Made by a program: the position numbers and the translations under genes. Positions 1 through 64,000 of a stretch of 64,000 nucleotides of DNA are shown piece after piece (positions within the stretch are counted from its first letter, which is position 1; the number at the start of each line of letters is the position of its first letter). The DNA is from an uncultured virus (IMG/VR IMGVR_UViG_3300028564_000002) (lineage: Duplodnaviria > Heunggongvirae > Uroviricota > Caudoviricetes), in IMG/VR virus record IMGVR_UViG_3300028564_000002. The stretch is one strand, 5' to 3'. A model generated the notes under the pieces. That model had not been told where the DNA came from. It did not search any database and worked only from the letters and a program-made list of their open reading frames with translations.

Positions 1-742
1 TAGTAAAACCTATTCTGCCCTTTTCATCAATTGAGCCATCGGTATCAAGTAAGCCGGCAAGTAAATCATATCTTTGTTCCACTGAGCCTAATAAAAATTC
101 TTGTGGTATGTATTTATCTTCTGACTTTAACTGCCATAATTCTGGGTATTCGCTTAATATGTCTTCAGTCCATACATTTTTGTGCTTTTCTTGATTAACC
201 AATTCAAAGCTCCAATTATAGTTATGGTCAGAGTTCTTCTTATAAGTTGAGTATCCTTGTCTATCACATATTGCTTTAACAAGTTCTTCGTCTGAGCTTG
301 AGAATGAAAAACTTTTGTTTGATAAATCATATCTAAAGCTTCCATCTCCAAGTATTAAGCCCATAACATAAGGGTCAATCGAATAAGACTTTTCAGGATA
401 CTTTACTGGTTCTGTTACTGGAATACTCCATCTATAGCGTCCCTTTGTATCATGAAGTCCACGAGGATTGTCGATTATATTTCTTAATGTTGTCGTTATC
501 AGTTTATTTGGATTTCTGTCATTCTTATTCGAATAGTAACTCCATAAATGCTCATCGCAGCATTCTGCAACTCTACCCGATTTAAAGTACACTTTATAGA
601 TTTCTTTCTTTTCTTGCTGAGGAAATACTTTCAGTACTTTAGTTGGATTACCAAATCTGTCAAAAAGTAAATCTCCAACTTTAATTTCGCCGACCGATTT
701 CCATCCATCTGGTGTTGGGATTCTTGTAAAATTTGGTAAGGC
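1..742 (-). mobile_element. LAGLIDADG intein in the DnaB P-loop (Ala-start, probably class 3), partial
   Basis: After GVGK it begins ALPNFTRIPTPDGWKSVGEIKVGD. Block B is ECCDEHLW; the LAGLIDADG blocks are YVMGLILGDGS and LLAGLLDTDGS. Confidence 0.85.
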
Positions 743-1423
743 TTTACCAACACCAGAACCAGCAGAACGTAAATAAAATTTACCCTTTCTGCCGCCTCGT
801 GTAATGGCATTTATAATCTTTCCCTAAAGTTGACATCCTATTTCAGGCTTTTCTTTTAGGGATATAATAAGTTGTTCAATACCATCTGTTGCCTTTGATT
901 CCTCAACAACGCTTTTAAGAACAAACTTACTTTCATAACCGTTGATTTCCATTTTGAGCATATTGAGAATATCCTCAACAGTCATTTGCTCAAAACGTTC
1001 ATTTATCTCAGCATACTTTGGATTGAAAATATCTTCACAATAAATCTCATCCATAGGTCTGCCAGACTTCTGTAAATCTCTTACGAAATTCAGCTTTTTA
1101 AGTTTATGATAGTAATACTTAAAGTTAGCTGGGTCGCCCGCTGTTTCGCAGTCTTGTAAGAATGTTTCGCCATTTTCTTCTTCCAACAGGCTGGCGGCGG
1201 AAACATTGTTTTTTAAGTAGTTAATAACATCTACACTTCGGATGTTGTTTGCTCCATCGCCACTGTTGTATAGATTGTTAATTGCTGAAAATATGAACTT
1301 ATCAAGTGAAGTAGGAAAATCACTTAATTCAAATCTGTATTTGTCGATATCGTTTAAAAATTCGGGATGATTCATAAGTCCACCAAGGACTTGAATAACC
1401 GTGTGACGGTCAATTTTTATCAC
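1..1423 (-). CDS. dnaB: Replicative DNA helicase (DnaB-like) containing an intein; runs off the window edge
   Basis: Reading TAG 824-826 as sense joins the N-terminal ORF to GKIINAITRGGRKGKFYLRSAGSGVGK (Walker A). The frame stays open to position 1. Confidence 0.85.
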
Positions 1424-2136
1424 TCAGCATCACCTACAATCTGGTCAAGGTCAATCATTTTCTTTTTCTTCTTTGCACCAATATAATCACTTGGATTATA
1501 TTTAATTTCGATACGGTCTTGTTCAAGCTGTTTCTCAATAGCTTGTTCAACTTCAATCCTTTTCTTTTCTTGCTGTCTGTAATAAGACGCCGCCTTGTCA
1601 TAAATATAAGGAATAATTCCTATTGTCTTATACTTATCAGAAACAGGATGCTTTTCTATCTCATAGAAGAATTTTAATGTTAACAGCTGAGACTTGTAGT
1701 TCATTCCCATTTTATTGAATTTTTGCATTTGAGTCACATTCCAATCACTTACTGGCTTATCGCCGTCGGCACCAAATAAACGATAAATATAAAACCATAA
1801 AGCGTCTCTATCATCATTTATTTTTTCCTTCAACTTTAAATTCTCTTCATTCAAATGATTCTTTACAGTAGAAGGGGAGATACCCAATTCTTTTGCTACC
1901 TACGCCATGTTTTTACAAGCCTTGTATTTTTCATTAATTTGAGCTATAAGCTCTTCGTCAATCTTTACCCTCTTTTTAGCTACTACCTCTACGGGCGCAC
2001 CATTGTAAACAGCAAGATATTTATTTACACTCGCAGAACTGATTCCAAGCTGTCTTGCGACTTCTGCTTTATTCTGATACTGCTCATATAAAACGGGAAT
2101 CTGCTCTATTGTCTTTTCATCAATTCTTTTTCCCAT
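1420..2136 (-). CDS. Tandem-HTH protein next to the helicase (possible loader or replication protein)
   Basis: Two track ORFs join in frame at TAG 1900-1902. Two HTH units: EVARQLGISSASVNKY and QVAKELGISPSTVKNH. Confidence 0.65.
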
Positions 2137-2231
2137 TTTAATCACCTTTCTTAATTTATTCTATATATATTATAACACAAATTACCAAAAAAGTCAAGAA
2201 TTTTATAAAGGCGGCATGAAGTCGCCCTTAA

Positions 2232-3452
2232 TTAAATCTTATCAAGATAATCTGCCGCACTTGCTACAATACTTCTTTCAATTCTGATAAGTTGTACTGT
2301 GGCAAACAAATCTGCCAATGGAGAATCGTGAAGATTAAGCAATAGCTTTAAACCATTTCTATCTTTAAAGATAGCACTATCTGCCTGATGAATGTCGCCA
2401 TCGAAGAAAATCTTTGTATTCTTACCACAACGAGCAAGAAGAAGTTTGATATGCTCTTCTGTAAGGTTTTCTGCTTCACTTACAAGAACAATAGAGTCAT
2501 CAAAATTACGACCTCTGATATATGCCACTGGGACGATTTCAAGCTTTTCCTCTGAAATCCATCTGTTTATTTGGTCGATACCAACCAAGTCAACAAGCGG
2601 ACCAATAGAAGGGAGTATCTTCTCCATCAAGTCACCTGGCAACGCGCCTAGTTCCATAGTGTTTTGTGTGTAAGAGTTGTTAGGAACATAGATAATTTTC
2701 TTAATCTTTTCCTTTTCAAGCTGACCAATAGCATAGTTGTGGGTAAGGAATGTTTTACCAGTTCCGAAATTACCGCCTGCATAGATAATTGGTACATCAT
2801 TTAACAGAGCATCTACCAAGCAAATCTGCTCAGGATTTCTTGGGAATACTTCATCGAGCCAATTGTTCTTAATTGCTCTACCTCTTATCTGATGGAACTT
2901 TGCACCGTCATATCTGAATATACTTGTATCACCGTATGATGCATCTTCATAGGGCGGCGGCACAATGAGGTATTCATTTACGCTGAATTTATAGTCTTCA
3001 GTTTCATAGTGACCTCTTTCGATTAAGCTAGAAAGCATTTCATTATACTCGTCCAAGTTATAATCATCAACGTTCATATAAACAATGCCGCAGTAATCAT
3101 CTTTCCAACTATAACCTTCAACTTTAACTCCTGCAAGCTATGCTCTTACTTTACAACCAACATCATTGGTAACAAGAGTTGCGTCTCTTTCTTTAGCAAT
3201 TTGAATAAGAACTCCGTCAGGGTCGTTATTCATATCCTTTGTAAGGTCCCACTCTAAATTGCTCATGTTCTTAGAAATATAAACTGCCGCCTTGCGAGCC
3301 TTCTATGCTACTTCGGGACTTTTATGTTTCTTAAGACCGTCAATTTCCATGAGTGTAACCATAGGAACAATCCAATATTCATCGAGTTTAGTAACAATCT
3401 GTGGAAAATCCATTATTACGTTTGCGTCAAGAATCTTAACATCTTTTTCCAT
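2232..3452 (-). CDS. phoH: PIN-domain PhoH-family ATPase
   Basis: With two TAGs read through, the N-terminal PIN motifs (ILDANV, EIDGLKK, LVTND) join the PhoH motifs GNFGTGKT, YIRGRNF and DGDIHQ. Confidence 0.85.
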
Positions 3453-3502
3453 TGTCTCACTCCTTATAAAAAATGGGGAAGATTAAATCTTCCCCACTTT
3501 GA

Positions 3503-5533
3503 TTACAGTATTTCCTTTATTTCATTCAGAACAACTTTTAACTTGTCAATCTGCTCTGGTAAAATTTCAGAAAATTTAGTGGGAGCACCAAATACCTGTT
3601 CAAGAATTTTACTTGCTTCTTCGACCTTTTCATTCTGAACCACCTTACCCCAAACTTCTCTTGCCTCTGTCATGAGTTCATCAAATGTCTGAACGACATA
3701 TGGGTTAACCTCATCAGAAGGTGCTTGTCCGCCTGAGTGTTTTATTTCCTCGTCAATAGCATCATAGATAGCATTTACAATGTTATCATAGCTGAACTCT
3801 ACACGAGGAACGATGTATTTAAAACGAGACTTAGCAAAGAATCTATCATCGCCACGGAAGAAGATAACTCTCTTTCTTTCGCCAGACTGTTCATCATTAA
3901 TCTCACGAATGTAACCGATGATATCAACCATCTTGTTTACAATATCATAAGGTCTCTGAGGAAGTGCTGGAGCATTCTGCTGATATTCCTCTCCTTTCTC
4001 GTCTTTAAGTGTTTTCTCTGTTGAGTGTGATATAAATATTAAGCCGTAACCTGCATAGGTTAAATCTCTGAATGTAGTTGAAAATTCCTTCTTAGCCATA
4101 TCATAGCCTTGTCCCCAAGGAATATCACCAAGCTTTTCAACTCCTGCCTAAGTACAAATGTACTTTACGCACAAGTCCCAAGCTGAGTCTACTGTATCGA
4201 TTGCAACTGAATCAAACTTCTCACGAACCTCAGCCTTTTTAATAAGCTGAGAAACAATTGTTTTCCAGTCGTTCCATGTCTTAGCAGGCTGAACATAAAC
4301 ATTGTTCAAAGCATTAGTTCCCATTTCAACGTTGATACCGTGTTTTTCAACATACTTTAACACTCATTTAAGAGTCGGACTAGACTATATCTTCTTCATT
4401 TTTAACCTCAAATATATTCGTTGCAATTATATATTTTCGAGGAAGATACATTTCTGCATCTTTATAGCAAGAAGTAATCAACTTCTTTACTAAAGCCTTT
4501 TTGGCAAGAGTTACACGATAATTTTTGCCATTTTGTGTAGGCTTATTGGTAATTTCCATTCCCGATACTTTTTCGCATAATAAGAGAAAATCATTACAAA
4601 TGTTTTTTGAATGAGAAGTGAAATTAACTCTATAATAGTTCTGATTAGGATAAATACTTCCATCGCCATCAATTAAACCTCTTAGAAAATCCTTTTCTAA
4701 AATTGCTGGAACTTTCGGTAAAACGTTTGTTAAATAGGTTTTATTTTTTACAACTCCGTATTTATTTAAATCTTTTACTATCTTATCGCTTCGAACTGTG
4801 CTTAGAAAACTTTCTTTATTTCCTCTTTTTGAATAGATAAGCTTTGATGTAATTCCAAGTTCTTCTCGATACTTTTCAAGCAAAGCAACATCAGAAGCCT
4901 TAAGTTCTAAGCGTAATTGAGATTGTTTGTCTTTTTCCTCTGTCACTGACCCATCTGTAAAAATTAACCCCAAAAAATATGCTTTATTAGGTGTATCAAT
5001 ATTTGTAAAATAATCTTCCTTTAAATTAACATTTATTTTTCTTACACGAAGTGGAATATCATTTTTAACTAATATATTTTTAATTCTTGGTTGTGTGCAA
5101 TGTCGCATTTTTGCAATATTTGTCATAGATAGTCCAGATAAGTAATCTTTACAAATTTCTTGCTCTTCTTTATCATCAATCATTCGCATTCTTTTCACCT
5201 CCTGTTGTAAAAATATAAGCAACTAATGAAGTGTGGCATTTCGTATTACTACTACTTAATTAAATAGTCGTTGAACCTTCCGCTGATTAGGCGGCTTGGC
5301 TGCTGATTGCCATATCTTTTAAGACTTAGGTTTCCCAGCAATTAACCACATTATTCAATATATATTACTATATAAGGGAGCTATTAAATTAACCCTGCAA
5401 TAAGAATCTTTGGGAACTATGCCGCCAGTGATGTTTTACCAACACCAGGTAATCCATAGAACATTGCATATTTACCTTTAAGGTTCTTGCTTATAACCTG
5501 TGGTTCAAGATTAAGTAAATCAATATTTGCCAT
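3503..5533 (-). CDS. AAA_24/Sak4-like ATPase, spliced (exon 1 5533-5392, exon 2 4329-3503)
   Basis: Walker A is YGLPGVGKT. The splice restores IAGFEMGTNAL. Walker B is VAIDTVD, followed by LIFISH. There is one in-frame TAG in each exon. Confidence 0.8.
4330..5391 (-). mobile_element. Group I intron in the ATPase gene
   Basis: The exon ends in U and the intron ends in G. Core elements AATCAGCAGCC, GTTCAACGACTA and AAGATATAGTC are present, and splicing restores the frame. Confidence 0.85.
4368..5189 (-). CDS. Intron-encoded LAGLIDADG homing endonuclease with N-terminal HTH
   Basis: Motifs YFLGLIFTDGSV and FLRGLIDGDGSI. The stop is at 4368 if TAG 4380 is read through. Confidence 0.85.
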
Positions 5534-5575
5534 TAGTCATTCCTCCTTTTAAAGTAATAGTGGTAATCTTGGTTA

Positions 5576-6499
5576 TTAGAAACCAAGATTATCGTTGAAT
5601 GACTTATTCTGTGACTTACCCTTTACGTTAGACTTTGTCTTCTGCTCCTGAACTCTACCCTGACGCTCATCAAGTGCAGCCTTGATGGCGTTGCTGTCGT
5701 AAGAAAATTCCTCTTCAAGACCTGATTGAGAACCACCAAGGATAATGAGTTCCTTACGAGAAATTGTCTTTGTTCTCTTGATTGACTCACCGAAGCCCTG
5801 CTCTTCATACCAAACCTTCTGAGTCTGATTGAAGCTGATTGCTCCATTTACGTTTACTGTGTCGCCGTCTTCCCAGTTTGACTCGATGAAGTTTACTGCG
5901 TTCTCTGAATCAGCAATAAGCTCAACAACATCAAGTCTACCCTTGTATCTTATAACACCAAACTTAACCTTAAGTCTGCCTGTCTCTTCGCCGTTCTGGT
6001 CAACCTCTCTTGTTCTACCAAGAATAACACCAGAAAGCTCAAATCTTGCGCCCTCTTCAAAGTCGCCCTTAGCAGGATTCATAAAGTTAGAACCAATCTG
6101 CCATGTAGTTCTTGCTTCACCACTATTTGGGTCAACCCAAATATTCTCTTCAATATGAGCCGCATTGATAACAACTTTAGAAGCGAGGCTCTTATCCTCG
6201 TCTGGGAGAGCAGCAAGTGAAGTAAATGTCTGAGGGAAATTAGCAATAGCAGTATAAATCTTGCTTACTGCGCTGCCGTCAGACTTCATCTTCATTGAGA
6301 AAAATTTTACAGGAATCTCGTTCTCAATCATCTTTCCGCCGACTTCCTGGTCCACCTTAATAACTGCCTTTGCCTGAACGTAGTCACGACCATCTGCGGT
6401 TGACTTCTCTTCAACATCAAGCTGGCTAAGAATACCAGAAATATTACATACGTTTGTGCTTTCACTCTGCATAATGTTTAACATATTAAAATCCTCCAA
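5576..6499 (-). CDS. Putative single-stranded DNA-binding protein
   Basis: Two OB-fold-like halves and a tail ending DNLGF; adjacent to the Sak4-like ATPase. Confidence 0.55.
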   Translation of the reverse strand: MEDFNMLNIMQSESTNVCNISGILSQLDVEEKSTADGRDYVQAKAVIKVDQEVGGKMIENEIPVKFFSMKMKSDGSAVSKIYTAIANFPQTFTSLAALPDEDKSLASKVVINAAHIEENIWVDPNSGEARTTWQIGSNFMNPAKGDFEEGARFELSGVILGRTREVDQNGEETGRLKVKFGVIRYKGRLDVVELIADSENAVNFIESNWEDGDTVNVNGAISFNQTQKVWYEEQGFGESIKRTKTISRKELIILGGSQSGLEEEFSYDSNAIKAALDERQGRVQEQKTKSNVKGKSQNKSFNDNLGF

Positions 6500-6584
6500 G
6501 TAAATAAATAAAAATTTTTAATTAAAGTAGATTAGGAAGGCGGCGGAGAATTAACTCCGCCTCAATCCTTTGCAAATAGGTTAA

Positions 6585-6878
6585 TTATTCAGCAGTTGCT
6601 ACTGCGTCTGGGTCGTAGTTCATACCTGCCTCTGTGAGGTAGAATACTGATACAGTCTTTGTCTTGCCCTCTTCGCCAGTAGGTCTCTCTTCCTTCTCAC
6701 GAACTGCAAGCTCCTTCTTTACAAGACCTGTAATTGAGCCAACGACTGCTGCTGTAGTCTCGAAACCAAGTGCATCTGCAACTTCCTTATGTGTGAACTT
6801 TACGCCTACACCGTTACCCTTAAGAAAATCGAGCACCTTTCTGCTGTTCTCTGTCATACCTTTCTTTGCTGTTGCCAT
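6585..6878 (-). CDS. Small winged-helix DNA-binding protein
   Basis: Pattern KVLDFLK...THKEVADALG...VFYLTEAG. Confidence 0.55.
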   Translation of the reverse strand: MATAKKGMTENSRKVLDFLKGNGVGVKFTHKEVADALGFETTAAVVGSITGLVKKELAVREKEERPTGEEGKTKTVSVFYLTEAGMNYDPDAVATAE

Positions 6879-6984
6879 TTTACATCACTCCTTAAAATTA
6901 ATTTTATCAAATAGCTTTTTGCTATTTTTACATATTATTATATCACATTTTGTAGAAGAAGTCAACTTTTTAACTTTACATTTT

Positions 6985-7386
6985 TTATAATTTTTTAGCT
7001 GAGTCATCCAATGTGTTATAACCGTTTGGTCTTTCATCGCCTGGGGCGAGTTTTGTATAAAGGTCAAAACAATGTGCTTGTGCCTTTTTCATTACTGCTA
7101 TCTTCTTTTCAGCACTTAGCTGACAATACCAGAGAGCAACTGATATATATGAAACTTCCAAAAGTGAAAGGTCATAATCATTCTTTTCAAGCTTTATTCT
7201 TATGTTGTCATATTTGTGAATATCGTTATCAACATCTTGATAAGCCTTGATAGCTTTTTCATCCTGCAATTTCTGAGGGTCTGTTACATCCCTAAGACTG
7301 AGAAAAGTATCAATAGTTGCTTGAAGAGCGGCAATACAAGAATCTTTATTCTGTTTGACCACTTCAATTTTTTCTTCGAGAGTCAT
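6985..7386 (-). CDS. Hypothetical protein
   Basis: ORF with GGAGG RBS and an upstream promoter. Confidence 0.6.
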   Translation of the reverse strand: MTLEEKIEVVKQNKDSCIAALQATIDTFLSLRDVTDPQKLQDEKAIKAYQDVDNDIHKYDNIRIKLEKNDYDLSLLEVSYISVALWYCQLSAEKKIAVMKKAQAHCFDLYTKLAPGDERPNGYNTLDDSAKKL

Positions 7387-7448
7387 TTGTTTTCCCTCCC
7401 TTCATTTTCTATAATTATTATATCATAGATTGTGGTAAAAGTCAAGTT

Positions 7449-9809
7449 TTAAGCTTTTACCAAATCTACAATTTCAGCATTTTCTGGTAAAGACATTGCC
7501 TTTAAACCAGTGGATTCTCTTGACTGAACCTTTATTTCAGAGGTATTAGTTTTAAGTAATCCTTTATTTGATATAATAATTATATCGCAATCTTCCTTAA
7601 AAGTCAAGAAATTGATTATTCTATCTTCATCACGAACTTTAGAAATTTTCTTACCTTTTGTTCCTCTTGTGCAAACAGGGAACTCTTCAATGTCAGTCTT
7701 CTTGATAAGACCATTAGCACTGATAGTAGCAAGATAATTACCGTTAATGATATGTGAAGCAATTACACGGTCACCGTCAGAGAGTTTGATTGCTCTTACA
7801 CCCTGAGTAACTCTACCTACCTCATTCACATCATCTGTATTAATTATAACACAGTTTCCGTTAAAAGTCAAGATTCCGATTTTTTCTTCGTTCATAAAAT
7901 GAACTGATACAACTTCGTCGCCTTCCTTAAGATTTATAGCCTTTGTAGCCTTTGTCTTCTTAAGATTGTATTCTTCCGCAGAAGTCTTTTTAATCATACC
8001 ATTTTTGGTGATAAAAGTAAAGTATTTAACTTTATTCTTGCGGCAAAGCGATGTGATTGTTGTTGGCTTTTCACCCTTCTCAAACTCGAAAAGTTGAGCG
8101 ATATTTACTTTCGCATTTACAGGTAGCTCGTCAATAGAGAGTGTATACATTTTTCCGAAGTTAGAGAATACAAGAAGTGAACTGAAGTTATCGTCGTTAA
8201 TTGTCTTAAGGATGATTTCATTATCAGCTAACTTAACCTTTGAACCCTTGCCACCGCGGCGCTGTTTCATAAGAGTTGAACTCTCTACTGTATGAATATT
8301 GCCGAGGTTAGTGTAGTAAATCAAAAGTTCTTTCTTCTCAACAGGCTCAGCCTCTTCCTCCTTCTCCTTAGAGAAGTCAAGGTCAATCAACTTAGTTCTA
8401 CGTTCATCGCCATATTTCTTCATGACGGCACGCATACCATTTTCAATTTCCTTGTAAAGAAGATTATTGTCATTAAGGATGTTATCAATACTTGCTACAT
8501 CAGCAAGAGCCTGAGTCTTTTCATCCTTTAAAGACTGTATTTCAAGACCGATAAGGCGACCAAGAGGCATTTTGAGAATAGCTGAAGCCTGTGGGTCATT
8601 AAAACCATAACGTTCAACAAGTCTTGCCTTAGCTTCATCCTTGTTTGGAGCAGTCTTGATTATTTCAACAACATCATCAATATTGGCAATAGCTATAAGA
8701 AGACCATCAATGATATTAACTCTTGCAAGAAGTTTATTCTTCTCATACTGGTACATATCAATCTTACAGTCAATCTCATGGTCTATGTGAGCAAGTAAAG
8801 CTTCCTTCCAAGTATAAACCTTTGGGAATCTACCACCTTCAAGCATAGTCATATTGATTGTATAGCTATTCTGTAATGATGTAAGTTTGAACAGTTGCTT
8901 AGTTATTCTGCTTGGGTTTGCGCCCTTTTCAAGAACAACCTTGATTTTAGATACACTGGTAGACAAGTCATTTACCTTAGCGATACCAAGAAGTTCGCCT
9001 TTCTCTACCAATTCCTTAATCTGATGCATTACTGTGCCGGCATATGTTCCATAAGGAATTTCTGTAAAGTATATAGCATTTTCCTTATCATCATATTCAG
9101 CAGTACTACGCAGTTTAATTGCGCCGCCGTGTCCTACTTCCATAAGTTCCTTAACTCTTGAAGCATTAAGGATAGTACCACCAGTGCAGAAGTCAGGAGC
9201 ACAATAGATTTCATCGAATGGAATATCTCTATTCCAAAGCAACTTAATCATAGCTTCATTTACTTCATTGAGGTTAAACTGTGGAATTGAACTTGCAAGA
9301 CCTGTTGCAATACCAGTAGAACCATTACAAATGTTATAGAAACCAAAACTTGGAACTACGGCAGGAAACTGCTCTGTATCATCATAGTTATCATGCCATT
9401 CATTTATACATTCCTTATCAATGCCGTCAAAAAGCATACAACCAAGTTCTCCAAGTCTCATTTCAGTATAACGTGGAGAAGATGCCTTACCATCAGTAGC
9501 ATGACCATACTGACCATCAAAGTCTTCAAGAGTATATCTCATGCTAAAAGGCTGAGCCATTCTTACAAGTAAATCATAGCAGGCTGCATCGCCATGAACA
9601 TAAAAGTGGTCCATGGCGGCAGAAACTGACTTTACTGATTTCTTGAAAGGGTGCTTGTATGTAATTTTGTCAAGATACTGAGCATACATACATTGACGAG
9701 CGGCAGGTTTAATTGCATCTCGTGCATCTACAATGGCTCTATCTTCAATTGTCATTCCCGCATAAATACGGAAACTTTCGTCAACAATATCTAAAAGATT
9801 TATTTCCAT
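7449..9809 (-). CDS. gyrA: DNA gyrase subunit A
   Basis: VHGD, active-site PRYTE, GIATG, GyrA box QRRGGKG and beta-pinwheel repeats. Confidence 0.9.
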   Translation of the reverse strand: MEINLLDIVDESFRIYAGMTIEDRAIVDARDAIKPAARQCMYAQYLDKITYKHPFKKSVKSVSAAMDHFYVHGDAACYDLLVRMAQPFSMRYTLEDFDGQYGHATDGKASSPRYTEMRLGELGCMLFDGIDKECINEWHDNYDDTEQFPAVVPSFGFYNICNGSTGIATGLASSIPQFNLNEVNEAMIKLLWNRDIPFDEIYCAPDFCTGGTILNASRVKELMEVGHGGAIKLRSTAEYDDKENAIYFTEIPYGTYAGTVMHQIKELVEKGELLGIAKVNDLSTSVSKIKVVLEKGANPSRITKQLFKLTSLQNSYTINMTMLEGGRFPKVYTWKEALLAHIDHEIDCKIDMYQYEKNKLLARVNIIDGLLIAIANIDDVVEIIKTAPNKDEAKARLVERYGFNDPQASAILKMPLGRLIGLEIQSLKDEKTQALADVASIDNILNDNNLLYKEIENGMRAVMKKYGDERRTKLIDLDFSKEKEEEAEPVEKKELLIYYTNLGNIHTVESSTLMKQRRGGKGSKVKLADNEIILKTINDDNFSSLLVFSNFGKMYTLSIDELPVNAKVNIAQLFEFEKGEKPTTITSLCRKNKVKYFTFITKNGMIKKTSAEEYNLKKTKATKAINLKEGDEVVSVHFMNEEKIGILTFNGNCVIINTDDVNEVGRVTQGVRAIKLSDGDRVIASHIINGNYLATISANGLIKKTDIEEFPVCTRGTKGKKISKVRDEDRIINFLTFKEDCDIIIISNKGLLKTNTSEIKVQSRESTGLKAMSLPENAEIVDLVKA

Positions 9810-9862
9810 TTTTCTCACTCCTTTAATAAGATTATATCATTATTTTTCTTAAAAGTCAAATT

Positions 9863-12174
9863 TTAGATTGTACCAAATTTTGAAAAATCGATTCGTGAGA
9901 AAACGAAGTCTCTTCTTGGTTCTATGTCTACGCCCATAAGACTGCAAAGCTGTATAATACCCTCGTTAGAGTAAACAATCTTATCCATCTTCTGGTGTCC
10001 ATCAGTTGAGAACATAGTTGCCTTAAGGTCCTTTTCATTGAGCTGTCCAAGACCTTTGACACGCTTGATATTGCCCTTTGTCTTACCACGAGCGGCATTA
10101 AACTCTTCATCAGTATACCAACAATTCAATGGAGTACCATTCTTATCCTGTTCAATGAACAGTGGAGAACGAAGCCAGTAGATTCTGTTTTCCTCCAAGA
10201 ACTTAGGGCAAATTCTGTAAAGGTTTGCCAAGATAAGAAGAGCAATATGATATCCGTCATCCATGTAACCCAGCCTTTCGAACTGGCACTGACTATATTT
10301 TACTCTCAATTGAGAGAATGCTCTTTCCCAGTGCGTGTCAATAGCACCGGTACTCTCCTTCACGGAGATAGTCGATACACCCTTCATTTATTAATCCATT
10401 TCTTTTACCAATATAAATTTTATTATTTAGCTTATTTGTAATTTTATAAATTCCTATCATAGCTATCACCACCATAATAGAAATGGATTAATTCTGATTA
10501 GCACGGTATTCCCTTTATCTCACCATATTTCAGGTTTAGGGTTTCTTAGTCAGATTATTCGTCCTTGGGTTTGCCTATTATCTCTTGCGGTTTCAATAGG
10601 CGGTCTTATTTCTCTGATACCGTTAGCCTACGTTTATATGTAGACCGTCCTGACGAGGACTAAAGCATTTTCGGACAATGTTACTTATCCGCATCAACAC
10701 AAATAGCAATCTTACCATATCTCAATTTGTTTGGGTCATACTTGTCAGGATTGATTCCGAGAGCATAAAGAAGAAGTTCAATCTCCTTGTTGTTGTAATA
10801 CTCATCGTCATTATCAACCTTAAGTCCATTAATCATCTTACCACGCAAACGAAGAATACCATACTTTTTAGTATCACGTCCTGCGGCGGCAGCGTTACCA
10901 GCAGAATCTCCTTCAACAACACAAAGGATAGAATCCTGTCCAAGATTTTCTGCATCTGATAACTTATCAATGAACTCAATTTTCTTCTTGCTCAAATCCT
11001 GATACTTCTTCTGTCTGTTAAGTGCTTCCTTTCTTGCCTTATCAGCAGCCTTTTCAGCATTAGCAAACTTAGTCATCATTTCAATGATAACTGGGAAGTC
11101 TGGTGAATGGGATAATTCTTCAAGAGCCTCATCAAATGCCTGTGAAGCAAGTGTAGCAAGATTTGGATTGTTAATCTTATTCTTTGTCTGGTTAGCAAAA
11201 GAAGGATTAACAACGCGGCAGTTTACTGCGAAGATAAGACCTCTACGAATAATCTCAGGGTCAAAATTCTTACCACTTAAAGACTTAATCTTTGTGGTGA
11301 TTTTTCTTTTCGCACCAGTAATAGGTGAGCCGCCAAAAGGACAGTAAAGACCATTAACGAATACGTATTCCTGTGAAGGGTCACCAGTCCACATGAAAGC
11401 TATTTCCAATTCATCATATTCGTCTTTAGCAGACGCAATGATTGGAGCCTTCATAAGAGGACTTTCAACCTTATCTCTGATGAAATCAGCAATACCGTTT
11501 TCAGAATAGAACTCCTGAGTCTTGCCCTTCTCATTTGAGACGATGAAGTGAACACCCTTATTGAGGTAAGAAATGTTCTTTATTTCCTCACATATTCTGT
11601 CATAAGAAAAGCCTTCAGTCATATTTTGAAATACTTCCTTGTCAGGCTTAAAGTAGACAAGAGTGCCGTTCTTTCTTCTTTCTTTAGTTACATCACCAAT
11701 ATTTGCAAGTGAATCTTCCTTATAGTCCTTCAGAATACCCTTGTCAAATATAGCTTCTGCGAATCTCTCTTCACGAATACTACGCACATTGAAAAATTCT
11801 GAACTCATACATACAGCTGTACCACCGATACCGTTAAGACCAGAACTATTCTTGTAAGCATTTTTATCAAACTTACCGCCAGTGTGGCTTTCAGTATAAA
11901 TAGCAACAAGAATATTTCTGCCATTCTTTATACCAAAAGGAACACCACGTCCATAGTCTCGAACAGATACGCTGTTCTTCTCTTCGTCAACATTGACTTC
12001 AATTCTGTCACCATAGCCAGCGAGGGCTTCATCGGTAGAGTTGTTAATAATTTCTTTAAGTGCTTGATAGATACCATCTGTTGTGTCTGAGCCAAGATAC
12101 ATTTGTATACGTGTACGCATGGCTTCTCGAGTTTCCAAATGGTTTATAGAATCAATGCCATAATTATCTGCCAT
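9863..12174 (-). CDS. gyrB: DNA gyrase subunit B, spliced (exon 1 12174-10687, exon 2 10261-9863)
   Basis: GHKL motifs (EIINNSTDE, DYGRGVP, GLNGIG) and VEGDSA. The splice restores the TOPRIM motif DADDDGYHI, followed by KGLGQ. Confidence 0.9.
10262..10686 (-). mobile_element. ORF-less group I intron in gyrB
   Basis: The 5' exon end GGAU pairs with GUCC (P1). Core elements GTATCGACTATC and AAAATATAGTC are present, and the terminal G precedes GAT GAC GGA. Confidence 0.85.
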
Positions 12175-12238
12175 CTAAATTCCTCCTTAATCATATTACA
12201 TTTAAATTATAACATAAAATAAAAAGAAAGTCAAGATT

Positions 12239-12661
12239 TTAATCTTGACTTTCGTTCTCATCGTATGGACATGGTTTTTTCTCTCGTTCGTCTGCATTAT
12301 AATATTCGTAACAGCTTCTTACTCCCTTTTCTTCTGATATGTTTTCGCACATCCAACAATCGCCGCATCCGGGCGCACCGCCATTATAATAGGCAAGAGC
12401 GCAAGTCTTACAAATACAGAAATTACATTTATCCATTAGTATCAGCTCCGTTTTTTTTATGAAAAGTCCACAATGACAAGTATCTCCTTCTTTAACATTT
12501 TCACGAAAATCTTTGCAGGGACATACATAATCTTTGGCATTCTGTGTGCAATATTTATATGATGGTACACAAGGGCAGAAACGCTCCCCATAGAGTTCTT
12601 TATTTTTATTAAGAGCATCACGTATCTCTGCAACCAAAACCTTATCATCATTTATTTTCAT
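12239..12661 (-). CDS. Ferredoxin:thioredoxin reductase catalytic-subunit-like protein with a Cys-rich C-terminus
   Basis: CPC...CPC...CHC signature. Confidence 0.75.
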   Translation of the reverse strand: MKINDDKVLVAEIRDALNKNKELYGERFCPCVPSYKYCTQNAKDYVCPCKDFRENVKEGDTCHCGLFIKKTELILMDKCNFCICKTCALAYYNGGAPGCGDCWMCENISEEKGVRSCYEYYNADEREKKPCPYDENESQD

Positions 12662-13247
12662 GAGTCTTTTCCTCCTTTAAGTCTTCTGATAACCCTTCAA
12701 TTATTAATTTTCTATAATTCTCGCTAACTTCTATACTGTGAATTATAGTTTTTAATGGTAAAGCGTATTGATTTGGACTTGCCAACTCAACTCCGAGTGT
12801 TTCATCCATATGAGATTTTTGGTCTGGGATGAATCTACCAAATTTAATTATAATATTCATATCCCTATATATATCAAGCATTTTGATTTTATCCTTGATT
12901 TCCCACACACGATATCCAGTATATATAACTATATCAGGCTTGGGTTCGTCTGGATAGAGAGTATGACAACATACAAGGTGTGATATCAATTCTACCATAT
13001 CAGCAAAAGAGTCAAATGGTTCAAGTCCGCCAAATACGACAGCTTCAGTGATAGGATTCTCGTAATAACGTTTTGCAATTTCCACGGCGTCCATTTCAAT
13101 CTATGGGGCGGCGGCGAGAGCAGAGTTTTGACAAATAGGTCTGCCGCACTCCTTATCACACTTAAATGAACAAGTTGGAAAACCTATAAACATTGAAGGC
13201 TTTTTATATTGACAAAAGTCTTCATCAATTAGATTTACTATCTTCAT
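12648..13247 (-). CDS. nrdG: Anaerobic RNR activase (radical SAM)
   Basis: Read through TAG 13101: GFPTCSFKCDKECGRPICQN, then FGGLEP, IYTGY, KFGRF and ASPNQ. It lies beside nrdD. Confidence 0.8.
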
Positions 13248-13431
13248 TGTATTCTCCTATTATAATAGCGTTTACTGGCAAATTATCAAAGATATCTGGA
13301 GGAGCAAGTCCTGCCTCTATCATTCTTTCAAGACGCTATCTTGTTATATAACATTTTGGCGGTATATATCCTTTGCTATTTTGGACTGCTTTAATAAGTC
13401 TATCAAGCTCTTCTTTAGTTAATTTCTCCAC
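13225..13431 (-). CDS. Small hypothetical protein
   Basis: GTG start with RBS, one internal TAG, and it overlaps both neighbours. Confidence 0.4.
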
Positions 13432-13810
13432 TATTAGTCCTCCAATACTCAAAGACAACAACTGTCATTTTATTTCTTTTCGCAGTATCAATCATATTCT
13501 TTGTTCCACGAGACTCTCCGTCCCAAAAAGCAAACAATATTCCTCCTTCTGCATACTGTGCCATTTCGGCATTTCTTATCATGCCCGCACTTTTACCATA
13601 CTTATCCCATTGAGCAGGAAAAACAGTTAGCTTAATACCATATCTGTTAGCGAATTTTTCTCCTATTTTATCGGCACCACGTGCACCGCCACTGATTATC
13701 TCAATGTCGGTGCTGTGAATACCATTCTCTTTGAAATATGATAAAAGCTTTGTTTCTGCATAAACATAATTATCGAAGTCTCTCGAACCTGCGATAATAA
13801 CTTTATTCAT
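13415..13810 (-). CDS. SLOG/DUF2493 (YspA-like) protein
   Basis: IIAGSRDF, ISGGARGAD, AGMIRNAEM and FWDGESRGT. Confidence 0.8.
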   Translation of the reverse strand: MNKVIIAGSRDFDNYVYAETKLLSYFKENGIHSTDIEIISGGARGADKIGEKFANRYGIKLTVFPAQWDKYGKSAGMIRNAEMAQYAEGGILFAFWDGESRGTKNMIDTAKRNKMTVVVFEYWRTNSGEIN

Positions 13811-16800
13811 AATCAACCTCTACTTCCATATTTGTTTCCCATTTAGCAGTCTTACCCCACTCTCTCATCTTGTATTCTGCCTTACGTGGTGCAGTCCAAG
13901 ATGTAAGAGGAACCATAAAACCAACTATTCTTGTATATTCTGTTTCTACTGGCTTACCACAAACAGGGCAAGTTGTTCCATAGAACGCATGATTATCTTC
14001 ACAAACCTGAATCTTTGTATTGAAAGCAAAGTAAGTAACGCCCTGGTCAGCGATATACTCAACCATCTTCCTTGCTGATTCATAACTCTTAAATGGAGCA
14101 TCAATATTAGCATGAAGAATTGACTTAAATAGAATATTTTTCTTGTAATCTTTTTTCAACATATGCCTTAAGTTCTTCTTGTCTCTTGCAATTATTCACA
14201 TACTCAAGTATTTTATCATCATTTCGAGTAGAACGAAAATTTTTAAATAGAATTAGTTCAGCACTATATCTTGCATAAACTGCGTCTTCTAACTTTTCAT
14301 ATCTACCAAGATAGCATTTAATTCCATCCATGCGTATTTCTGAGGTCCATTTATTGCGTTGTTTATCCCAACACACACCTGCTACCCCAGATTTGTTATT
14401 AGATAAAATAGTTTTGTTTATTAAATTTTTTGATTGGGGAATAATTCTTAAATTACTTTTTCGATTATCTGCTCGATTTCCATTTATATGGTCAACAACC
14501 ATATTTTCAGGTGGAGATAATAACCAACGATGAATTTGAATTGGCTGATAATTTCCAGTAAAATATTGACCTTTCCAAAATCTCCACTTTCTTGATAAAA
14601 CTTTTTCTAAATCTTCTGTATCAATAAGAAATTTACCAGAAGGTTCATTATTTCTATTAAAACAATAAATCCAAGTTCCTTCTTCTGTAATTTCGTATTC
14701 ATTAGAATCGAAACAAGTCTTTTGACTTTCGTCTAAGAATTTCCCAAATTTTATATACTGTGAATAATGCTTTCCACAAACTATCATAGGAATACCATGA
14801 TAGTTAATAGGATGTTGATTTGTTATGGGAATATCCTTCCCACATTGATTACATTTCATTTATATTCCTCCTTTTAGACTATCTCTTCTTACTTGGTGGG
14901 CAATCCCTCCACTGTAAGTTGTGCGCTTGGAAGTAGTGTCTATCTCTACTCCTACTGGGCTACATTCATCACCCATAGTCGTTACACCCGCTTTAAAAGC
15001 TTGGCACGGTGTTAGTCTCCTTTCACCGTTAGCCCAATTAAGGACACCCTTAGACAAGGTTCACACAATTTATTACTAAGGTGGCTCAATCTTCATCAAC
15101 CACCATTACAGAAGCTATCAAACATAGCTTGAACACGAACTCTTTCTTTAAGTGTAGCCTTAATACCAAGCGGCATAAACTGGTTACCATAAAGAGGAAG
15201 GTCGTAAATATCTGCGTCAGGATAGAAGAACATATCCTTTCTCATAAGTTTTGCAGCGGCATTTTCGCCAGGTATCTATTCTGTATTTATCTTGTAGTCA
15301 TATCCGCCGTCTTCAAGAAACTTATCAGCAACTTCTCTAATTGTTTTAAAGATAAGTTCGCCGAAATCTGCGGCCTCCTGAGTGTAATATGTATTACCAA
15401 GCTTATCATGATATGTACAACCGAACTTCTTCATTGTTTCATAAATACCGATAAATCCGATTGTATTATATAAATGTTCAAAATCAATAAGTCCATAAGA
15501 GAAGTTAGGAAGCAATCCTTTTTCAACATTTCTCTTAATAATATGACGAACAACATGAAGTGAACGAACTGCACAAAGTGTTCTTGCTTTCAATTCTTCA
15601 AGATACTCTTCCTTTGTATTTGTATCAAGAGCAAGTCTTGCGAGATTAATTGTATTAACCTTAATAGAGCCGACCTTCAATGCTGTTGAACCAATAGAGT
15701 TGAAATAGCCGAGGTCACGGATATCACTCTTAAGGCGGCAACAGTTAGAAAGACTTGATACGTTATCATCAATAAAGAGGTTAGAATCGCTCCACTTCAT
15801 ATTATGACAAATAGCCCATTCAGCGAACTCTTCATCCTTGAACTTGCCGTCTTTTCTTATCATAGAAATAGTGCTTACAGGGAAAGTAAACATATTCTCC
15901 TTACGAGTTTCTGCCATTACATCCATGTAAAGCTTCTGGAAGTCCATAATGCCGTCCATATGGTCATACATAGCTTCACCATTAGGAAACTCTGCTCCGC
16001 CAAAGAGAGCCATAAGATATTCTCTGTCAAATACAGAAGTATTTGTAAAGGCAGACTGCTGACCCACGTTATCATAATTTTCATTATGCGCTGACTATTT
16101 TTTATTACTTAGTTAAAAGTAATATTACTCTTTCCCGCCGCGTATCAATAGCGGAGGTACTCCTCTTCGCGAGGATAGTCGATACAGGCTTCGTTTAATT
16201 ATTTGCTCTAAGTGGATAGATAAGATTATCTCTCCTATACATTTTTGTTGAACCGTTTTTAATACCAATTATTATATTTGGAACTACATTATATTGCAAT
16301 GCAATTTGTCTTAAACTTATTTTTGTTGTAGAAATTAACTCAATAATTTCTGAAACTTGGTGGTAAGTTAATTGACCAGCATTTTTTGTAGCTCGGTATT
16401 GTCTAATTGGGTAAGAAATATCGTCTTGTTTATGATAAGTTCCATTATTTATTCTTGAAATAGTTCTTCCTTCTACCCCATATCTTTTTCCGATATCTTC
16501 ATAAGAAGAATAACTAAATTTTAAAGCATAAATAATTTCTTCAATATCTTCTTGGACAAGTTTACCAGTCGGATTAGGATTTTTTCTTAGTGGATATTCA
16601 TTATTTGAGTTGTAGTAAGTATTTCCTAAATTAATATCACTTACACAAGAAGAAGATACATTAAACTTTTTAGCAATATCTCTTATACTATTTTTTGTAA
16701 ATTTCAAATCTGAAACAATTTTTTCTAATTCAGTATCAGTTTTAAATTTTGCTTCAGGATGTTCAATACCTTTAAATAGAGGTGGTTCATTTCCTCCTTC

Positions 16801-19023
16801 AAGAATATTATAGCCATTTGGTCTTAAAGAATTATATTTAAGAATATAATATTTTTCTCGTTCATTGTAATTCTTTATTGGACCTTCTAATATTGACATA
16901 GTAAAATGTTCTTTACCATATTTTTGTATAGCCAAATCTATTAAACTATTATCACTATTAGGGCGGCAATGTTGATTAAATCTATGTTTAGGGTCATTTG
17001 ATTGACCAATATAAACCTTACTATTGATATCATTTGTAATTATGTAAATATATTTTTCCATTCATTTCACCTCCTTTATAATTATTTATTAGAGCAATTA
17101 AACGATTCCCACGAGATTACCATACCTATGTCTCCCGACAGGGGCTCCAGGCTCCCTCGTTAGCCACTATTTAAGTGACCCCAGTGATTACTGGAAAAGT
17201 AATAAATGGACAGTTCTAATTAGATTCTATCCCTTACACAAGGCTGATTTACAGCGTATATGAATCTCTGAATATTCTGTCTTGCATATGCTTCAGAATC
17301 ATTGATACCAAGATAAGCACTCTTTCTATCCTCATTCCAAAAGTAGTACATATAAGGAATAAGATTAGGTAATCCGACTGCCGTCGGAACTCCGATATTT
17401 CTATCGGGACTGACTGGATTTTCCTACGACCTTTGTCGCAGTGTTTCTCTGTCCCCTCACGTACCAATAGTGAGAGTACTCCACTTAACATGGATAGTCG
17501 ATACAGGCTTCATTAGAATTTTCGTAATGGATAGGACAGTCCATCACGATAATATTTTTTTGAAGTGCCGCGATTGATATTTTCAATGGCTCTTCTATCT
17601 ACATTATATCTTTTTGCAATTGAATTTATACTTTCTGAAGTATTAGATAAAGCATTTATAATTTCTGTAACTTGTTCATAGGTAAATAAAATAACTCCAG
17701 AACTTTTCCAATTTCTTATTGGATATTGGATATTATCTCGACGATGAGTCGTACCAGAATTTATCTTTGAAATGGTATGAACTTCAACTCCATATTCTCT
17801 AGCAATATCTCCATTAAAACGATAAGTATATTTTAAAATGTTAATAATGTCATCAACATCTTCTTCTGTTAATTTTCCATTTATATTTGGATTTTTTCTT
17901 ATCGGATAAGATTCATTCAACGATGCTCGGCTAATTCCTTGATTAATTCTAAGAACTTGCTTTTTTGAAATATTATATTTTTCTGCTAATTGAGATAATG
18001 GAATTTGAGTTTTTGCTAAATTATTTTTAAGTTTTAAAACCTCTTCGTCAGAAATTTTTACATTAGGATGTTCATTTCCATAGTAAATAGGAGGGCTATC
18101 TCCTCCATCCAAAATATTATACCCAAAAGGTTTCTTTGAATTATAATATTTAATCCAATATTGTTCTCGTTCATTATAATTTTCAATTTGAGATTCAAGA
18201 ATTTCAAACCAAAAATGTTCTTTGCCATATTTTTGAATTGCTTTATCTATTGAAGAGTTATCATAATCTCCTTTACAGTGAGATTTAAATCTTTTTTCTG
18301 TATCTAAGGCTTGTCCTATATATACCTTAGTATTTATATCATTTTTAATAATGTAAATATCTTTTCTAATGATTCCCACGGGATTAGCATATGAATTATC
18401 CATTCACTTAGCCTCCCCCGTTAGCCGCAAATGCGACCCTGCTGGTAAGCAGAAAAGAAACATATGGGCGCAGCAAATTCACCCGAAGTTCTATTACTTG
18501 CAAAGTTAATGAACTCCTTAACAAAGTCAACAAAAGTTGTCAAGTGCTTTGGAGGCTTTGCGTTGAAAGACTTGCCAAGGAAGTAAAGTCCCTTCTCAGC
18601 CAAATCCTTTAAATCATATGCAAAACAATAAGACTTAAAGGTTGCCGTATCTCCGTCGTGCATATAGATTTCTCCAATCCATTCTCTACGAAGCCACTCA
18701 TTAGCAGCCTTAAAACCATAGAACTTCTGCATCTCTGAATATATCTTTTGGAAAGCCATAACCTTTCTATGAGGCTTAGGCATTTCTGTTAAAAGTGTAA
18801 CAATATCCTTTCTTTTAACATTGGCATTAGAGTCAATACTTGCATCAGCAACTACATCTTCTCCAATAAAGTTATCCATAAATTCGCCGTATGAGAGCTG
18901 TTCATCACCGACGCCATTAAGATAACCCATTTCTGTTCCAAACTCATTAAAGAGAGCGTTCCACTGAATAGTGAAATTTCTATGTGTACCTCTCTTACCA
19001 ATCTAATTTACTTTATACTGCAT
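13803..19023 (-). CDS. nrdD: Class III ribonucleotide reductase in four exons (19023-18481, 17381-17229, 16064-15099, 14123-13803)
   Basis: Splices restore RTSG|AVGLPN, CVRD|GQQSAFTN and CNGG|SILHAN. Also present: YCFAY, NCCRL, NTE(TAG)IPGE, a Zn site and the glycyl-radical motif TRIVGF. Confidence 0.9.
14124..15098 (-). mobile_element. Group I intron 3 of nrdD
   Basis: P1 GGUGGU/GCCACC, core GTAACGACTA and AGAGATAGTC, terminal G. Confidence 0.85.
14125..14859 (-). CDS. HNH-AP2 homing endonuclease (intron-encoded)
   Basis: VDHINGNRADNRKSNLR followed by AP2-like SGVAGVCW...YLGRY...AVYAR. Confidence 0.85.
   Translation of the reverse strand: MKCNQCGKDIPITNQHPINYHGIPMIVCGKHYSQYIKFGKFLDESQKTCFDSNEYEITEEGTWIYCFNRNNEPSGKFLIDTEDLEKVLSRKWRFWKGQYFTGNYQPIQIHRWLLSPPENMVVDHINGNRADNRKSNLRIIPQSKNLINKTILSNNKSGVAGVCWDKQRNKWTSEIRMDGIKCYLGRYEKLEDAVYARYSAELILFKNFRSTRNDDKILEYVNNCKRQEELKAYVEKRLQEKYSI
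16065..17228 (-). mobile_element. Group I intron 2 of nrdD
   Basis: P1 GGAU/GUCC, core GTATCGACTATC and AAATAGTC, terminal G. Confidence 0.85.
16195..17061 (-). CDS. GIY-YIG homing endonuclease (intron-encoded)
   Basis: YIYIITN...VYIGQS...RFNQH, GYNI and C-terminal HTH repeats. Confidence 0.85.
   Translation of the reverse strand: MEKYIYIITNDINSKVYIGQSNDPKHRFNQHCRPNSDNSLIDLAIQKYGKEHFTMSILEGPIKNYNEREKYYILKYNSLRPNGYNILEGGNEPPLFKGIEHPEAKFKTDTELEKIVSDLKFTKNSIRDIAKKFNVSSSCVSDINLGNTYYNSNNEYPLRKNPNPTGKLVQEDIEEIIYALKFSYSSYEDIGKRYGVEGRTISRINNGTYHKQDDISYPIRQYRATKNAGQLTYHQVSEIIELISTTKISLRQIALQYNVVPNIIIGIKNGSTKMYRRDNLIYPLRANN
17382..18480 (-). mobile_element. Group I intron 1 of nrdD
   Basis: P1 GGGU/GCCC, core GTATCGACTATC, terminal G before GCA GTC GGA. 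Confidence 0.85.
17513..18403 (-). CDS. GIY-YIG homing endonuclease (intron-encoded)
   Basis: DIYIIKN...VYIGQA...RFKSH and GYNI; paralogous to 16195-17061. Confidence 0.85.
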   Translation of the reverse strand: MDNSYANPVGIIRKDIYIIKNDINTKVYIGQALDTEKRFKSHCKGDYDNSSIDKAIQKYGKEHFWFEILESQIENYNEREQYWIKYYNSKKPFGYNILDGGDSPPIYYGNEHPNVKISDEEVLKLKNNLAKTQIPLSQLAEKYNISKKQVLRINQGISRASLNESYPIRKNPNINGKLTEEDVDDIINILKYTYRFNGDIAREYGVEVHTISKINSGTTHRRDNIQYPIRNWKSSGVILFTYEQVTEIINALSNTSESINSIAKRYNVDRRAIENINRGTSKKYYRDGLSYPLRKF

Positions 19024-19285
19024 TAGTCTGCTCACCTGCCCATTTCATTGCATTTTCAAAGTCCATGTATGTGAACTTCATAAGTGTTTCTCCTTCGCCA
19101 AGTTCTTCAACTGCAAGAATAGGCACCATATCTGTGCCAATCTCTTCGCATACCTTTTCAATATCCTCCATATTATCATTGATAGTATAAGGGATATTTG
19201 CTGCATCGAGTCTCTTTGCTAAAATCTTACAGCGAGGGCATCCTGTTGAATAAAGTGTAACTCCTGTTGAATAAAGTGTAACCAT
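19013..19285 (-). CDS. nrdH: Glutaredoxin-like NrdH redoxin
   Basis: TLYSTGCPRC and the VP cis-Pro motif; overlaps the nrdD start. Confidence 0.75.
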   Translation of the reverse strand: MVTLYSTGVTLYSTGCPRCKILAKRLDAANIPYTINDNMEDIEKVCEEIGTDMVPILAVEELGEGETLMKFTYMDFENAMKWAGEQTNAV

Positions 19286-19434
19286 GCTCTTTTACTCCTT
19301 TTTTTTATTTTATATTTTTATTTTACCATATCTTAACAAAAAAGTCAAGTTTTGGTAAATATAAAGTAAAAATCAGACAAGATGATTCCAACGATTTCAG
19401 GTCATTCGAATCAAATCATCTGATTTTATCAAAA

Positions 19435-19995
19435 TCATCTCTTTGGTGTGTCTTTACCATTCTCATCGAAGTAATATCCTTCAATGTAAAGGCGGCAATT
19501 CTGTGAGCCAGAACGAAGCTTACCTTGAACGGCGCATCTGTCGACATACTCATTCCACTTTACATTGGCGTGTCCTTTAACCTTAATAAACTCAACCTCA
19601 CAGAAATTCTTATTAAGGATAGAAATAGACTCATCAATTTCCTTTATGATATCTACGTTTTCAATGGGTTCGTGTTTCTTTCCTCTTGTCCAACCGTTAG
19701 CCTTCCAGCTCTTTATCCAGCTTGTGAATATCCCTATACAATAGGCAGAGTCAGAATAGACCTCAACTTTCTCACCAGCTATCTTCATAAACACGAGTTT
19801 TCTGAGAGCACGATTGATAGCCTGAAGTTCCATGCGGTTATTTGTTGTCTCTGGTACGCCGCCGTAAGCTGACATGATAACTTCTTCATTTTCATTGAGC
19901 ATAACAAATGCAAAGCCGCCTGCTTCACGTACATACTCACCATCAACTTTCCTCATTGTTGCAGCGCCATCACTGTATATAATATATTTACCCAT
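19435..19995 (-). CDS. rnhA: Ribonuclease HI
   Basis: YSDGA, TNNRMEL, SDSAY, VKGH and NEYVD. Confidence 0.9.
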   Translation of the reverse strand: MGKYIIYSDGAATMRKVDGEYVREAGGFAFVMLNENEEVIMSAYGGVPETTNNRMELQAINRALRKLVFMKIAGEKVEVYSDSAYCIGIFTSWIKSWKANGWTRGKKHEPIENVDIIKEIDESISILNKNFCEVEFIKVKGHANVKWNEYVDRCAVQGKLRSGSQNCRLYIEGYYFDENGKDTPKR

Positions 19996-20275
19996 TATAA
20001 TCTCCTCTCAATTCAAAATGTTTACAACTATCATTCGGCTTAAAACATGGAATTCGACTTGTAATCATACCAAGCCAACTTGTGCCACCAGGGTAACAAT
20101 GAAGATTAACCCATCCAGTTGCTACTTCATCACGTTCATAAAAGTTAAGTAAGTCTTCATCATTCGTATAGTCAATTTTATCAGTTCCAAGCGTGGCGGC
20201 GCAGCCAACATATTCTTTGTTTTCTGCTTTTCTCGCATATTTGCAATACTGACATTTTATCATTTCGTAATCCAT
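19988..20275 (-). CDS. Cys-rich hypothetical protein
   Basis: ORF with RBS and promoter; CxxC at the N-terminus. Confidence 0.5.
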   Translation of the reverse strand: MDYEMIKCQYCKYARKAENKEYVGCAATLGTDKIDYTNDEDLLNFYERDEVATGWVNLHCYPGGTSWLGMITSRIPCFKPNDSCKHFELRGDYNG

Positions 20276-20364
20276 TTTCTTGCTCCTTTCAAATTTTCTA
20301 CAATAATTATAACAAAAATTTTTAAAAAAGTCAAGAAAAAGAGGGCGATTGCTCGCCCTCATAC

Positions 20365-20847
20365 TCATTTAACTTGCCAAGTCATCATTTCATTATAAAG
20401 TTCGTGTGCAAATGAATTACCTCCAATTGCACTATATGTCTGATATAAAGAACACAGGTCATTCTTTGTATTCAAATCAAGTGTTTTATCATCACAATGC
20501 TCGTAATAAATCTAAGTAATTGAGTGTCTCACTTCGGATTTATTTATCTCACGAGTTTCGTGACGGTATTCTTCAATTCTTTTATCCATTGCCTCAAGCT
20601 TTTCAGTAAGCTCACTCCTTAGCTCCTCAACGGAGTTCTTAATGTCCTCTGCAAATTTTGTAAACATTTCGATAGCCGCATCATTCTTTCTCTTTTCTTC
20701 ATCCATTTCTTGTTTAAGCTGTTCATCAGCTTCATCAGGCTCTTTTTTAGCCTTAATAATATCAACTACTACTTTGCCGACCGCTGTAATAACAGCACCA
20801 AGTCCTGCGGCGATAGCTGCGATAATTACTTCGTTCACCTTATTCAC
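20365..20847 (-). CDS. Membrane-anchored coiled-coil phage protein (holin-like)
   Basis: N-terminal TM helix. Reading through TAG 20512 adds LYQTYSAIGGNSF. Confidence 0.55.
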
Positions 20848-21236
20848 CTCCGATTTAGCAAGTCATTGTGGAATTTATCTTTAACCCTATAAGCGGGGTT
20901 AGTAAATAAAGACTCAAAAGTGAGATTATCGTAATCCCAATATGGCACTCTTATCAGAGGAATATTCTTTCTCAAACAGTAGGCATTTTTACGTCTATCC
21001 CACTCTTGAGTCTGTTTAAACTCGAATATGGTTCTCTAAAAATAGGGAACTCTTTCAAAATGCTATTTTCCATCAAACTCTATAAAACATACCAAACTTC
21101 TACCTTTATATACCGCAAAGTCAAATCTTAATAGATTACCTTTCAGACTTTTTAAATCTGGCAGACTCACTTCTCTTTTATAAGAAACTTTATGAGCACG
21201 TAGTAATCTTTCAATTTTATCTTCGCCTTTGGACAT
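20844..21236 (-). CDS. PD-(D/E)xK (DUF2726/Vsr-like) endonuclease, missed by the ORF track
   Basis: SKGE...LRFDFAV...IEFDGK(TAG)HF...DRRKNAYC...LIRVPYW. Confidence 0.8.
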
Positions 21237-22213
21237 TACATATCTCCATATCTTTTGGTAGGTTTAGGCTGTTTTGGTGGCTTAGGTGGAAAATAGGGTT
21301 TCTCCTAAATAAGGGGAGAATAAGGAACTTCGCCATCAGCAATGTGGAAAGTAGCAATATGATAGAAGCCATGACCTTCATCATCAATTGGAATACCGAA
21401 AGGATATTCTCTCTTCATTCTATCAACAGCTTCTTCAAATGTTTCTTTGTTCCACTCGTACATATCGCAATTCAGCATAGCAGAGAAATGAGTTGTGTTG
21501 ATAATGTCTTTTCTTGGAGGAGGTGGCGGCATGACCGCATTGATAATCTTTTCTCTCCATTCAATAAGACCAAGCTACATTTCTTCAAGTGAATCTTTGT
21601 TCAAGTCATATTCAACTCCATAGAAAGCTTCCTTACATGACTTTAACTCATAAAGGTCAGAATCCTTATCATAGTTAAGCTGAATAAGAATGTAATGATT
21701 GTGTTCAAGGTAAACCACATTTACATAATTAATACCATTGAACTTAGCAAGGAACAACTTACCCTTTCCATCTGTATTATCAAATACAACTTCTTTTGGT
21801 AAGTATTTCTCGGCATGAACAAGTGGGAATCCAATAAAGTCTGGAATCGTGATATATTTGTCAGTAAGTTCATAATCTGCCTATGGGGCGCCAAGTATGT
21901 TCTACATCAAAGTAATTGTTTTAAGATAATCTTTCTTAAAGCTGCACATCTTAAAATGACGACAAGTAAAACAGCGAGGCTGTACTTGCGTATGCTTTGG
22001 AGGTAGTCTATGAGGTATTGGCGCGAGTATTGGCGGTTTATGACACTGCGGCGGCACAAGCGGTTTAATCTTTTCCTATGTGCCAGGAGGACAAGGAACT
22101 GGACCAAAAGCAGGTTCGATATGCGGCTTTGGTGGAGGAATTGCACCAGGTGGCGGCATAACAGGACCAGTAGTCTACTCTGGATACCAGTAATCGTCAA
22201 ATCTGTCGTTCAT
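21236..22213 (-). CDS. Proline-rich hypothetical protein (325 aa, six TAGs)
   Basis: A single frame from ATG 22213 to TAA 21236 when TAG is sense; includes CFTCRHFKMC. Confidence 0.7.
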
Positions 22214-22303
22214 TAATTTCACCTCACTGTAAAAAAATAGGGTAGAACTAAATTCTACCCTTACTATAATTATGTGGTTTTAAATGAGGTTTCATCCAAC
22301 TTT

Positions 22304-23443
22304 TTACTTAATAAGCTGTCCATACTCACAATCTGTGGATTTCTTATCATCACGCCATTTATCAATTTTACCGTGGCGGAGAGTGTAATCATTATCGATA
22401 TGCTCAATCTCCATAGCAGTTAACTCTGCTACCTTACCAACCCATTTGTCAGGATTCTTGGTAATGCCTTCCTTTATCTCGTCTGGTATGTTGCTTATCC
22501 AAGCAATGTGGCGAGGCTTGTCACCATCCATTACAGAGAAGGAAATGGCACTTGCCCAACCGTGGTAGTAAGGCTTTGTAACTGGCTCAACAGGATGTCC
22601 AGCACAGAAAAGACCGAACTGACAAGTATTGAATTTCTCACCAGTTTTTGTGTTCTCCCAGTAAGACCAAGTCTCCATTTTATTGCCGTTGTAGAGACGA
22701 GTTGGAGTTTTGTAGTCGCCGTCAACAAAAGCATCGATTGTATCTTCGAGTTCCTTCTTCATCTTCAAGGTCATCCAAGCTGTTCTCTTACCACAAAGAT
22801 AATGACAATCTTCTCTGGTAATAACAATGCCCTCGCCACCTGCGGCAATAATCTGTCCATAAAGTTCCCAAAGTTCCTTACCTTTTACATACTCTGCCAT
22901 TTCAACATAGTCGTTATGTCTGAGAACGTCGAGTAATTCATAGTAAAGATATGTATTAACTCTTTCAGAAATAGGAGTATCAATTAAGCTTTTACCATTA
23001 CAAGCAACTACATCGAATACGTAAAAGTGGAGATAACCATTCTTCTTCTGACGTTCAAGGCACTTGTCCTTTAAGCAGTTAAGAACAGAAGTTATCTTAC
23101 GGCTACCTTCGTTATCAGGGAAATAAATTTCACCAATGAGAGCGGTACCGTTAGGAATGGAACTTAGCTCCTTACAAATATGTGGAATCCACTCTGCCTT
23201 GTCCTGATAGCCGCCATTTACTGACTCTGTACGACTTCTCATATGGAAGTTGCCGTCCATGTCCTTGATAATCATTGCCCAGGCTCCATCCATTTTACGG
23301 CTACCAATATATTTATCAGACATTACCAGTTCCTTAGCCTTAGCTTTCTTATCACCTTTAAATGCGGCAGTGAAAGCATAATACTTCTGTGGTGTCATAT
23401 TCCAAAAATCAAAACCATCAATAATTACACTCATATCACTCAT
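22304..23443 (-). CDS. ATP-dependent DNA ligase
   Basis: RKMDG, GEIY, FYVFD, EGIVI, WMTLKMK and LRHG...WRDDK. Confidence 0.85.
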   Translation of the reverse strand: MSDMSVIIDGFDFWNMTPQKYYAFTAAFKGDKKAKAKELVMSDKYIGSRKMDGAWAMIIKDMDGNFHMRSRTESVNGGYQDKAEWIPHICKELSSIPNGTALIGEIYFPDNEGSRKITSVLNCLKDKCLERQKKNGYLHFYVFDVVACNGKSLIDTPISERVNTYLYYELLDVLRHNDYVEMAEYVKGKELWELYGQIIAAGGEGIVITREDCHYLCGKRTAWMTLKMKKELEDTIDAFVDGDYKTPTRLYNGNKMETWSYWENTKTGEKFNTCQFGLFCAGHPVEPVTKPYYHGWASAISFSVMDGDKPRHIAWISNIPDEIKEGITKNPDKWVGKVAELTAMEIEHIDNDYTLRHGKIDKWRDDKKSTDCEYGQLIK

Positions 23444-23499
23444 ATAAGTTCCTCCTTAAAAAGATTACGCTTTTATTATAAAATAAATTTTCAAAAAAG

Positions 23500-24009
23500 T
23501 CAATTGTTCTCGTCGATAAAAGTTTCAACAAAAATTGTAGCTTCTTGTAAAAGTTCATCAAGTCCTCTGCTGTTATCAATAATTATATCATATTGATACT
23601 GCTCAACATTATCATCCGCAGGATTGCCAAGCGGCACAATTTCGCCACGTTGAACAAGAACTGTGAGAGCATTGTAATCACGAACGAAACGAGCTATTTC
23701 TTCTGGCTCGCGGCAATCGATGAATAATAAATCAGTGCCATTCTGTTCATTCAATTCAATCTTTTGCTTTACAATCTGATACGGTATATCGTCCCATCGA
23801 GTAAGGGCATCTTTAAGGTCTGAGAGAAAGCGTCTATCCTCTGGTGATTTGCCGCCGTCCCATCCGAATGTTTTTGCCTTATCTTTTACATAATCAATTG
23901 TTGATACAATTTCAATATTGTAGTCTCTCGCTTTGCCAACCTTTTTAACCATTGTTTCAAAAGTTGTTTTTCCGCTTGTTCCTCTGCCATTAATTATTGC
24001 TATTTTCAT
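23500..24009 (-). CDS. P-loop nucleotide kinase-like protein
   Basis: NGRGTSGKT, RRFLSDLK and FIDCREPEE. Confidence 0.65.
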   Translation of the reverse strand: MKIAIINGRGTSGKTTFETMVKKVGKARDYNIEIVSTIDYVKDKAKTFGWDGGKSPEDRRFLSDLKDALTRWDDIPYQIVKQKIELNEQNGTDLLFIDCREPEEIARFVRDYNALTVLVQRGEIVPLGNPADDNVEQYQYDIIIDNSRGLDELLQEATIFVETFIDENN

Positions 24010-24919
24010 TGTTCTCCTCCCCTCTACGAACAGGAAACACGGCGTAATAAGCTTCCAGTTCATCATCAATTTTTTTTATTTGTGTCGCCGTTTCCTCTGT
24101 TACCATATTAAGTTTGTTTGGTAAGTAAGCGCTTGGCACGTGTGGTGCAAGGCAACTTTTAACAAACTCCTCTTTTCCTTCTGGGATAACATATAACACG
24201 ATTTCACCTTCGGCGGCGCATTTAAGTATTTCATCGTAAGCAGGAAAGTCATCTCCTGTTCCTGAAAGGAAGAAAACTATTGCCAACTTGTCATTCACCC
24301 TTATGTCCTTTGGATACCAAGTTTCATCAAGCGGATGCTCATAAAACTCATACCAACCTTCCAGCTCCTCAGTGTTCCTTCCGATATTTTCTATATATAA
24401 TGAAGAATCTTTATCAATATAGAAATCTTGTATTGTTTCCAAGTCATAAGGAGAAACATATTCCAAAGGGTTAAATACTTCAATAAAAATGTTAGAGAAA
24501 TTCTCTGCGGTTGATACATTATAAATAGGATTGAAAGCTGTTATTATTACGGCTTTCTTGTGCTTCTTCACTTTTCTCCAACCAATTGTTGGAACATCTT
24601 TGAAGAAATTCTTTTCCTCTTCGGTCTTCGCCTCTCCAAGAATACGAAGGTCGATGTCGCTGTTTATTGCCGAAGCAGCACTTCTTATAATACGGTAGGC
24701 GAGAAAAGAATAAGCGTCATTTCTATAATCTACTATAAAAGTGTATTTAAGTCTCAATAGTCTACCATATTTTTGGAGAAACTTTACGACAATTCTGGTA
24801 ATTACCATATCAGCATTTTTCTCTTTATCTTCTAATAATGGAATATCCATTTTATAATTATATAAGAAGCCCAAATGCTGTTTTAACTGTTGCCAGTCGA
24901 TTTGCTGTTTTTCTATCAT
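23990..24919 (-). CDS. Hypothetical protein
   Basis: Long ORF immediately downstream of the leftward promoter. Confidence 0.6.
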   Translation of the reverse strand: MIEKQQIDWQQLKQHLGFLYNYKMDIPLLEDKEKNADMVITRIVVKFLQKYGRLLRLKYTFIVDYRNDAYSFLAYRIIRSAASAINSDIDLRILGEAKTEEEKNFFKDVPTIGWRKVKKHKKAVIITAFNPIYNVSTAENFSNIFIEVFNPLEYVSPYDLETIQDFYIDKDSSLYIENIGRNTEELEGWYEFYEHPLDETWYPKDIRVNDKLAIVFFLSGTGDDFPAYDEILKCAAEGEIVLYVIPEGKEEFVKSCLAPHVPSAYLPNKLNMVTEETATQIKKIDDELEAYYAVFPVRRGEENNENSNN

Positions 24920-24950
24920 GTATTTCACACTCCTTTTCTTTGATACTTTT

Positions 24951-25024
24951 ATCATAACATAAAAAATTAAAAAAGTCAAGTTTTTAATTAATTTCTTGAC
25001 TTTTTCGGTGGAGAGTGTTATAAT
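24951..25024. promoter_or_regulatory. Back-to-back sigmaA-type promoters at the strand switch
   Basis: Minus strand TTGACT-17-TATGAT (24979-24951); plus strand TTGACT-17-TATAAT (24996-25024). Confidence 0.8.
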
Positions 25025-25043
25025 ATAATAAGAGGTGAAAAAT

Positions 25044-25298
25044 ATGGAATGTACATATAAATTAAACAAAAACTTAATGTCAAGAAATGCAACAAGTCTT
25101 GTATATTCTTTAAATGAATTAAAGACTTCTGTATTTTTATATAAGGAATATGAGAGAAGAATTAATGGTAGGTCTACAATAGGAGTCTTATCAGCAAGAT
25201 TCTTACAAGGGGATACAATTAAAATATTAATTGACAATCCTGAGGAAATGAGTAGAGTAAAAGAGATATTTAATGAATATGGAACAGAAGTTCTATAA
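25044..25298 (+). CDS. HPr-like protein
   Basis: HPr size and the RINGRSTIGVLS Ser46-type motif; the His15 position reads LMSRNA. Confidence 0.6.
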   Translation: MECTYKLNKNLMSRNATSLVYSLNELKTSVFLYKEYERRINGRSTIGVLSARFLQGDTIKILIDNPEEMSRVKEIFNEYGTEVL

Positions 25299-25310
25299 GG
25301 AGGCGATTTT

Positions 25311-25601
25311 ATGGATTACAGAATGTATAAACCCACAGCGGCAATTCCTGCTGGTACTAATGTTATTGACTTAATTAAGTAGGAACTTAGGACAAAAGGA
25401 ATTATAACCCACACTCCATTCCGCTTTATTGGCTTTGAGGCGACAGCGGGAACATCTTTTAGCTTAAACAATCCTGATAACAAGCTTGAAGTTCCTTCTT
25501 GCGGTAGTTTTATCACTCCTTTTAATGGAGAAAGAGGTAGCTACATATATAGCCTTGTTTTTGACGCGCCATTTAGCGGCAATATTTACTATGTTCCTTA
25601 A
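25311..25601 (+). CDS. Hypothetical protein (TAG-containing)
   Basis: RBS, then ATG to TAA with two internal TAGs. Confidence 0.55.
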
Positions 25602-25610
25602 TGGAGGTGG

Positions 25611-25874
25611 ATGAAAATGAATATGCAAGGTATGTTTAATCCTTTTAATAATTCCACAGGTGGTGGAGGCGGTGGTGGCGGAGGTTTCACTCCAACCAGC
25701 AAGTAGCTTGAAGCTATGAATAGTGGTATTACAGCAAATGACGTGTTACAAATAGGCACAAACGCTACAAATATTACAAATATTCAATTGGCTATTACTG
25801 ATATAAATTCAGATATAGAAGAATTAAGATAGTTGATTGGAGACATAAATACCGTATTGGAAGGAGTGTTATAA
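25611..25874 (+). CDS. Small Gly-rich/coiled-coil protein
   Basis: Poly-Gly tract and two internal TAGs. Confidence 0.5.
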
Positions 25875-25875
25875 T

Positions 25876-27696
25876 ATGCCAAATACAATAGCTGAAAATC
25901 TCGCTAGATTGCTAGCTGCTAAAACTGCAATTGCTAATGCTATTACTGCTAAAGGTGGTATGGTTGGAAGTGGTGACGGTTTAGAAGAGTTTCCGACTGA
26001 TATTAGCACTATACCAACTGGTGTTGACCCAGAACCTATTGTAGCAAAAGGAACTGTTAATTTCTATGATTACGATGGTACTATTGTAAAAAGTATGTCA
26101 AGTGCTCAGTTTAGAAGTCTTGAAAGTATGCCTGATAATCCTACTCATGATGGATTAATCTCACAAGGATGGAACTGGGACCTGTCAGCTGCTAAAACAT
26201 ATGTAGCTGAATACGAGTCATTAAATATTGGACAGCAGTATATAACTTCCGATGGAAAGACTCGAATCTATATTACTCTCACTGAAGGTAGAATCTCTCC
26301 TATTTTACAATTATATCTTAATGCTAACAGTGAACTTGATATTGACTGGGGCGACGGAGCTCATAGTACATTTACTACTACAAATGCTGATTACAAAAGT
26401 GAAAGACATAATTATGCAACTGATGGAGATTATGTAATTGCTATAACAGTAACAACTGGCAGTTTCATATTACAATCTTCTTCCATGGCAGTGTCAACAA
26501 TATTATGGAATGGAAATAATAATGCAAATTCACCTGATATAGCCTATAATAATTCTATTCAAAAAATTGAAATTGGTACAGGAGTTACTACTATTGGTCC
26601 TTTTTCTTTCCAGTATTGTTATTCATTATCATCAATAACAATACCTAATACAGTTACAAGTATTGGTGGTACTTATGCTTTCAACGGTTGTTATTCATTA
26701 CAATCTATTACAATACCTGATTCAGTTACTACTATTGGTACTTATGCTTTCTATCAATGTTATTCATTACAATCTATTATTATTCCTAATGGAATTACAA
26801 GTATTGGTAATTATACTTTCTCGCGTTGTTCTTCATTATCATCTATTACAATACCTAATACAGTTACAAGTATTGGTCCTTTTTCTTTCTCGTATTGTTA
26901 TTCATTATCATCAATAACAATACCTGATAGAGTTACAAGTATTGGTACTTATGCTTTCAGTAGTTGTTCTTCATTATCATCAATAACAATACCTGATAGA
27001 GTTACAAGTATTGGTACTTATGCTTTCTACGGTTGTTCTTCATTATCATCAATAACAATACCTGATGGAGTTACTACTATTAGTGGTGGTGCTTTCTATC
27101 AATGTTATTCATTACAATCTATTACTATTCCTAATGGAGTTACAAGTATTGGTAATTATGCTTTCAGTGGTTGTTAGGTATTATCATCTGTAACAATACC
27201 TAATACAGTTACAAGTATTGGTGGTAATGCTTTCGAGTATTGTTATTCATTATCATCAATAACAATACCTGATGGAGTTACTAGTATTGGTAATAGTGCT
27301 TTCTCGCTTTGTTATTCATTATCATCTATTACAATAGGAAATTCAGTTACAAGTATTGGTGCTAAAGCTTTCAACGGTTGTTATTCATTATCATCAATAA
27401 CAATACCTGATGGAGTTACAAGTATTGGTAATTATGCTTTCTCGCGTTGTTATTCATTATCATCTATTACAATAGGAAATTCAGTTACAAGTATTGGTGA
27501 TAATGCTTTCAACGGTTGTTCACACATGGAGTCAATCAAGTTTGCACCAACAACTCCACCAACGGTTTCAAGTAGTAGTGCATGGACAGGAGTACCAACA
27601 TCGTGCACCATATATGTACCATCAGGATCTCTTAATGCATATAAAACAGCAACCAATTATCCAAATCCATCCACATACACATACGTGGGATATTAA
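25876..27696 (+). CDS. BspA-type LRR (LRR_5) protein, putative adhesin or receptor-binding protein
   Basis: Fourteen repeats of [21 protein letters not shown] and a C-cap [15 protein letters not shown] 27175 is read through. Confidence 0.85.
26584..27540 (+). repeat. Fourteen tandem ~69-bp LRR-coding repeats
   Basis: Recurring gttacaagtattggtNNNNNNgctttcNNNNNNtgtt...ataacaatacct. Confidence 0.9.
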
Positions 27697-27812
27697 ATGA
27701 AAGGAAGATGATTTAAATGTTCATGTAACAATTCACTATGATTGGGACCCAAATGCAGAAGATTAATTGCTTGACTTTTTAATCTAAATATGATATAATA
27801 AAGGTGAAAAAT

Positions 27813-28079
27813 ATGGGATGGAACAATTTTTCGCCAAGCGCTGATAAAGAAATTACAGAGATTATCTCCGACGCTAAACTTACTTATGATTGCATTGACA
27901 AAGATTTAATCACTGTTGATGTTGAAGTAAATGTTTAGGTCGGAGAAATCACCGTCCCTATCAGGGCTTAGGCAAGTAAAGAAATAAGGGTGAAAGCCCC
28001 AAACTTAATGAGTCATGATAACAAATTTATTTGTAGTTATGACAGCAAATTTATAGATATATAGGAGGGAGACGAATAA
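27813..28079 (+). CDS. Hypothetical protein (three TAGs)
   Basis: Follows the promoter at 27771; its TAA overlaps the next ATG. Confidence 0.55.
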
Positions 28080-31000
28080 TGGCAGAAAATGGATACTACT
28101 GGCAAATAGAAGGAGAGTCTGCTACTGCTGAAAATATAGATATTGTTCTTTCAGATTTAAGTGATATTGTTGAACAAAATACTGCTGAAGAACACTATGA
28201 TGTAGTAAAATTCTTCCCAGGCACAGGCGGCGAAAAAGGTCATTTTGGTCTTGGAGAAGGCGGTAGTCAAGTTCCTCCAATCAACGCCGCAGAAAATGAA
28301 ATTATTGTCGGTGATGGTAATGATTGGGCAGAAGGTAATGCCGCAGAAGTATTTCTTAGTACGGGAACGACTTATGGCGGCGAATCATGTGCTCTCTTTT
28401 CTTCAAGCGGAGCCAACGGAGTAAATGGTTTCAGACTTAAAGGCACTGATGGAGAAGGTGGTGGTACTGACTTTATTATAACAAATAATGCTGTAGTTGA
28501 AATTGGTAATAAACCAATTGAACCTTGGGAAGAAGGGGTAATGGAAATGGCATCATTTAATGATGTTGAAATTTTCAACCCTACTTTTAAAATTGAAAAT
28601 GCGGCATAGTTTAAAATGAGTAAAAATAATGACACTCAAACTCCTGTCTTCCAAATGCTTGGAGATGCCTTTTTTGATATGCAATATAATAATTCTGATG
28701 ATTATTATGATTTTTCTGTTACCAGTTATGGAGCCAACGTAAGAAGCGGAGTGAGAGGAAGCGCATCTTTACTTGGTGTGAATCCTTTTTATTATCAGAA
28801 AAATGATAAATATTATTATATTGATGCTCCAGTATTTTAGATGCATGATGCTGCTACTTTTTCAATGGTTGAGAAATCTTTATTCCAAATGAAAAATGGC
28901 GCGACTTCTGTAATTTAGGGTAATGCAAATATTCATATTTCTGGCGGCGAATGGACTGACACATATCATGCTCCTGGTGTCAGCGATGCAGATAAATCAA
29001 CGCTTATTGAAGTAGGCCCCAACTCTTTGATTAGTATGGGAGCGGATGATTAGTTTACTGATATCATTGCTGTGGCTGGTGTACGTGGTGACCAAATATA
29101 CCTCGGTTCTTGTAACAAAGAAGATTTATCGAATTTTTCATGGCCTAATAGAGTAATGAGTGTTCCCAGTTATGGACTGTCAGAGAAAAATACTCCAGAG
29201 TTTAATGATGGAGTCAAAATTAATTCTCTTTATAGTGGTTGTTTTGTTCCTGGAACAAGCTTGGACGTTATCCGAAACGAATATGTTGGCACACACGAAT
29301 CACAGCCCAAATTTTCATTAAAAGGTTAGTGTGAATATGAAGAGCGTGTGGATGGCGGCGGAATAAAATGTCAGCACACTTCAATTGGCGGACAAGGTTT
29401 TGATTTTAAGGAAACAACAGTAAATGGTTTTAGTCTTGAATATGATAAGGTTAATTCTGATGCTAGACGTTTTACACAACAAGAAATTGTTGGAGAGTAT
29501 TCAAAATTATTTAATGTTGCGGCAAGTTCCTATTTCCATGAAACAGTTGATGTTCATGGTGCAACAACACTTAATTTTAAACCTAAAACATCTTTTGGTG
29601 TAGAATATGCAGGCGCGAAAACAAATGCCGTTTTTTAGTGGGAAAAAATTCAAGGTATTTTTGCCGGATGTGACCACTTTATTTAGGTAGATGGTAATAC
29701 TCATTTTGAATCATGGAGTGGAACTTAGATTTTTAGGTCAAGCAATCCACAACTAAAAGAATATACAAATAATGAATTTGCGGAGCCATAGATTCCAAAA
29801 TCTGAGCAGCGCTGGTTTACCTCTGGAACTTTTAAAATTTGCTCTGAGAATAGTGCATTAAATAATAATGCAAGTTCTTATAATGAATTACTTACTACAT
29901 AGAGAAATGAATTAACCAGAGCAATTTATAAAAGTGAAAATACAAATAACTGGTACGATTTTCTTGCAAACAATAATGATTATCAATATACTTCATGTCA
30001 ACCAATAAAATATACTAAGTATACTTATACAACTAAAAGCTGTATAGCAAGATAGGACTATGTCTATGTAACTACCGAGAATTTTGATAACGCAAATCAA
30101 GTATTTTCAAGTACTGCTTTTAAAAATATAATAAGTAGTGTGGGACATTATAATCCTTAGGTTAAACTTGATACAACATTTGAAAAAGAATATGATATTA
30201 ATACTGGTTTATACACATATACTATTACAAAAGCAACAGAATATTACGCCAAAGAGAGAACTACATCGCAATCTTGCATAGAATATAAGTCTAAAGGACA
30301 ATCTGCTACTTTCCCTAGTTATTCTTATTATTATAGAAATGCATCAGATAAATAGAAAGCATTTTTAGACTCTTAGATTGATAAAAGTCTCCTTGTTTCA
30401 TAGGTTAATCTTAATATTGTAACTAATAACTTGAATAGTGTTGGTACTGTAATAGATTATGAGTTCCCTGGAGGAGGAAATCCTTCTACTCGTGTAGAAT
30501 ATGCTCAGAAAGCAGAAAAATTAAAAGTAAATATAAAAACCAGACAAGATGGAAGAATAAAATGCCACATTCCTTTTACAGGAAAAACCTATTCAACCTT
30601 ATCTGATATTTTAAACGATGCCAATTTTAAAGCTTATATTACTGCTTGTTTTGGTGATGAAGCGTAGCTTATAACAACAGATTCTACTTATTTCTCTTGT
30701 GAAAGAGATTATATTAGCGGTGAAGCAAAAGTTGACATTAGCAATGTTGGATTGGAAACAACAATGTATTTGTATAGAGAATATATTTCAGAAGATGAAA
30801 AAAATTATAATTATCCAAATACAACTTATGGCTCATTGGATTATAACAATCCTGTTAAATTAGCAATAAGAGATTATTTGTGGCCAGATAAGGGTTACGT
30901 AAAATAGGGAACATATGATTATACTAATTTTACTCCAGATAATACTTTAACAACAACTACTACTTATACCGATTCTGGATATACTTATGAAGTTGCAGGT

Positions 31001-31579
31001 AATGTTAGTTCCACATATTGTGCTTCACATCTATCACAAGATTGGCACGCTCCTATTCAAACAGCAAATAGAATTGGGGCTAATGATTGGGAGCAAGGTC
31101 CTATTATACAAGCATACGGTCCAGTTAACTTCTTAATGAGAGAGAAGTGGGAAGCAGATAATGACCACACTAAGACATACCCACTTACTTCATCAGAAAC
31201 TTATGATGTATTAAATCAGGCACAAGCGATTGCAGATTTTAAAGCAAACGCGACAGATTATACCGCATTTGAAACATATCTTACTCAAGAAGGATATACC
31301 CTTTGGGACATTATTTCAATTGCCACAGCAACAGGCGGCTACACAATTACTTTCTCAATTTGTGAAGCAGGTTGGAAACCACACGTTGATAGTTATCCAG
31401 ACAATCCAGTTGTTGAAATTACTGACGGCTCTGAACTTCGTCTTTACGGCGGCGTAAAAGTCAAGGGTGAAACAAAGTATGGTGTAACAACCTTTACATT
31501 CAGTGGCACTCAGACAGAAGGAGAAGTTTCATTTACTCTCGATGAACTTCGTTCACTTAAGGCATTAATTGGTATTTGA
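28079..31579 (+). CDS. Large (~1166 aa) putative tail/virion protein
   Basis: Six track ORFs share one frame, and the gaps I read contain only TAG stops. Confidence 0.7.
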
Positions 31580-31597
31580 TGAAGGAGGTAATGCTTA

Positions 31598-31774
31598 ATG
31601 GCAGTAACAGGAACAGGCACACAGGCTGACCCATATGTAGTAACTACATATGGGGAGCTTGTTGAAAAGGCTAAAACAAGCGGTGTATATATAGAGCTCG
31701 CTAATGATATAAATATAGCAGATGAATATCCAAATGAAAATATGCCTCAATTAGAAATTTATCCATCTGAATAA
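31598..31774 (+). pseudogene. Truncated adhesin-like N-terminus
   Basis: MAVTGTGTQADPYVVTT...IELANDI, a motif that usually starts long beta-helical proteins, but only 58 aa. Confidence 0.45.
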
Positions 31775-31781
31775 AGGAGGA

Positions 31782-32891
31782 ATGAATATGAGTAATTTCT
31801 ATGGAGGCTCTGACGGCGGCAACTTCTATCCCGCTTCATCCTTGAGTAAAAAGCCAGTCGGCTATACTGATGGCACACCTTTCTTCGAGAAGGCTGCTGT
31901 TGACATTCCTTGTATGGCTCCTGGTGAAAGAATTTTAGGTTACAATTATGGCTATATGGCTAACCGTAGGGAGTATCGTGTATTCGATGCTCTCTACTCT
32001 CAGCAAAGACTTTGTAACCTTAACATTAATTGGATTTGTCTTCCAGTAGTAAACTGGCAAGATACTTACCACTCAACCAACATTTATGCAGACCATCTTG
32101 CAACTCCAACTGACCGAGACATAGAAGGAGTTATTAATTTTGCTCATGCAAAAGGTAAGAAGGTTTGTCTTAAACCAATCGTTGAAAGTAAAGACCATAT
32201 GTGGAGAGCGCACATTGGATTCCCAGACCTTAACATGGAAGACATGGATGTTTATTGGAAAGCTTGGTTTATAAGTTATAAGAACTTCCTTCTTCATTAT
32301 GCTGAACTCGCTCAGGAACTTGGTTGTGAAATGCTCTGTATCGGCTGTGAGATGCTTGGAACAGAACATCGTAAATGGGATTGGCTTTACTTAATTGAAG
32401 AAGTTCGTAAGGTTTATAAAGGTAAAATAGTTTACAATACAAACCATGACCATGAAGAAGATTAGGAGTGGTTTAATGAACTTGATTTCATTGGAACTTC
32501 TGCTTACTATCCTGTCGGTGGAGAGACTCGTTCTTATGATGAAATGTGTAAGAACTGGATGACTGTTCGCCGCCGTCTGGACGAGTTAGCAAAGAAGAAC
32601 GATAAACAATATATCTTCATGGAGATTGGCTGTCGCTCAGTTGAACAGGCTTCAACTCATCCTTGGGACTTTACCGAAGATTTACCTTTCAATGAGCAGG
32701 AACAGGCTGATTTCTATAAGTCTTGTTATGATGTATTCCTTCCTTCGCCTTATTTCGCCGGCGTGTTCTGGTGGGATTGGCCGACCAAGTTGTACAATGA
32801 GGATAAGGCAAAAGAGGATAAAGGATTTTGCATCTATGGTAAGGCGGCAGAACAAGTGGTAAGAGAATATAATACCAAGTTCAACAAATAA
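31782..32891 (+). CDS. Glycoside hydrolase family 113 (beta-mannanase-like)
   Basis: CLKPIV, WRAHI, IGCEM (acid/base), YNTNH, SAYYP, FMEIGCRS (nucleophile) and FWWDW; halves joined through TAG 32463. Confidence 0.85.
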
Positions 32892-32974
32892 AACGTTAGA
32901 GACTAACGACAATAATTTTACATAAATAGAGAGGAAACAAGTTTTTCTCTCTATTTTTTTTAGGAGGAATTAAA

Positions 32975-33142
32975 ATGACTAAAGAAACTACGAAAGAGCT
33001 TTTAAAGGCTCATTATTACGGCCATCCTTCTGATAAGATTGCGAAAGTATTTAAAATATCAGAGGATGAAGTTAACACTATCATAGAAGATAACAAAGAC
33101 ATTCTTGAAGATTTGGCGGTGAGAGACTATGGTGAAGCTTAA
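32975..33142 (+). CDS. Small HTH-like protein overlapping the lysin start
   Basis: Strong RBS; DKIAKVFKISEDEV. Confidence 0.5.
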   Translation: MTKETTKELLKAHYYGHPSDKIAKVFKISEDEVNTIIEDNKDILEDLAVRDYGEA

Positions 33143-34235
33143 GGGTATTGATGTAAGCGTCTGGAATGGCAATATTAACTGGTCTCAGACTAAGAAAGAA
33201 ATTGATTTTGCTATTCTTCGTGCTGGCTATGGACGTGAGACATCACAGAAAGACCAGAAATTTGACGCAAACTACAACGGCTGTAAAGCAAATGGTGTTC
33301 CTATGGGAGCATATTGGTATAATTATGCTAAGACACCAGATGATGCAAAGAAAGAAGCTACTGCTTGTATCAAGATTTTAAAAGGTAAAACTTTTGACTA
33401 TCCAGTATGGTATGATATTGAAGAGCCTTCTGTTCTTTCTACTGGTAAGGAAAATGTTTCTGCTATTGCTAAGGTTTTCTGTGAAGCACTGAAAGAGGCA
33501 GGATATAAGGTTGGTATCTATTCTTCATACTCAGGACTTAAAAACAGTTTTACTGATGAAGTAAAGAATATGTATGATGTATGGGTTGCTCACGTTGGTA
33601 ACGGCGGCGCCCCACTTAGCGAAACTGACTATCCAGGTCATAAGGAAATTTGGCAGTATTCTTGGAAGGGCAATATTGCAGGTATCAGTGGAGATGTTGA
33701 TGAAGACTGGTGCTATGTAGACTATCTTGAAAAGAAGGAAGAGCCAGTAAAGGAAGAAAAGGTTGAAGAGAAGAAGCCTGAACCTAAGAAAGAAGAGAAG
33801 AAAAAGGCTGAAAAAACAATGGATGTTTATTACAGCGTCTACTCAAATGGACGTTGGCTTAGTGAAATAAAGAATTTCAACGAAACTGACGACATGGGTT
33901 ATGCTGGTATAGCTCGTAATTCAATTACAGGACTTACAGTTAAGGCTACACAAGGAACTATTAAATATAGAGTTCATGCAGGCGGCTTAAATAAGTGGTT
34001 TAATTGGATAGATAAGAGTGACCGCAATGACTGGGAAACAGGTATCGCAGGAACAACAAACTATTGGATTGATGAAATTCAAATGGAACTTATTGATGCT
34101 CCTGGCTATCAGGTTGAATACAGAGTTTCTGTTGTTAATAAGGGCTATCTTCCTTGGGTAAGGGGACTTGAAGATTATGCTGGTCTCAAAGGCTTTGTTA
34201 TTGACAAAATCCAAATCAGAATTGTAAAGGTATAA
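33129..34235 (+). CDS. GH25 endolysin with C-terminal wall-binding repeats
   Basis: GIDVSVWNG, YDIEE, WQYS and VDED. Confidence 0.9.
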   Translation: MVKLKGIDVSVWNGNINWSQTKKEIDFAILRAGYGRETSQKDQKFDANYNGCKANGVPMGAYWYNYAKTPDDAKKEATACIKILKGKTFDYPVWYDIEEPSVLSTGKENVSAIAKVFCEALKEAGYKVGIYSSYSGLKNSFTDEVKNMYDVWVAHVGNGGAPLSETDYPGHKEIWQYSWKGNIAGISGDVDEDWCYVDYLEKKEEPVKEEKVEEKKPEPKKEEKKKAEKTMDVYYSVYSNGRWLSEIKNFNETDDMGYAGIARNSITGLTVKATQGTIKYRVHAGGLNKWFNWIDKSDRNDWETGIAGTTNYWIDEIQMELIDAPGYQVEYRVSVVNKGYLPWVRGLEDYAGLKGFVIDKIQIRIVKV

Positions 34236-34292
34236 TCATTATGCCGCCATTCATAAAGCGGATGGCGGCGATTTTATATGGGAGGTGAGACT

Positions 34293-36299
34293 ATGGCAAC
34301 AGATTACAATGAAATAAATGAAGTAATTAAAGAGTTGATTGATGGTGATGAAGGCACTACCATTGATAATTTTAGTGGAGCTTCTCTTAAAGCGTTCGCA
34401 GACCACCAAGATGTTCTTTGGGACGGATTGACTAAATTCCTTCAAGATGAAAATAATACCAATAAACTTGGTCATTACGGCGTAAGAGATTTGGACTTTT
34501 TAAGTGATGGTGACCCAACACAAGCTGTTCAAAGTGTAGTTGAATTTATTAACAATAATGCAGACCTTGTTGATACATTCTTAGATAGTTTATTTGTGCT
34601 TAACCCAGACGAACGTTAGGTTCACTGGAATGAAAGTTTTAATCAACTTATCTAGTCATATTACAACTGTATTAACACTACAAACAAAATTGACTCAACT
34701 GAATTTACTATCGGCGATATATTAAATGCCAATGCAGGTAATAGTTTTAACAATGGTGAATGGGTAGTTCCATGGAAGAATATTACTGAACATAATTACA
34801 GTGAAGTTCGCAACAATGATAAGATTGTAAGAATACTCAACAACAAAGAGAATCTTCAATTCACTCATTTATTCAACAAATATCTTCGTCTTCTTATGCC
34901 AGAGTATGAAAGAACAGTTGAGATTGAGGATTTGAATAGAAACTTTTGGGTTATAGGTCAAATTCTTGCGGCAATTCTGTCATACTTAATTGACCCTGAA
35001 AATCCAATCAGAAAATTATTAGGACAGTTACTTGATGAAGTAGCTCAGCTTTGGGAGAACTTACTTTATCTTTGGGCAGCATTTGCTTTACTTTCTCAAT
35101 ATACTGTTTATATGGATATACAGCCAATTGTTATTCCATTAAGTGTAGAGAAAATAAAACCATATGTAAAATATGACGGCTTCAGAAAAACAGCGGAGCC
35201 AGTTGAAACTACTTATGATAGCATGATTGCACAATTGGAAGCTTGCTGGGATAATCTTAGCTACTTGAAAAACATCTACAATCAATCAAGTCTTTTCATT
35301 ATTCCAGTAATAAGAAACGGTTCTTATTCACACAACTATTATAACGAAGAATACTATCCTGGCATGATAGTTTATAATAAAAGATATCGTGGCGGTATAA
35401 GTGACATTGCCGATAACAATGTTACTACAATAGAAGATGTAGCTGATGCGGAAGTTAAATTCTTCCCATTCATTAGAGGTTCTATTGCAGACCCACATCC
35501 TCTCTACACGCATATCGATGAGAATGGCTATTCAATATCAGACCTCACATATACAAACTATACATTAACAGGTATATGTGATAAAAGTCCAATTTATTAC
35601 TTCTCTGAAAACTATCAAAGCAATAATAATGACGTTGTTGATGGTAGCTATGCCGCCGCCATCCGCACAGTGTTTAGTAATCTAACATCAAATGGACAGT
35701 CTGATTATTTTGTTGGTAATGAAGTCGAGAATATAGCTATCAATTTTGTATGCGAAGATGCTGTTAAGAAACTCGCAACGAACGGCGGCGAACTACTAAG
35801 CGGAACTTTTGTTCTTACCGCAGATAACGATAAACAGTTCTTCTTATGCGATAGCGCAACAAAAACTGATACTGCCAACTCAATTCAAGATAGGAAGCAA
35901 AAAGCTGTAAAAGGATGGTATCGTGGAGAAATGGCTTCTTGGTATCATATCAATGAAACCAATTTCACTACTCGTGTTGAACTCACTTGGGTAAATGTAC
36001 CTGGCGATTCAGTAGAACCATTGGTTGCTACTGCTACATTAGTCGGCAAGGATGACCTTGGTTTTGAAGTTGAATATCATTACACAGCTACCTTCACTGA
36101 ACCATAGCTTGATACTGTTCAAACAGAAAATTTACAAGTATTAGCCTATGGTCCAACAGGACGAATAGCAAACTATACTGTTTCTCTTGAAGGATTTGAA
36201 GATACCGATTGGATTGTTTCAGGCGGCACAGAAGTTATTAACTTCGATTCTTTAAATAAAACTTTCAGATACACAGTTGAGTATGTTGAGGAGGAATGA
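34293..36299 (+). CDS. Putative structural protein, paralogue 1
   Basis: TAG-joined frame containing LRLLMPEYERTVEIEDLNRNFWVIGQ. Confidence 0.7.
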
Positions 36300-36302
36300 T
36301 GA

Positions 36303-39300
36303 ATGGGTGATACTATAAATAAAAACGAGTTCCTCTCATTGGCAATAAATGAACTTGCTAACAATCCATAGCTTAGAGAGCAGCTTTTCCGTAAGCTGCT
36401 CCTTGGATTGCACAATACTGGTTCACAAGACTATGAAATTATAACAAGCGCAGATGAAACTGATGCTTCAACCAGTGATGTTATTAAGCAAATCTTTAAC
36501 AGCATTGACTGGGCTATGCTTGCTGACCAAACTTATGGAGAAGATACATTCTTTAATCATTCATCTGACGGTTTATACAGCTCTCTTTATCATGCTCTTC
36601 AAGAGGCTTATGTTAACAACAATAATTATAAGCGTTTTGACATTGATGAAAAGAACTGGACAAACCACTATTGGAATGACTCTATGTCTCGTCTTATGTA
36701 GCTTTTATATTAGCACATTGACCCAGCAGGTCTTACAGTCTATGAAAACTCAGGCTTGCTCATTGAGTTAATTGATGATGATGGCAAGATTGATACAGAA
36801 CATCTTCGTGGCGGAATAGCACCGGACGGCGGCGAAACAAAACTTGCTGAACTTAGAGTTATTGATATTATAAATGCTGATGCAGGTAACTCATTTGAAC
36901 CAATGACAGAACTTTATTGGTATGGCTATTTCTATGAGTCAGCAATTATTACCTTTGATACACAAAGAGTTGAACTTACAAATGTTCTTTTCTTAGAAGA
37001 TGCAGAGAAAATAATAGCCGCCATAGAAAACGGAGATGAAATATCTCCAAACGATATAAACAAATTATTTACTCTTACTACAAACGGCGGCTATCGTTAT
37101 AGCGGTTTAGTAAGCGAGTATACACTTCCTTCAACAATGGTGTCAGCTACAATTACTGGCACAAAGAAAAAATTCAAAATTTGTAAGAAACCTTGGGTCA
37201 TCCCTTGGTATAATGTTGATGGAGACACTTACCGCAGAGTTCGTGGAGAGGATATGAAAGTCAGTGTTATGACTGACCCAAATAAGCTTGGCTTTACTTA
37301 GATAAAAGATTCTACCTATCGCAGTAAGTGGATAAGACTTCTTATGCCGCAATATAAGAGAAGAGTAGAAGTTGAAGATTTAAACAGAAACTTTTGGGTT
37401 ATCGGTCAAGTTCTTACAGGAATAAGTGCTTACTTATTTGACGAGAATGGACCTCTCATGAAGATGCTTAAAGGCTTGATAAAAGAAATAGGACAGCTTT
37501 GGGAAAACATGATTTTCCTTTGGACTGCTCTTGCTCTTCTTTCTCAGAAGAAATACTATGACAAAACACATTCAGAAGTTGTACTCATGTCATTAGATAA
37601 TTTAGTTCCTTATGTATGTTTTGATAATTTTGACAAAGCTAACGTAGCAGCAATTACCTCACAGATTATTACTAACCTTTCTTATATGGTTCAGGCTTAT
37701 CCAGAATATAACCTTGCTGTTCTACCTTGTGTGAGACTTAACAACTATGAACAGAACTATTACAGTGAAATGTGGTATCCTGGTATATTCATTTACAATA
37801 GGAATTTGGCAACACCACAATGGGGTTTCATCCCATTCTATTCATCAAGTCCAAATCCTTATTTTGCTTCAACAGGATTCTACTTTAAACTCATTGATTT
37901 CGCTGATTCAATATATGGTATTCATGAGGGTGAAGATACATATAATTATGTAATTCCACTTTCAAATACTGATGATATTTAGCCAGACGAGGAAATGCGT
38001 TATTATGGTATTGTAAGAGACTATATTAATTTCTCAGCAAATATCACGGATGTTATAAACACTATAATCGTTGATATTAAACTCTATGATATTGCAAGAA
38101 GAATTATAGCAAATCCAACAGAAGAGATTCCACTCTTCGCATATAGAGGATATTATAATCAAGACTCTATGGTAGTTGATGAATGTGCTTTAAATAATGC
38201 AATACTTCTTCCACTTGAACCCGGCTCTATGAAGATTAAGAAAGGCTTCTATCAAGGAGAGCTTCTTAGTACTTGTAAAGATGTAGATAGAATCTTCTAT
38301 GACATTTACATTCTTCCAACGGCAACATTAAAACCAACAGAGGATGCTTGTTAGGATATAGTTGACCATTATAGAGATGCCGATTATGCTCAAATGAGAG
38401 CAGAGGACAGTGAAGTTCTTGAATCCATTTTAACAAATTTCTATGACTATAATATGTTCGGAAGTCAAGTCTTTTGGACACAAGAAAAAGAAGACACTTT
38501 TGAAGATTCTTACTTCCATCATATTGAAAGTGGCGTAGAAATAAATGAGACAAGAGATGGAGCAACAAAGAACCTTGTTGATACATCATTAGTCTATGAC
38601 GATATTGATGATTGGAAGACGGCTAATAACAGCTACTATACTATGAGCGAGAGTAAAAACCTTAACACAACTATTCTCTTCATTGAGGGTACAAGAGACA
38701 CAGACTATGTAACTAAAAACAATGTAGATGCCCTAACAAAAAGCTACTTTCCTTATGGAGGCGAAGCAACAGATGGCTTCGTAATGCCTTACGTTGAAGG
38801 TACATCAGTTAATAAAGCATCAACAGGAGCAAAAATTTCACTTCCTCTTAAAACGGGAAGAGTTACATCTTTCTATGACAACCATACTTCAATCTTAAGT
38901 GGCGGTCCAGTACTTGCTACACTTATTAAATGGGTGCCAAAAACTGGAGGCTTGCGTTAGAACATATCAGACCCATCAATATTAATTCCAGCAGCCGATT
39001 TACCAACTACACTTGTTGATGATATAAGAAAAAGTGTTTCACATTAGGCTGGCGACGGTAATCAGTGGCTTGTGTCTATTCAAAATGGACAAAAAACTTT
39101 AACTAATGATAATTGGCTAATTACAAAAGTCGCTTATGCCACAAGTTACTGGATTAAACCTTATAATGAATCTGGTGGCGCAATTACTTCCTTTAACAAT
39201 ACTGAAAAATATTGTAGAACAGTTTCTTCCATAGGTGATGATAATTTTAATATGTAGATTGCTCGAACAGTAGCGAAAAACGCATATGATACGTTACCTT

Positions 39301-39947
39301 CCGCAGATAGAACTGTTGGCAACATAGCCACAGAAATTTCAACATTCTTTACAACAAATAATATAAAGAATGAAGAAGGACAAGACTATGACACAGATTG
39401 GTTCTATGACCAAGCTATTCTTCATGGAGAGTGGGATGATTGGTATATTCACCAGTGTAAGATTTATAATGACCCTACTAAGTCAGGTGAATGGATAACT
39501 CGTTTAAATACTCTATTCGATAGATTGTCTAAAGTTCCAACTTCATATAATAGCTATGGACTTAGTGACCCTGATGGCAATACATTCCAAGGTAGAGTAT
39601 TTATATTTACTGAACTTATTATGGATGTAGCAGTATATGTCTTTGGACCAAATGGACTTTACTCACGTAGAGTTTATGGTAGAGATGCTGATGCTCATTA
39701 CACATCTCAGTACATGAGAGATGAAGAAACGGCAAATGGAAACGTTGATACTTTACGTCAAGACTATGTTGTAATTTCAAACAATCGCAACAATGTCAAC
39801 TATGAAAAATATAAATCAAAGAATCGTTTACTTATAGCGGATGGCGGCGGATATTACACCCCATCCGATGATGATGATTACTTTAACAGTTATGCCATTG
39901 TATGGCAAGATATTGGAACAACCCAACCTTGGGATATTCCTACTTAA
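36303..39947 (+). CDS. Putative structural protein, paralogue 2 (~1214 aa)
   Basis: Track ORFs in one frame joined by TAG; IRLLMPQYKRRVEVEDLNRNFWVIGQ. Confidence 0.7.
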
Positions 39948-39959
39948 TGAGGTGAGAAA

Positions 39960-42900
39960 ATGAATACAAATGACTGGATTGAATTTTTAAAAACTACTAC
40001 TAATATTCAAGTCCTTATAAAAGACATTGGTCTTACCCCACAAGCTCAAAAAACATTTTGGAAAAACTTGCTTGCTCTTCTTAAAGAGCAGGCAAGCCCA
40101 ATTTCATTATTAGAAAAAGACAAGGGCTTATTTAAATTCATTACTGACAATGCTGATTTGAGCGACACTCATTTGCCGCCAAACGATGAATTAATCAGCT
40201 ATCTGTATGAAAATATTAAAGTTCTTTGTGGCACAAAAGATAGTTTCTGGAATGAATCTGTTCAAAAGCTTGTTGAGTTTTTCTCTGAGAAGTTTGATTT
40301 TAATAATATTTCAACCATTCTCCCAATCGCAGGAGATAAAGATATTACAATTCAAACCTTAAAAGATGCAAACGCAGGAGCAAATTTCCCTGAGTATGAT
40401 GAAATTAACTATCCTGGTCAGTATGTTATCCCTTGGTGGAATGCGGCAGGAGAAAGTTATGAAGAAGAAAGGGGACATGACCAGTTAACTGAAACAATTG
40501 AAAGAGACAATAAACTTCAATTCACACGCGAAGTTGATAAAGATAATCCAATATGTCAATGGCTAAGACTTCTCATGCCGCAGTATGGTAGACGTGTGGA
40601 GATAGAAGACCTTGATAGAAACTTTTGGGTTATCAGTCAAACCATAGCCGCAATAAGCAATTATCTCTTTGGTGATGATTGTCCTATCCCAGCCACACTT
40701 GAAGGTTTAACAAGAGAGGTCAGTGAGATATGGGAAAACATTCTTTATTTATGGCTTGGTATAGCAATGAGGTCTTAGGAACAAAATAAAGACATTAAGA
40801 CTATTGTTCTTCCATTACCACCAAGAAAAAATGACCACAGTAGACGCTTTGATATGATTGATGAATCTGAATATTATACTTATGAGGATACTGATGATGG
40901 ATTGAAGATTACTATTAATAATGAAATTAATTTTCTTACTGACATCAAAAATAGAATCAGTTATTTAGCAGAACTTTATGACACAAATCTTTGTGTAATA
41001 CCTTTCATTAGACTTGATAATTATAAGCACAATCATTATGCTGCTGAATGGTATCCTTATATTTTCACATATTTTAGAAATAATAAAGGTTGGGATGCTT
41101 TACGTTTAAAGGAACAGGCAGATGATAAGACTTATGAATTTGTTATTTCTCCAAAATATGAAATTAATAACAGATTTAGTCCAAACATTTATGCTTCAAA
41201 GCAAGACTCAAATGGCAGACTTCTTTATAAATATCCATTCTCAGAACTCAGTATGACAAATAGTGATGGACGTTTAATGCTTTATGCCGCATTGAGAACC
41301 ATTCCTGAGGTATCAGTAGAACTCACACTGACACAGATAAAAGTTAATTCATTAAAGATAAGAGTATATGATGCTTCAAACGATGTGGTTAATGGCGTTT
41401 CTCGTGAGATTGGCGTATATAATTATATTAATGAAGGCTTGGAATCTTTCGTTCACTACACTCCAACAAATAGTGCTCCGCCACAAGAGGATGACTTTCT
41501 TCACTATAAGCGTTTTGAAACCAATAAGCCCGGCTACTATCTTGGTGAAATTCCAAGTTGGAAAGGTAAGACAGCAAGAATTGTTGAAGATGAAGACATA
41601 TTTACCAGAGAGGCTTATGTAATTAAAATTGGTAGCTATATGCCTAATTCAAGCAATCCTGCCGACAGCGCATAGCTTATAGCAAATGCTGAAACTGCTT
41701 GTATGTCAGACCACAACCATACTCTTATGAGAGGAAATATAACCACAACACTTCCTTTTGTTGCACCAAATCTTCCTAACAATGGTCAAACCAATTGTTT
41801 TTGGGAAAATCCATGGGAAAGTTATGTTCCTGAAAGAGATAAGGTTGGAGAAGGAAATGCAGGTTTAGAACGTAAGTCTTGCTTTGATGATGATATATTC
41901 CCAGTAAGTACAAGATATATTAATGAAAAGTATTTAAAAACAAAAGGACTTATTGCTGTAAAGAATTATTTACAGAAAACAAATCATCTTGATTCACCAT
42001 GTTATGTAATGACTGCAATTGGTTTAACTCCATGGTAGAACGAAAATAATCTTATTTATTGGGACATTGGTGGCTTGTGCCATTTGTATCACTACATTCC
42101 AAGTGCTAACACTCTTGAAAAGAAACCTACTGATAATTCATATAAAACTGCTTATGATGATATTGGCATACTTGATACATCAGAATACTATCCAGAAGAC
42201 TATTATCCAGAAGATAGTGGATATGTATCATAGCTTCCACCACCTTCTCCATTAATTTATATTGAAGATGATTATGACGCTCTTTGTTATTATCAAAACG
42301 AAATTGCCGCTTGTCAAGAATATGTTAAAGATGGCGTAATTACTGGCTGGGAATCTCCTGCTGTATACGGTAATATTGACATGGATAATAGATAGATTCT
42401 TGAGGAGCCAGGTCAAGACCCAGAGACAGTTCTTGGTGCTTGGTCAACATTTGTTTATGAAGGCATCACAAGAATTATTATATGTTTCAGTATGTTGCAA
42501 CAAACTCAACCACCTGCAACTGAACCAATTAAACTTACTGACCAACAATGTAATGACTATCTTGTTTCAATTACCGACAGAGTAATGGCAGAAATGGCAC
42601 TTAGTCATGAACCTACTTACGACCAGTACGATGAAATAAAGAGACGTATTTTTGAATACGACGCACAAGATAAGAAACTCATAGCAGGCGTAGAGTTTAC
42701 ATAGGAAGCTCAATGGGATGCGGGCACAAAAACAGCTAAGCTTAGTGAAGCTCTTCACTATGTAGGTAAGTTTGGTTCAATCCAAATGACCGCCGAAGAA
42801 CTTCAAGAGCTTTGTGATAAATATGAAATTGAGTTTGATGATTTTGTAGCAATTGATAATCCACAAGATTTCGCCGCAATATCTTACGGCGGCAAGATAG

Positions 42901-43436
42901 TGTCATGTAATACAATACTTCGTCTTGATACTTTCTTTGAAGTCTATGGAATGTCTACAAGAGAAGTATATTACAGACTTAATGAAGGCTTTGGTTGGAG
43001 ACAGTTCCAGCTTGTATCTAACACCGATGAAAAGTGTGATTGTATTATAGTAAATGAAGGAGACCCAGAAGACGATGGTAAGATTTACTATGATGTTCAA
43101 TTTGCTACCGAGTTTAATGGTACGGTTAATTACTATGATAACAGAAAAGCAGAAGCATGGGGTAAAGAAACATTTGACCCTGACGTTTAGGTTGGAACTG
43201 CAAAGGTAAAAATAGATAACACAGGTTATAGTCAATCAGTAGAAGATGTTGGTTATATTGCGACAGCAAGAGAAGGTGATATCACTCTTAGAGAAAATCT
43301 TGCAGTAAGTGATATCAATACAGGTTTCGCAAAATCACCAGTTGATTTCTTCAATCCTTCTGTAAATATGGAAGGAAAGACTTTTAACATCTTCAATGGC
43401 GCAAGACCTGTTTCAAGACAATACTGGAAATTCTAA
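39960..43436 (+). CDS. Putative structural protein, paralogue 3 (~1158 aa)
   Basis: TAG-joined frame; LRLLMPQYGRRVEIEDLDRNFWVISQ. Confidence 0.7.
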
Positions 43437-43449
43437 GGAGGAATGATTT

Positions 43450-43983
43450 ATGGGAACAAGACTTAGTGAACACTTTGACTTATCCGAATTTGTCTGCCCA
43501 TGTTGCAGACAAGCAAATCCTGATGGCAGATTAGTTGAAAGACTTGAAAAGCTTCGTGACCTTATGGGAGCAAAAGCAATAATCATTACATCAGGATACA
43601 GATGCCCAGACCATAGCGCGGCAGTAGGCGGATACAGAAATGACGCTCATACTTGCAATATCGCAGCCGATATTAAGGTTAAGAAACCAGACGGCAGTTG
43701 GTATTCAAGTTTAGACATTGCTGAGGCGGCAGAAAGAGTAGGCTTCTCAGGTATCGGCACAATTGATGACACAGCTTGTCATGTTGATATCAGAGACAAA
43801 TACAACTACGTAAATAGCCACTGGTTTGGTAGTGAGCAGAATGGCAATGATTCTATTTCAACATTCCAGAGAGGCACAGTGTTTCCTTCAAGAACACCAG
43901 TTCAAGTGGAAATTCCTGTCGTTGAAAAGAAAACTATTCAACTTGTTATCAATGGCGAAGTTGTTTGGGAAAATGAAATATAA
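43450..43983 (+). CDS. Peptidase M15A-family peptidoglycan hydrolase
   Basis: HFDLSEF, ITSGYRC, H...AADI and HVDIR. Confidence 0.85.
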   Translation: MGTRLSEHFDLSEFVCPCCRQANPDGRLVERLEKLRDLMGAKAIIITSGYRCPDHSAAVGGYRNDAHTCNIAADIKVKKPDGSWYSSLDIAEAAERVGFSGIGTIDDTACHVDIRDKYNYVNSHWFGSEQNGNDSISTFQRGTVFPSRTPVQVEIPVVEKKTIQLVINGEVVWENEI

Positions 43984-43987
43984 AGGG

Positions 43988-44010
43988 AAGGGGTGATTAT
44001 TCACCCCTTT
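43988..44010 (+). terminator. Intrinsic terminator hairpin
   Basis: AAGGGGTGA-TTAT-TCACCCCTT, directly followed by a new promoter (44018-44046). Confidence 0.6.
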
Positions 44011-44078
44011 CGATTTCTTGACTTTTTTAAAAATTTATGATATACTATATATAGTTCAAACGAAAAGGAGGAACTATA

Positions 44079-45176
44079 ATGGAATTTAACATTAGACAAA
44101 AGAGAATAATAAATGCTACCGATAAGAATATTTTATGTCTTGCGTGTGCCGCCGCAGGTAAAACAAGAACACTTGTAGGTAGAATAGAAAGGCTTTTAAA
44201 TGATGGGGAAGACCCTAAGAAAATAGTAGCCTTTACATTTACTAATCAGGCGGCAGAAGAAATGAGAAAACGTTTGGGCGATAAAGCCGATGGTATGTTC
44301 ATTGGAACTATTCACTCTTATGCCAATAAGATATGTGGACTTGCAGGTATATCAACATCTGATGATATTGCGGCAGAACGTTTCGATAGAATTATTGAAA
44401 AGGCTGTAAAGGTAAGTTGGGGACTTTATCCAAAAGTTGACCACTTGTTTGTAGACGAGTTCCAAGATACTGACCCTATTCAGTATACTTTTATCTGTCG
44501 TATTCCTGCTGAAAATCGTTTCTATGTTGGTGATGAACGTCAGTTTATCTATTCATTCAGAGGAGCTACGGACAGATTCATAAGAGAATTGGCAACCGAT
44601 GATAATTTTAAAAAGTATGAACTTGTAGAAAATTATCGTAATCCTTCAAACATTTTAAGATTTGCTGACAGCTTCCTTAATTCAATGCCAAAGATTTCTC
44701 CTTCGGCAATGGCAGTACAGACAAAAGCTGGCTTCCTTGATGAAGAATGCACATTTAAGGACGCGGCAGAAGAAATGACTTGGACAAAGGACTGGACAGG
44801 TTGGACAGTTTTGTGTAGAGCAAATTCAGAAATTGAGGCAGCACAGGAACATTTAAATAAGATTGAAGTTCCAAGCATTATTGTAAAACGTGGAGACCTT
44901 GACCTTGAAGAAATGGGAGACTTGCTTGGACGTAATCAAGTTAAGATAATGACAATTCACTCTGCAAAGGGTCTTGAATTTGATAATGTCGTTGTTACTG
45001 GCGGCAAGCTTTTCAATGAAGAGGAAAGAAGAATTTGCTATGTTGCGGCAACTCGTGCAATGAAGTCACTATATTGGTGTCCTTCTATTAGAACTTACAG
45101 AGGTAAGTCAAAGAGTTCAGCAACAAAGGCAGGTAACATATTCTCAAAGACAAATAGAAAATCAATTCAATTTTAA
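44079..45176 (+). CDS. Compact UvrD/PcrA-like SF1 helicase
   Basis: AAAGKT, FTFTNQAA, VDEFQD, VGDERQFIYSFRG, ENYR, TIHSAKGLEF and YVAATRA. Confidence 0.9.
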   Translation: MEFNIRQKRIINATDKNILCLACAAAGKTRTLVGRIERLLNDGEDPKKIVAFTFTNQAAEEMRKRLGDKADGMFIGTIHSYANKICGLAGISTSDDIAAERFDRIIEKAVKVSWGLYPKVDHLFVDEFQDTDPIQYTFICRIPAENRFYVGDERQFIYSFRGATDRFIRELATDDNFKKYELVENYRNPSNILRFADSFLNSMPKISPSAMAVQTKAGFLDEECTFKDAAEEMTWTKDWTGWTVLCRANSEIEAAQEHLNKIEVPSIIVKRGDLDLEEMGDLLGRNQVKIMTIHSAKGLEFDNVVVTGGKLFNEEERRICYVAATRAMKSLYWCPSIRTYRGKSKSSATKAGNIFSKTNRKSIQF

Positions 45177-45187
45177 GGAGTGTTTCT

Positions 45188-45481
45188 ATGGAACTTGTTA
45201 ATATTTATGAAGACGATAATACTCAGGTCGTTATGGCGAAGCCGCTTGTTGATACTTTCAACAAGCTGTTAAACCTTCACTACACTCTTGGTCAAATTGA
45301 CTATGAAGACTTCATCCATGATTCTCTTGACTATTTAAAATGGTATTTTGATTTAAAAGGAAAGAGAGTGATTACATCTTCAAAGGTTGCCATTGTGACC
45401 AGAGATAAACCAATTGAAACTCCATCTTCATATGAATCAATCATCGATGCTATCTTAATACTGGTGAATGCTTTGATATGA
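45188..45481 (+). CDS. Hypothetical protein
   Basis: ORF with RBS in an operon. Confidence 0.5.
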   Translation: MELVNIYEDDNTQVVMAKPLVDTFNKLLNLHYTLGQIDYEDFIHDSLDYLKWYFDLKGKRVITSSKVAIVTRDKPIETPSSYESIIDAILILVNALI

Positions 45482-45693
45482 CAGAGGGCGACCTTACAAA
45501 AGGTTGGAAGATGGATATGGAAGTTTTAATAAAGCTGTATTACCGTCTCCAATATCAACAAGAGTGTATTTTACATATTTACGATGAGACAGTCAACAAT
45601 GTTTCAGGATTTATTGCCCTTGATGGCGAAGATAGCATATTGCTATTTCCATTTTTCCTTAATAAAAAGGGAAATTCTTGGAGCATTGATTAA
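45478..45693 (+). CDS. Hypothetical protein
   Basis: ATGA overlap with the upstream gene. Confidence 0.45.
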   Translation: MTEGDLTKGWKMDMEVLIKLYYRLQYQQECILHIYDETVNNVSGFIALDGEDSILLFPFFLNKKGNSWSID

Positions 45694-45785
45694 GACTTTC
45701 TACATATATAGAGTGTTCTTCTGAACACCAAATTTACAGTAATCTTTTTAAAATGTCAATTGACTATTAAAAGGAGGAAATAAAA

Positions 45786-46593
45786 ATGAAGAAAATTACA
45801 AAGATTGCTTGCGGTATTGCTATCGCTATGACTATGATTGCTATGACAACTGGTTGTAAGAAGGTTGAGGAGGGTGTATCTATTTCTGATACAGCAACAA
45901 CTGTTACAACAACAGATGTAACAACAACTACAGTTGAGACTACAACTGAGACTACAACTGAAACTACAACTGAGACTACTACTTCTGACGAGACAACAAC
46001 AGAAGAGATTACTACTACAACAGTAGAGGAAACAGAAGTCGCAGAGACAACTGCGCAGGAGCGCGCCTAACTCGGATAACGAGTATGAAGCACAACCAGA
46101 TCCAACACCAGAAATAGTGGTGACGTAGCCTGTGAGGACAACTATAGCTACGACTACAACAACAATAGAAACTACTGAGCAAACAACAACCACTACTCAG
46201 ATTGAAAAGACTTCAAGTTATTCAATGGAAAAGATTTTAATTAATAGTGGAATGAGAGGAACATATTATACGGCTGGCGGCTGTGGACATTCAGTTCCTT
46301 GTAAGGGCGGCTCAGGCAGAACATTAATTGATTGTGGTTACGGCAATGCAGAGGTTAAAGGCTCTGTTGCTTGTAGATATGTTTGGTCTAATTACGGCTA
46401 TAATTACAATGGAAAACGCACAATGGTTTATCTTGAAGTTAATGGACGTCCAGATATGAACGGATATTATTACGTTGATGACTGTTGCGGAAGTTATTCA
46501 GTAGTCGATTTTTATTACGATTACAGTTCTAATTGCCCATTCCAGTATTAGGGCGTTTTAACAGTGGACAATATGTATATTATAAACTACTGA
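45786..46593 (+). pseudogene. Thr-rich lipoprotein with a 3D/DPBB-like C-terminal domain, frameshifted near 46065
   Basis: Lipobox MTTGC. The Thr-rich linker continues in the +1 frame into TYY...GSVA...YYVDDCCG...VDFY. Confidence 0.55.
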
Positions 46594-46714
46594 TTTCAAG
46601 ATAAAAGATTACTGTAAACAAAGGGAGGCTGACGCCTCCTTTTTTATTATCTAAAACTTGACTTTTTAAATAAATTTTGATATAATAATTATAGTAAATT
46701 AAAGGAGGGATAAT

Positions 46715-46978
46715 ATGAAGACAATTATGCAAGGCAATGCGGAAAGAGCAAAAGAATATAAGTACTTTGAATGTAGCAAATGCGGCTGGATAGGCAAGGC
46801 AGAAAAGGGTGAATACGAATATCATTCTGACCAGTATCAAGGCGATTGGTGTAGAATAAAATGCCCTACCTGTTATAATGTCGTATACTCAATTGAGAAA
46901 GTTGACAGGATAGCAGAAATAAAAGCTCTTGAAAATTCGCAAAAAGAAAAATACCACTGGCGGGAGGCAAAGGCATGA
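46715..46978 (+). CDS. Zn-ribbon hypothetical protein
   Basis: CSKC...CPTC; has its own promoter. Confidence 0.6.
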   Translation: MKTIMQGNAERAKEYKYFECSKCGWIGKAEKGEYEYHSDQYQGDWCRIKCPTCYNVVYSIEKVDRIAEIKALENSQKEKYHWREAKA

Positions 46979-47556
46979 AAACATATATCATAGCCGACTT
47001 AAAACTATTCAATGATGAATAGAGATTACGCATGGGATATGGCTCTTTTACCGCCATGAACAATCATATTATTCGCACATGGAATAGTGTAGTCAAACCA
47101 GAAGACAGAGTTATTGTCATGGGGGACAGCGGCGAAGGAACATTTGAAGAAATGAAGGAAGTAATCTCCCGTCTTAATGGAGAACTTACCGCAACCTCAA
47201 AACATCTCAATGAAAAATTCACTAAAGACCAATGGAAAGAAATCGGCTTCTCTCATTTTTGGGAAGTGTCTATGTTCAAAGATTTTGAAGATGGCAGAAG
47301 TGTTATCTATTTAATCAAGGAAATGCTTGAACCCAGAGTATATGAAGACGAATATGCTCTCATTGTTGTCGATAGTGAAAATCCTATTGAGGGTATGATG
47401 AAAGGTAAGTTGTTTTCTGTTGACGCTTTTAAATGGGGTTATTACCCTCTTGATACAGAAGACTTACTTAACACCTATGAAAGAATGAAAGAGTGGGAGA
47501 CTATGGAAGATGGCACTGAAACCCGCTCGGATATAAAGGAAGAAGGAGAAGTATAA
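46975..47556 (+). CDS. Degenerate calcineurin-like phosphoesterase
   Basis: YIIADL and MNNHIIRTWNSVVKPEDRVIVMGD; TAG 47020 is read through; metal-binding His residues appear missing. Confidence 0.6.
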
Positions 47557-47804
47557 TGAATAAACTGGAAAGAGCAAAAGAAATTATTAAATCTCTTTAT
47601 AGTATTTATGATTGCGGCATTTATAATACTCGTAATATCGTAGGAGACCGTATGTCAACTATTTATGACGAAGATGGTCTGACTATTGAAGGATGTTATG
47701 AATGGTCTTATTTTGAAGTATTCGGTTTAACTGAAGTTGAGTTTATGAAACTTAAAAGTTTTTATAACTCTCTTGAATCAGAGGAGGAGGACGAAGACGA
47801 ATGA
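47556..47804 (+). CDS. Hypothetical protein
   Basis: Translationally coupled ORF. Confidence 0.5.
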   Translation: MNKLERAKEIIKSLYSIYDCGIYNTRNIVGDRMSTIYDEDGLTIEGCYEWSYFEVFGLTEVEFMKLKSFYNSLESEEEDEDE

Positions 47805-49660
47805 AAGTAGAACTTATTGGTTATACACATAAGCCTCTTTATGTATGTGCTGAGGCGGCAGCTGTCTGTTATAATAGTGAGCCTGACCTTAAAATTATAA
47901 AGGGTTGTATTCGTTCAGGACACCAGTCTGTTCTTGAACATTGCTCATTCACCTTTAAGGTAGAAGGAATTTCCCGTAGTTGCTTTGATAGAGAGACAGA
48001 AGTATTAACAAATAATGGATGGAAACATTTTTGTGATGTTGAAAATACAGACTTGATTTTTACAATAAATCAGGATACTCAAAAAGCAGAATTTCAGCCC
48101 ATCTTAAATCAGATTAAATATAAATATAATGGATTGATGCATTATTATAAATCTCAAAATATCGATTTGCTAGTAACACCAAATCATAACTTATATATGA
48201 AAAAATATGATGTAAGAGTTCCAGATAAATATCATCTATGTCCATCTGAGGACATAAAAGTGAAACGTTTTTATATGAAAAAGACTGTTAACTATGATAT
48301 AGAAGTTGATGATTATTTTACTATTCCAGGATACAGTTATTATAGAAAAAATAAAAATGGAGAGTTATATGAAAAAACGCTTTCCGATTTAAGACTCCCA
48401 AGAGATAATTTTTATAAATTATTAGCTTGGTATTTGGCAGAGGGAAGTACATATTATAATCAAAAAGAAAATTCTTATACTATTTCTATTAGTCAATTAA
48501 AAACTCAAAATATCGACCATATTATGGAAATAGTATCTAATTGTGGATTACGACCTTATTATGATGGAAAATCTATACGTTTTAAAAATATGGTTTTAGG
48601 AAAATATTTTTCTTCTTTAGGACTATCTTTAAACAAAAAAATTCCTTTTGATATTTTTACTAATTTTAATAAAAAACTATCAAAGATTTTTATAGATGAA
48701 TATATATTAGGAGATGGGACAATTCAAAAAGATAAAAGTGGAAAAATTTTTACTATTTCAAAAGAATTATCTGAACAAATTTATAATTTATGTTTTATTG
48801 CTGGATATACTGCCACTAATCATATTGATAATAGAGCAGGACAAAGTCATATATGGGATGGTCGAGAAATAAAACATAATTATCCTTGTTATATAATTAA
48901 TATTTCTATGACTGGAAAAAGAAATCATGAAATTGTGGTCAAAAAAGATTCTCACTTTTCAGAGATTCCTTTTAACGATTATGTCTATTGTATAGAGGTT
49001 CCTAATCATACTCTTTTTGTAAGAAGAAATGGAATTGCTTGTTGGTGTGGAAATTGTAGTCATCAGCTCGTGAGACACAGAATTGCTTCATATTCACAGC
49101 AAAGTCAGCGTTATGTAACCTATGATTCTGTTGACTGGGCTGTAGATGGATTAGAGTATGATGCGGTAGAACCAACCTTGCTTGCTTGCGCTGATGCTAT
49201 GACTGCTTATAAATCTATGATTGATAATGGAGTTAAGGCTGAAAATGCCAGAGCAGTATTGCCTAATGCTACTCCAACAACTATATATGTCACCATGAAT
49301 TTAAGGGCACTCATGCATTTTTGTAATGAGCGTATGTGTTCAAGAGCACAGACAGAAATTCGTAATGTTGCCATTGGTATGAAGAACGAAATCATGTGCG
49401 CAGAGTATATCACTACTGAAGAAAAAGAAATTATTGATACAGTTCTTGTTCCTAAATGCGCCGCAGGTCCTATTAAAGCCTGTCCTGAGGTCAAGGGATG
49501 CGGCAGATATAAGCCACTTAAAGAATTTGTATGGCGTCCAAAGGCAGAATGGCTTCACTATTATGCAGAGGGCGGCGGCGAAGAGTGTAGTATTTGTGGT
49601 TTTAGTGGTGGAATTAAAACATTTAAGTTCTGTCCTATGTGCGGTAGTGAGATGAGGTAA
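47801..49660 (+). CDS. thyX: FAD-dependent thymidylate synthase with an intein and a C-terminal Zn ribbon
   Basis: GHQSVLEH, SRS|CSHQLVRHRIASYSQQSQRY, ARAVLP and AQTEIR. Confidence 0.9.
   Translation: MKVELIGYTHKPLYVCAEAAAVCYNSEPDLKIIKGCIRSGHQSVLEHCSFTFKVEGISRSCFDRETEVLTNNGWKHFCDVENTDLIFTINQDTQKAEFQPILNQIKYKYNGLMHYYKSQNIDLLVTPNHNLYMKKYDVRVPDKYHLCPSEDIKVKRFYMKKTVNYDIEVDDYFTIPGYSYYRKNKNGELYEKTLSDLRLPRDNFYKLLAWYLAEGSTYYNQKENSYTISISQLKTQNIDHIMEIVSNCGLRPYYDGKSIRFKNMVLGKYFSSLGLSLNKKIPFDIFTNFNKKLSKIFIDEYILGDGTIQKDKSGKIFTISKELSEQIYNLCFIAGYTATNHIDNRAGQSHIWDGREIKHNYPCYIINISMTGKRNHEIVVKKDSHFSEIPFNDYVYCIEVPNHTLFVRRNGIACWCGNCSHQLVRHRIASYSQQSQRYVTYDSVDWAVDGLEYDAVEPTLLACADAMTAYKSMIDNGVKAENARAVLPNATPTTIYVTMNLRALMHFCNERMCSRAQTEIRNVAIGMKNEIMCAEYITTEEKEIIDTVLVPKCAAGPIKACPEVKGCGRYKPLKEFVWRPKAEWLHYYAEGGGEECSICGFSGGIKTFKFCPMCGSEMR
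47981..49054 (+). mobile_element. Intein with endonuclease domain in ThyX
   Basis: Begins CFDRETEVLT; block B VTPNH; AWYLAEGS and ILGDG; ends WCGN followed by Cys+1. Confidence 0.9.
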
Positions 49661-49665
49661 GGCTT

Positions 49666-50682
49666 ATGATTGTAGCAGTAATAATTGGAATAATAGCTAT
49701 TCTATTAATTCTCATCTACGCCATTCCTCGCATTAATAAATAGGTGGATAAGCCTGAATACTCTCAGACTTTCTTTGAACAGAAGAAGTTTATTTGTAAG
49801 AAGATGCGAGAGGAACAGCAAAAACTCGTAGAATAGAACAAGAAAGAAATTGACGACAGTCTTAAAGAATATGTCGCCAACTGTGATGCTAAGCGGTAGG
49901 CGGCATTGGACGAATTAGAACGTGCAAAACAAACTCTCCATGACTCAGAGGAATACTATGCTCGGCGTTTAAAAGAACTTGAACAGAAAACTTTTGACCT
50001 TGTTGACGAGGAATCAAAGAAGTAGGCATTGGAATTACAAGGCGTAGTAGACTTCTATCAAACTCGTAGACAAGAAATCTACAACGACTTTGAAGCTTTC
50101 CAAGAAAAAACTAATGCAAGACGTGAAGAATTGAATGAAGTTTTCAGAAGAGAAGAGGCTAAACAGCAGGAAATAATTGAGGGGTACAAGCGAGCTGAAC
50201 AAATAAAACAAGATAAAAACTTTTATCGCATTGTTCTCAATGAAGATGCTTAGGATGACGTAAAGAAATTACGTAAGATAGCCACTGACCTTCATGACCC
50301 AACTATTATCTACAAGCTTATCTACAAGACTTACTATGAAAAGCCATTCACTGAAATGGTTGGACGTGTTGTATCTAATGATGCAAGTGCTTGTGGTATC
50401 TACAAGATAACCAATTTTGAAAATGGACGTTGCTATATAGGTCAAACCAGATAGGCTTTTAAAGAACGTTGGCGTACCCATTTGAAAAGAGGAGTTCGTG
50501 CCGAAGCAGGTACAGCTAATAAACTTTATCAGGCTATGTGGGAAGAAGGAGCAGAAAACTTTACTTTTGAAGTTTTAGCGCAATGCTCCGCCGCCGAACT
50601 CAATGCGAAAGAAAAAGAATACATTGCTCTATACCATGCTGATACTTGGGGATACAATGGTAATAGCGGTATCGGAACATAA
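49666..50682 (+). CDS. Protein with a TM anchor, coiled coil and C-terminal GIY-YIG nuclease domain
   Basis: TAG-joined frame; CGIYKITNFENGRCYIGQT...ERWRTH...EKEYI...GYN. Confidence 0.75.
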
Positions 50683-50709
50683 TGGATTTTATTTTGAGGA
50701 GGAATATTT

Positions 50710-51042
50710 ATGACTAAATTTTTCATTTCACAATCAATGAGAGGTTTATCACAAAAAGAGATTAAGGAGCGTCGTGAGTTTCTTACTGATTTAATTGCAG
50801 ATAACTTTAGTGGAGCTATTGTTCTCGACTCTTTCTTAGAAGGAGCAAAGGACGTTGACCCATTGGTTTGTCTTGGTCATGCTATCACTATTATGTCAAA
50901 AGCAGACGCAGTTGTATTTGATACTGGTTGGCTTGAGGCACGTGGCTGTAAAATTGAATATGAAATTGCAAAGGCTTATGGTAAACAGATTTATTTTGTC
51001 ATTGACGATGAAGGTCCTGCTTTCCTTGCACCCGAAAAGTAA
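50710..51042 (+). CDS. DUF4406-like (nucleoside deoxyribosyltransferase fold) protein
   Basis: FISQSMRG, ADAV and GWLEARGCKIEYEIA. Confidence 0.7.
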   Translation: MTKFFISQSMRGLSQKEIKERREFLTDLIADNFSGAIVLDSFLEGAKDVDPLVCLGHAITIMSKADAVVFDTGWLEARGCKIEYEIAKAYGKQIYFVIDDEGPAFLAPEK

Positions 51043-51231
51043 TATTAGCACTCCCTTTTATAGGGGGTGCTTTATTTTATTATATGGAGATAAAATATTC
51101 CAATCCCATTAGAAATTTGGGAAATACTTTTTTAGATTTTTGCCCGTTTAATTTTACCTAAATTAAGAGAGAATATCTCTCATTGGGCGGCTTAAGGAGT
51201 CCAATTATTTTTATAAAACGAGGTGAATTAA

Positions 51232-51918
51232 ATGAGCACTTACAAAATGACAGGTCCTGGCGGCTTAGATTGCGCTATTCCACGTCCAAAGAGACCGTTT
51301 CCACCAGTTCCTCCTCCACCACCTGTTCCACCATGTCCTCCACTTCCAGATTGGGAGGTTTATCCATACTACCCACCATATCCAGAGATGGATGCTGAGC
51401 CAGTGCCAACTCCTCCAATTCCAGGAAGACACCCTCATCCATTCCCACCAATTCCACCACATCCTCCAATTCCACCACATCCTCCAATTCCTCCATATCC
51501 ACCACCAAAGCCTGAGAAGGTTGATGAATGCTCAAAGAAGCTTGCTAAACTTACTCAGAAGACTAAGGTGCTTGTTCAGATGATTAAGGACTTTGAGAAT
51601 AAGAATCGTCCAGTAATCGTTACAATCGGTCCTAATAGCTATTCATTCGGCACTGAAAACATTACTGATTTCCATGGTGACCCAGCTAAGGGTATGTATG
51701 CAAACATTGTTTGTGGTGACCCAATTGAGGACTTCCAGCCAGAAGAGATTGAGATTGATGACACTAATACTCGTGTTTCTGTTAAGAATCCAGTTGACCT
51801 TCTTCAGACAGAACTTGCAAGAGTTCGTAAGGAAATCACACTTGTAGCAGCAGCTATTAATGATGAAATTTCTGGTGAGAACGAAATCTCTAATAACGGT
51901 GTTCCCGGAATAGAATGA
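51232..51918 (+). CDS. Proline-rich hypothetical protein
   Basis: PPIPPH repeats followed by a coiled coil. Confidence 0.65.
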   Translation: MSTYKMTGPGGLDCAIPRPKRPFPPVPPPPPVPPCPPLPDWEVYPYYPPYPEMDAEPVPTPPIPGRHPHPFPPIPPHPPIPPHPPIPPYPPPKPEKVDECSKKLAKLTQKTKVLVQMIKDFENKNRPVIVTIGPNSYSFGTENITDFHGDPAKGMYANIVCGDPIEDFQPEEIEIDDTNTRVSVKNPVDLLQTELARVRKEITLVAAAINDEISGENEISNNGVPGIE

Positions 51919-51943
51919 AAATCACTAATTTGATTTAATTCAA

Positions 51944-51969
51944 AGGAAGGCTTTGTGCCTTCCTTTTTT
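51944..51969 (+). terminator. Intrinsic terminator
   Basis: GGAAGGC-TTTGT-GCCTTCC followed by a T tract. Confidence 0.7.
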
Positions 51970-52040
51970 GTTTAGTTATTGACTTTTTAAATAATTTTTG
52001 TTATAATATTATTGTAATAAAGATTAAGGAGGAAATATAA

Positions 52041-52295
52041 ATGAGAAATAAGTTAAATATTGTTGGCGAAAGAGATGCTATGGCTTTTTGCATTGCTGCT
52101 TCAAAGTGTATAGGTGAGGTAATGCTTGTTGACGAGAATCGCAGACAGTGCGTAAACGGCAAGTCCATCATGGGTTGTACGCTCGCTATGACCGAGTGGA
52201 AGGAAATTTGGGTCGAGACAGAGAACGATTGCTATTCAGCTCTCGAAGAGTGGATAGAAGTCGCTGCTGACGATGGCGCTTTTGTTCACGAATAA
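52041..52295 (+). CDS. HPr-like protein
   Basis: VNGKSIMG motif and HPr-like size. Confidence 0.6.
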   Translation: MRNKLNIVGERDAMAFCIAASKCIGEVMLVDENRRQCVNGKSIMGCTLAMTEWKEIWVETENDCYSALEEWIEVAADDGAFVHE

Positions 52296-52365
52296 TTTCG
52301 ATTGTCGTTCTGGTCATAATAGTTTTCGTACAATTTTTTAAAACTTTGCCAAAGGAGTGAGAAAA

Positions 52366-53157
52366 ATGATAGGCGCAATCGTAGGGGACGTGGTCGGTTC
52401 TCGATTTGAGTACCATAATCACAGAGATAAAGAGTTCCCGTTATTTACAGATAGCTGTAAAGTAACGGATGATAGCATCATGACAACTGCCATAGCCATT
52501 GCCGTCATGGATTACAAAGAACATGGACGGCCACTGGACAAGGCGGCAGTTCATTGGATGCGTAGAATAGGATAGCCATATAAAAACGCAGGATACGGCG
52601 GCAGATTTGCACAGTGGATGTATAGTTCTGACCCAAAACCTTATAATAGCTTTGGCAATGGTGCTGCTATGAGAGTATCGGCTTGTGCTTGGGCGGCAGA
52701 TACAATGTTTGATGCAATTGAAATGAGTGATGAAGTTACAAAGGTAACTCATAATCATCCCGAAGGAATAAAGGGAGCAAGAGCTGTTACTGCGGCAATT
52801 TTCATGGCAAGAACAGGGTGTTCAAAGGACGAGATTTATGAGTTCATTGACCAAAATTATTACTCATTAGATAAATCTGTTAATAAAATTCGGGAGACTT
52901 TACAGTTCGATGAAACTTGTCAGGTGACTGTTCCAGTTGCTATACAGTGTTTCTATGAGTCAGAAGATTTTGAGGACTGTCTGCGTTTGGCTATTTCTGT
53001 CGGTGGAGATTCAGATACTATCGCCGCCATAGCTTGTAGTATTGCCGAAGCATACTATGGAGTTCCAGAGAATATAAGAGAAAAAGTTTTAACTTTTGTT
53101 CCACAGCAACTTAAAGATATTTTATTCAGATTTGAGGAGATTTATGAAGAAGAATAA
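52366..53157 (+). CDS. ADP-ribosylglycohydrolase (DraG/ARH family)
   Basis: GAIVGDVVGS, TDDS, GNGAAMR, THNHP and GGDSDT; joined through TAG 52573. Confidence 0.9.
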
Positions 53158-53557
53158 GATTACTTTAAAAAGAGTAGTTAATAGCTATAAACCCAGTTGG
53201 AAAACAACTCCGGGTGTCGGCTCAGAAGAGTTTTATAAGAAGTGGGGTTTTCACTATGAAGACCTTTGGAATCTTGATGCTGAATCAGCATACTATCTTG
53301 CTGTAAGGCTTACGCTTTATCGTGATTCTCAGAGCGGACTTCCAACAACAATTCTTTCCCATTATGGCGCGAACTGGGAAACCAGAACAGCCGAACAGGA
53401 AAGAAAAGCCAGTAAGGCTTGGCGTACAATACTTAATAAGATGATATTAGGGTTCTATCTTTATGCATCTGTATTTAACCCTGATGATAAACAAGAAAAA
53501 ATAATTAACAAAGCATATAAACTTTTTGCTGAATGGCATGAGTCGCTTTGGGATTAA
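53143..53557 (+). CDS. Hypothetical protein
   Basis: ORF with RBS; DLWNLD...LWD. Confidence 0.55.
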
Positions 53558-53570
53558 AGGAGGAAAATAA

Positions 53571-53844
53571 AATGGGAAATGAAAAGGAAATGTATCCAAA
53601 GGCAAATTTCAGAATGAAGGTAACTTTACTTGAAAAGCAGGACGGCGGCGAAGGACTTAAGGTTGTAGCCTCTAAATGGGTTAAGGGAAATGGTAAGGAG
53701 TTCCGTGAATCTATTAAAGAGGACAGAGCGAATGGTGCTGAGAGAACAATTGAAATTGTTGATAGAGCACCAGAGAAGTTTAAGATAAATCAGATTTATA
53801 TGCTGAGAGACCGCAACGTTGTTTGGGTTTACACTGAAGCCTAA
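53571..53844 (+). CDS. Hypothetical protein
   Basis: Strong RBS; followed by a terminator hairpin at about 53851-53878. Confidence 0.55.
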
Positions 53845-54040
53845 TAAAATTCTGCCCCTTTGAGGGCAGATTTTTTTCTCAGAGAAAAATTTGACTTTTG
53901 AAAAAATTTATGATATAATCGCGCGCGCGCCCGCCTATTTAAATAGTATAAAAGCAAAGAATTTTTCTTTGAGAAAAAATTGACTTTTATAAAAAATTAT
54001 TATATAATAAATACAGAAATTCAGAAAGGAGTTAAAACGA

Positions 54041-54526
54041 ATGTATACGATACCACTTCAGATTCATGAACAGGGAGGTACTGATTATTCTTTTACAGAT
54101 ATGGACACCTTCTTAGAGACAAGAGAATCAAGAGAATATCTTTTCAATGCACAAGAGGTTCAAGACGAGATTGAATCTTACATCTTCGACGCTATCGTAT
54201 GGGTAGCTGAGAACAACAAGCGTCCAAAAGATGATAAATTAAGCTGGGATGAATGTCCTTATCCTCTTGATTTTGTTCAGGAGTTAATGGAATGGACAGA
54301 CTTTATTTACAACTCGGATGATGACATCCTTGACGATTATGACCTTTATAAGGGTTGGGAAGCTTTAACAAGAATTTACTATAACCCTAAAAACAAGAAG
54401 TATTACGGCGTGCCATACACAAGAAGTGGCTATGGCGATTCCGATTGGTATATTGCAGATTTCTGTGAAGCCGTCGCAAAAGAAAGAATTGAAAAATATT
54501 ACGCTCTCCTTGATGGAGAAGAATGA
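54041..54526 (+). CDS. Acidic hypothetical protein
   Basis: Downstream of tandem promoters at 53891 and 53980. Confidence 0.6.
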   Translation: MYTIPLQIHEQGGTDYSFTDMDTFLETRESREYLFNAQEVQDEIESYIFDAIVWVAENNKRPKDDKLSWDECPYPLDFVQELMEWTDFIYNSDDDILDDYDLYKGWEALTRIYYNPKNKKYYGVPYTRSGYGDSDWYIADFCEAVAKERIEKYYALLDGEE

Positions 54527-54535
54527 GAGGTCTAT

Positions 54536-55044
54536 ATGGAACAGCTTATTAAAAAGTTTGAATACAAGGATAAGGTATTACTACCATAGAAGAGATTTAT
54601 GAGTATGATAGTAAAGTCTTTCAAGAGTGGCGAGATGCTGGCTTTATCAAAGGAACTGAAAAAGAAGAATTTGAAGAGGCTACTGACCGCTATATGCTCG
54701 ATGTGCTCCGTTCAATTATATTCGACCCCGAACAAGACTTTGAGACAGACGAAGAGGCGAATGCCGCTTATGAAGAATCTATTGACCTTGGTCGTCAATT
54801 CTTAAAACTTGCATATGAACTTGACTTTTGGGACTATGCAGAAAAGACAGCTGATGGCACAGACCTTGATGACAGTTATATGGACGTAACCTATTACTTT
54901 AAGGACTACAAGGAAGAGAATCTTTACTTTGCTTTCAGTGGCAGAGAAACTCCTTGGACAAGTTATGATGAACATGACTATACTTTTTGGGCGGCGAAGC
55001 GTGTTCCAGTAACCACATATGAATATGTTTCTTATGATAAATAA
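54536..55044 (+). pseudogene. Acidic hypothetical protein, apparently frameshifted near 54573
   Basis: The ATG 54536 frame differs from the long frame that opens at 54574. Confidence 0.45.
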
Positions 55045-55128
55045 ATTTTAAATAAAGAAAATTTGACTTTTTAAAAAATCTTTGATATAATATATATAGA
55101 AAATCAAAAAGAAAAGGAATGATGCTTG

Positions 55129-56052
55129 ATGATGTTAAAAAAGTATGTTGATATCGAGCGTCTTAAGGATAAGTACGCTGAGGCTTTCAAGGCAGGAGAG
55201 CATATTACAATCACAGAGAAGATTGATGGTGCAAATGCATCCATCTCTGCAAACGAGGATGGCACACTTTCTTGTTTCTCAAGAAGACAGGAGCTGAGTG
55301 CTGAGAACGGTCTTCAGGGTTTCTACAACTACGTTCAGACTCTTGACCCAACTATTATCTCAGCTACACTTGGCACAAGATACATCTTTTTCGGTGAGTG
55401 GAATTGTAAGCATACAATCGTATACCCTGAGAGCCGCCTTAAGCAGTTCTACGTATTCGATGTATGGGACACTGAGATTGAGCAGTACCTCCCTTGGGAG
55501 CAGACTAAGCAGATGGCAGAGTTCTGCGGTCTGAAGATGGTTCCGCTCTTCTACGACGGTCCTTTCACATCTTGGGAGGATATCTACAAGTTCGTAGGTA
55601 AGACTGAGATGGAGGGTAGTCCTACTGGTGAGGGTATCGTCATCAAGTCACAGGACCGTCTTGACAATAAGTCAAGCAGAACACCTGCATACGTAAAGAT
55701 TGTCGCAAAGGAGTTCTCTGAGGTTCACCAGTCTAAGCCACAGAAGGAGATTGACCCAGAGAAGCTTGCCAAGAAGCAGGCTGATGAGGCTCTCGCTGCA
55801 ACAATCGTAACTGAACGAAGGGCGGAAAAAACTTTGGAAAAACTTATTGACGATACTCTTTTAAAACCTGACTGGGATGAGCATGATTTAGGCTATCTTG
55901 CTAAAACCGCACCTAAATTGGTATATGAAGATTGTAGAAAAGAGGAGCCTGAAATTGTAAATGCCATTGAAAACTTTGGAAAAATTTGTGCTAAATTAAC
56001 TATGGCTCATATCCGCAACATTCTTCTTAATAAAAGCTCAGAAATTATTTGA
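55129..56052 (+). CDS. Rnl2-family RNA ligase
   Basis: TEKIDGAN, FGEW, FYVFDV, EGIVIK and KIV. Confidence 0.85.
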   Translation: MMLKKYVDIERLKDKYAEAFKAGEHITITEKIDGANASISANEDGTLSCFSRRQELSAENGLQGFYNYVQTLDPTIISATLGTRYIFFGEWNCKHTIVYPESRLKQFYVFDVWDTEIEQYLPWEQTKQMAEFCGLKMVPLFYDGPFTSWEDIYKFVGKTEMEGSPTGEGIVIKSQDRLDNKSSRTPAYVKIVAKEFSEVHQSKPQKEIDPEKLAKKQADEALAATIVTERRAEKTLEKLIDDTLLKPDWDEHDLGYLAKTAPKLVYEDCRKEEPEIVNAIENFGKICAKLTMAHIRNILLNKSSEII

Positions 56053-56094
56053 GGATAAAATAATAATTTCTACATCTTTATTGAGGTGATAAGA

Positions 56095-57009
56095 ATGGGA
56101 AAATTTATTGATTTGACTGGATAGATATTTGGCGATTTAACTGTCATTGAAAGAGATACAACTGTTGCCGCAAGAGAAGCATATTGGAAATGTCGCTGTA
56201 GTTGCGGAAATATAATTTCGACAAGAGGGAGCACCCTTAGAGGTGGAAAAGCTACTTCCTGTGGATGTATGTCTGGTAAGAAAGCTGGCGAAAAAATGAC
56301 AAAAGATTTAACTGGTTAGACTTTTGGCGAACTAACAGTTTTATAGAAAGATGAAACTAACACTCAAAAAGGAGCATTTTGGATTTGTAAATGTTCTTGT
56401 GGGACAATAAAAACTATAAATGGTTCATCTCTTCGCCGCGGTGCCACCAAGAGTTGTGGATGTAAGTCTGCGCTTTTTGAAAGTCAAAAATATTATAAAG
56501 AAGATTTAAGCGGTGAAGTTTTTGGACGTTGGTAGGTTATAAAAAGAGATGAGGAAAATCATTTAGGACAAGGGGCTTATTGGCTTTGTCAATGTTCTTG
56601 TGGGACAGCGAAATCAGTAAGAGAAACAAACCTTAAAAACGGAAAGAGCTTATCTTGTGGATGTTTACAATCTCGTGGCGAATGGCTGATTTCTAATTGT
56701 TTAAAAGAACTTGGCTATGATTATAAATCTTAGTATAGTTTCCCTGAGCTGTTAGGAGATTATCTTCCATTACGATTTGATTTTGCTATATTTGATAATG
56801 ATACTATTTTAGCTTTAATAGAATATTAGGGAGAACAGCATTATCAAAACAGAGAATTTTTTGAAACGCATTAGTCTTTTGAAAAAAGGCAAGAATATGA
56901 TTAGAGAAAAAGAGATTATTGTAAAAATAATAATTTAACTTTAATTGAAATTCCGTATTGGGATTATAATAAAATTAACAAAGAGTATATTTCACATCTT
57001 ATTAAGTAA
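56095..57009 (+). CDS. Free-standing homing endonuclease: three Zn-binding repeats plus a PD-(D/E)xK domain, missed by the ORF track
   Basis: Three copies of DLTGxxFGxLxV...WxCxCSCG...SCGC, then SRGE, RFDFAIF, IEY(TAG)GEQHY and IEIPYW; many TAGs. Confidence 0.8.
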
Positions 57010-57022
57010 GGAGGAAGAAATA

Positions 57023-57172
57023 ATCGACCTCGGTGTAATCGCAAAGCATCTCCCTCGTGCAGTTTACAATGACTGTGTAAAGGAGGAATCCGAGACAGTT
57101 GAGCAGATTGAGAACTTCGGCAAGATTTGCGGCGCTCTCTCAATGAAGCTTGCAAGAGGTCTTATCAAGTGA
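57023..57172 (+). pseudogene. Displaced duplicate 3' end of the RNA ligase gene
   Basis: DLGVIAKHLPRAVYNDCVKEESETVEQIENFGKIC matches the ligase segment DLGYLAKTAPKLVYEDCRKEEPEIVNAIENFGKIC. Confidence 0.8.
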
Positions 57173-57291
57173 TATTTGACGTAGACATTGCATTAGAATT
57201 AAAAGAATAGTTTGAGAAGGAGTTACTTGCCAACGCTATAGAACTCCTTCCTCCTACAAATAAAACAACAAATACTATGGAGGAAAAAAGT

Positions 57292-57897
57292 ATGACAAAT
57301 GATTTCATGAAGGGTATGTTCGGTGCACTCGGTAAGGGTATGTGCAAGATAACATTGGATGGCGGCATCGCTGTAAAGACTTCTGACGGATATAAGACTT
57401 ATGATAAGACAAGCGGTTCTTTTATAAATTGTGATAGCTTCTGCTTTGGCGGACTTGACGAAATGTTTTTCGTAGTTCCTACTAACGCAGTTGCAGAGGG
57501 CGATATAATTTTTGCTAAGGGTAAGCCTCGTTATGTTCTCAAGGTGGATACTAATACTATCACTGTAATCAACTACGAAAATGCTACGGTAGAGACTATC
57601 CTTCCTGAGCGTCACATTTTTATGGGTAATACCTACTTCTACGGCAAGATTGTATCTATGTTCGGCAATGGCGACAATCTTACAGGCGGAGCTGGAGCAC
57701 AGAACATCATGAAGTACATGATGATGAGCCAGATGTGCAAGAACATGGGCGGCGGAGATATGAACCCTATGATGATGATGATGTTTATGAACGGCGGCGG
57801 ATTTGGAGATGTGTTCAATAACATTTTCAGTGCCATGACACCTCCAACTCTTGCACCTAAGACAACTGAGACTGAGACTGATAAGGAGGATAAGTAA
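57292..57897 (+). CDS. Hypothetical protein with a Met/Gly-rich C-terminus
   Basis: GGAGG RBS; NPMMMMMFM. Confidence 0.65.
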   Translation: MTNDFMKGMFGALGKGMCKITLDGGIAVKTSDGYKTYDKTSGSFINCDSFCFGGLDEMFFVVPTNAVAEGDIIFAKGKPRYVLKVDTNTITVINYENATVETILPERHIFMGNTYFYGKIVSMFGNGDNLTGGAGAQNIMKYMMMSQMCKNMGGGDMNPMMMMMFMNGGGFGDVFNNIFSAMTPPTLAPKTTETETDKEDK

Positions 57898-58027
57898 TTA
57901 TGGGTATGCCAAGTTTTACAGATAAGGACTTCACAACTTATAGCACAGAATCGCTGTTTCATGGCGACGAAAACATGGAAGCTGAAATGGTCTATGCAGA
58001 CCATGATGATGAGGAGATAACTGACTA

Positions 58028-58897
58028 ATGGGTGGCGGAAGTTGGACAACTGAAAATTTCGTAAATTATTCTAAAAGTCTCAGCAGAGGTTTATCTGCTG
58101 ACGGCTCAGTAAATATAAAGAATTGTTCTGCGCAGGCAGTTTATACTGCCCGCTGGCTTGACCCTGTTCTTGACCCTAAGAATAAGATAAGAGAGTGTTG
58201 CGATTCAGCAGAGCATCCTAATACTATCCCTGTAATTCTTGCTCTTGACGTAACTGGCTCAATGGGTCGTTCTGCTGTCGAGGTAGCATCTGAACTTAAC
58301 AACATTATGACAGAACTTTACAAGGACATGACAGACGTTGAGTTCATGATTATGGGTATCGGTGACTGTGCATATGACGATGCTCCGCTTCAGGTATCAC
58401 AGTTTGAATCTGATATTCGTATTGCAGAACAGCTTGATAAACTCTATTTCGAGGGCGGCGGTGGAGGAAATTCTTTCGAGTCATATACAGCCGCTTGGCA
58501 GTTTGCAAATGACAATACAAAACTCGACTGTTGGAAGAGAGGCAAGAAGGGTATTATCATTACTATGGGTGACGAGAATCTGAACCCATATCTTGCTACG
58601 GGTTATGACGAAGCCGTTGGCAGAGAAGGTAAGGATACTCCTGTCCTTTACAAGGAAGTAACTCAGAAGTATGATGTTTACCACATTAACGTAAAGCACG
58701 ACGGCTACAACAGAGTAGATAAGCATACATGGACAGACGTAATCGGTGAAGACAACTACTTTGAAAGTGAAGTAAAGGGAATAGCACAGCTTATTCCTAA
58801 TATTATCAGAGAGCATGAAGGAGCAACTTCAATAGCCGTTCCAGTAGATTGTGCTACTGATGTAAGTTTTGACGAGAACGGCGCAATAGTCTGGTAA
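58028..58897 (+). CDS. vWA-domain protein
   Basis: MIDAS motif LDVTGSM, plus GGGGN.ESY and TMGDE. Confidence 0.8.
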   Translation: MGGGSWTTENFVNYSKSLSRGLSADGSVNIKNCSAQAVYTARWLDPVLDPKNKIRECCDSAEHPNTIPVILALDVTGSMGRSAVEVASELNNIMTELYKDMTDVEFMIMGIGDCAYDDAPLQVSQFESDIRIAEQLDKLYFEGGGGGNSFESYTAAWQFANDNTKLDCWKRGKKGIIITMGDENLNPYLATGYDEAVGREGKDTPVLYKEVTQKYDVYHINVKHDGYNRVDKHTWTDVIGEDNYFESEVKGIAQLIPNIIREHEGATSIAVPVDCATDVSFDENGAIVW

Positions 58898-58909
58898 AGG
58901 AGAATATAA

Positions 58910-60058
58910 ATGGCGGAAATAAAAATCGTATCAGGTCTTAACTATGGTGACGAATCTAAAGGACTCGTTGCCAATGCAGTATCAACTCCGACCTGTCTTA
59001 ATATCTTACCCTCAAACTCTTGTCAGAGGGCACATACTGTTGTTCATAATGGTGTAAGAAGAGTTTTCCGTCACTTTGGTAGCGGTACTCTTAAAGGTGC
59101 CGCTACATATTTTTCTGAAGAGTTTATGGTAAATCCTGCTATGTTCAGACGTGAATGGGAAGAGCTTGAAGCTATGGGAATTACTCCCAAAGTCTATGCA
59201 AAAATAGGCGGTGTTATGGTATCTCCTGTTGATATGTTTGCCAACATAAATGTTGAGGGGCGCCGCGGCGATAATTCTCATTCATCTACAGGATGCGGCG
59301 TTTGGGAATCATTAAATCGTCATAGGGTTTGTACTGAAATGGCAGGTACACCTCACTATCATTTTGATACTTTAATCAAATATTATGAGGATGTTCTTAG
59401 GGATAAAGATGGTACACTGCCAGAGGATATTACTGATTTTCTTCATGGAGAATATCTCGAACAAAATATTGACGAAGATTTCCACTGGTTTTATGACCAT
59501 ATTACCTTGATTAAGAGCGACGAGGAAGAAAAAGCACTTCTCCATTCCTATCCTCTTCTTGTCTTTGAAAATGGACAGGGACTTCTTCTTGCGGATGACC
59601 ATAGCTATGACTATGAACACAATACTCCTGCATATGTCGGTGCACGTGTTCCTTCTAAAATTATAACCGAAAATTTCGAGCAGAATGAAGTTGACATTGA
59701 GGCTCTCTATGTAACTCGTTCATACCTTACTCGTCATGGCAAGGGACAAATAGGTCAGACTTCTAATCTTGAATGTAAGAAGGAAGATATCAATCCCGAT
59801 ATGGTTGACCTTACAAACGTTCCTAACCCTTATCAGGGCACTTTACGTTACGGCAAATTCGACAAGCGTGAAGCTGATGCCGCAGTAGCGAGAGCTATCA
59901 GAGACTCAAAGTACTTCTCTATGAAGGGATGGAAAGCAACTCCATCACTTGTTGTAACTCACATCAACGAGTTCGCAGGACCAGAGATACTTACGGCGGC
60001 GAAGGGTAACATCAAGCTTTACACTTCTGATAATGAAGAGTCTATAAATTTAAAATAA
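58910..60058 (+). CDS. Divergent adenylosuccinate synthetase-like protein
   Basis: NYGDESKG, HTV, STGCG, FENGQGLLL, TRSYLTRHG and LRYG. Confidence 0.8.
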   Translation: MAEIKIVSGLNYGDESKGLVANAVSTPTCLNILPSNSCQRAHTVVHNGVRRVFRHFGSGTLKGAATYFSEEFMVNPAMFRREWEELEAMGITPKVYAKIGGVMVSPVDMFANINVEGRRGDNSHSSTGCGVWESLNRHRVCTEMAGTPHYHFDTLIKYYEDVLRDKDGTLPEDITDFLHGEYLEQNIDEDFHWFYDHITLIKSDEEEKALLHSYPLLVFENGQGLLLADDHSYDYEHNTPAYVGARVPSKIITENFEQNEVDIEALYVTRSYLTRHGKGQIGQTSNLECKKEDINPDMVDLTNVPNPYQGTLRYGKFDKREADAAVARAIRDSKYFSMKGWKATPSLVVTHINEFAGPEILTAAKGNIKLYTSDNEESINLK

Positions 60059-60183
60059 TAAAAATTTGACTTTTCTGAAAAATAATAGTATAATATATAT
60101 AGAAAGTTAAGAGATTAAGTAATTTAATAATTGATGATTTGATTTTATCAAAAACAACTTATTTATGGAAGGAGTGATGCTAT

Positions 60184-61104
60184 ATGATGCCAATTTTATA
60201 TATGATGATTGGCGTTCCTTAACCAGGCTCTGGTAAGTCATTCATTGCTCGTGACCTTGGTTGCCCTATTGTCTCCTCAGATGATATCCGAGCAGAATTG
60301 TTCGGTTCTGAGGACGACCAGTCTCATAATGGCGAGGTATTCAACGAGCTTCATAAGCGTATAAAGAGCTACCTTGCGAATGGGCAGTCTTGTGTTTATG
60401 ACGCAACGAATTTATCTCGTAAGCGTAGAAAGAATTTTTTAAAGGAACTTCCTAAGGACGTTAAGAAGATTGCTGTAGTAGCGGCTACGGAAATCGACGT
60501 TATCTTAGAGCAGAACGCTAATCGTATGCGTCACGTTCCTGTTGATGTTATCATGAGAATGTTTAAGACTATGACTCTTCCTCGTCTTGACGAGGGCTGG
60601 AACTCAATTTGTCTTATCCCTAATCCTAAGAACAAGACAACTCTTGGTGAGTATTTGTATGACTGCTACGGTGTAGACCATGACAATCCTCACCACTCTG
60701 CAAACATCTTCGACCACATGATTGAAGCAGGAGCATATGCAAATGCACACGCAGATGAAAAGGGTCTTGACAGAGACCAGAAGCATCTTGCTCGCACTGC
60801 CGCCCTGTTCCATGATATTGGCAAGCCTATTGTAAAGTCTCGTATGAAGGCTAACGGTCAGCTTGATGATAAGTCTCACTACTACAATCATGCCGAAATC
60901 GGAGCATACATGATTGCTTGCTGTGTAGGACAGTTCTCTGAAAAGCAGTATGAGTTTTACAAGAAGTTAATTGTTCTTGTTCAGTGGCATATGGATAGCT
61001 ATGCTAACCCTAACCACTACCTTGACGATTTTGAGACATCTTACGGCGGCGAAATGAGAAAGGTTCTCGAACTGGTTCATGAAGCCGATATGCACGCTCA
61101 CTAA
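60184..61104 (+). CDS. Polynucleotide kinase (AAA_33) plus HD domain, with an in-frame TAA inside Walker A
   Basis: MIGVP*PGSGKS, SSDDIR, YDATN, HHSANIFDH, HDIGK, YNHAE and HEAD. Confidence 0.75.
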
Positions 61105-61113
61105 GGAGGATAT

Positions 61114-61287
61114 ATGTTTATACTTTTGATACTTTTAAGTCTTGCCAATGCTATCGTATGTATGGGCTTTATTGTTGCGGAGTTTAAAGACAGAAAGACT
61201 CCAAGAAAAGGCAGGGTTATTTTTGAAGGTTTCAATATAATTTACTACATATGGTTTGCGGCATATGTTTATTTTAAATTAATTTGA
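61114..61287 (+). CDS. Small two-TM membrane protein
   Basis: RBS and two hydrophobic segments. Confidence 0.45.
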   Translation: MFILLILLSLANAIVCMGFIVAEFKDRKTPRKGRVIFEGFNIIYYIWFAAYVYFKLI

Positions 61288-61383
61288 GTTAAAAATTTGA
61301 CTTTTTTCTAAATTTATGATATAATTATTATAGAAACGGTGAGAGAATATTACATTTAATTATCGTTTCCACTTCTTAAAATT

Positions 61384-61578
61384 TAGGGGTCAGCCCTAAT
61401 ACAATAGCTTGGAAACAAGAGTGTATGGCGAAAGTATGAGATACGAACTTGTTCGGCAATTCAGTCCGACAGGTCTCGTATCGAAATGCTTCAATGGGTC
61501 GCCAAGTTCCTTTGGGAATGTGGGAAGAAAACAGGTGGTGTCGCAAAGGGTAGCTCCCTCCACCTGTTAAGACCACTT
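61384..61578 (+). ncRNA. Unidentified structured RNA
   Basis: GC-richer than its flanks; stems GATACGA/TCGTATC and AACAGGTGG/CCACCTGTT; lies just after the promoter at 61297. Confidence 0.5.
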
Positions 61579-61593
61579 TAAAGCGACATTAAT

Positions 61594-61686
61594 GCGGTAT
61601 TGGTGTAATGGTAACATATCTGAAATGTCGGGTTCGACCCCGCATCCGAACAGAGGTTGCGAGTTCGACTCTCGTATACCGCTCCA
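61594..61686 (+). tRNA. tRNA-Gly-like RNA whose anticodon loop is replaced by an extra hairpin
   Basis: Acceptor GCGGTAT/ATACCGC + T-CCA, D arm, T arm GCGAG-TTCGACT-CTCGT, and a 28-nt segment between TCTG and CAGA. Confidence 0.7.
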
Positions 61687-61788
61687 TTATGAGGCGCACA
61701 CAGCAACTTATAAACAAAAGAAAATGTTTTTAATTTGGTGAAAAACTCTATCTTTATTTATATGCGTCTTGTGAATTCATATTTGGCG

Positions 61789-61869
61789 TACCTACCACGC
61801 CTCTGCCAGAACTTAAGCAGGATGGTCGCGACATCGTGTGAGGAGTCAGGTTAAGCGTACCACGGTAGG
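61789..61869 (+). ncRNA. Unidentified multibranch structured RNA
   Basis: Stems ACCTACC/GGTAGGT, ACGC/GCGT, CTGC/GCAG and GATG/CATC. Confidence 0.4.
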
Positions 61870-61931
61870 TCTTTAAACCCATCTTATTTTAAGATTTGGA
61901 GAATAACTTGTGGGGGTTCATTCTCCAATAT

Positions 61932-62008
61932 CTTCCATTAGTCCAACTGGTAGAGACACATAGCTCAAACCTATGACAGTCTCGGTTCGAATCCGAGATG
62001 GAAGACCA
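61932..62008 (+). tRNA. tRNA-Leu(CAA) with a short variable loop
   Basis: CTTCCAT/ATGGAAG, CATAG-CTCAAAC-CTATG, CTCGG-TTCGAAT-CCGAG and ACCA end. Confidence 0.85.
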
Positions 62009-62063
62009 ATTCTAAAAAGTTAGATTTATGAAGACAATATGTAATAATACAATTTATAATGAC

Positions 62064-63534
62064 CAAGCCAGAAAACCCCTAATCTTTAGATTAGGGGATG
62101 AATGGCTAATACACAATCCAACCTAAGTTGGCATAAATTGATTGTAATTTTAGTTATTTTAGTATATAATATACATATAGCAAATATTAAAGAAAGGAGG
62201 TTAATAAAGCATGGAATATGCAGTACAAAGTAATGTAATTCGTGGACTTACAAAAGAACAACATCAGATTTTAACAGAGTTGTGCCAATATTCAAATAAT
62301 CTCTATAATGTAGCACTTTACAATATTAGACAGTATTTCTTTGCTCAAAATAAGTTTTTAACTTATGAAAGCAATTATCACGAATGTAAGGATAATGAAA
62401 ATTACAGTTTACTACAAGCTGGTGTTGCACAACAGACTATGAAAGTAGTAGACAGGTCTTTTAAGTCATTCTTTAACTTACTTAAAAAGTGCAAGCAAGG
62501 CGAATATCGTTACAATGATGTTAAGATTCCACACTATCGCAAGAAAGGTGGACTTTTTAACCTTGTGTTATCTACCAATGCTATTTCTATCAAAGATGGG
62601 TATTTCAAAATTCCTATGAGTAGAGAATATCGCAAACTTAAAAACTACAAAGACGATATTAAGATACCGTTTCCTAGTAGATTACAGGATAAAACTATTA
62701 AAGAAGTTCGTATATTGCCTTGTAGTAATGGTAAGTATTTTAAGGTACAGTATGTCTATGTTGTAGAGCAAGAAATTAAGACTTTAGATAAGGATAAAGT
62801 TATGGCTATTGATATAGGAGTAGAAAACCTTGCTACTTGTGTTTCCAATGTAATGACACCATTCATTATGGATGGTCGTAGGATTAAATCAATCAACCAG
62901 TATTGGAATAAGCAAATGGCAAAGTGTAAATCTATTGCTATGAAACAGCAAAAGACATCTAAAGTCACTACAAACCGTATTCAAAGACTTACTACTAAAA
63001 GAAATAATCAGGTTACTGACTGTATTAAGAAAACAGCTAGATATATTATCAATCAATGCCTTGCAAATAATATAGGAACTTTAATTGTGGGTTATAACAA
63101 AGATTTCAAGCGTTCTGTAAATATAGGAAAGCAGAATAATCAAAACTTTACACAATTACCATTTGGTAGTCTAAGAGAGCAATTACAATTCTTATGTTGG
63201 AAGTATGGTATTGAGTACATAGAAGTAGAAGAAAGTTATACATCAAAGAGTAGTTTTTTGGATAATGATGAATTACCAGAGTATAGACCAGAGCAACCAT
63301 ATACAAAAGGTTTTAGTGGTAAAAGAATAAAAAGAGGGCTATACCAAAGTAAGAATGGTACAACTATCAATGCAGATGTAAATGGAGCATATAATATATT
63401 AAGAAAAGGTAAGCAGGACTTCACTTGTGAAGAACTGTCTAGTGGGCTATTGGCAAGTCCGTTACGAATAAGGTTGTCGTAAGGCAACAAACTTGGTAAG
63501 AATCCCCGATGCTTTAGCATCGTGGGAGTGTCAA
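62064..63534 (+). mobile_element. IS200/IS605-family element carrying tnpB only
   Basis: Left hairpin CCCCTAATC-TTTA-GATTAGGGG; right hairpin CGATGC-TTTA-GCATCG followed by the TCAA end; no tnpA. Confidence 0.8.
62211..63482 (+). CDS. tnpB: TnpB RNA-guided nuclease
   Basis: LYNVALY, AIDIGVENL, EESYTS and NADVNGAYNIL. Confidence 0.9.
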   Translation: MEYAVQSNVIRGLTKEQHQILTELCQYSNNLYNVALYNIRQYFFAQNKFLTYESNYHECKDNENYSLLQAGVAQQTMKVVDRSFKSFFNLLKKCKQGEYRYNDVKIPHYRKKGGLFNLVLSTNAISIKDGYFKIPMSREYRKLKNYKDDIKIPFPSRLQDKTIKEVRILPCSNGKYFKVQYVYVVEQEIKTLDKDKVMAIDIGVENLATCVSNVMTPFIMDGRRIKSINQYWNKQMAKCKSIAMKQQKTSKVTTNRIQRLTTKRNNQVTDCIKKTARYIINQCLANNIGTLIVGYNKDFKRSVNIGKQNNQNFTQLPFGSLREQLQFLCWKYGIEYIEVEESYTSKSSFLDNDELPEYRPEQPYTKGFSGKRIKRGLYQSKNGTTINADVNGAYNILRKGKQDFTCEELSSGLLASPLRIRLS

Positions 63535-63548
63535 AGGGGAGAATACTT

Positions 63549-64000
63549 ATGGGAGGAGACATCAAATTTATAATTCAATCTGACAGTGGTTTATTTCCTG
63601 AGTCAGACATACTACGTAATGTAATACATGAGACAGTAGGCTCAAGACCATGGAGTGTGTCTTATGAACAAATAGGGTTTGAGAAATTCAAAAGAGGACT
63701 ATCTACAAACAGTGAAAGATATAAAAATCACTTTCCATTCGGCAGCATAAACTTCGTAGAATATTGGTTAAAGCATTACTATAATAGGATTATGCAACCA
63801 ATAGAAGTACCAAGCATACTGAGAACAGATGAAATGCTAAAGAGAGATTATAAGATACTTACTAAAGATAAAATCCCACATCATGGGAGATATTTTATCA
63901 AGAATGTAAGTAGATTAAAGTCTGGTAGTTTTCTTGGTGACGCTGAAAAATGGCATATTGCATATAAGGGTGACTATGACGGCAATTCAATATTCTCTGT
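63549..64000 (+). CDS. Putative ATP-grasp (DUF4343-like) protein, partial
   Basis: PFGSINFV...PIEVP..LR...LKRDY...YFIK; runs off the window edge. Confidence 0.5.
   Translation, partial: MGGDIKFIIQSDSGLFPESDILRNVIHETVGSRPWSVSYEQIGFEKFKRGLSTNSERYKNHFPFGSINFVEYWLKHYYNRIMQPIEVPSILRTDEMLKRDYKILTKDKIPHHGRYFIKNVSRLKSGSFLGDAEKWHIAYKGDYDGNSIFS

Follow-up and report, generated by a model that had tools for sequence, protein, structure and literature searches.

A probable non-splicing homing element at a phage RNA ligase gene, made up of a foreign ligase tail and a Vsr-like endonuclease

How does a nuclease gene come to stand between an RNA ligase gene and a second copy of that ligase's own C-terminal end, with the ligase itself still complete? 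The question is raised by a 64,000-nucleotide stretch of DNA from an uncultured virus of the Caudoviricetes (IMG/VR record IMGVR_UViG_3300028564_000002), the whole of which is referred to here as the window. The feature is real, and the mechanism of non-splicing replacement that was initially proposed for it is supported in outline. The locus is very probably a non-splicing homing element, the unit of which is a foreign ligase tail together with a Vsr-like endonuclease.

The window uses a recoded TAG. With TAG read as glutamine (table 15), ORFs cover 0.92 of the stretch, compared with 0.80 under table 11, and TAG serves as the gene end in 0 of the 58 window genes examined. A TAG suppressor tRNA was not found within the window; a tRNA-like gene with an unassigned four-base anticodon call lies at 61594–61686 (+). 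The order of the element is host 5′ part, foreign tail in frame, nuclease and stranded native tail, and the non-coding gaps in the locus are of 42 and 16 nt only:

55063..55091 (+): sigma-70-like promoter upstream of the ligase, 11/12 consensus match with an extended -10
55129..55812 (+): resident 5′ part of the Rnl2-like RNA ligase, codons 1–228 (nucleotidyltransferase domain)
55813..56052 (+): incoming replacement tail, type A, codons 229–307, AT-rich and in frame
55813..55860 (+): candidate recognition or cleavage region, with a sequence correlate at codon 237
56073..56088 (+): small predicted hairpin that pairs the nuclease ribosome-binding site, z -0.7
56095..57009 (+): free-standing nuclease ORF, 304 aa, eight TAG codons read as Gln
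56107..56664 (+): three tandem Cys-rich beta repeats of about 65 aa each
56665..57006 (+): Vsr-like catalytic domain with conserved E196, D229, E243, H249 and D269
57026..57172 (+): stranded native tail, 48 codons plus stop (ligase residues 253–300), open frame, without an ATG

Residues 25–184 of the ligase match PF09414 in Pfam (E 4.7e-27) and phrog_548 is also matched, while a sequence search of solved structures gave one weak match, to an archaeal ligase. The swapped region is the part of the protein that follows the catalytic domain. In Rnl2 the C-terminal domain serves the later steps of ligation. The switch in codon use reported at about 55813, from AAG/GAG to AAA/GAA, is evident: Lys and Glu codons are AAG or GAG in 42 of 43 cases in codons 1–228, as against 3 of 19 in codons 229–307. 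The stranded copy returns to the first style (9/10), as had been described, although its start lies at 57026 and not at 57023. GC3 takes the values 0.52, 0.24 and 0.52 over the same three segments. The optimal change point is 55813 itself (Fisher p 5.7e-11, without correction for scanning), and the runner-up among the 58 window genes tested reaches 2.6e-3, likewise uncorrected. Since other carriers differ at 55815 and 55823, the left boundary is loose by a few codons (55812 to about 55830).

The in-gene tail is foreign, the stranded copy is native, and empty alleles exist. The stranded copy matches ligase residues 253–300 (tblastn E about 1e-14 on near-identical loci) with a score reached by 0 of 100 shuffles, and it shares 47% DNA identity with its in-gene counterpart. 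It accounts for 48 of about 72 displaced codons; the initial view that the native 3′ end was kept behind the nuclease holds for these 48, but not for the other 24, which were replaced without any copy. In the best 120 of 1,091 protein matches, 119 of which differ from the query, the ligase end is nearer the stranded copy in 112, nearer the in-gene tail in six and tied in one, with medians of 0.81 and 0.54, respectively. Ten protein clusters are 93–99% identical to the window's ligase over residues 1–228; seven of these end like the stranded copy (85–90% versus 54–56%), the other three bear a second foreign tail, and the window's tail is found in none. In DNA identity, the empty loci L004 and L005 reach 84% with the stranded copy, as against 52–53% with the in-gene version. 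Nuclease-free relatives, which had been named as the test of the proposal, thus carry the stranded version of the 3′ end and not that of 55813–56052.

Contigs bearing the empty allele were sought in 4 of 21 listed runs. Contig 15 of run X16 (19.9 kb, depth 33) tracks the window to 55811, continues with 84 other bases and resumes at 57037; the short contig 22 of run X17, without the nuclease, has 73 other bases instead and resumes at 57026. As these gaps equal the length of the in-gene counterpart, both contigs, which come from samples other than the window's, are empty alleles. Contig 15 also has 708 extra bases exactly at the site corresponding to 55402–55407 within the ligase, where the window encodes Trp-Asn-Cys and 105 of 121 ligase sequences checked have Trp-Leu-Val. 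Five of the 121 contain a 236-residue intein, which begins after the Leu and ends with Asn before Cys, and the window's site is a probable scar of intein loss one codon off.

Behind the nuclease, the stranded copy starts 16 bases past the stop codon in the window and 2 bases past it in locus L014. Of the remnant, L014 retains six codons and L003 none, and in one X16 contig its frame is disturbed. A purine-rich run in front of the stranded copy was considered as a ribosome-binding site and rejected; in L014 it encodes the last Arg/Lys codons of the nuclease, and so it gives no evidence for translation of the remnant. Further on, at 57169–57276 (+), the frame of the next gene is open from a GTG that overlaps the stranded stop codon, through one TAG, and L003 carries an extension matching this open frame, which is possibly a vestige of translational coupling.

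A diverged replacement 3′ end was indeed brought in, as initially proposed, but its sequence is probably that of a foreign ligase allele and not of a recoded native copy. In a quick tree of the tails, the type A tail falls with L008 and L009, which are more distant ligases (support 90), and it therefore probably came by borrowing from a different lineage. Since the tail served to define the groups, their unity on this tree is by construction.

The TAG-rich gene that follows the ligase is a single, intact open frame under table 15 (56095–57009), encoding 304 residues with eight TAG codons read as Gln, one of which aligns with Gln in 15 of 16 homologues. The three Cys repeats noted in it were located at residues 33–58, 98–123 and 165–190; phrog_374 matches the nuclease three times, and the repeats are presumed to be zinc-binding DNA-recognition modules. 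In a structure model made from 16 sequences (pLDDT 86, pTM 0.47), a C-terminal domain follows three repeats rich in beta structure. Modelling repeats one and two from a single sequence gave no usable fold (pLDDT 38), and a wide fold search barely covered the repeats. The C-terminal domain (model residues 191–304) resembles Vsr (1cw0; Z 11.2, rmsd 2.4, 104 aligned) and the homing endonuclease I-Bth0305I (3r3p; Z 10.1, rmsd 2.8, 91 aligned), but a RAP-domain protein equals the latter at Z 10.1, so that nuclease activity is not shown by the fold alone. Foldseek gave no match to the nuclease at E ≤0.001, a sequence search of solved structures gave no useful match, and neither DUF723 nor DUF4397 was matched in Pfam at E 0.1.

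Across the 16 sequences D229, E243, H249 and D269 are invariant and E196 nearly so. The (D/E)xK position is occupied by E243-Y-Q245, and Gln, not Lys, is found there in 15 of 16 homologues. The domain had been read as a PD-(D/E)xK nuclease; the canonical form of that domain is not present, the Lys being absent and the fold resembling Vsr and I-Bth0305I, and sequence and model together point to a Vsr-like, His-using branch. The architecture, too, had been called unusual. It is instead common though uncharacterised, with 3,076 proteins matched at E ≤1e-30, some of which may match by the repeats alone. One homologue, 31% identical, is encoded within an intron in the terminase gene of a staphylococcal phage. 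A second stand-alone ORF with similar nuclease motifs (130 aa, two TAG codons) is found in the window at 20844–21236 (-).

The cassette has spread over several ligase backgrounds. The window's tail is found in six clusters at 94–98% identity, on 5′ parts that are 64–75% alike; these six other type A carriers are protein records without DNA context, in which linkage to the nuclease is not readable. In a tree of the 5′ parts, drawn from 53 hand-chosen rows after removal of inteins, four changes are required to account for the seven type A carriers, and well-supported branches force three or more of these. A single origin of type A was recovered in 0% of 200 bootstrap trees, one type A carrier is the sister of the empty locus L105, and type B needs three changes. 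Set against the tail groups, this tree indicates discordant histories for the 5′ and 3′ parts of the ligase. In run X15, contig 13 combines a complete cassette (96% identity) with a 5′ part that has diverged, and in run X16 the cassette occurs on another background, beside an empty allele in the same sample.

Linkage between tail and nuclease can be followed where DNA context is available. After cut, short-flanked, motif-lacking and duplicate entries were dropped, 130 ligase records gave 70 distinct tails. A member of the nuclease family lies 42–52 nt downstream of five of these, all five tails being distinct, and the window's tail is found in none of the other 65, which have no adjacent nuclease; a distant nuclease match 742 nt downstream in L100 was counted as not adjacent. 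A genome collection contained 10 ligase loci, and the nuclease is absent downstream in the five closest, which were those checked. Three of the closest loci in this collection are 34–184 kb contigs in Oscillospiraceae-type bins, a weak hint as to the host group. Scans of viral contigs with DNA patterns gave no loci beyond those already in the set.

Three further tail-plus-nuclease types occur at the ligase, namely B (L003), C (L019–L021) and D (L022), with nucleases 56, 61 and 47% identical to the window's. In type B (L003, L095) the tail diverges from the same codon as in the window, and no remnant is left; the codon use of this tail is host-like (13/15 G-ending). Type C departs at about the window's boundary and has a nine-codon remnant, matching the empty relative L011, fused to the end of the nuclease, and type D flips later and strands about 40 codons. 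Carriage does not depend on the remnant, given that type B has none and that in L014 it is down to six codons. Instead of stacking, one type appears to take the place of another. At about 1210–1470 in L014, behind the six-codon remnant, lies a C-terminal fragment of a second Vsr-like nuclease, which is possibly an older element that has been pushed rightwards.

Other explanations of this arrangement have been weighed. The initial annotation held that no splicing is needed, and this is borne out by a ligase completed in frame and by the lack of any intron model matching the locus. Were the insert a self-splicing intron and the stranded copy its true second exon, the open frame and stop codon retained in that copy would be explained, and distant homologues of the nuclease are indeed intron-encoded. 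However, no intron model matches 55000–57400 at E ≤5 and the sole ribozyme match is one expected by chance (18 bits against a cut-off of 65), whereas the same model library does find a group I intron elsewhere in the window. The gaps of 42 and 16 nt leave no room for an intron, splicing from 55813 would lose 24 codons, and the supposed exon is truncated in L014, missing from L003 and disturbed in frame in the X16 contig. A contig of the RNA-labelled run X14 crosses 55813 into the nuclease, with no skipping joint listed; the RNA evidence of this run consists of contigs only, which may hold DNA, and the missing RNA cover over the stranded copy was discounted as evidence. An intron is accordingly regarded as extremely improbable.

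Two other explanations retain the nuclease and change its role. The tail might be selected cargo, exchanged by ordinary recombination at a conserved linker for its altered ligase function, with a nuclease that hitchhikes or cuts elsewhere; such a view fits a swap that spans the region after the catalytic domain, and the partial tails in native-ended proteins such as P0044, P0064 and P0018. Plain exchange, however, leaves no stranded copy right behind the nuclease stop, as is seen in types A, C and D, and where DNA context is available 5/5 distinct cassette tails are nuclease-linked, against 0/65 of the others, which makes this explanation unlikely. It is less likely still that the nuclease is chiefly a weapon against co-infecting relatives, with gene conversion as a by-product, although such a role is compatible with homing. 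Marker exclusion by free-standing phage nucleases is described in passages of PMC2988022 and PMC12724721, empty and filled alleles occur on different phage backgrounds within one sample (run X16), and the short Glu-237 patches in native-tailed ligases, discussed below, could be products of escape or repair. Nevertheless, the presence of the cassette on several separate 5′ backgrounds requires copying and not killing alone. A homing element that carries its own replacement tail thus remains the preferred reading.

The candidate target lies at the start of the tail. At codon 237 (55837–55839), cassette types A, B and C have Glu, whereas empty alleles mostly have CAG, for Gln. Glu-237 is present in 19 of 20 cassette-type tails and in 26 of 99 native-type tails, the rows being related and not independent. 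The exception, the type B tail P0021, retains the native Gln-237 segment, and together with the 26 native-type tails it means that the site call is not clean. The 26 may represent short patches left by repair, which would make their bearers immune.

Half of the Gln codons of the nuclease (8 of 16) are TAG; in the remaining 57 genes the share is 67 of 541 (p 4e-4). The ligase has no TAG codons, and nor do types C and D. No promoter-like site of the quality of that upstream of the ligase was found within the cassette, and no terminator-like site in 54900–57400; the promoter at 55063..55091 is, from this layout, the likely source of the nuclease transcript. The predicted hairpin over the nuclease ribosome-binding site does no better in the window than shuffled sequence, 46 of 200 shuffles being as good; pairing of a similar kind was also predicted for types B, C and D (z -0.1 to -2.4). 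For a recoded intron endonuclease in an early gene, a delay until late infection has been proposed, as set out in part of 10.1101/2021.08.26.457843.

From these features we infer cleavage, resistance, a repair route and late expression. During co-infection, the nuclease would cut an empty ligase allele near codons 229–240, and the break would be repaired from the carrier genome, as the anatomy of the locus and the model for WHO elements suggest. The left repair arm would be the conserved sequence before codon 229, and the right arm the stranded old tail or the DNA just past it; by analogy, the stranded native tail is likely to serve as the downstream homology arm. Comparison of empty and filled alleles shows that the recipient acquires the foreign C-terminal part at the cost of 24 native codons, while what remains of its old tail stays behind the nuclease. 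As the foreign part is gained in frame, the ligase is whole without an intron or intein. The altered sequence at the cut site would shield the carrier, and the nuclease, probably read from the ligase transcript, is probably held back until the TAG code switch.

Tail-carrying homing is known from yeasts and fungal mitochondria; here a probable case of it has moved between related phages. According to passages of PMC7282813, WHO elements at FBA1 in Torulaspora/Lachancea yeasts leave the old 3′ end stranded downstream, and show conflicting 5′ and 3′ trees and several diverged nucleases per locus, as is the case here. They differ in encoding an intein-like LAGLIDADG–zinc finger protein in yeast nuclei, in having allele-specific cleavage demonstrated, and in the fragments, which start close to the point of cleavage and accumulate in clusters (PMC7282813), whereas here the fragment starts 24 codons past the boundary. 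With its Vsr-like fold and phage ligase target, the window's nuclease stands outside the WHO family proper. Mobile ORFs in Glomus atp6, atp9, cox2 and nad3 have the same order of core gene, foreign C-terminus, endonuclease and native C-terminus in the part of PMC3630166 that describes them, and a further mobile endonuclease ORF with a foreign C-terminus is cited there from Allomyces macrogynus atp6. These fungal mitochondrial ORFs also resemble the present case in that the tail comes from another lineage and in showing both partial and complete replacement; they differ in being organellar, of LAGLIDADG or GIY-YIG type, and sometimes fused in frame to the host gene (PMC3630166, in part), unlike the window's nuclease, which is a separate ORF with its own ribosome-binding site.

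Among phages, passages on intronless homing by the seg and mob genes of T4 (PMC2988022) describe a free-standing, promoterless nuclease beside a conserved gene, as here. In passages on the HEG-islands of ICP1-like phages (PMC10055350), pieces of essential genes next to homing genes are noted as potential substrates for recombination, and homing nucleases bear repeated zinc-finger modules, but are of the T5orf172 type. In these T4 and ICP1 cases an intergenic nuclease cuts at sites that are hundreds or thousands of bases away, or the nucleases bracket islands, and a nuclease with its own replacement gene end is not described in those passages (PMC2988022, PMC10055350). Nor was a phage paper describing one found in a search that covered the subscription literature thinly. 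I-Bth0305I, the EDxHD prototype (PDB 3r3p), is described in part of PMC3239194 as having a C-terminal Vsr-type fold behind N-terminal repeats, with conserved acidic residues and a His, like the window's nuclease. However, I-Bth0305I is intron-encoded and has two NUMOD2 helix-turn-helix repeats (PMC3239194, same part), whereas the window's nuclease is free-standing with three Cys-rich beta repeats. The two are 19% identical over the aligned domain, and the window's nuclease, as modelled, appears to fit the EDxHD family only by fold.

Members of the nuclease family are also found at other genes. In a survey of 41 distinct members from 158 loci, 32 had an upstream gene, which in four cases shows a 3′ duplicate that beats all 100 shuffles; the four are two ligases, one nrdD-like gene and a further gene. 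Of the 34 with a downstream gene, three show a 5′ duplicate, one of them doubtful. As the duplicates that pass the shuffle test are few, end replacement is recurrent in the family and not its rule. By eye, the 3′ cases at L037/L038 and L230 include the end of an nrdD-like gene, and L244, L240 and L040 have the nuclease beside duplicated starts of DNA ligase-like and gyrB-like genes; the score of the 5′ duplicate in L040 was reached by 4 of 100 shuffles.

Several other elements and interrupted genes occur in the window. A group I intron match (5165–5400, 58 bits) within 4368–5400 (-) adjoins a 273-aa ORF that is LAGLIDADG-like by eye. At 13803–19285 (-) an nrdD-like gene lies in several pieces, split by one HNH-like and two GIY-YIG-like AT-rich ORFs (all labelled by eye), with no Rfam intron match at gathering score in this interval. 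Labels given by eye also apply to a gyrB-like gene split over two ORFs that lie about 290 bp apart (9863–12174, -), a ThyX-like ORF of 619 aa with an intein-like insert (47801–49660, +) and a TnpB-like ORF (62211–63482, +), which has no TAG in 28 Gln codons and is possibly a recent arrival.

A broader picture can be drawn, which we regard as possible rather than probable. The ligase linker before the C-terminal domain would be the contested target of a clade of competing Vsr-like homing nucleases, each bringing a whole-domain replacement together with immunity, and immune patches would spread without the nuclease. The TAG switch would limit cutting to late infection and confine type A to recoded phages, and the nuclease family would invade other genes by replacing their 3′ or 5′ ends, a general non-splicing route. 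At the locus itself, the finding means that a phage homing nuclease can hold a conserved gene without splicing by replacing about a quarter of the protein. Genes that bear the cassette are chimeras in phylogenies. The WHO-type model becomes testable in phage, with a predicted target region of less than 50 bp, and a large, uncharacterised family of modular Vsr-like nucleases comes into view, the repeats of which may set the target.

Follow-up and report, generated by a model that had tools for sequence, protein, structure and literature searches.

The 93-nt gene at positions 61594-61686 (+ strand) of the stretch analysed here (64,000 nt of the uncultured virus record IMGVR_UViG_3300028564_000002, hereafter the window) is very probably a chimeric, non-decoding tRNA-Gly pseudogene, private to one lineage of a TAG-recoded phage and produced by one event of illegitimate recombination. 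Since close relatives have the normal gene, a one-off recombination scar is the most likely reading, not a new kind of RNA, and judged by sequence comparison the gene does not represent a conserved RNA class.

A tRNA-Gly Gene with a Second T-Arm-Like Hairpin

ARAGORN called a tRNA with an undetermined anticodon at this place, and the Rfam model RF00005 scored the stretch with 45.2 bits (gathering threshold 29), with the acceptor, D and T stems paired. A first, sequence-only reading had held that the acceptor stem (G1-C72, C2-G71, U73), the D arm, the T arm and the CCA end are intact, and this was borne out by the alignment; the acceptor end thereby has the glycine identity features given in PMC9976931, and its stem is common to many phage tRNA-Gly genes. 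The strands of the 4-bp anticodon stem, TCTG and CAGA, are separated by 28 nt and enclose the hairpin CGGG-TTCGAC-CCCG at 61629-61642, as had been read. Compared with the bacterial and phage tRNA-Gly(UCC) genes of RF00005, the chimera is thus alike in everything that a functional molecule needs in its cloverleaf acceptor, D and T arms and 3' CCA, but it has no 7-nt anticodon loop, lacks U33, and carries C35 and C36, which belong at the tip of that loop and are identity elements of GlyRS according to PMC9976931, out of place. The loss of the loop and of U33 supports the earlier statement that the molecule cannot decode as it stands.

The likeness of the inner hairpin to a T arm, also claimed from the sequence, stands for the hairpin and needs a correction for its loop, which has 6 nt in the window, one below a T loop, and the canonical 7 nt in the allele of the wastewater contig X12 and in the donor described below. 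This 1-nt difference is the only variant of the inner hairpin observed, and there is no diverged carrier to align for covariation. When the 28-nt loop was shuffled 200,000 times, 34 of the shuffles gave a hairpin of T-loop type. With ViennaRNA, the pairs of the inner hairpin reached probabilities of 0.16-0.17, versus 0.22-0.25 for a competing helix that pairs part of the old anticodon, and the fold of the whole chimeric RNA was no better than that of shuffles (z -0.84); folding energies discriminate little here, the cloverleaf of an intact orthologue (L218) lying at -18.6 against a predicted minimum of -20.3. Two other readings of the loop were tried and rejected: the inner loop as a new anticodon loop, which would have 6 nt, or 7 nt with C37, and a different folding of the left junction into a Gln(CTG)-like loop, which has four weak pairs and no support.

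The Intact Gene in Related Phages

A locus search based on the neighbouring kinase gene gave 16 loci, one of them the twin of the window and nine too distant to share the tRNA cluster. Supplemented by single contigs from a metagenome, a genome and a run, the kinase loci provided nine non-identical relatives that cover the slot of the tRNA gene. Seven have an intact tRNA-Gly(TCC) (L123, L124, L125, L128, L218, G141:C65 and X17); in L126 an insert of 857 nt, which has a GIY-YIG ORF, divides the gene, and in L127 its 5' part is missing and only the 3' end is left as assembled. None of the nine syntenic relatives carries the insert, so that the search for homologues retaining it, which had been suggested, came back empty among them, and the recurrence in diverged phages expected of a conserved two-T-arm phage tRNA-like RNA was not seen.

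L218 is 79.5% identical to the window over 1286 nt, and the two tRNA genes differ only by the insert and by CCA/CTA. The first 29 bases and the last 39 bases preceding CCA are shared, and TCT is replaced by 22 nt at 61623-61644; all 68 of the 68 nt outside the insert and CCA are equal, meaning that the tRNA body is undecayed. In X17, a contig from the bovine gut, the tRNA body is the same, with nine substitutions that all lie upstream of the tRNA and none within it, and the loop is shorter by 19 letters, left out in three pieces in the gap table. The ancestral tRNA-Gly(TCC) had a 5-bp anticodon stem and the loop CT-TCC-GA.

On the + strand, the gene can be divided accordingly. Positions 61594-61622 are the 5' part of the phage tRNA-Gly(TCC), with the 5' acceptor strand (61594-61600), the D arm and the first four bases of the anticodon stem, identical to L218 in 29 of 29 nt. 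The foreign 22 nt at 61623-61644, delimited against L218 and by the donor match, stand in place of T31-C32-T33 and comprise the variable loop, the T arm (the 4-bp inner hairpin) and the first 3' acceptor base of a Ruminococcus-type tRNA-Glu(CTC). They are followed by TCCG (61645-61648), common to L218 and the 3' acceptor strand of the donor; what had been noted as a residual TCC is indeed present and, according to the intact relatives, is the original anticodon 34-36 with its natural G37. The rest of the tRNA-Gly occupies 61649-61686, with the 3' strand of the anticodon stem, the variable loop, the outer T arm (61659-61675), the 3' acceptor strand (61676-61682), U73 (61683) and CCA; the 39 nt shared with L218 are 61645-61683.

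Pattern scans revealed no second lineage with the insert, neither in viral contigs nor in metagenome contigs, where the two hits were L218 and a twin of the window. A closed two-T-loop pattern had eight hits, namely the window's twin, one tmRNA, four ordinary tRNAs and two stretches unrelated in sequence (L140 and L144). The generic two-T-loop scan of viral contigs returned at least 120 stretches, none of them homologous; on visual inspection, most consisted of an ordinary tRNA and a separate T-arm hairpin behind it. Among the best 30 of 519 records of a named phage collection, there were matches to T arms or tRNA-Leu only. As an observation apart, L140 (about 583-685) and L098 contain an unrelated sequence in a tRNA frame that ends in CCA, bears an additional T-arm hairpin and was missed by ARAGORN.

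The Donor of the Insert

The donor was sought with a 21-nt pattern, taken from the allele with the 7-nt loop, against 185,579 species genomes, giving two hits. One is a Ruminococcus tRNA-Glu(CTC), in which also six upstream bases outside the query match (about 1 in 4,000 by chance per hit); the other is an actinobacterial tRNA-Leu, whose match ends at the left edge of the pattern. Counting the 22-nt insert and the next four bases, the tRNA-Glu agrees with the window in 26 of 27 bases, one C of a run being absent, and with the X12 allele in 27 of 27. The matched segment covers the variable loop, the T arm and the first five 3' acceptor bases of the donor, and the 22 nt correspond to about positions 44-66 of its tRNA-Glu(CTC).

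With up to three mismatches, the donor motif is found in 21 of 161 genomes of the Ruminococcus genus, with no match for the reversed control, and in none of 400 other genomes sampled from the same class. All scored loci are tRNA-Glu-type genes in chromosomal tRNA clusters, and of the 14 donor alleles whose T stem begins with T as in the insert, 13 are Glu(CTC). The donor contig is presumably chromosomal by its ORFs.

At the right junction, TCCG forms a 4-base microhomology between the acceptor strand of the donor and the anticodon plus G37 of the recipient. At the left junction, all 25 donor alleles end in TCT, the same three bases that the recipient lost, and none ends in the window's CTG, so an exact microhomology is missing from these alleles at this side.

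A copy of the donor borne by the window phage itself is possible, and none was seen in relatives: there was no match within five edits in the 182.6-kb contig G141:C65 and none in the tRNA-array regions of G003 and G004. The donor pattern had no hits in viral contigs, and an 18-nt insert pattern had six, five in one unrelated, non-tRNA context and the sixth in the window's twin.

Authenticity of the Sequence

The hairpin resembling a second T arm is real and not an assembly error. Identical sequences across the chimeric gene in L001/L122 and L219 are not independent of the window, but the RNA-library contig X13, from activated sludge and a different study, spans the gene without any difference, and X12, from wastewater DNA, spans it with one extra C; X12 is near-identical to the window and possibly a source of this DNA. 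Fourteen of 21 runs contain at least half of the sampled words of the region, five of these 14 being possible sources of this DNA, and the insert allele occurs in runs of several studies from 2019 to 2023. Runs X16, X18, X19 and X20 were left out of the counts, X19 having no coverage of the tRNA. The intact allele was absent from the contigs of two runs of the window lineage, contigs being prone to drop rare variants. T arms of tRNAs are common mis-join points, and an assembly chimera of phage and bacterial tRNA reads could in principle be built there; with the insert in separate assemblies, including one from an RNA run of a different study and one whose allele has an additional C, and with a junction-shared stretch of only 4 nt, its probability is practically nil. 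The sequence-only reading had named, as what would count against it, a normal tRNA-Gly in relatives together with an insert unique or absent from reads. The relatives do have the normal gene, and only one near-clonal lineage has the insert, though the insert does occur in sequencing runs.

Genomic Setting

Read-through of TAG raises the long-ORF cover of the window from 0.78 to 0.89, and on sequence grounds the window belongs to a large phage predicted to read TAG as an amino acid. In-frame TAG codons occur in a DraG-like gene and in an HNH-type ORF, and CTA suppressor tRNAs are found in relatives, as are tRNA arrays with 45-46 matches. In 25876-43436 and elsewhere, TAG read-through joins long ORFs, with up to 17 TAG per frame; it is concentrated in the + strand structural block, many replication genes being free of TAG.

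Upstream of the chimeric gene lie the RNA ligase and kinase-HD genes, and downstream tRNA-Leu(CAA) and an IS605-family TnpB gene. The RNA ligase gene (PF09414; 55126-57172, +), identified by ORF and domain scan, appears to be interrupted at 56095-57009 by an HNH-type endonuclease ORF that contains TAG. The interruption of about 950 nt consists almost entirely of this ORF, with 8 TAG codons and very little room for a group I core, and a ligase-like C-terminal frame restarts near 57010; endonuclease ORFs also seem to interrupt the Sak4-like and nrd regions. A sigma70-type promoter-like site (61297-61325, +; 11/12, by consensus match only) precedes the RNA cluster. Directly upstream of the tRNA, at 61384-61580 (+), there is a conserved structured non-coding element with no Rfam match (z -4.35 for 61384-61530), kept in seven aligned sequences, in which 13 of 38 predicted pairs were changed on both sides.

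Two further elements with no Rfam match, downstream of the chimeric gene, are kept in relatives. One, at 61691-61771, is a stem with CAGCAA after its 5' arm, and units like it recur behind tRNA genes in L124-L128 and L219; the other, at 61786-61875, is closed by a hairpin and measures about 90 nt. The intact tRNA-Leu(CAA) of the same cluster (61932-62008, +; ARAGORN and Rfam) has a short variable loop, as in L126, L128 and G141:C65, while L124 and L125 have long-arm versions in this slot. Right after it, at 62020-63540, the TnpB gene stands without a transposase; at this position the relatives continue straight to CAGCAA-type elements and a conserved gene.

Larger inserts in anticodon loops were observed in relatives. 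The insert that splits the tRNA-Gly(TCC) of L126 (3365-4296) in its anticodon is itself tRNA-shaped, with an acceptor-like and D-arm-like 5' end, a T-arm-like 3' end with ACCA, and the GIY-YIG ORF, which contains TAG, in between; tRNA-maturation enzymes could excise it, with the phage ligase as the sealing enzyme. The tRNA genes at 8470-9009, 9705-10256 and 19287-19852 of G141:C65 and at 7741-8289 of L345 have anticodon-loop inserts of about 470-500 nt, consisting of an ORF and paired ends with no room for a group I core.

A Stop Codon in the Kinase P-Loop

The gene for the polynucleotide kinase (AAA_33) with HD domain (60184-61104, +; ORF and domain scan) has an in-frame TAA at 60220-60222 within its Walker A motif, where 60217-60225 reads CCT-TAA-CCA, two codons more than normal and with the stop between two Pro codons. 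Among the 16 kinase loci, the same TAA arrangement is present in the window's twin, L126 and L127 (77% and 74% protein identity, respectively), and a TAG version in L129 and L130 (about 40% protein identity), in which TAG may be Gln; the other 11 have a plain Walker A motif. The five codons that follow show three synonymous and no replacement changes in each of three comparisons. A ribosomal hop from CCT to CCA would restore the canonical motif, making the site a candidate for a programmed stop-hop. No report of such a stop-hop in a kinase was found in the literature search and the passages that it returned, a search of 401 genomes of the family gave no hit for the kinase, and one of 401 genomes of the class gave none for the stop-hop pattern.

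Possible Host Link

The donor gives a hint at a subgroup of Ruminococcus as host of this uncultured family of TAG-recoded phages; otherwise the link is weak. No CRISPR spacers supporting it were found: two short near-exact matches in genomes of the genus were rejected as spacers, one being a ribosome-binding-site stretch and the other a coding stretch. The relative G141:C65 is binned in a Ruminococcus-genus genome, and its end is joined to foreign obgE/nadD genes. Since this obgE shares 43-48% identity with the copies native to the genus, and a further copy exists in G141, the contig end is probably mis-joined. Endolysin DNA matches of 64-72% in the genus have no control and were not counted as host support.

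Origin and Alternative Explanations

Comparison established the ancestor, the type of donor, the junction positions, the loss of U33 and the absence of the insert from relatives. Starting from these, a DNA break, a stalled fork or a template switch may have occurred in the anticodon loop of the phage tRNA-Gly gene and been patched by short-homology annealing to bacterial DNA, probably that of the host, during infection. The Sak4-like annealing protein encoded in the window (E 4e-37) would be a candidate for the annealing. Nuclease-bearing introns sit in anticodon loops of the family (L126, one in G004 and three in G141:C65), one of them in the same gene slot, and such an endonuclease could have supplied the cut; the tRNA-Gly of L126 differs in sequence around the loop from the window allele. 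The missing exact microhomology at the left junction is a counterpoint. Alternatively, a clean insertion between U33 and U34 may have been followed by the loss of 3 nt, which would fit since the donor's TCT directly left of the insert equals the three lost recipient bases; we found no intermediate that retains TCT. The chimeric RNA probably continues to be transcribed and trimmed at its ends along with its cluster, would be unable to read GGA and, as far as its sequence tells, would at best be poorly charged. It may persist because the gene is dispensable, a loss that seems tolerable given that one relative is without most of the gene and another, L218, has CTA for CCA.

The recombination scar, which the sequence-only reading had listed among several options, is thus supported by an identified donor and a normal gene in relatives. 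The tRNA mimic or decoy listed beside it gets no support from conservation. As an allele of accidental origin that was selected later, it would use its two T loops and missing usable anticodon to mislead tRNA-targeting defence nucleases or synthetases, or would shield the anticodon loop of tRNA-Gly from a homing endonuclease aimed at it. The unchanged body and CCA, the putative transcription indicated by X13, the RNA ligase and kinase in the same gene cluster and the GIY-YIG intron in the same loop of L126 all speak for it, as do phage tRNAs reported in PMC10264068 to escape anticodon nucleases through loop changes. We nevertheless regard it as unlikely: neither the relatives nor the viral and metagenome pattern scans yielded a second carrier, one base of the inner T loop was lost in the allele of the window, L122, L219 and X13, the ligase and kinase also adjoin intact tRNA-Gly genes, and the endonuclease of L126 may not cut the window allele, considering the differences around the loop. 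The undecayed body points to a young event and also fits continued selection, and together with the runs of 2019-2023 and the presence in an RNA library it makes a later co-option conceivable. In a more elaborate and doubtful version, the intron endonuclease of a rival phage cut the anticodon loop, the break was healed with a piece of host tRNA-Glu, and the product was kept as it removed the target and yielded a chargeable, anticodon-less two-T-loop decoy of host defences. If the allele is under selection, a tRNA decoy would be seen at its origin; if the elaborate version holds, a tRNA mimic would have been caught at birth with both parents known.

Processes at the RNA level fare worse. That the phage ligase joined the tRNA-Gly halves to a host tRNA-Glu fragment, and a reverse transcriptase wrote the product back into DNA, would suit the break in the anticodon loop, the blunt left junction and the adjacent ligase and kinase genes, but RVT_1 occurs in none of five related records, of which one is complete, the microhomology at the right junction is of the kind that DNA annealing typically leaves, and the ends of the fragment are not known as usual tRNA cut sites, making this route very unlikely. 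A short protein-spliced intron, removed by an endonuclease and the neighbouring ligase, would resemble the enigmatic introns of Lak phages, one of them tRNA-like, described in PMC6784885; anticodon-loop introns are known in the present phage family, and excision of 19 nt returns TCC to 34-36. Yet three original bases are gone, and of the 15 normal-length products that a single excision can give, not one has U33 or a 5-bp stem; as no single excision rebuilds the U33 anticodon loop, the insert is very probably not an intron, and the reading of it as a splicing substrate for the neighbouring ligase/PNK fails as well. No splice joint was present in RNA contigs, which drop rare forms, and we would give this type of intron hardly any chance. 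A group I intron was rejected, its core needing about 200 nt or more against 22 nt of insert, and no intron family was among the four Rfam matches up to E 1 within 50000-64000. Also rejected was a remnant of a tRNA-shaped intron like that of L126, as the exact donor is another sequence and an NCCA end is missing. Finally, since integration commonly leaves tRNA 3' fragments (PMC9897764) and the insert is a 3'-side fragment with a T loop, it might be an attachment-site core for integration into a host tRNA-Glu gene. This is extremely improbable: the match stops before the last two acceptor bases, the discriminator and CCA, so that a crossover would not rebuild the host gene, and relatives are without the insert. 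Among the scanned proteins, which cover part of the window's ORFs, there was no integrase.

Comparison with Known Systems

As a scar, the chimeric gene carries little biological weight, and better leads lie nearby in the conserved stop codon of the kinase P-loop, the tRNA-shaped intron of L126 and the uncatalogued structured RNAs of the cluster. It cautions against taking every second T loop in a phage tRNA call as a sign of a new RNA class, and offers a worked example, with ancestor and donor both known, of how phage "tRNA mimics" can arise by the swap of tRNA modules between cell and phage. A bacterial tRNA fragment within a phage tRNA gene is unusual in direction and position. At the level of titles and openings of abstracts, in a search that left subscription papers mostly outside, no comparable case was found, and the word "intron" is absent from the main text of PMC7162821.

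Besides the tRNA-Gly(UCC) genes, two known systems are close to the chimera. The tRNA introns of Lak megaphages (PMC6784885), including a tRNA-like intron of tRNA-Thr(TGT), share with the chimera a TAG-recoded phage and tRNA-derived sequence in the anticodon loop, and the tRNA-shaped insert of L126 is comparable to their tRNA-in-intron arrangement. They are conserved across cohorts and were defined by alignment with intron-less alleles, whereas the insert of the chimera is private, amounts to only a third of a tRNA and replaced bases of the gene, so that its excision cannot restore it; the resemblance to the Lak introns is limited to location. The group in which the chimera is best placed, the tRNA fragments left by integration of mobile elements or by uptake of CRISPR spacers (PMC9897764), likewise involves a partial tRNA gene moved between element and cell and a non-canonical tRNA call; the chimera differs from them in being a bacterial fragment within a phage tRNA gene, which is without the 3' end of its donor and flanks no integrated element.
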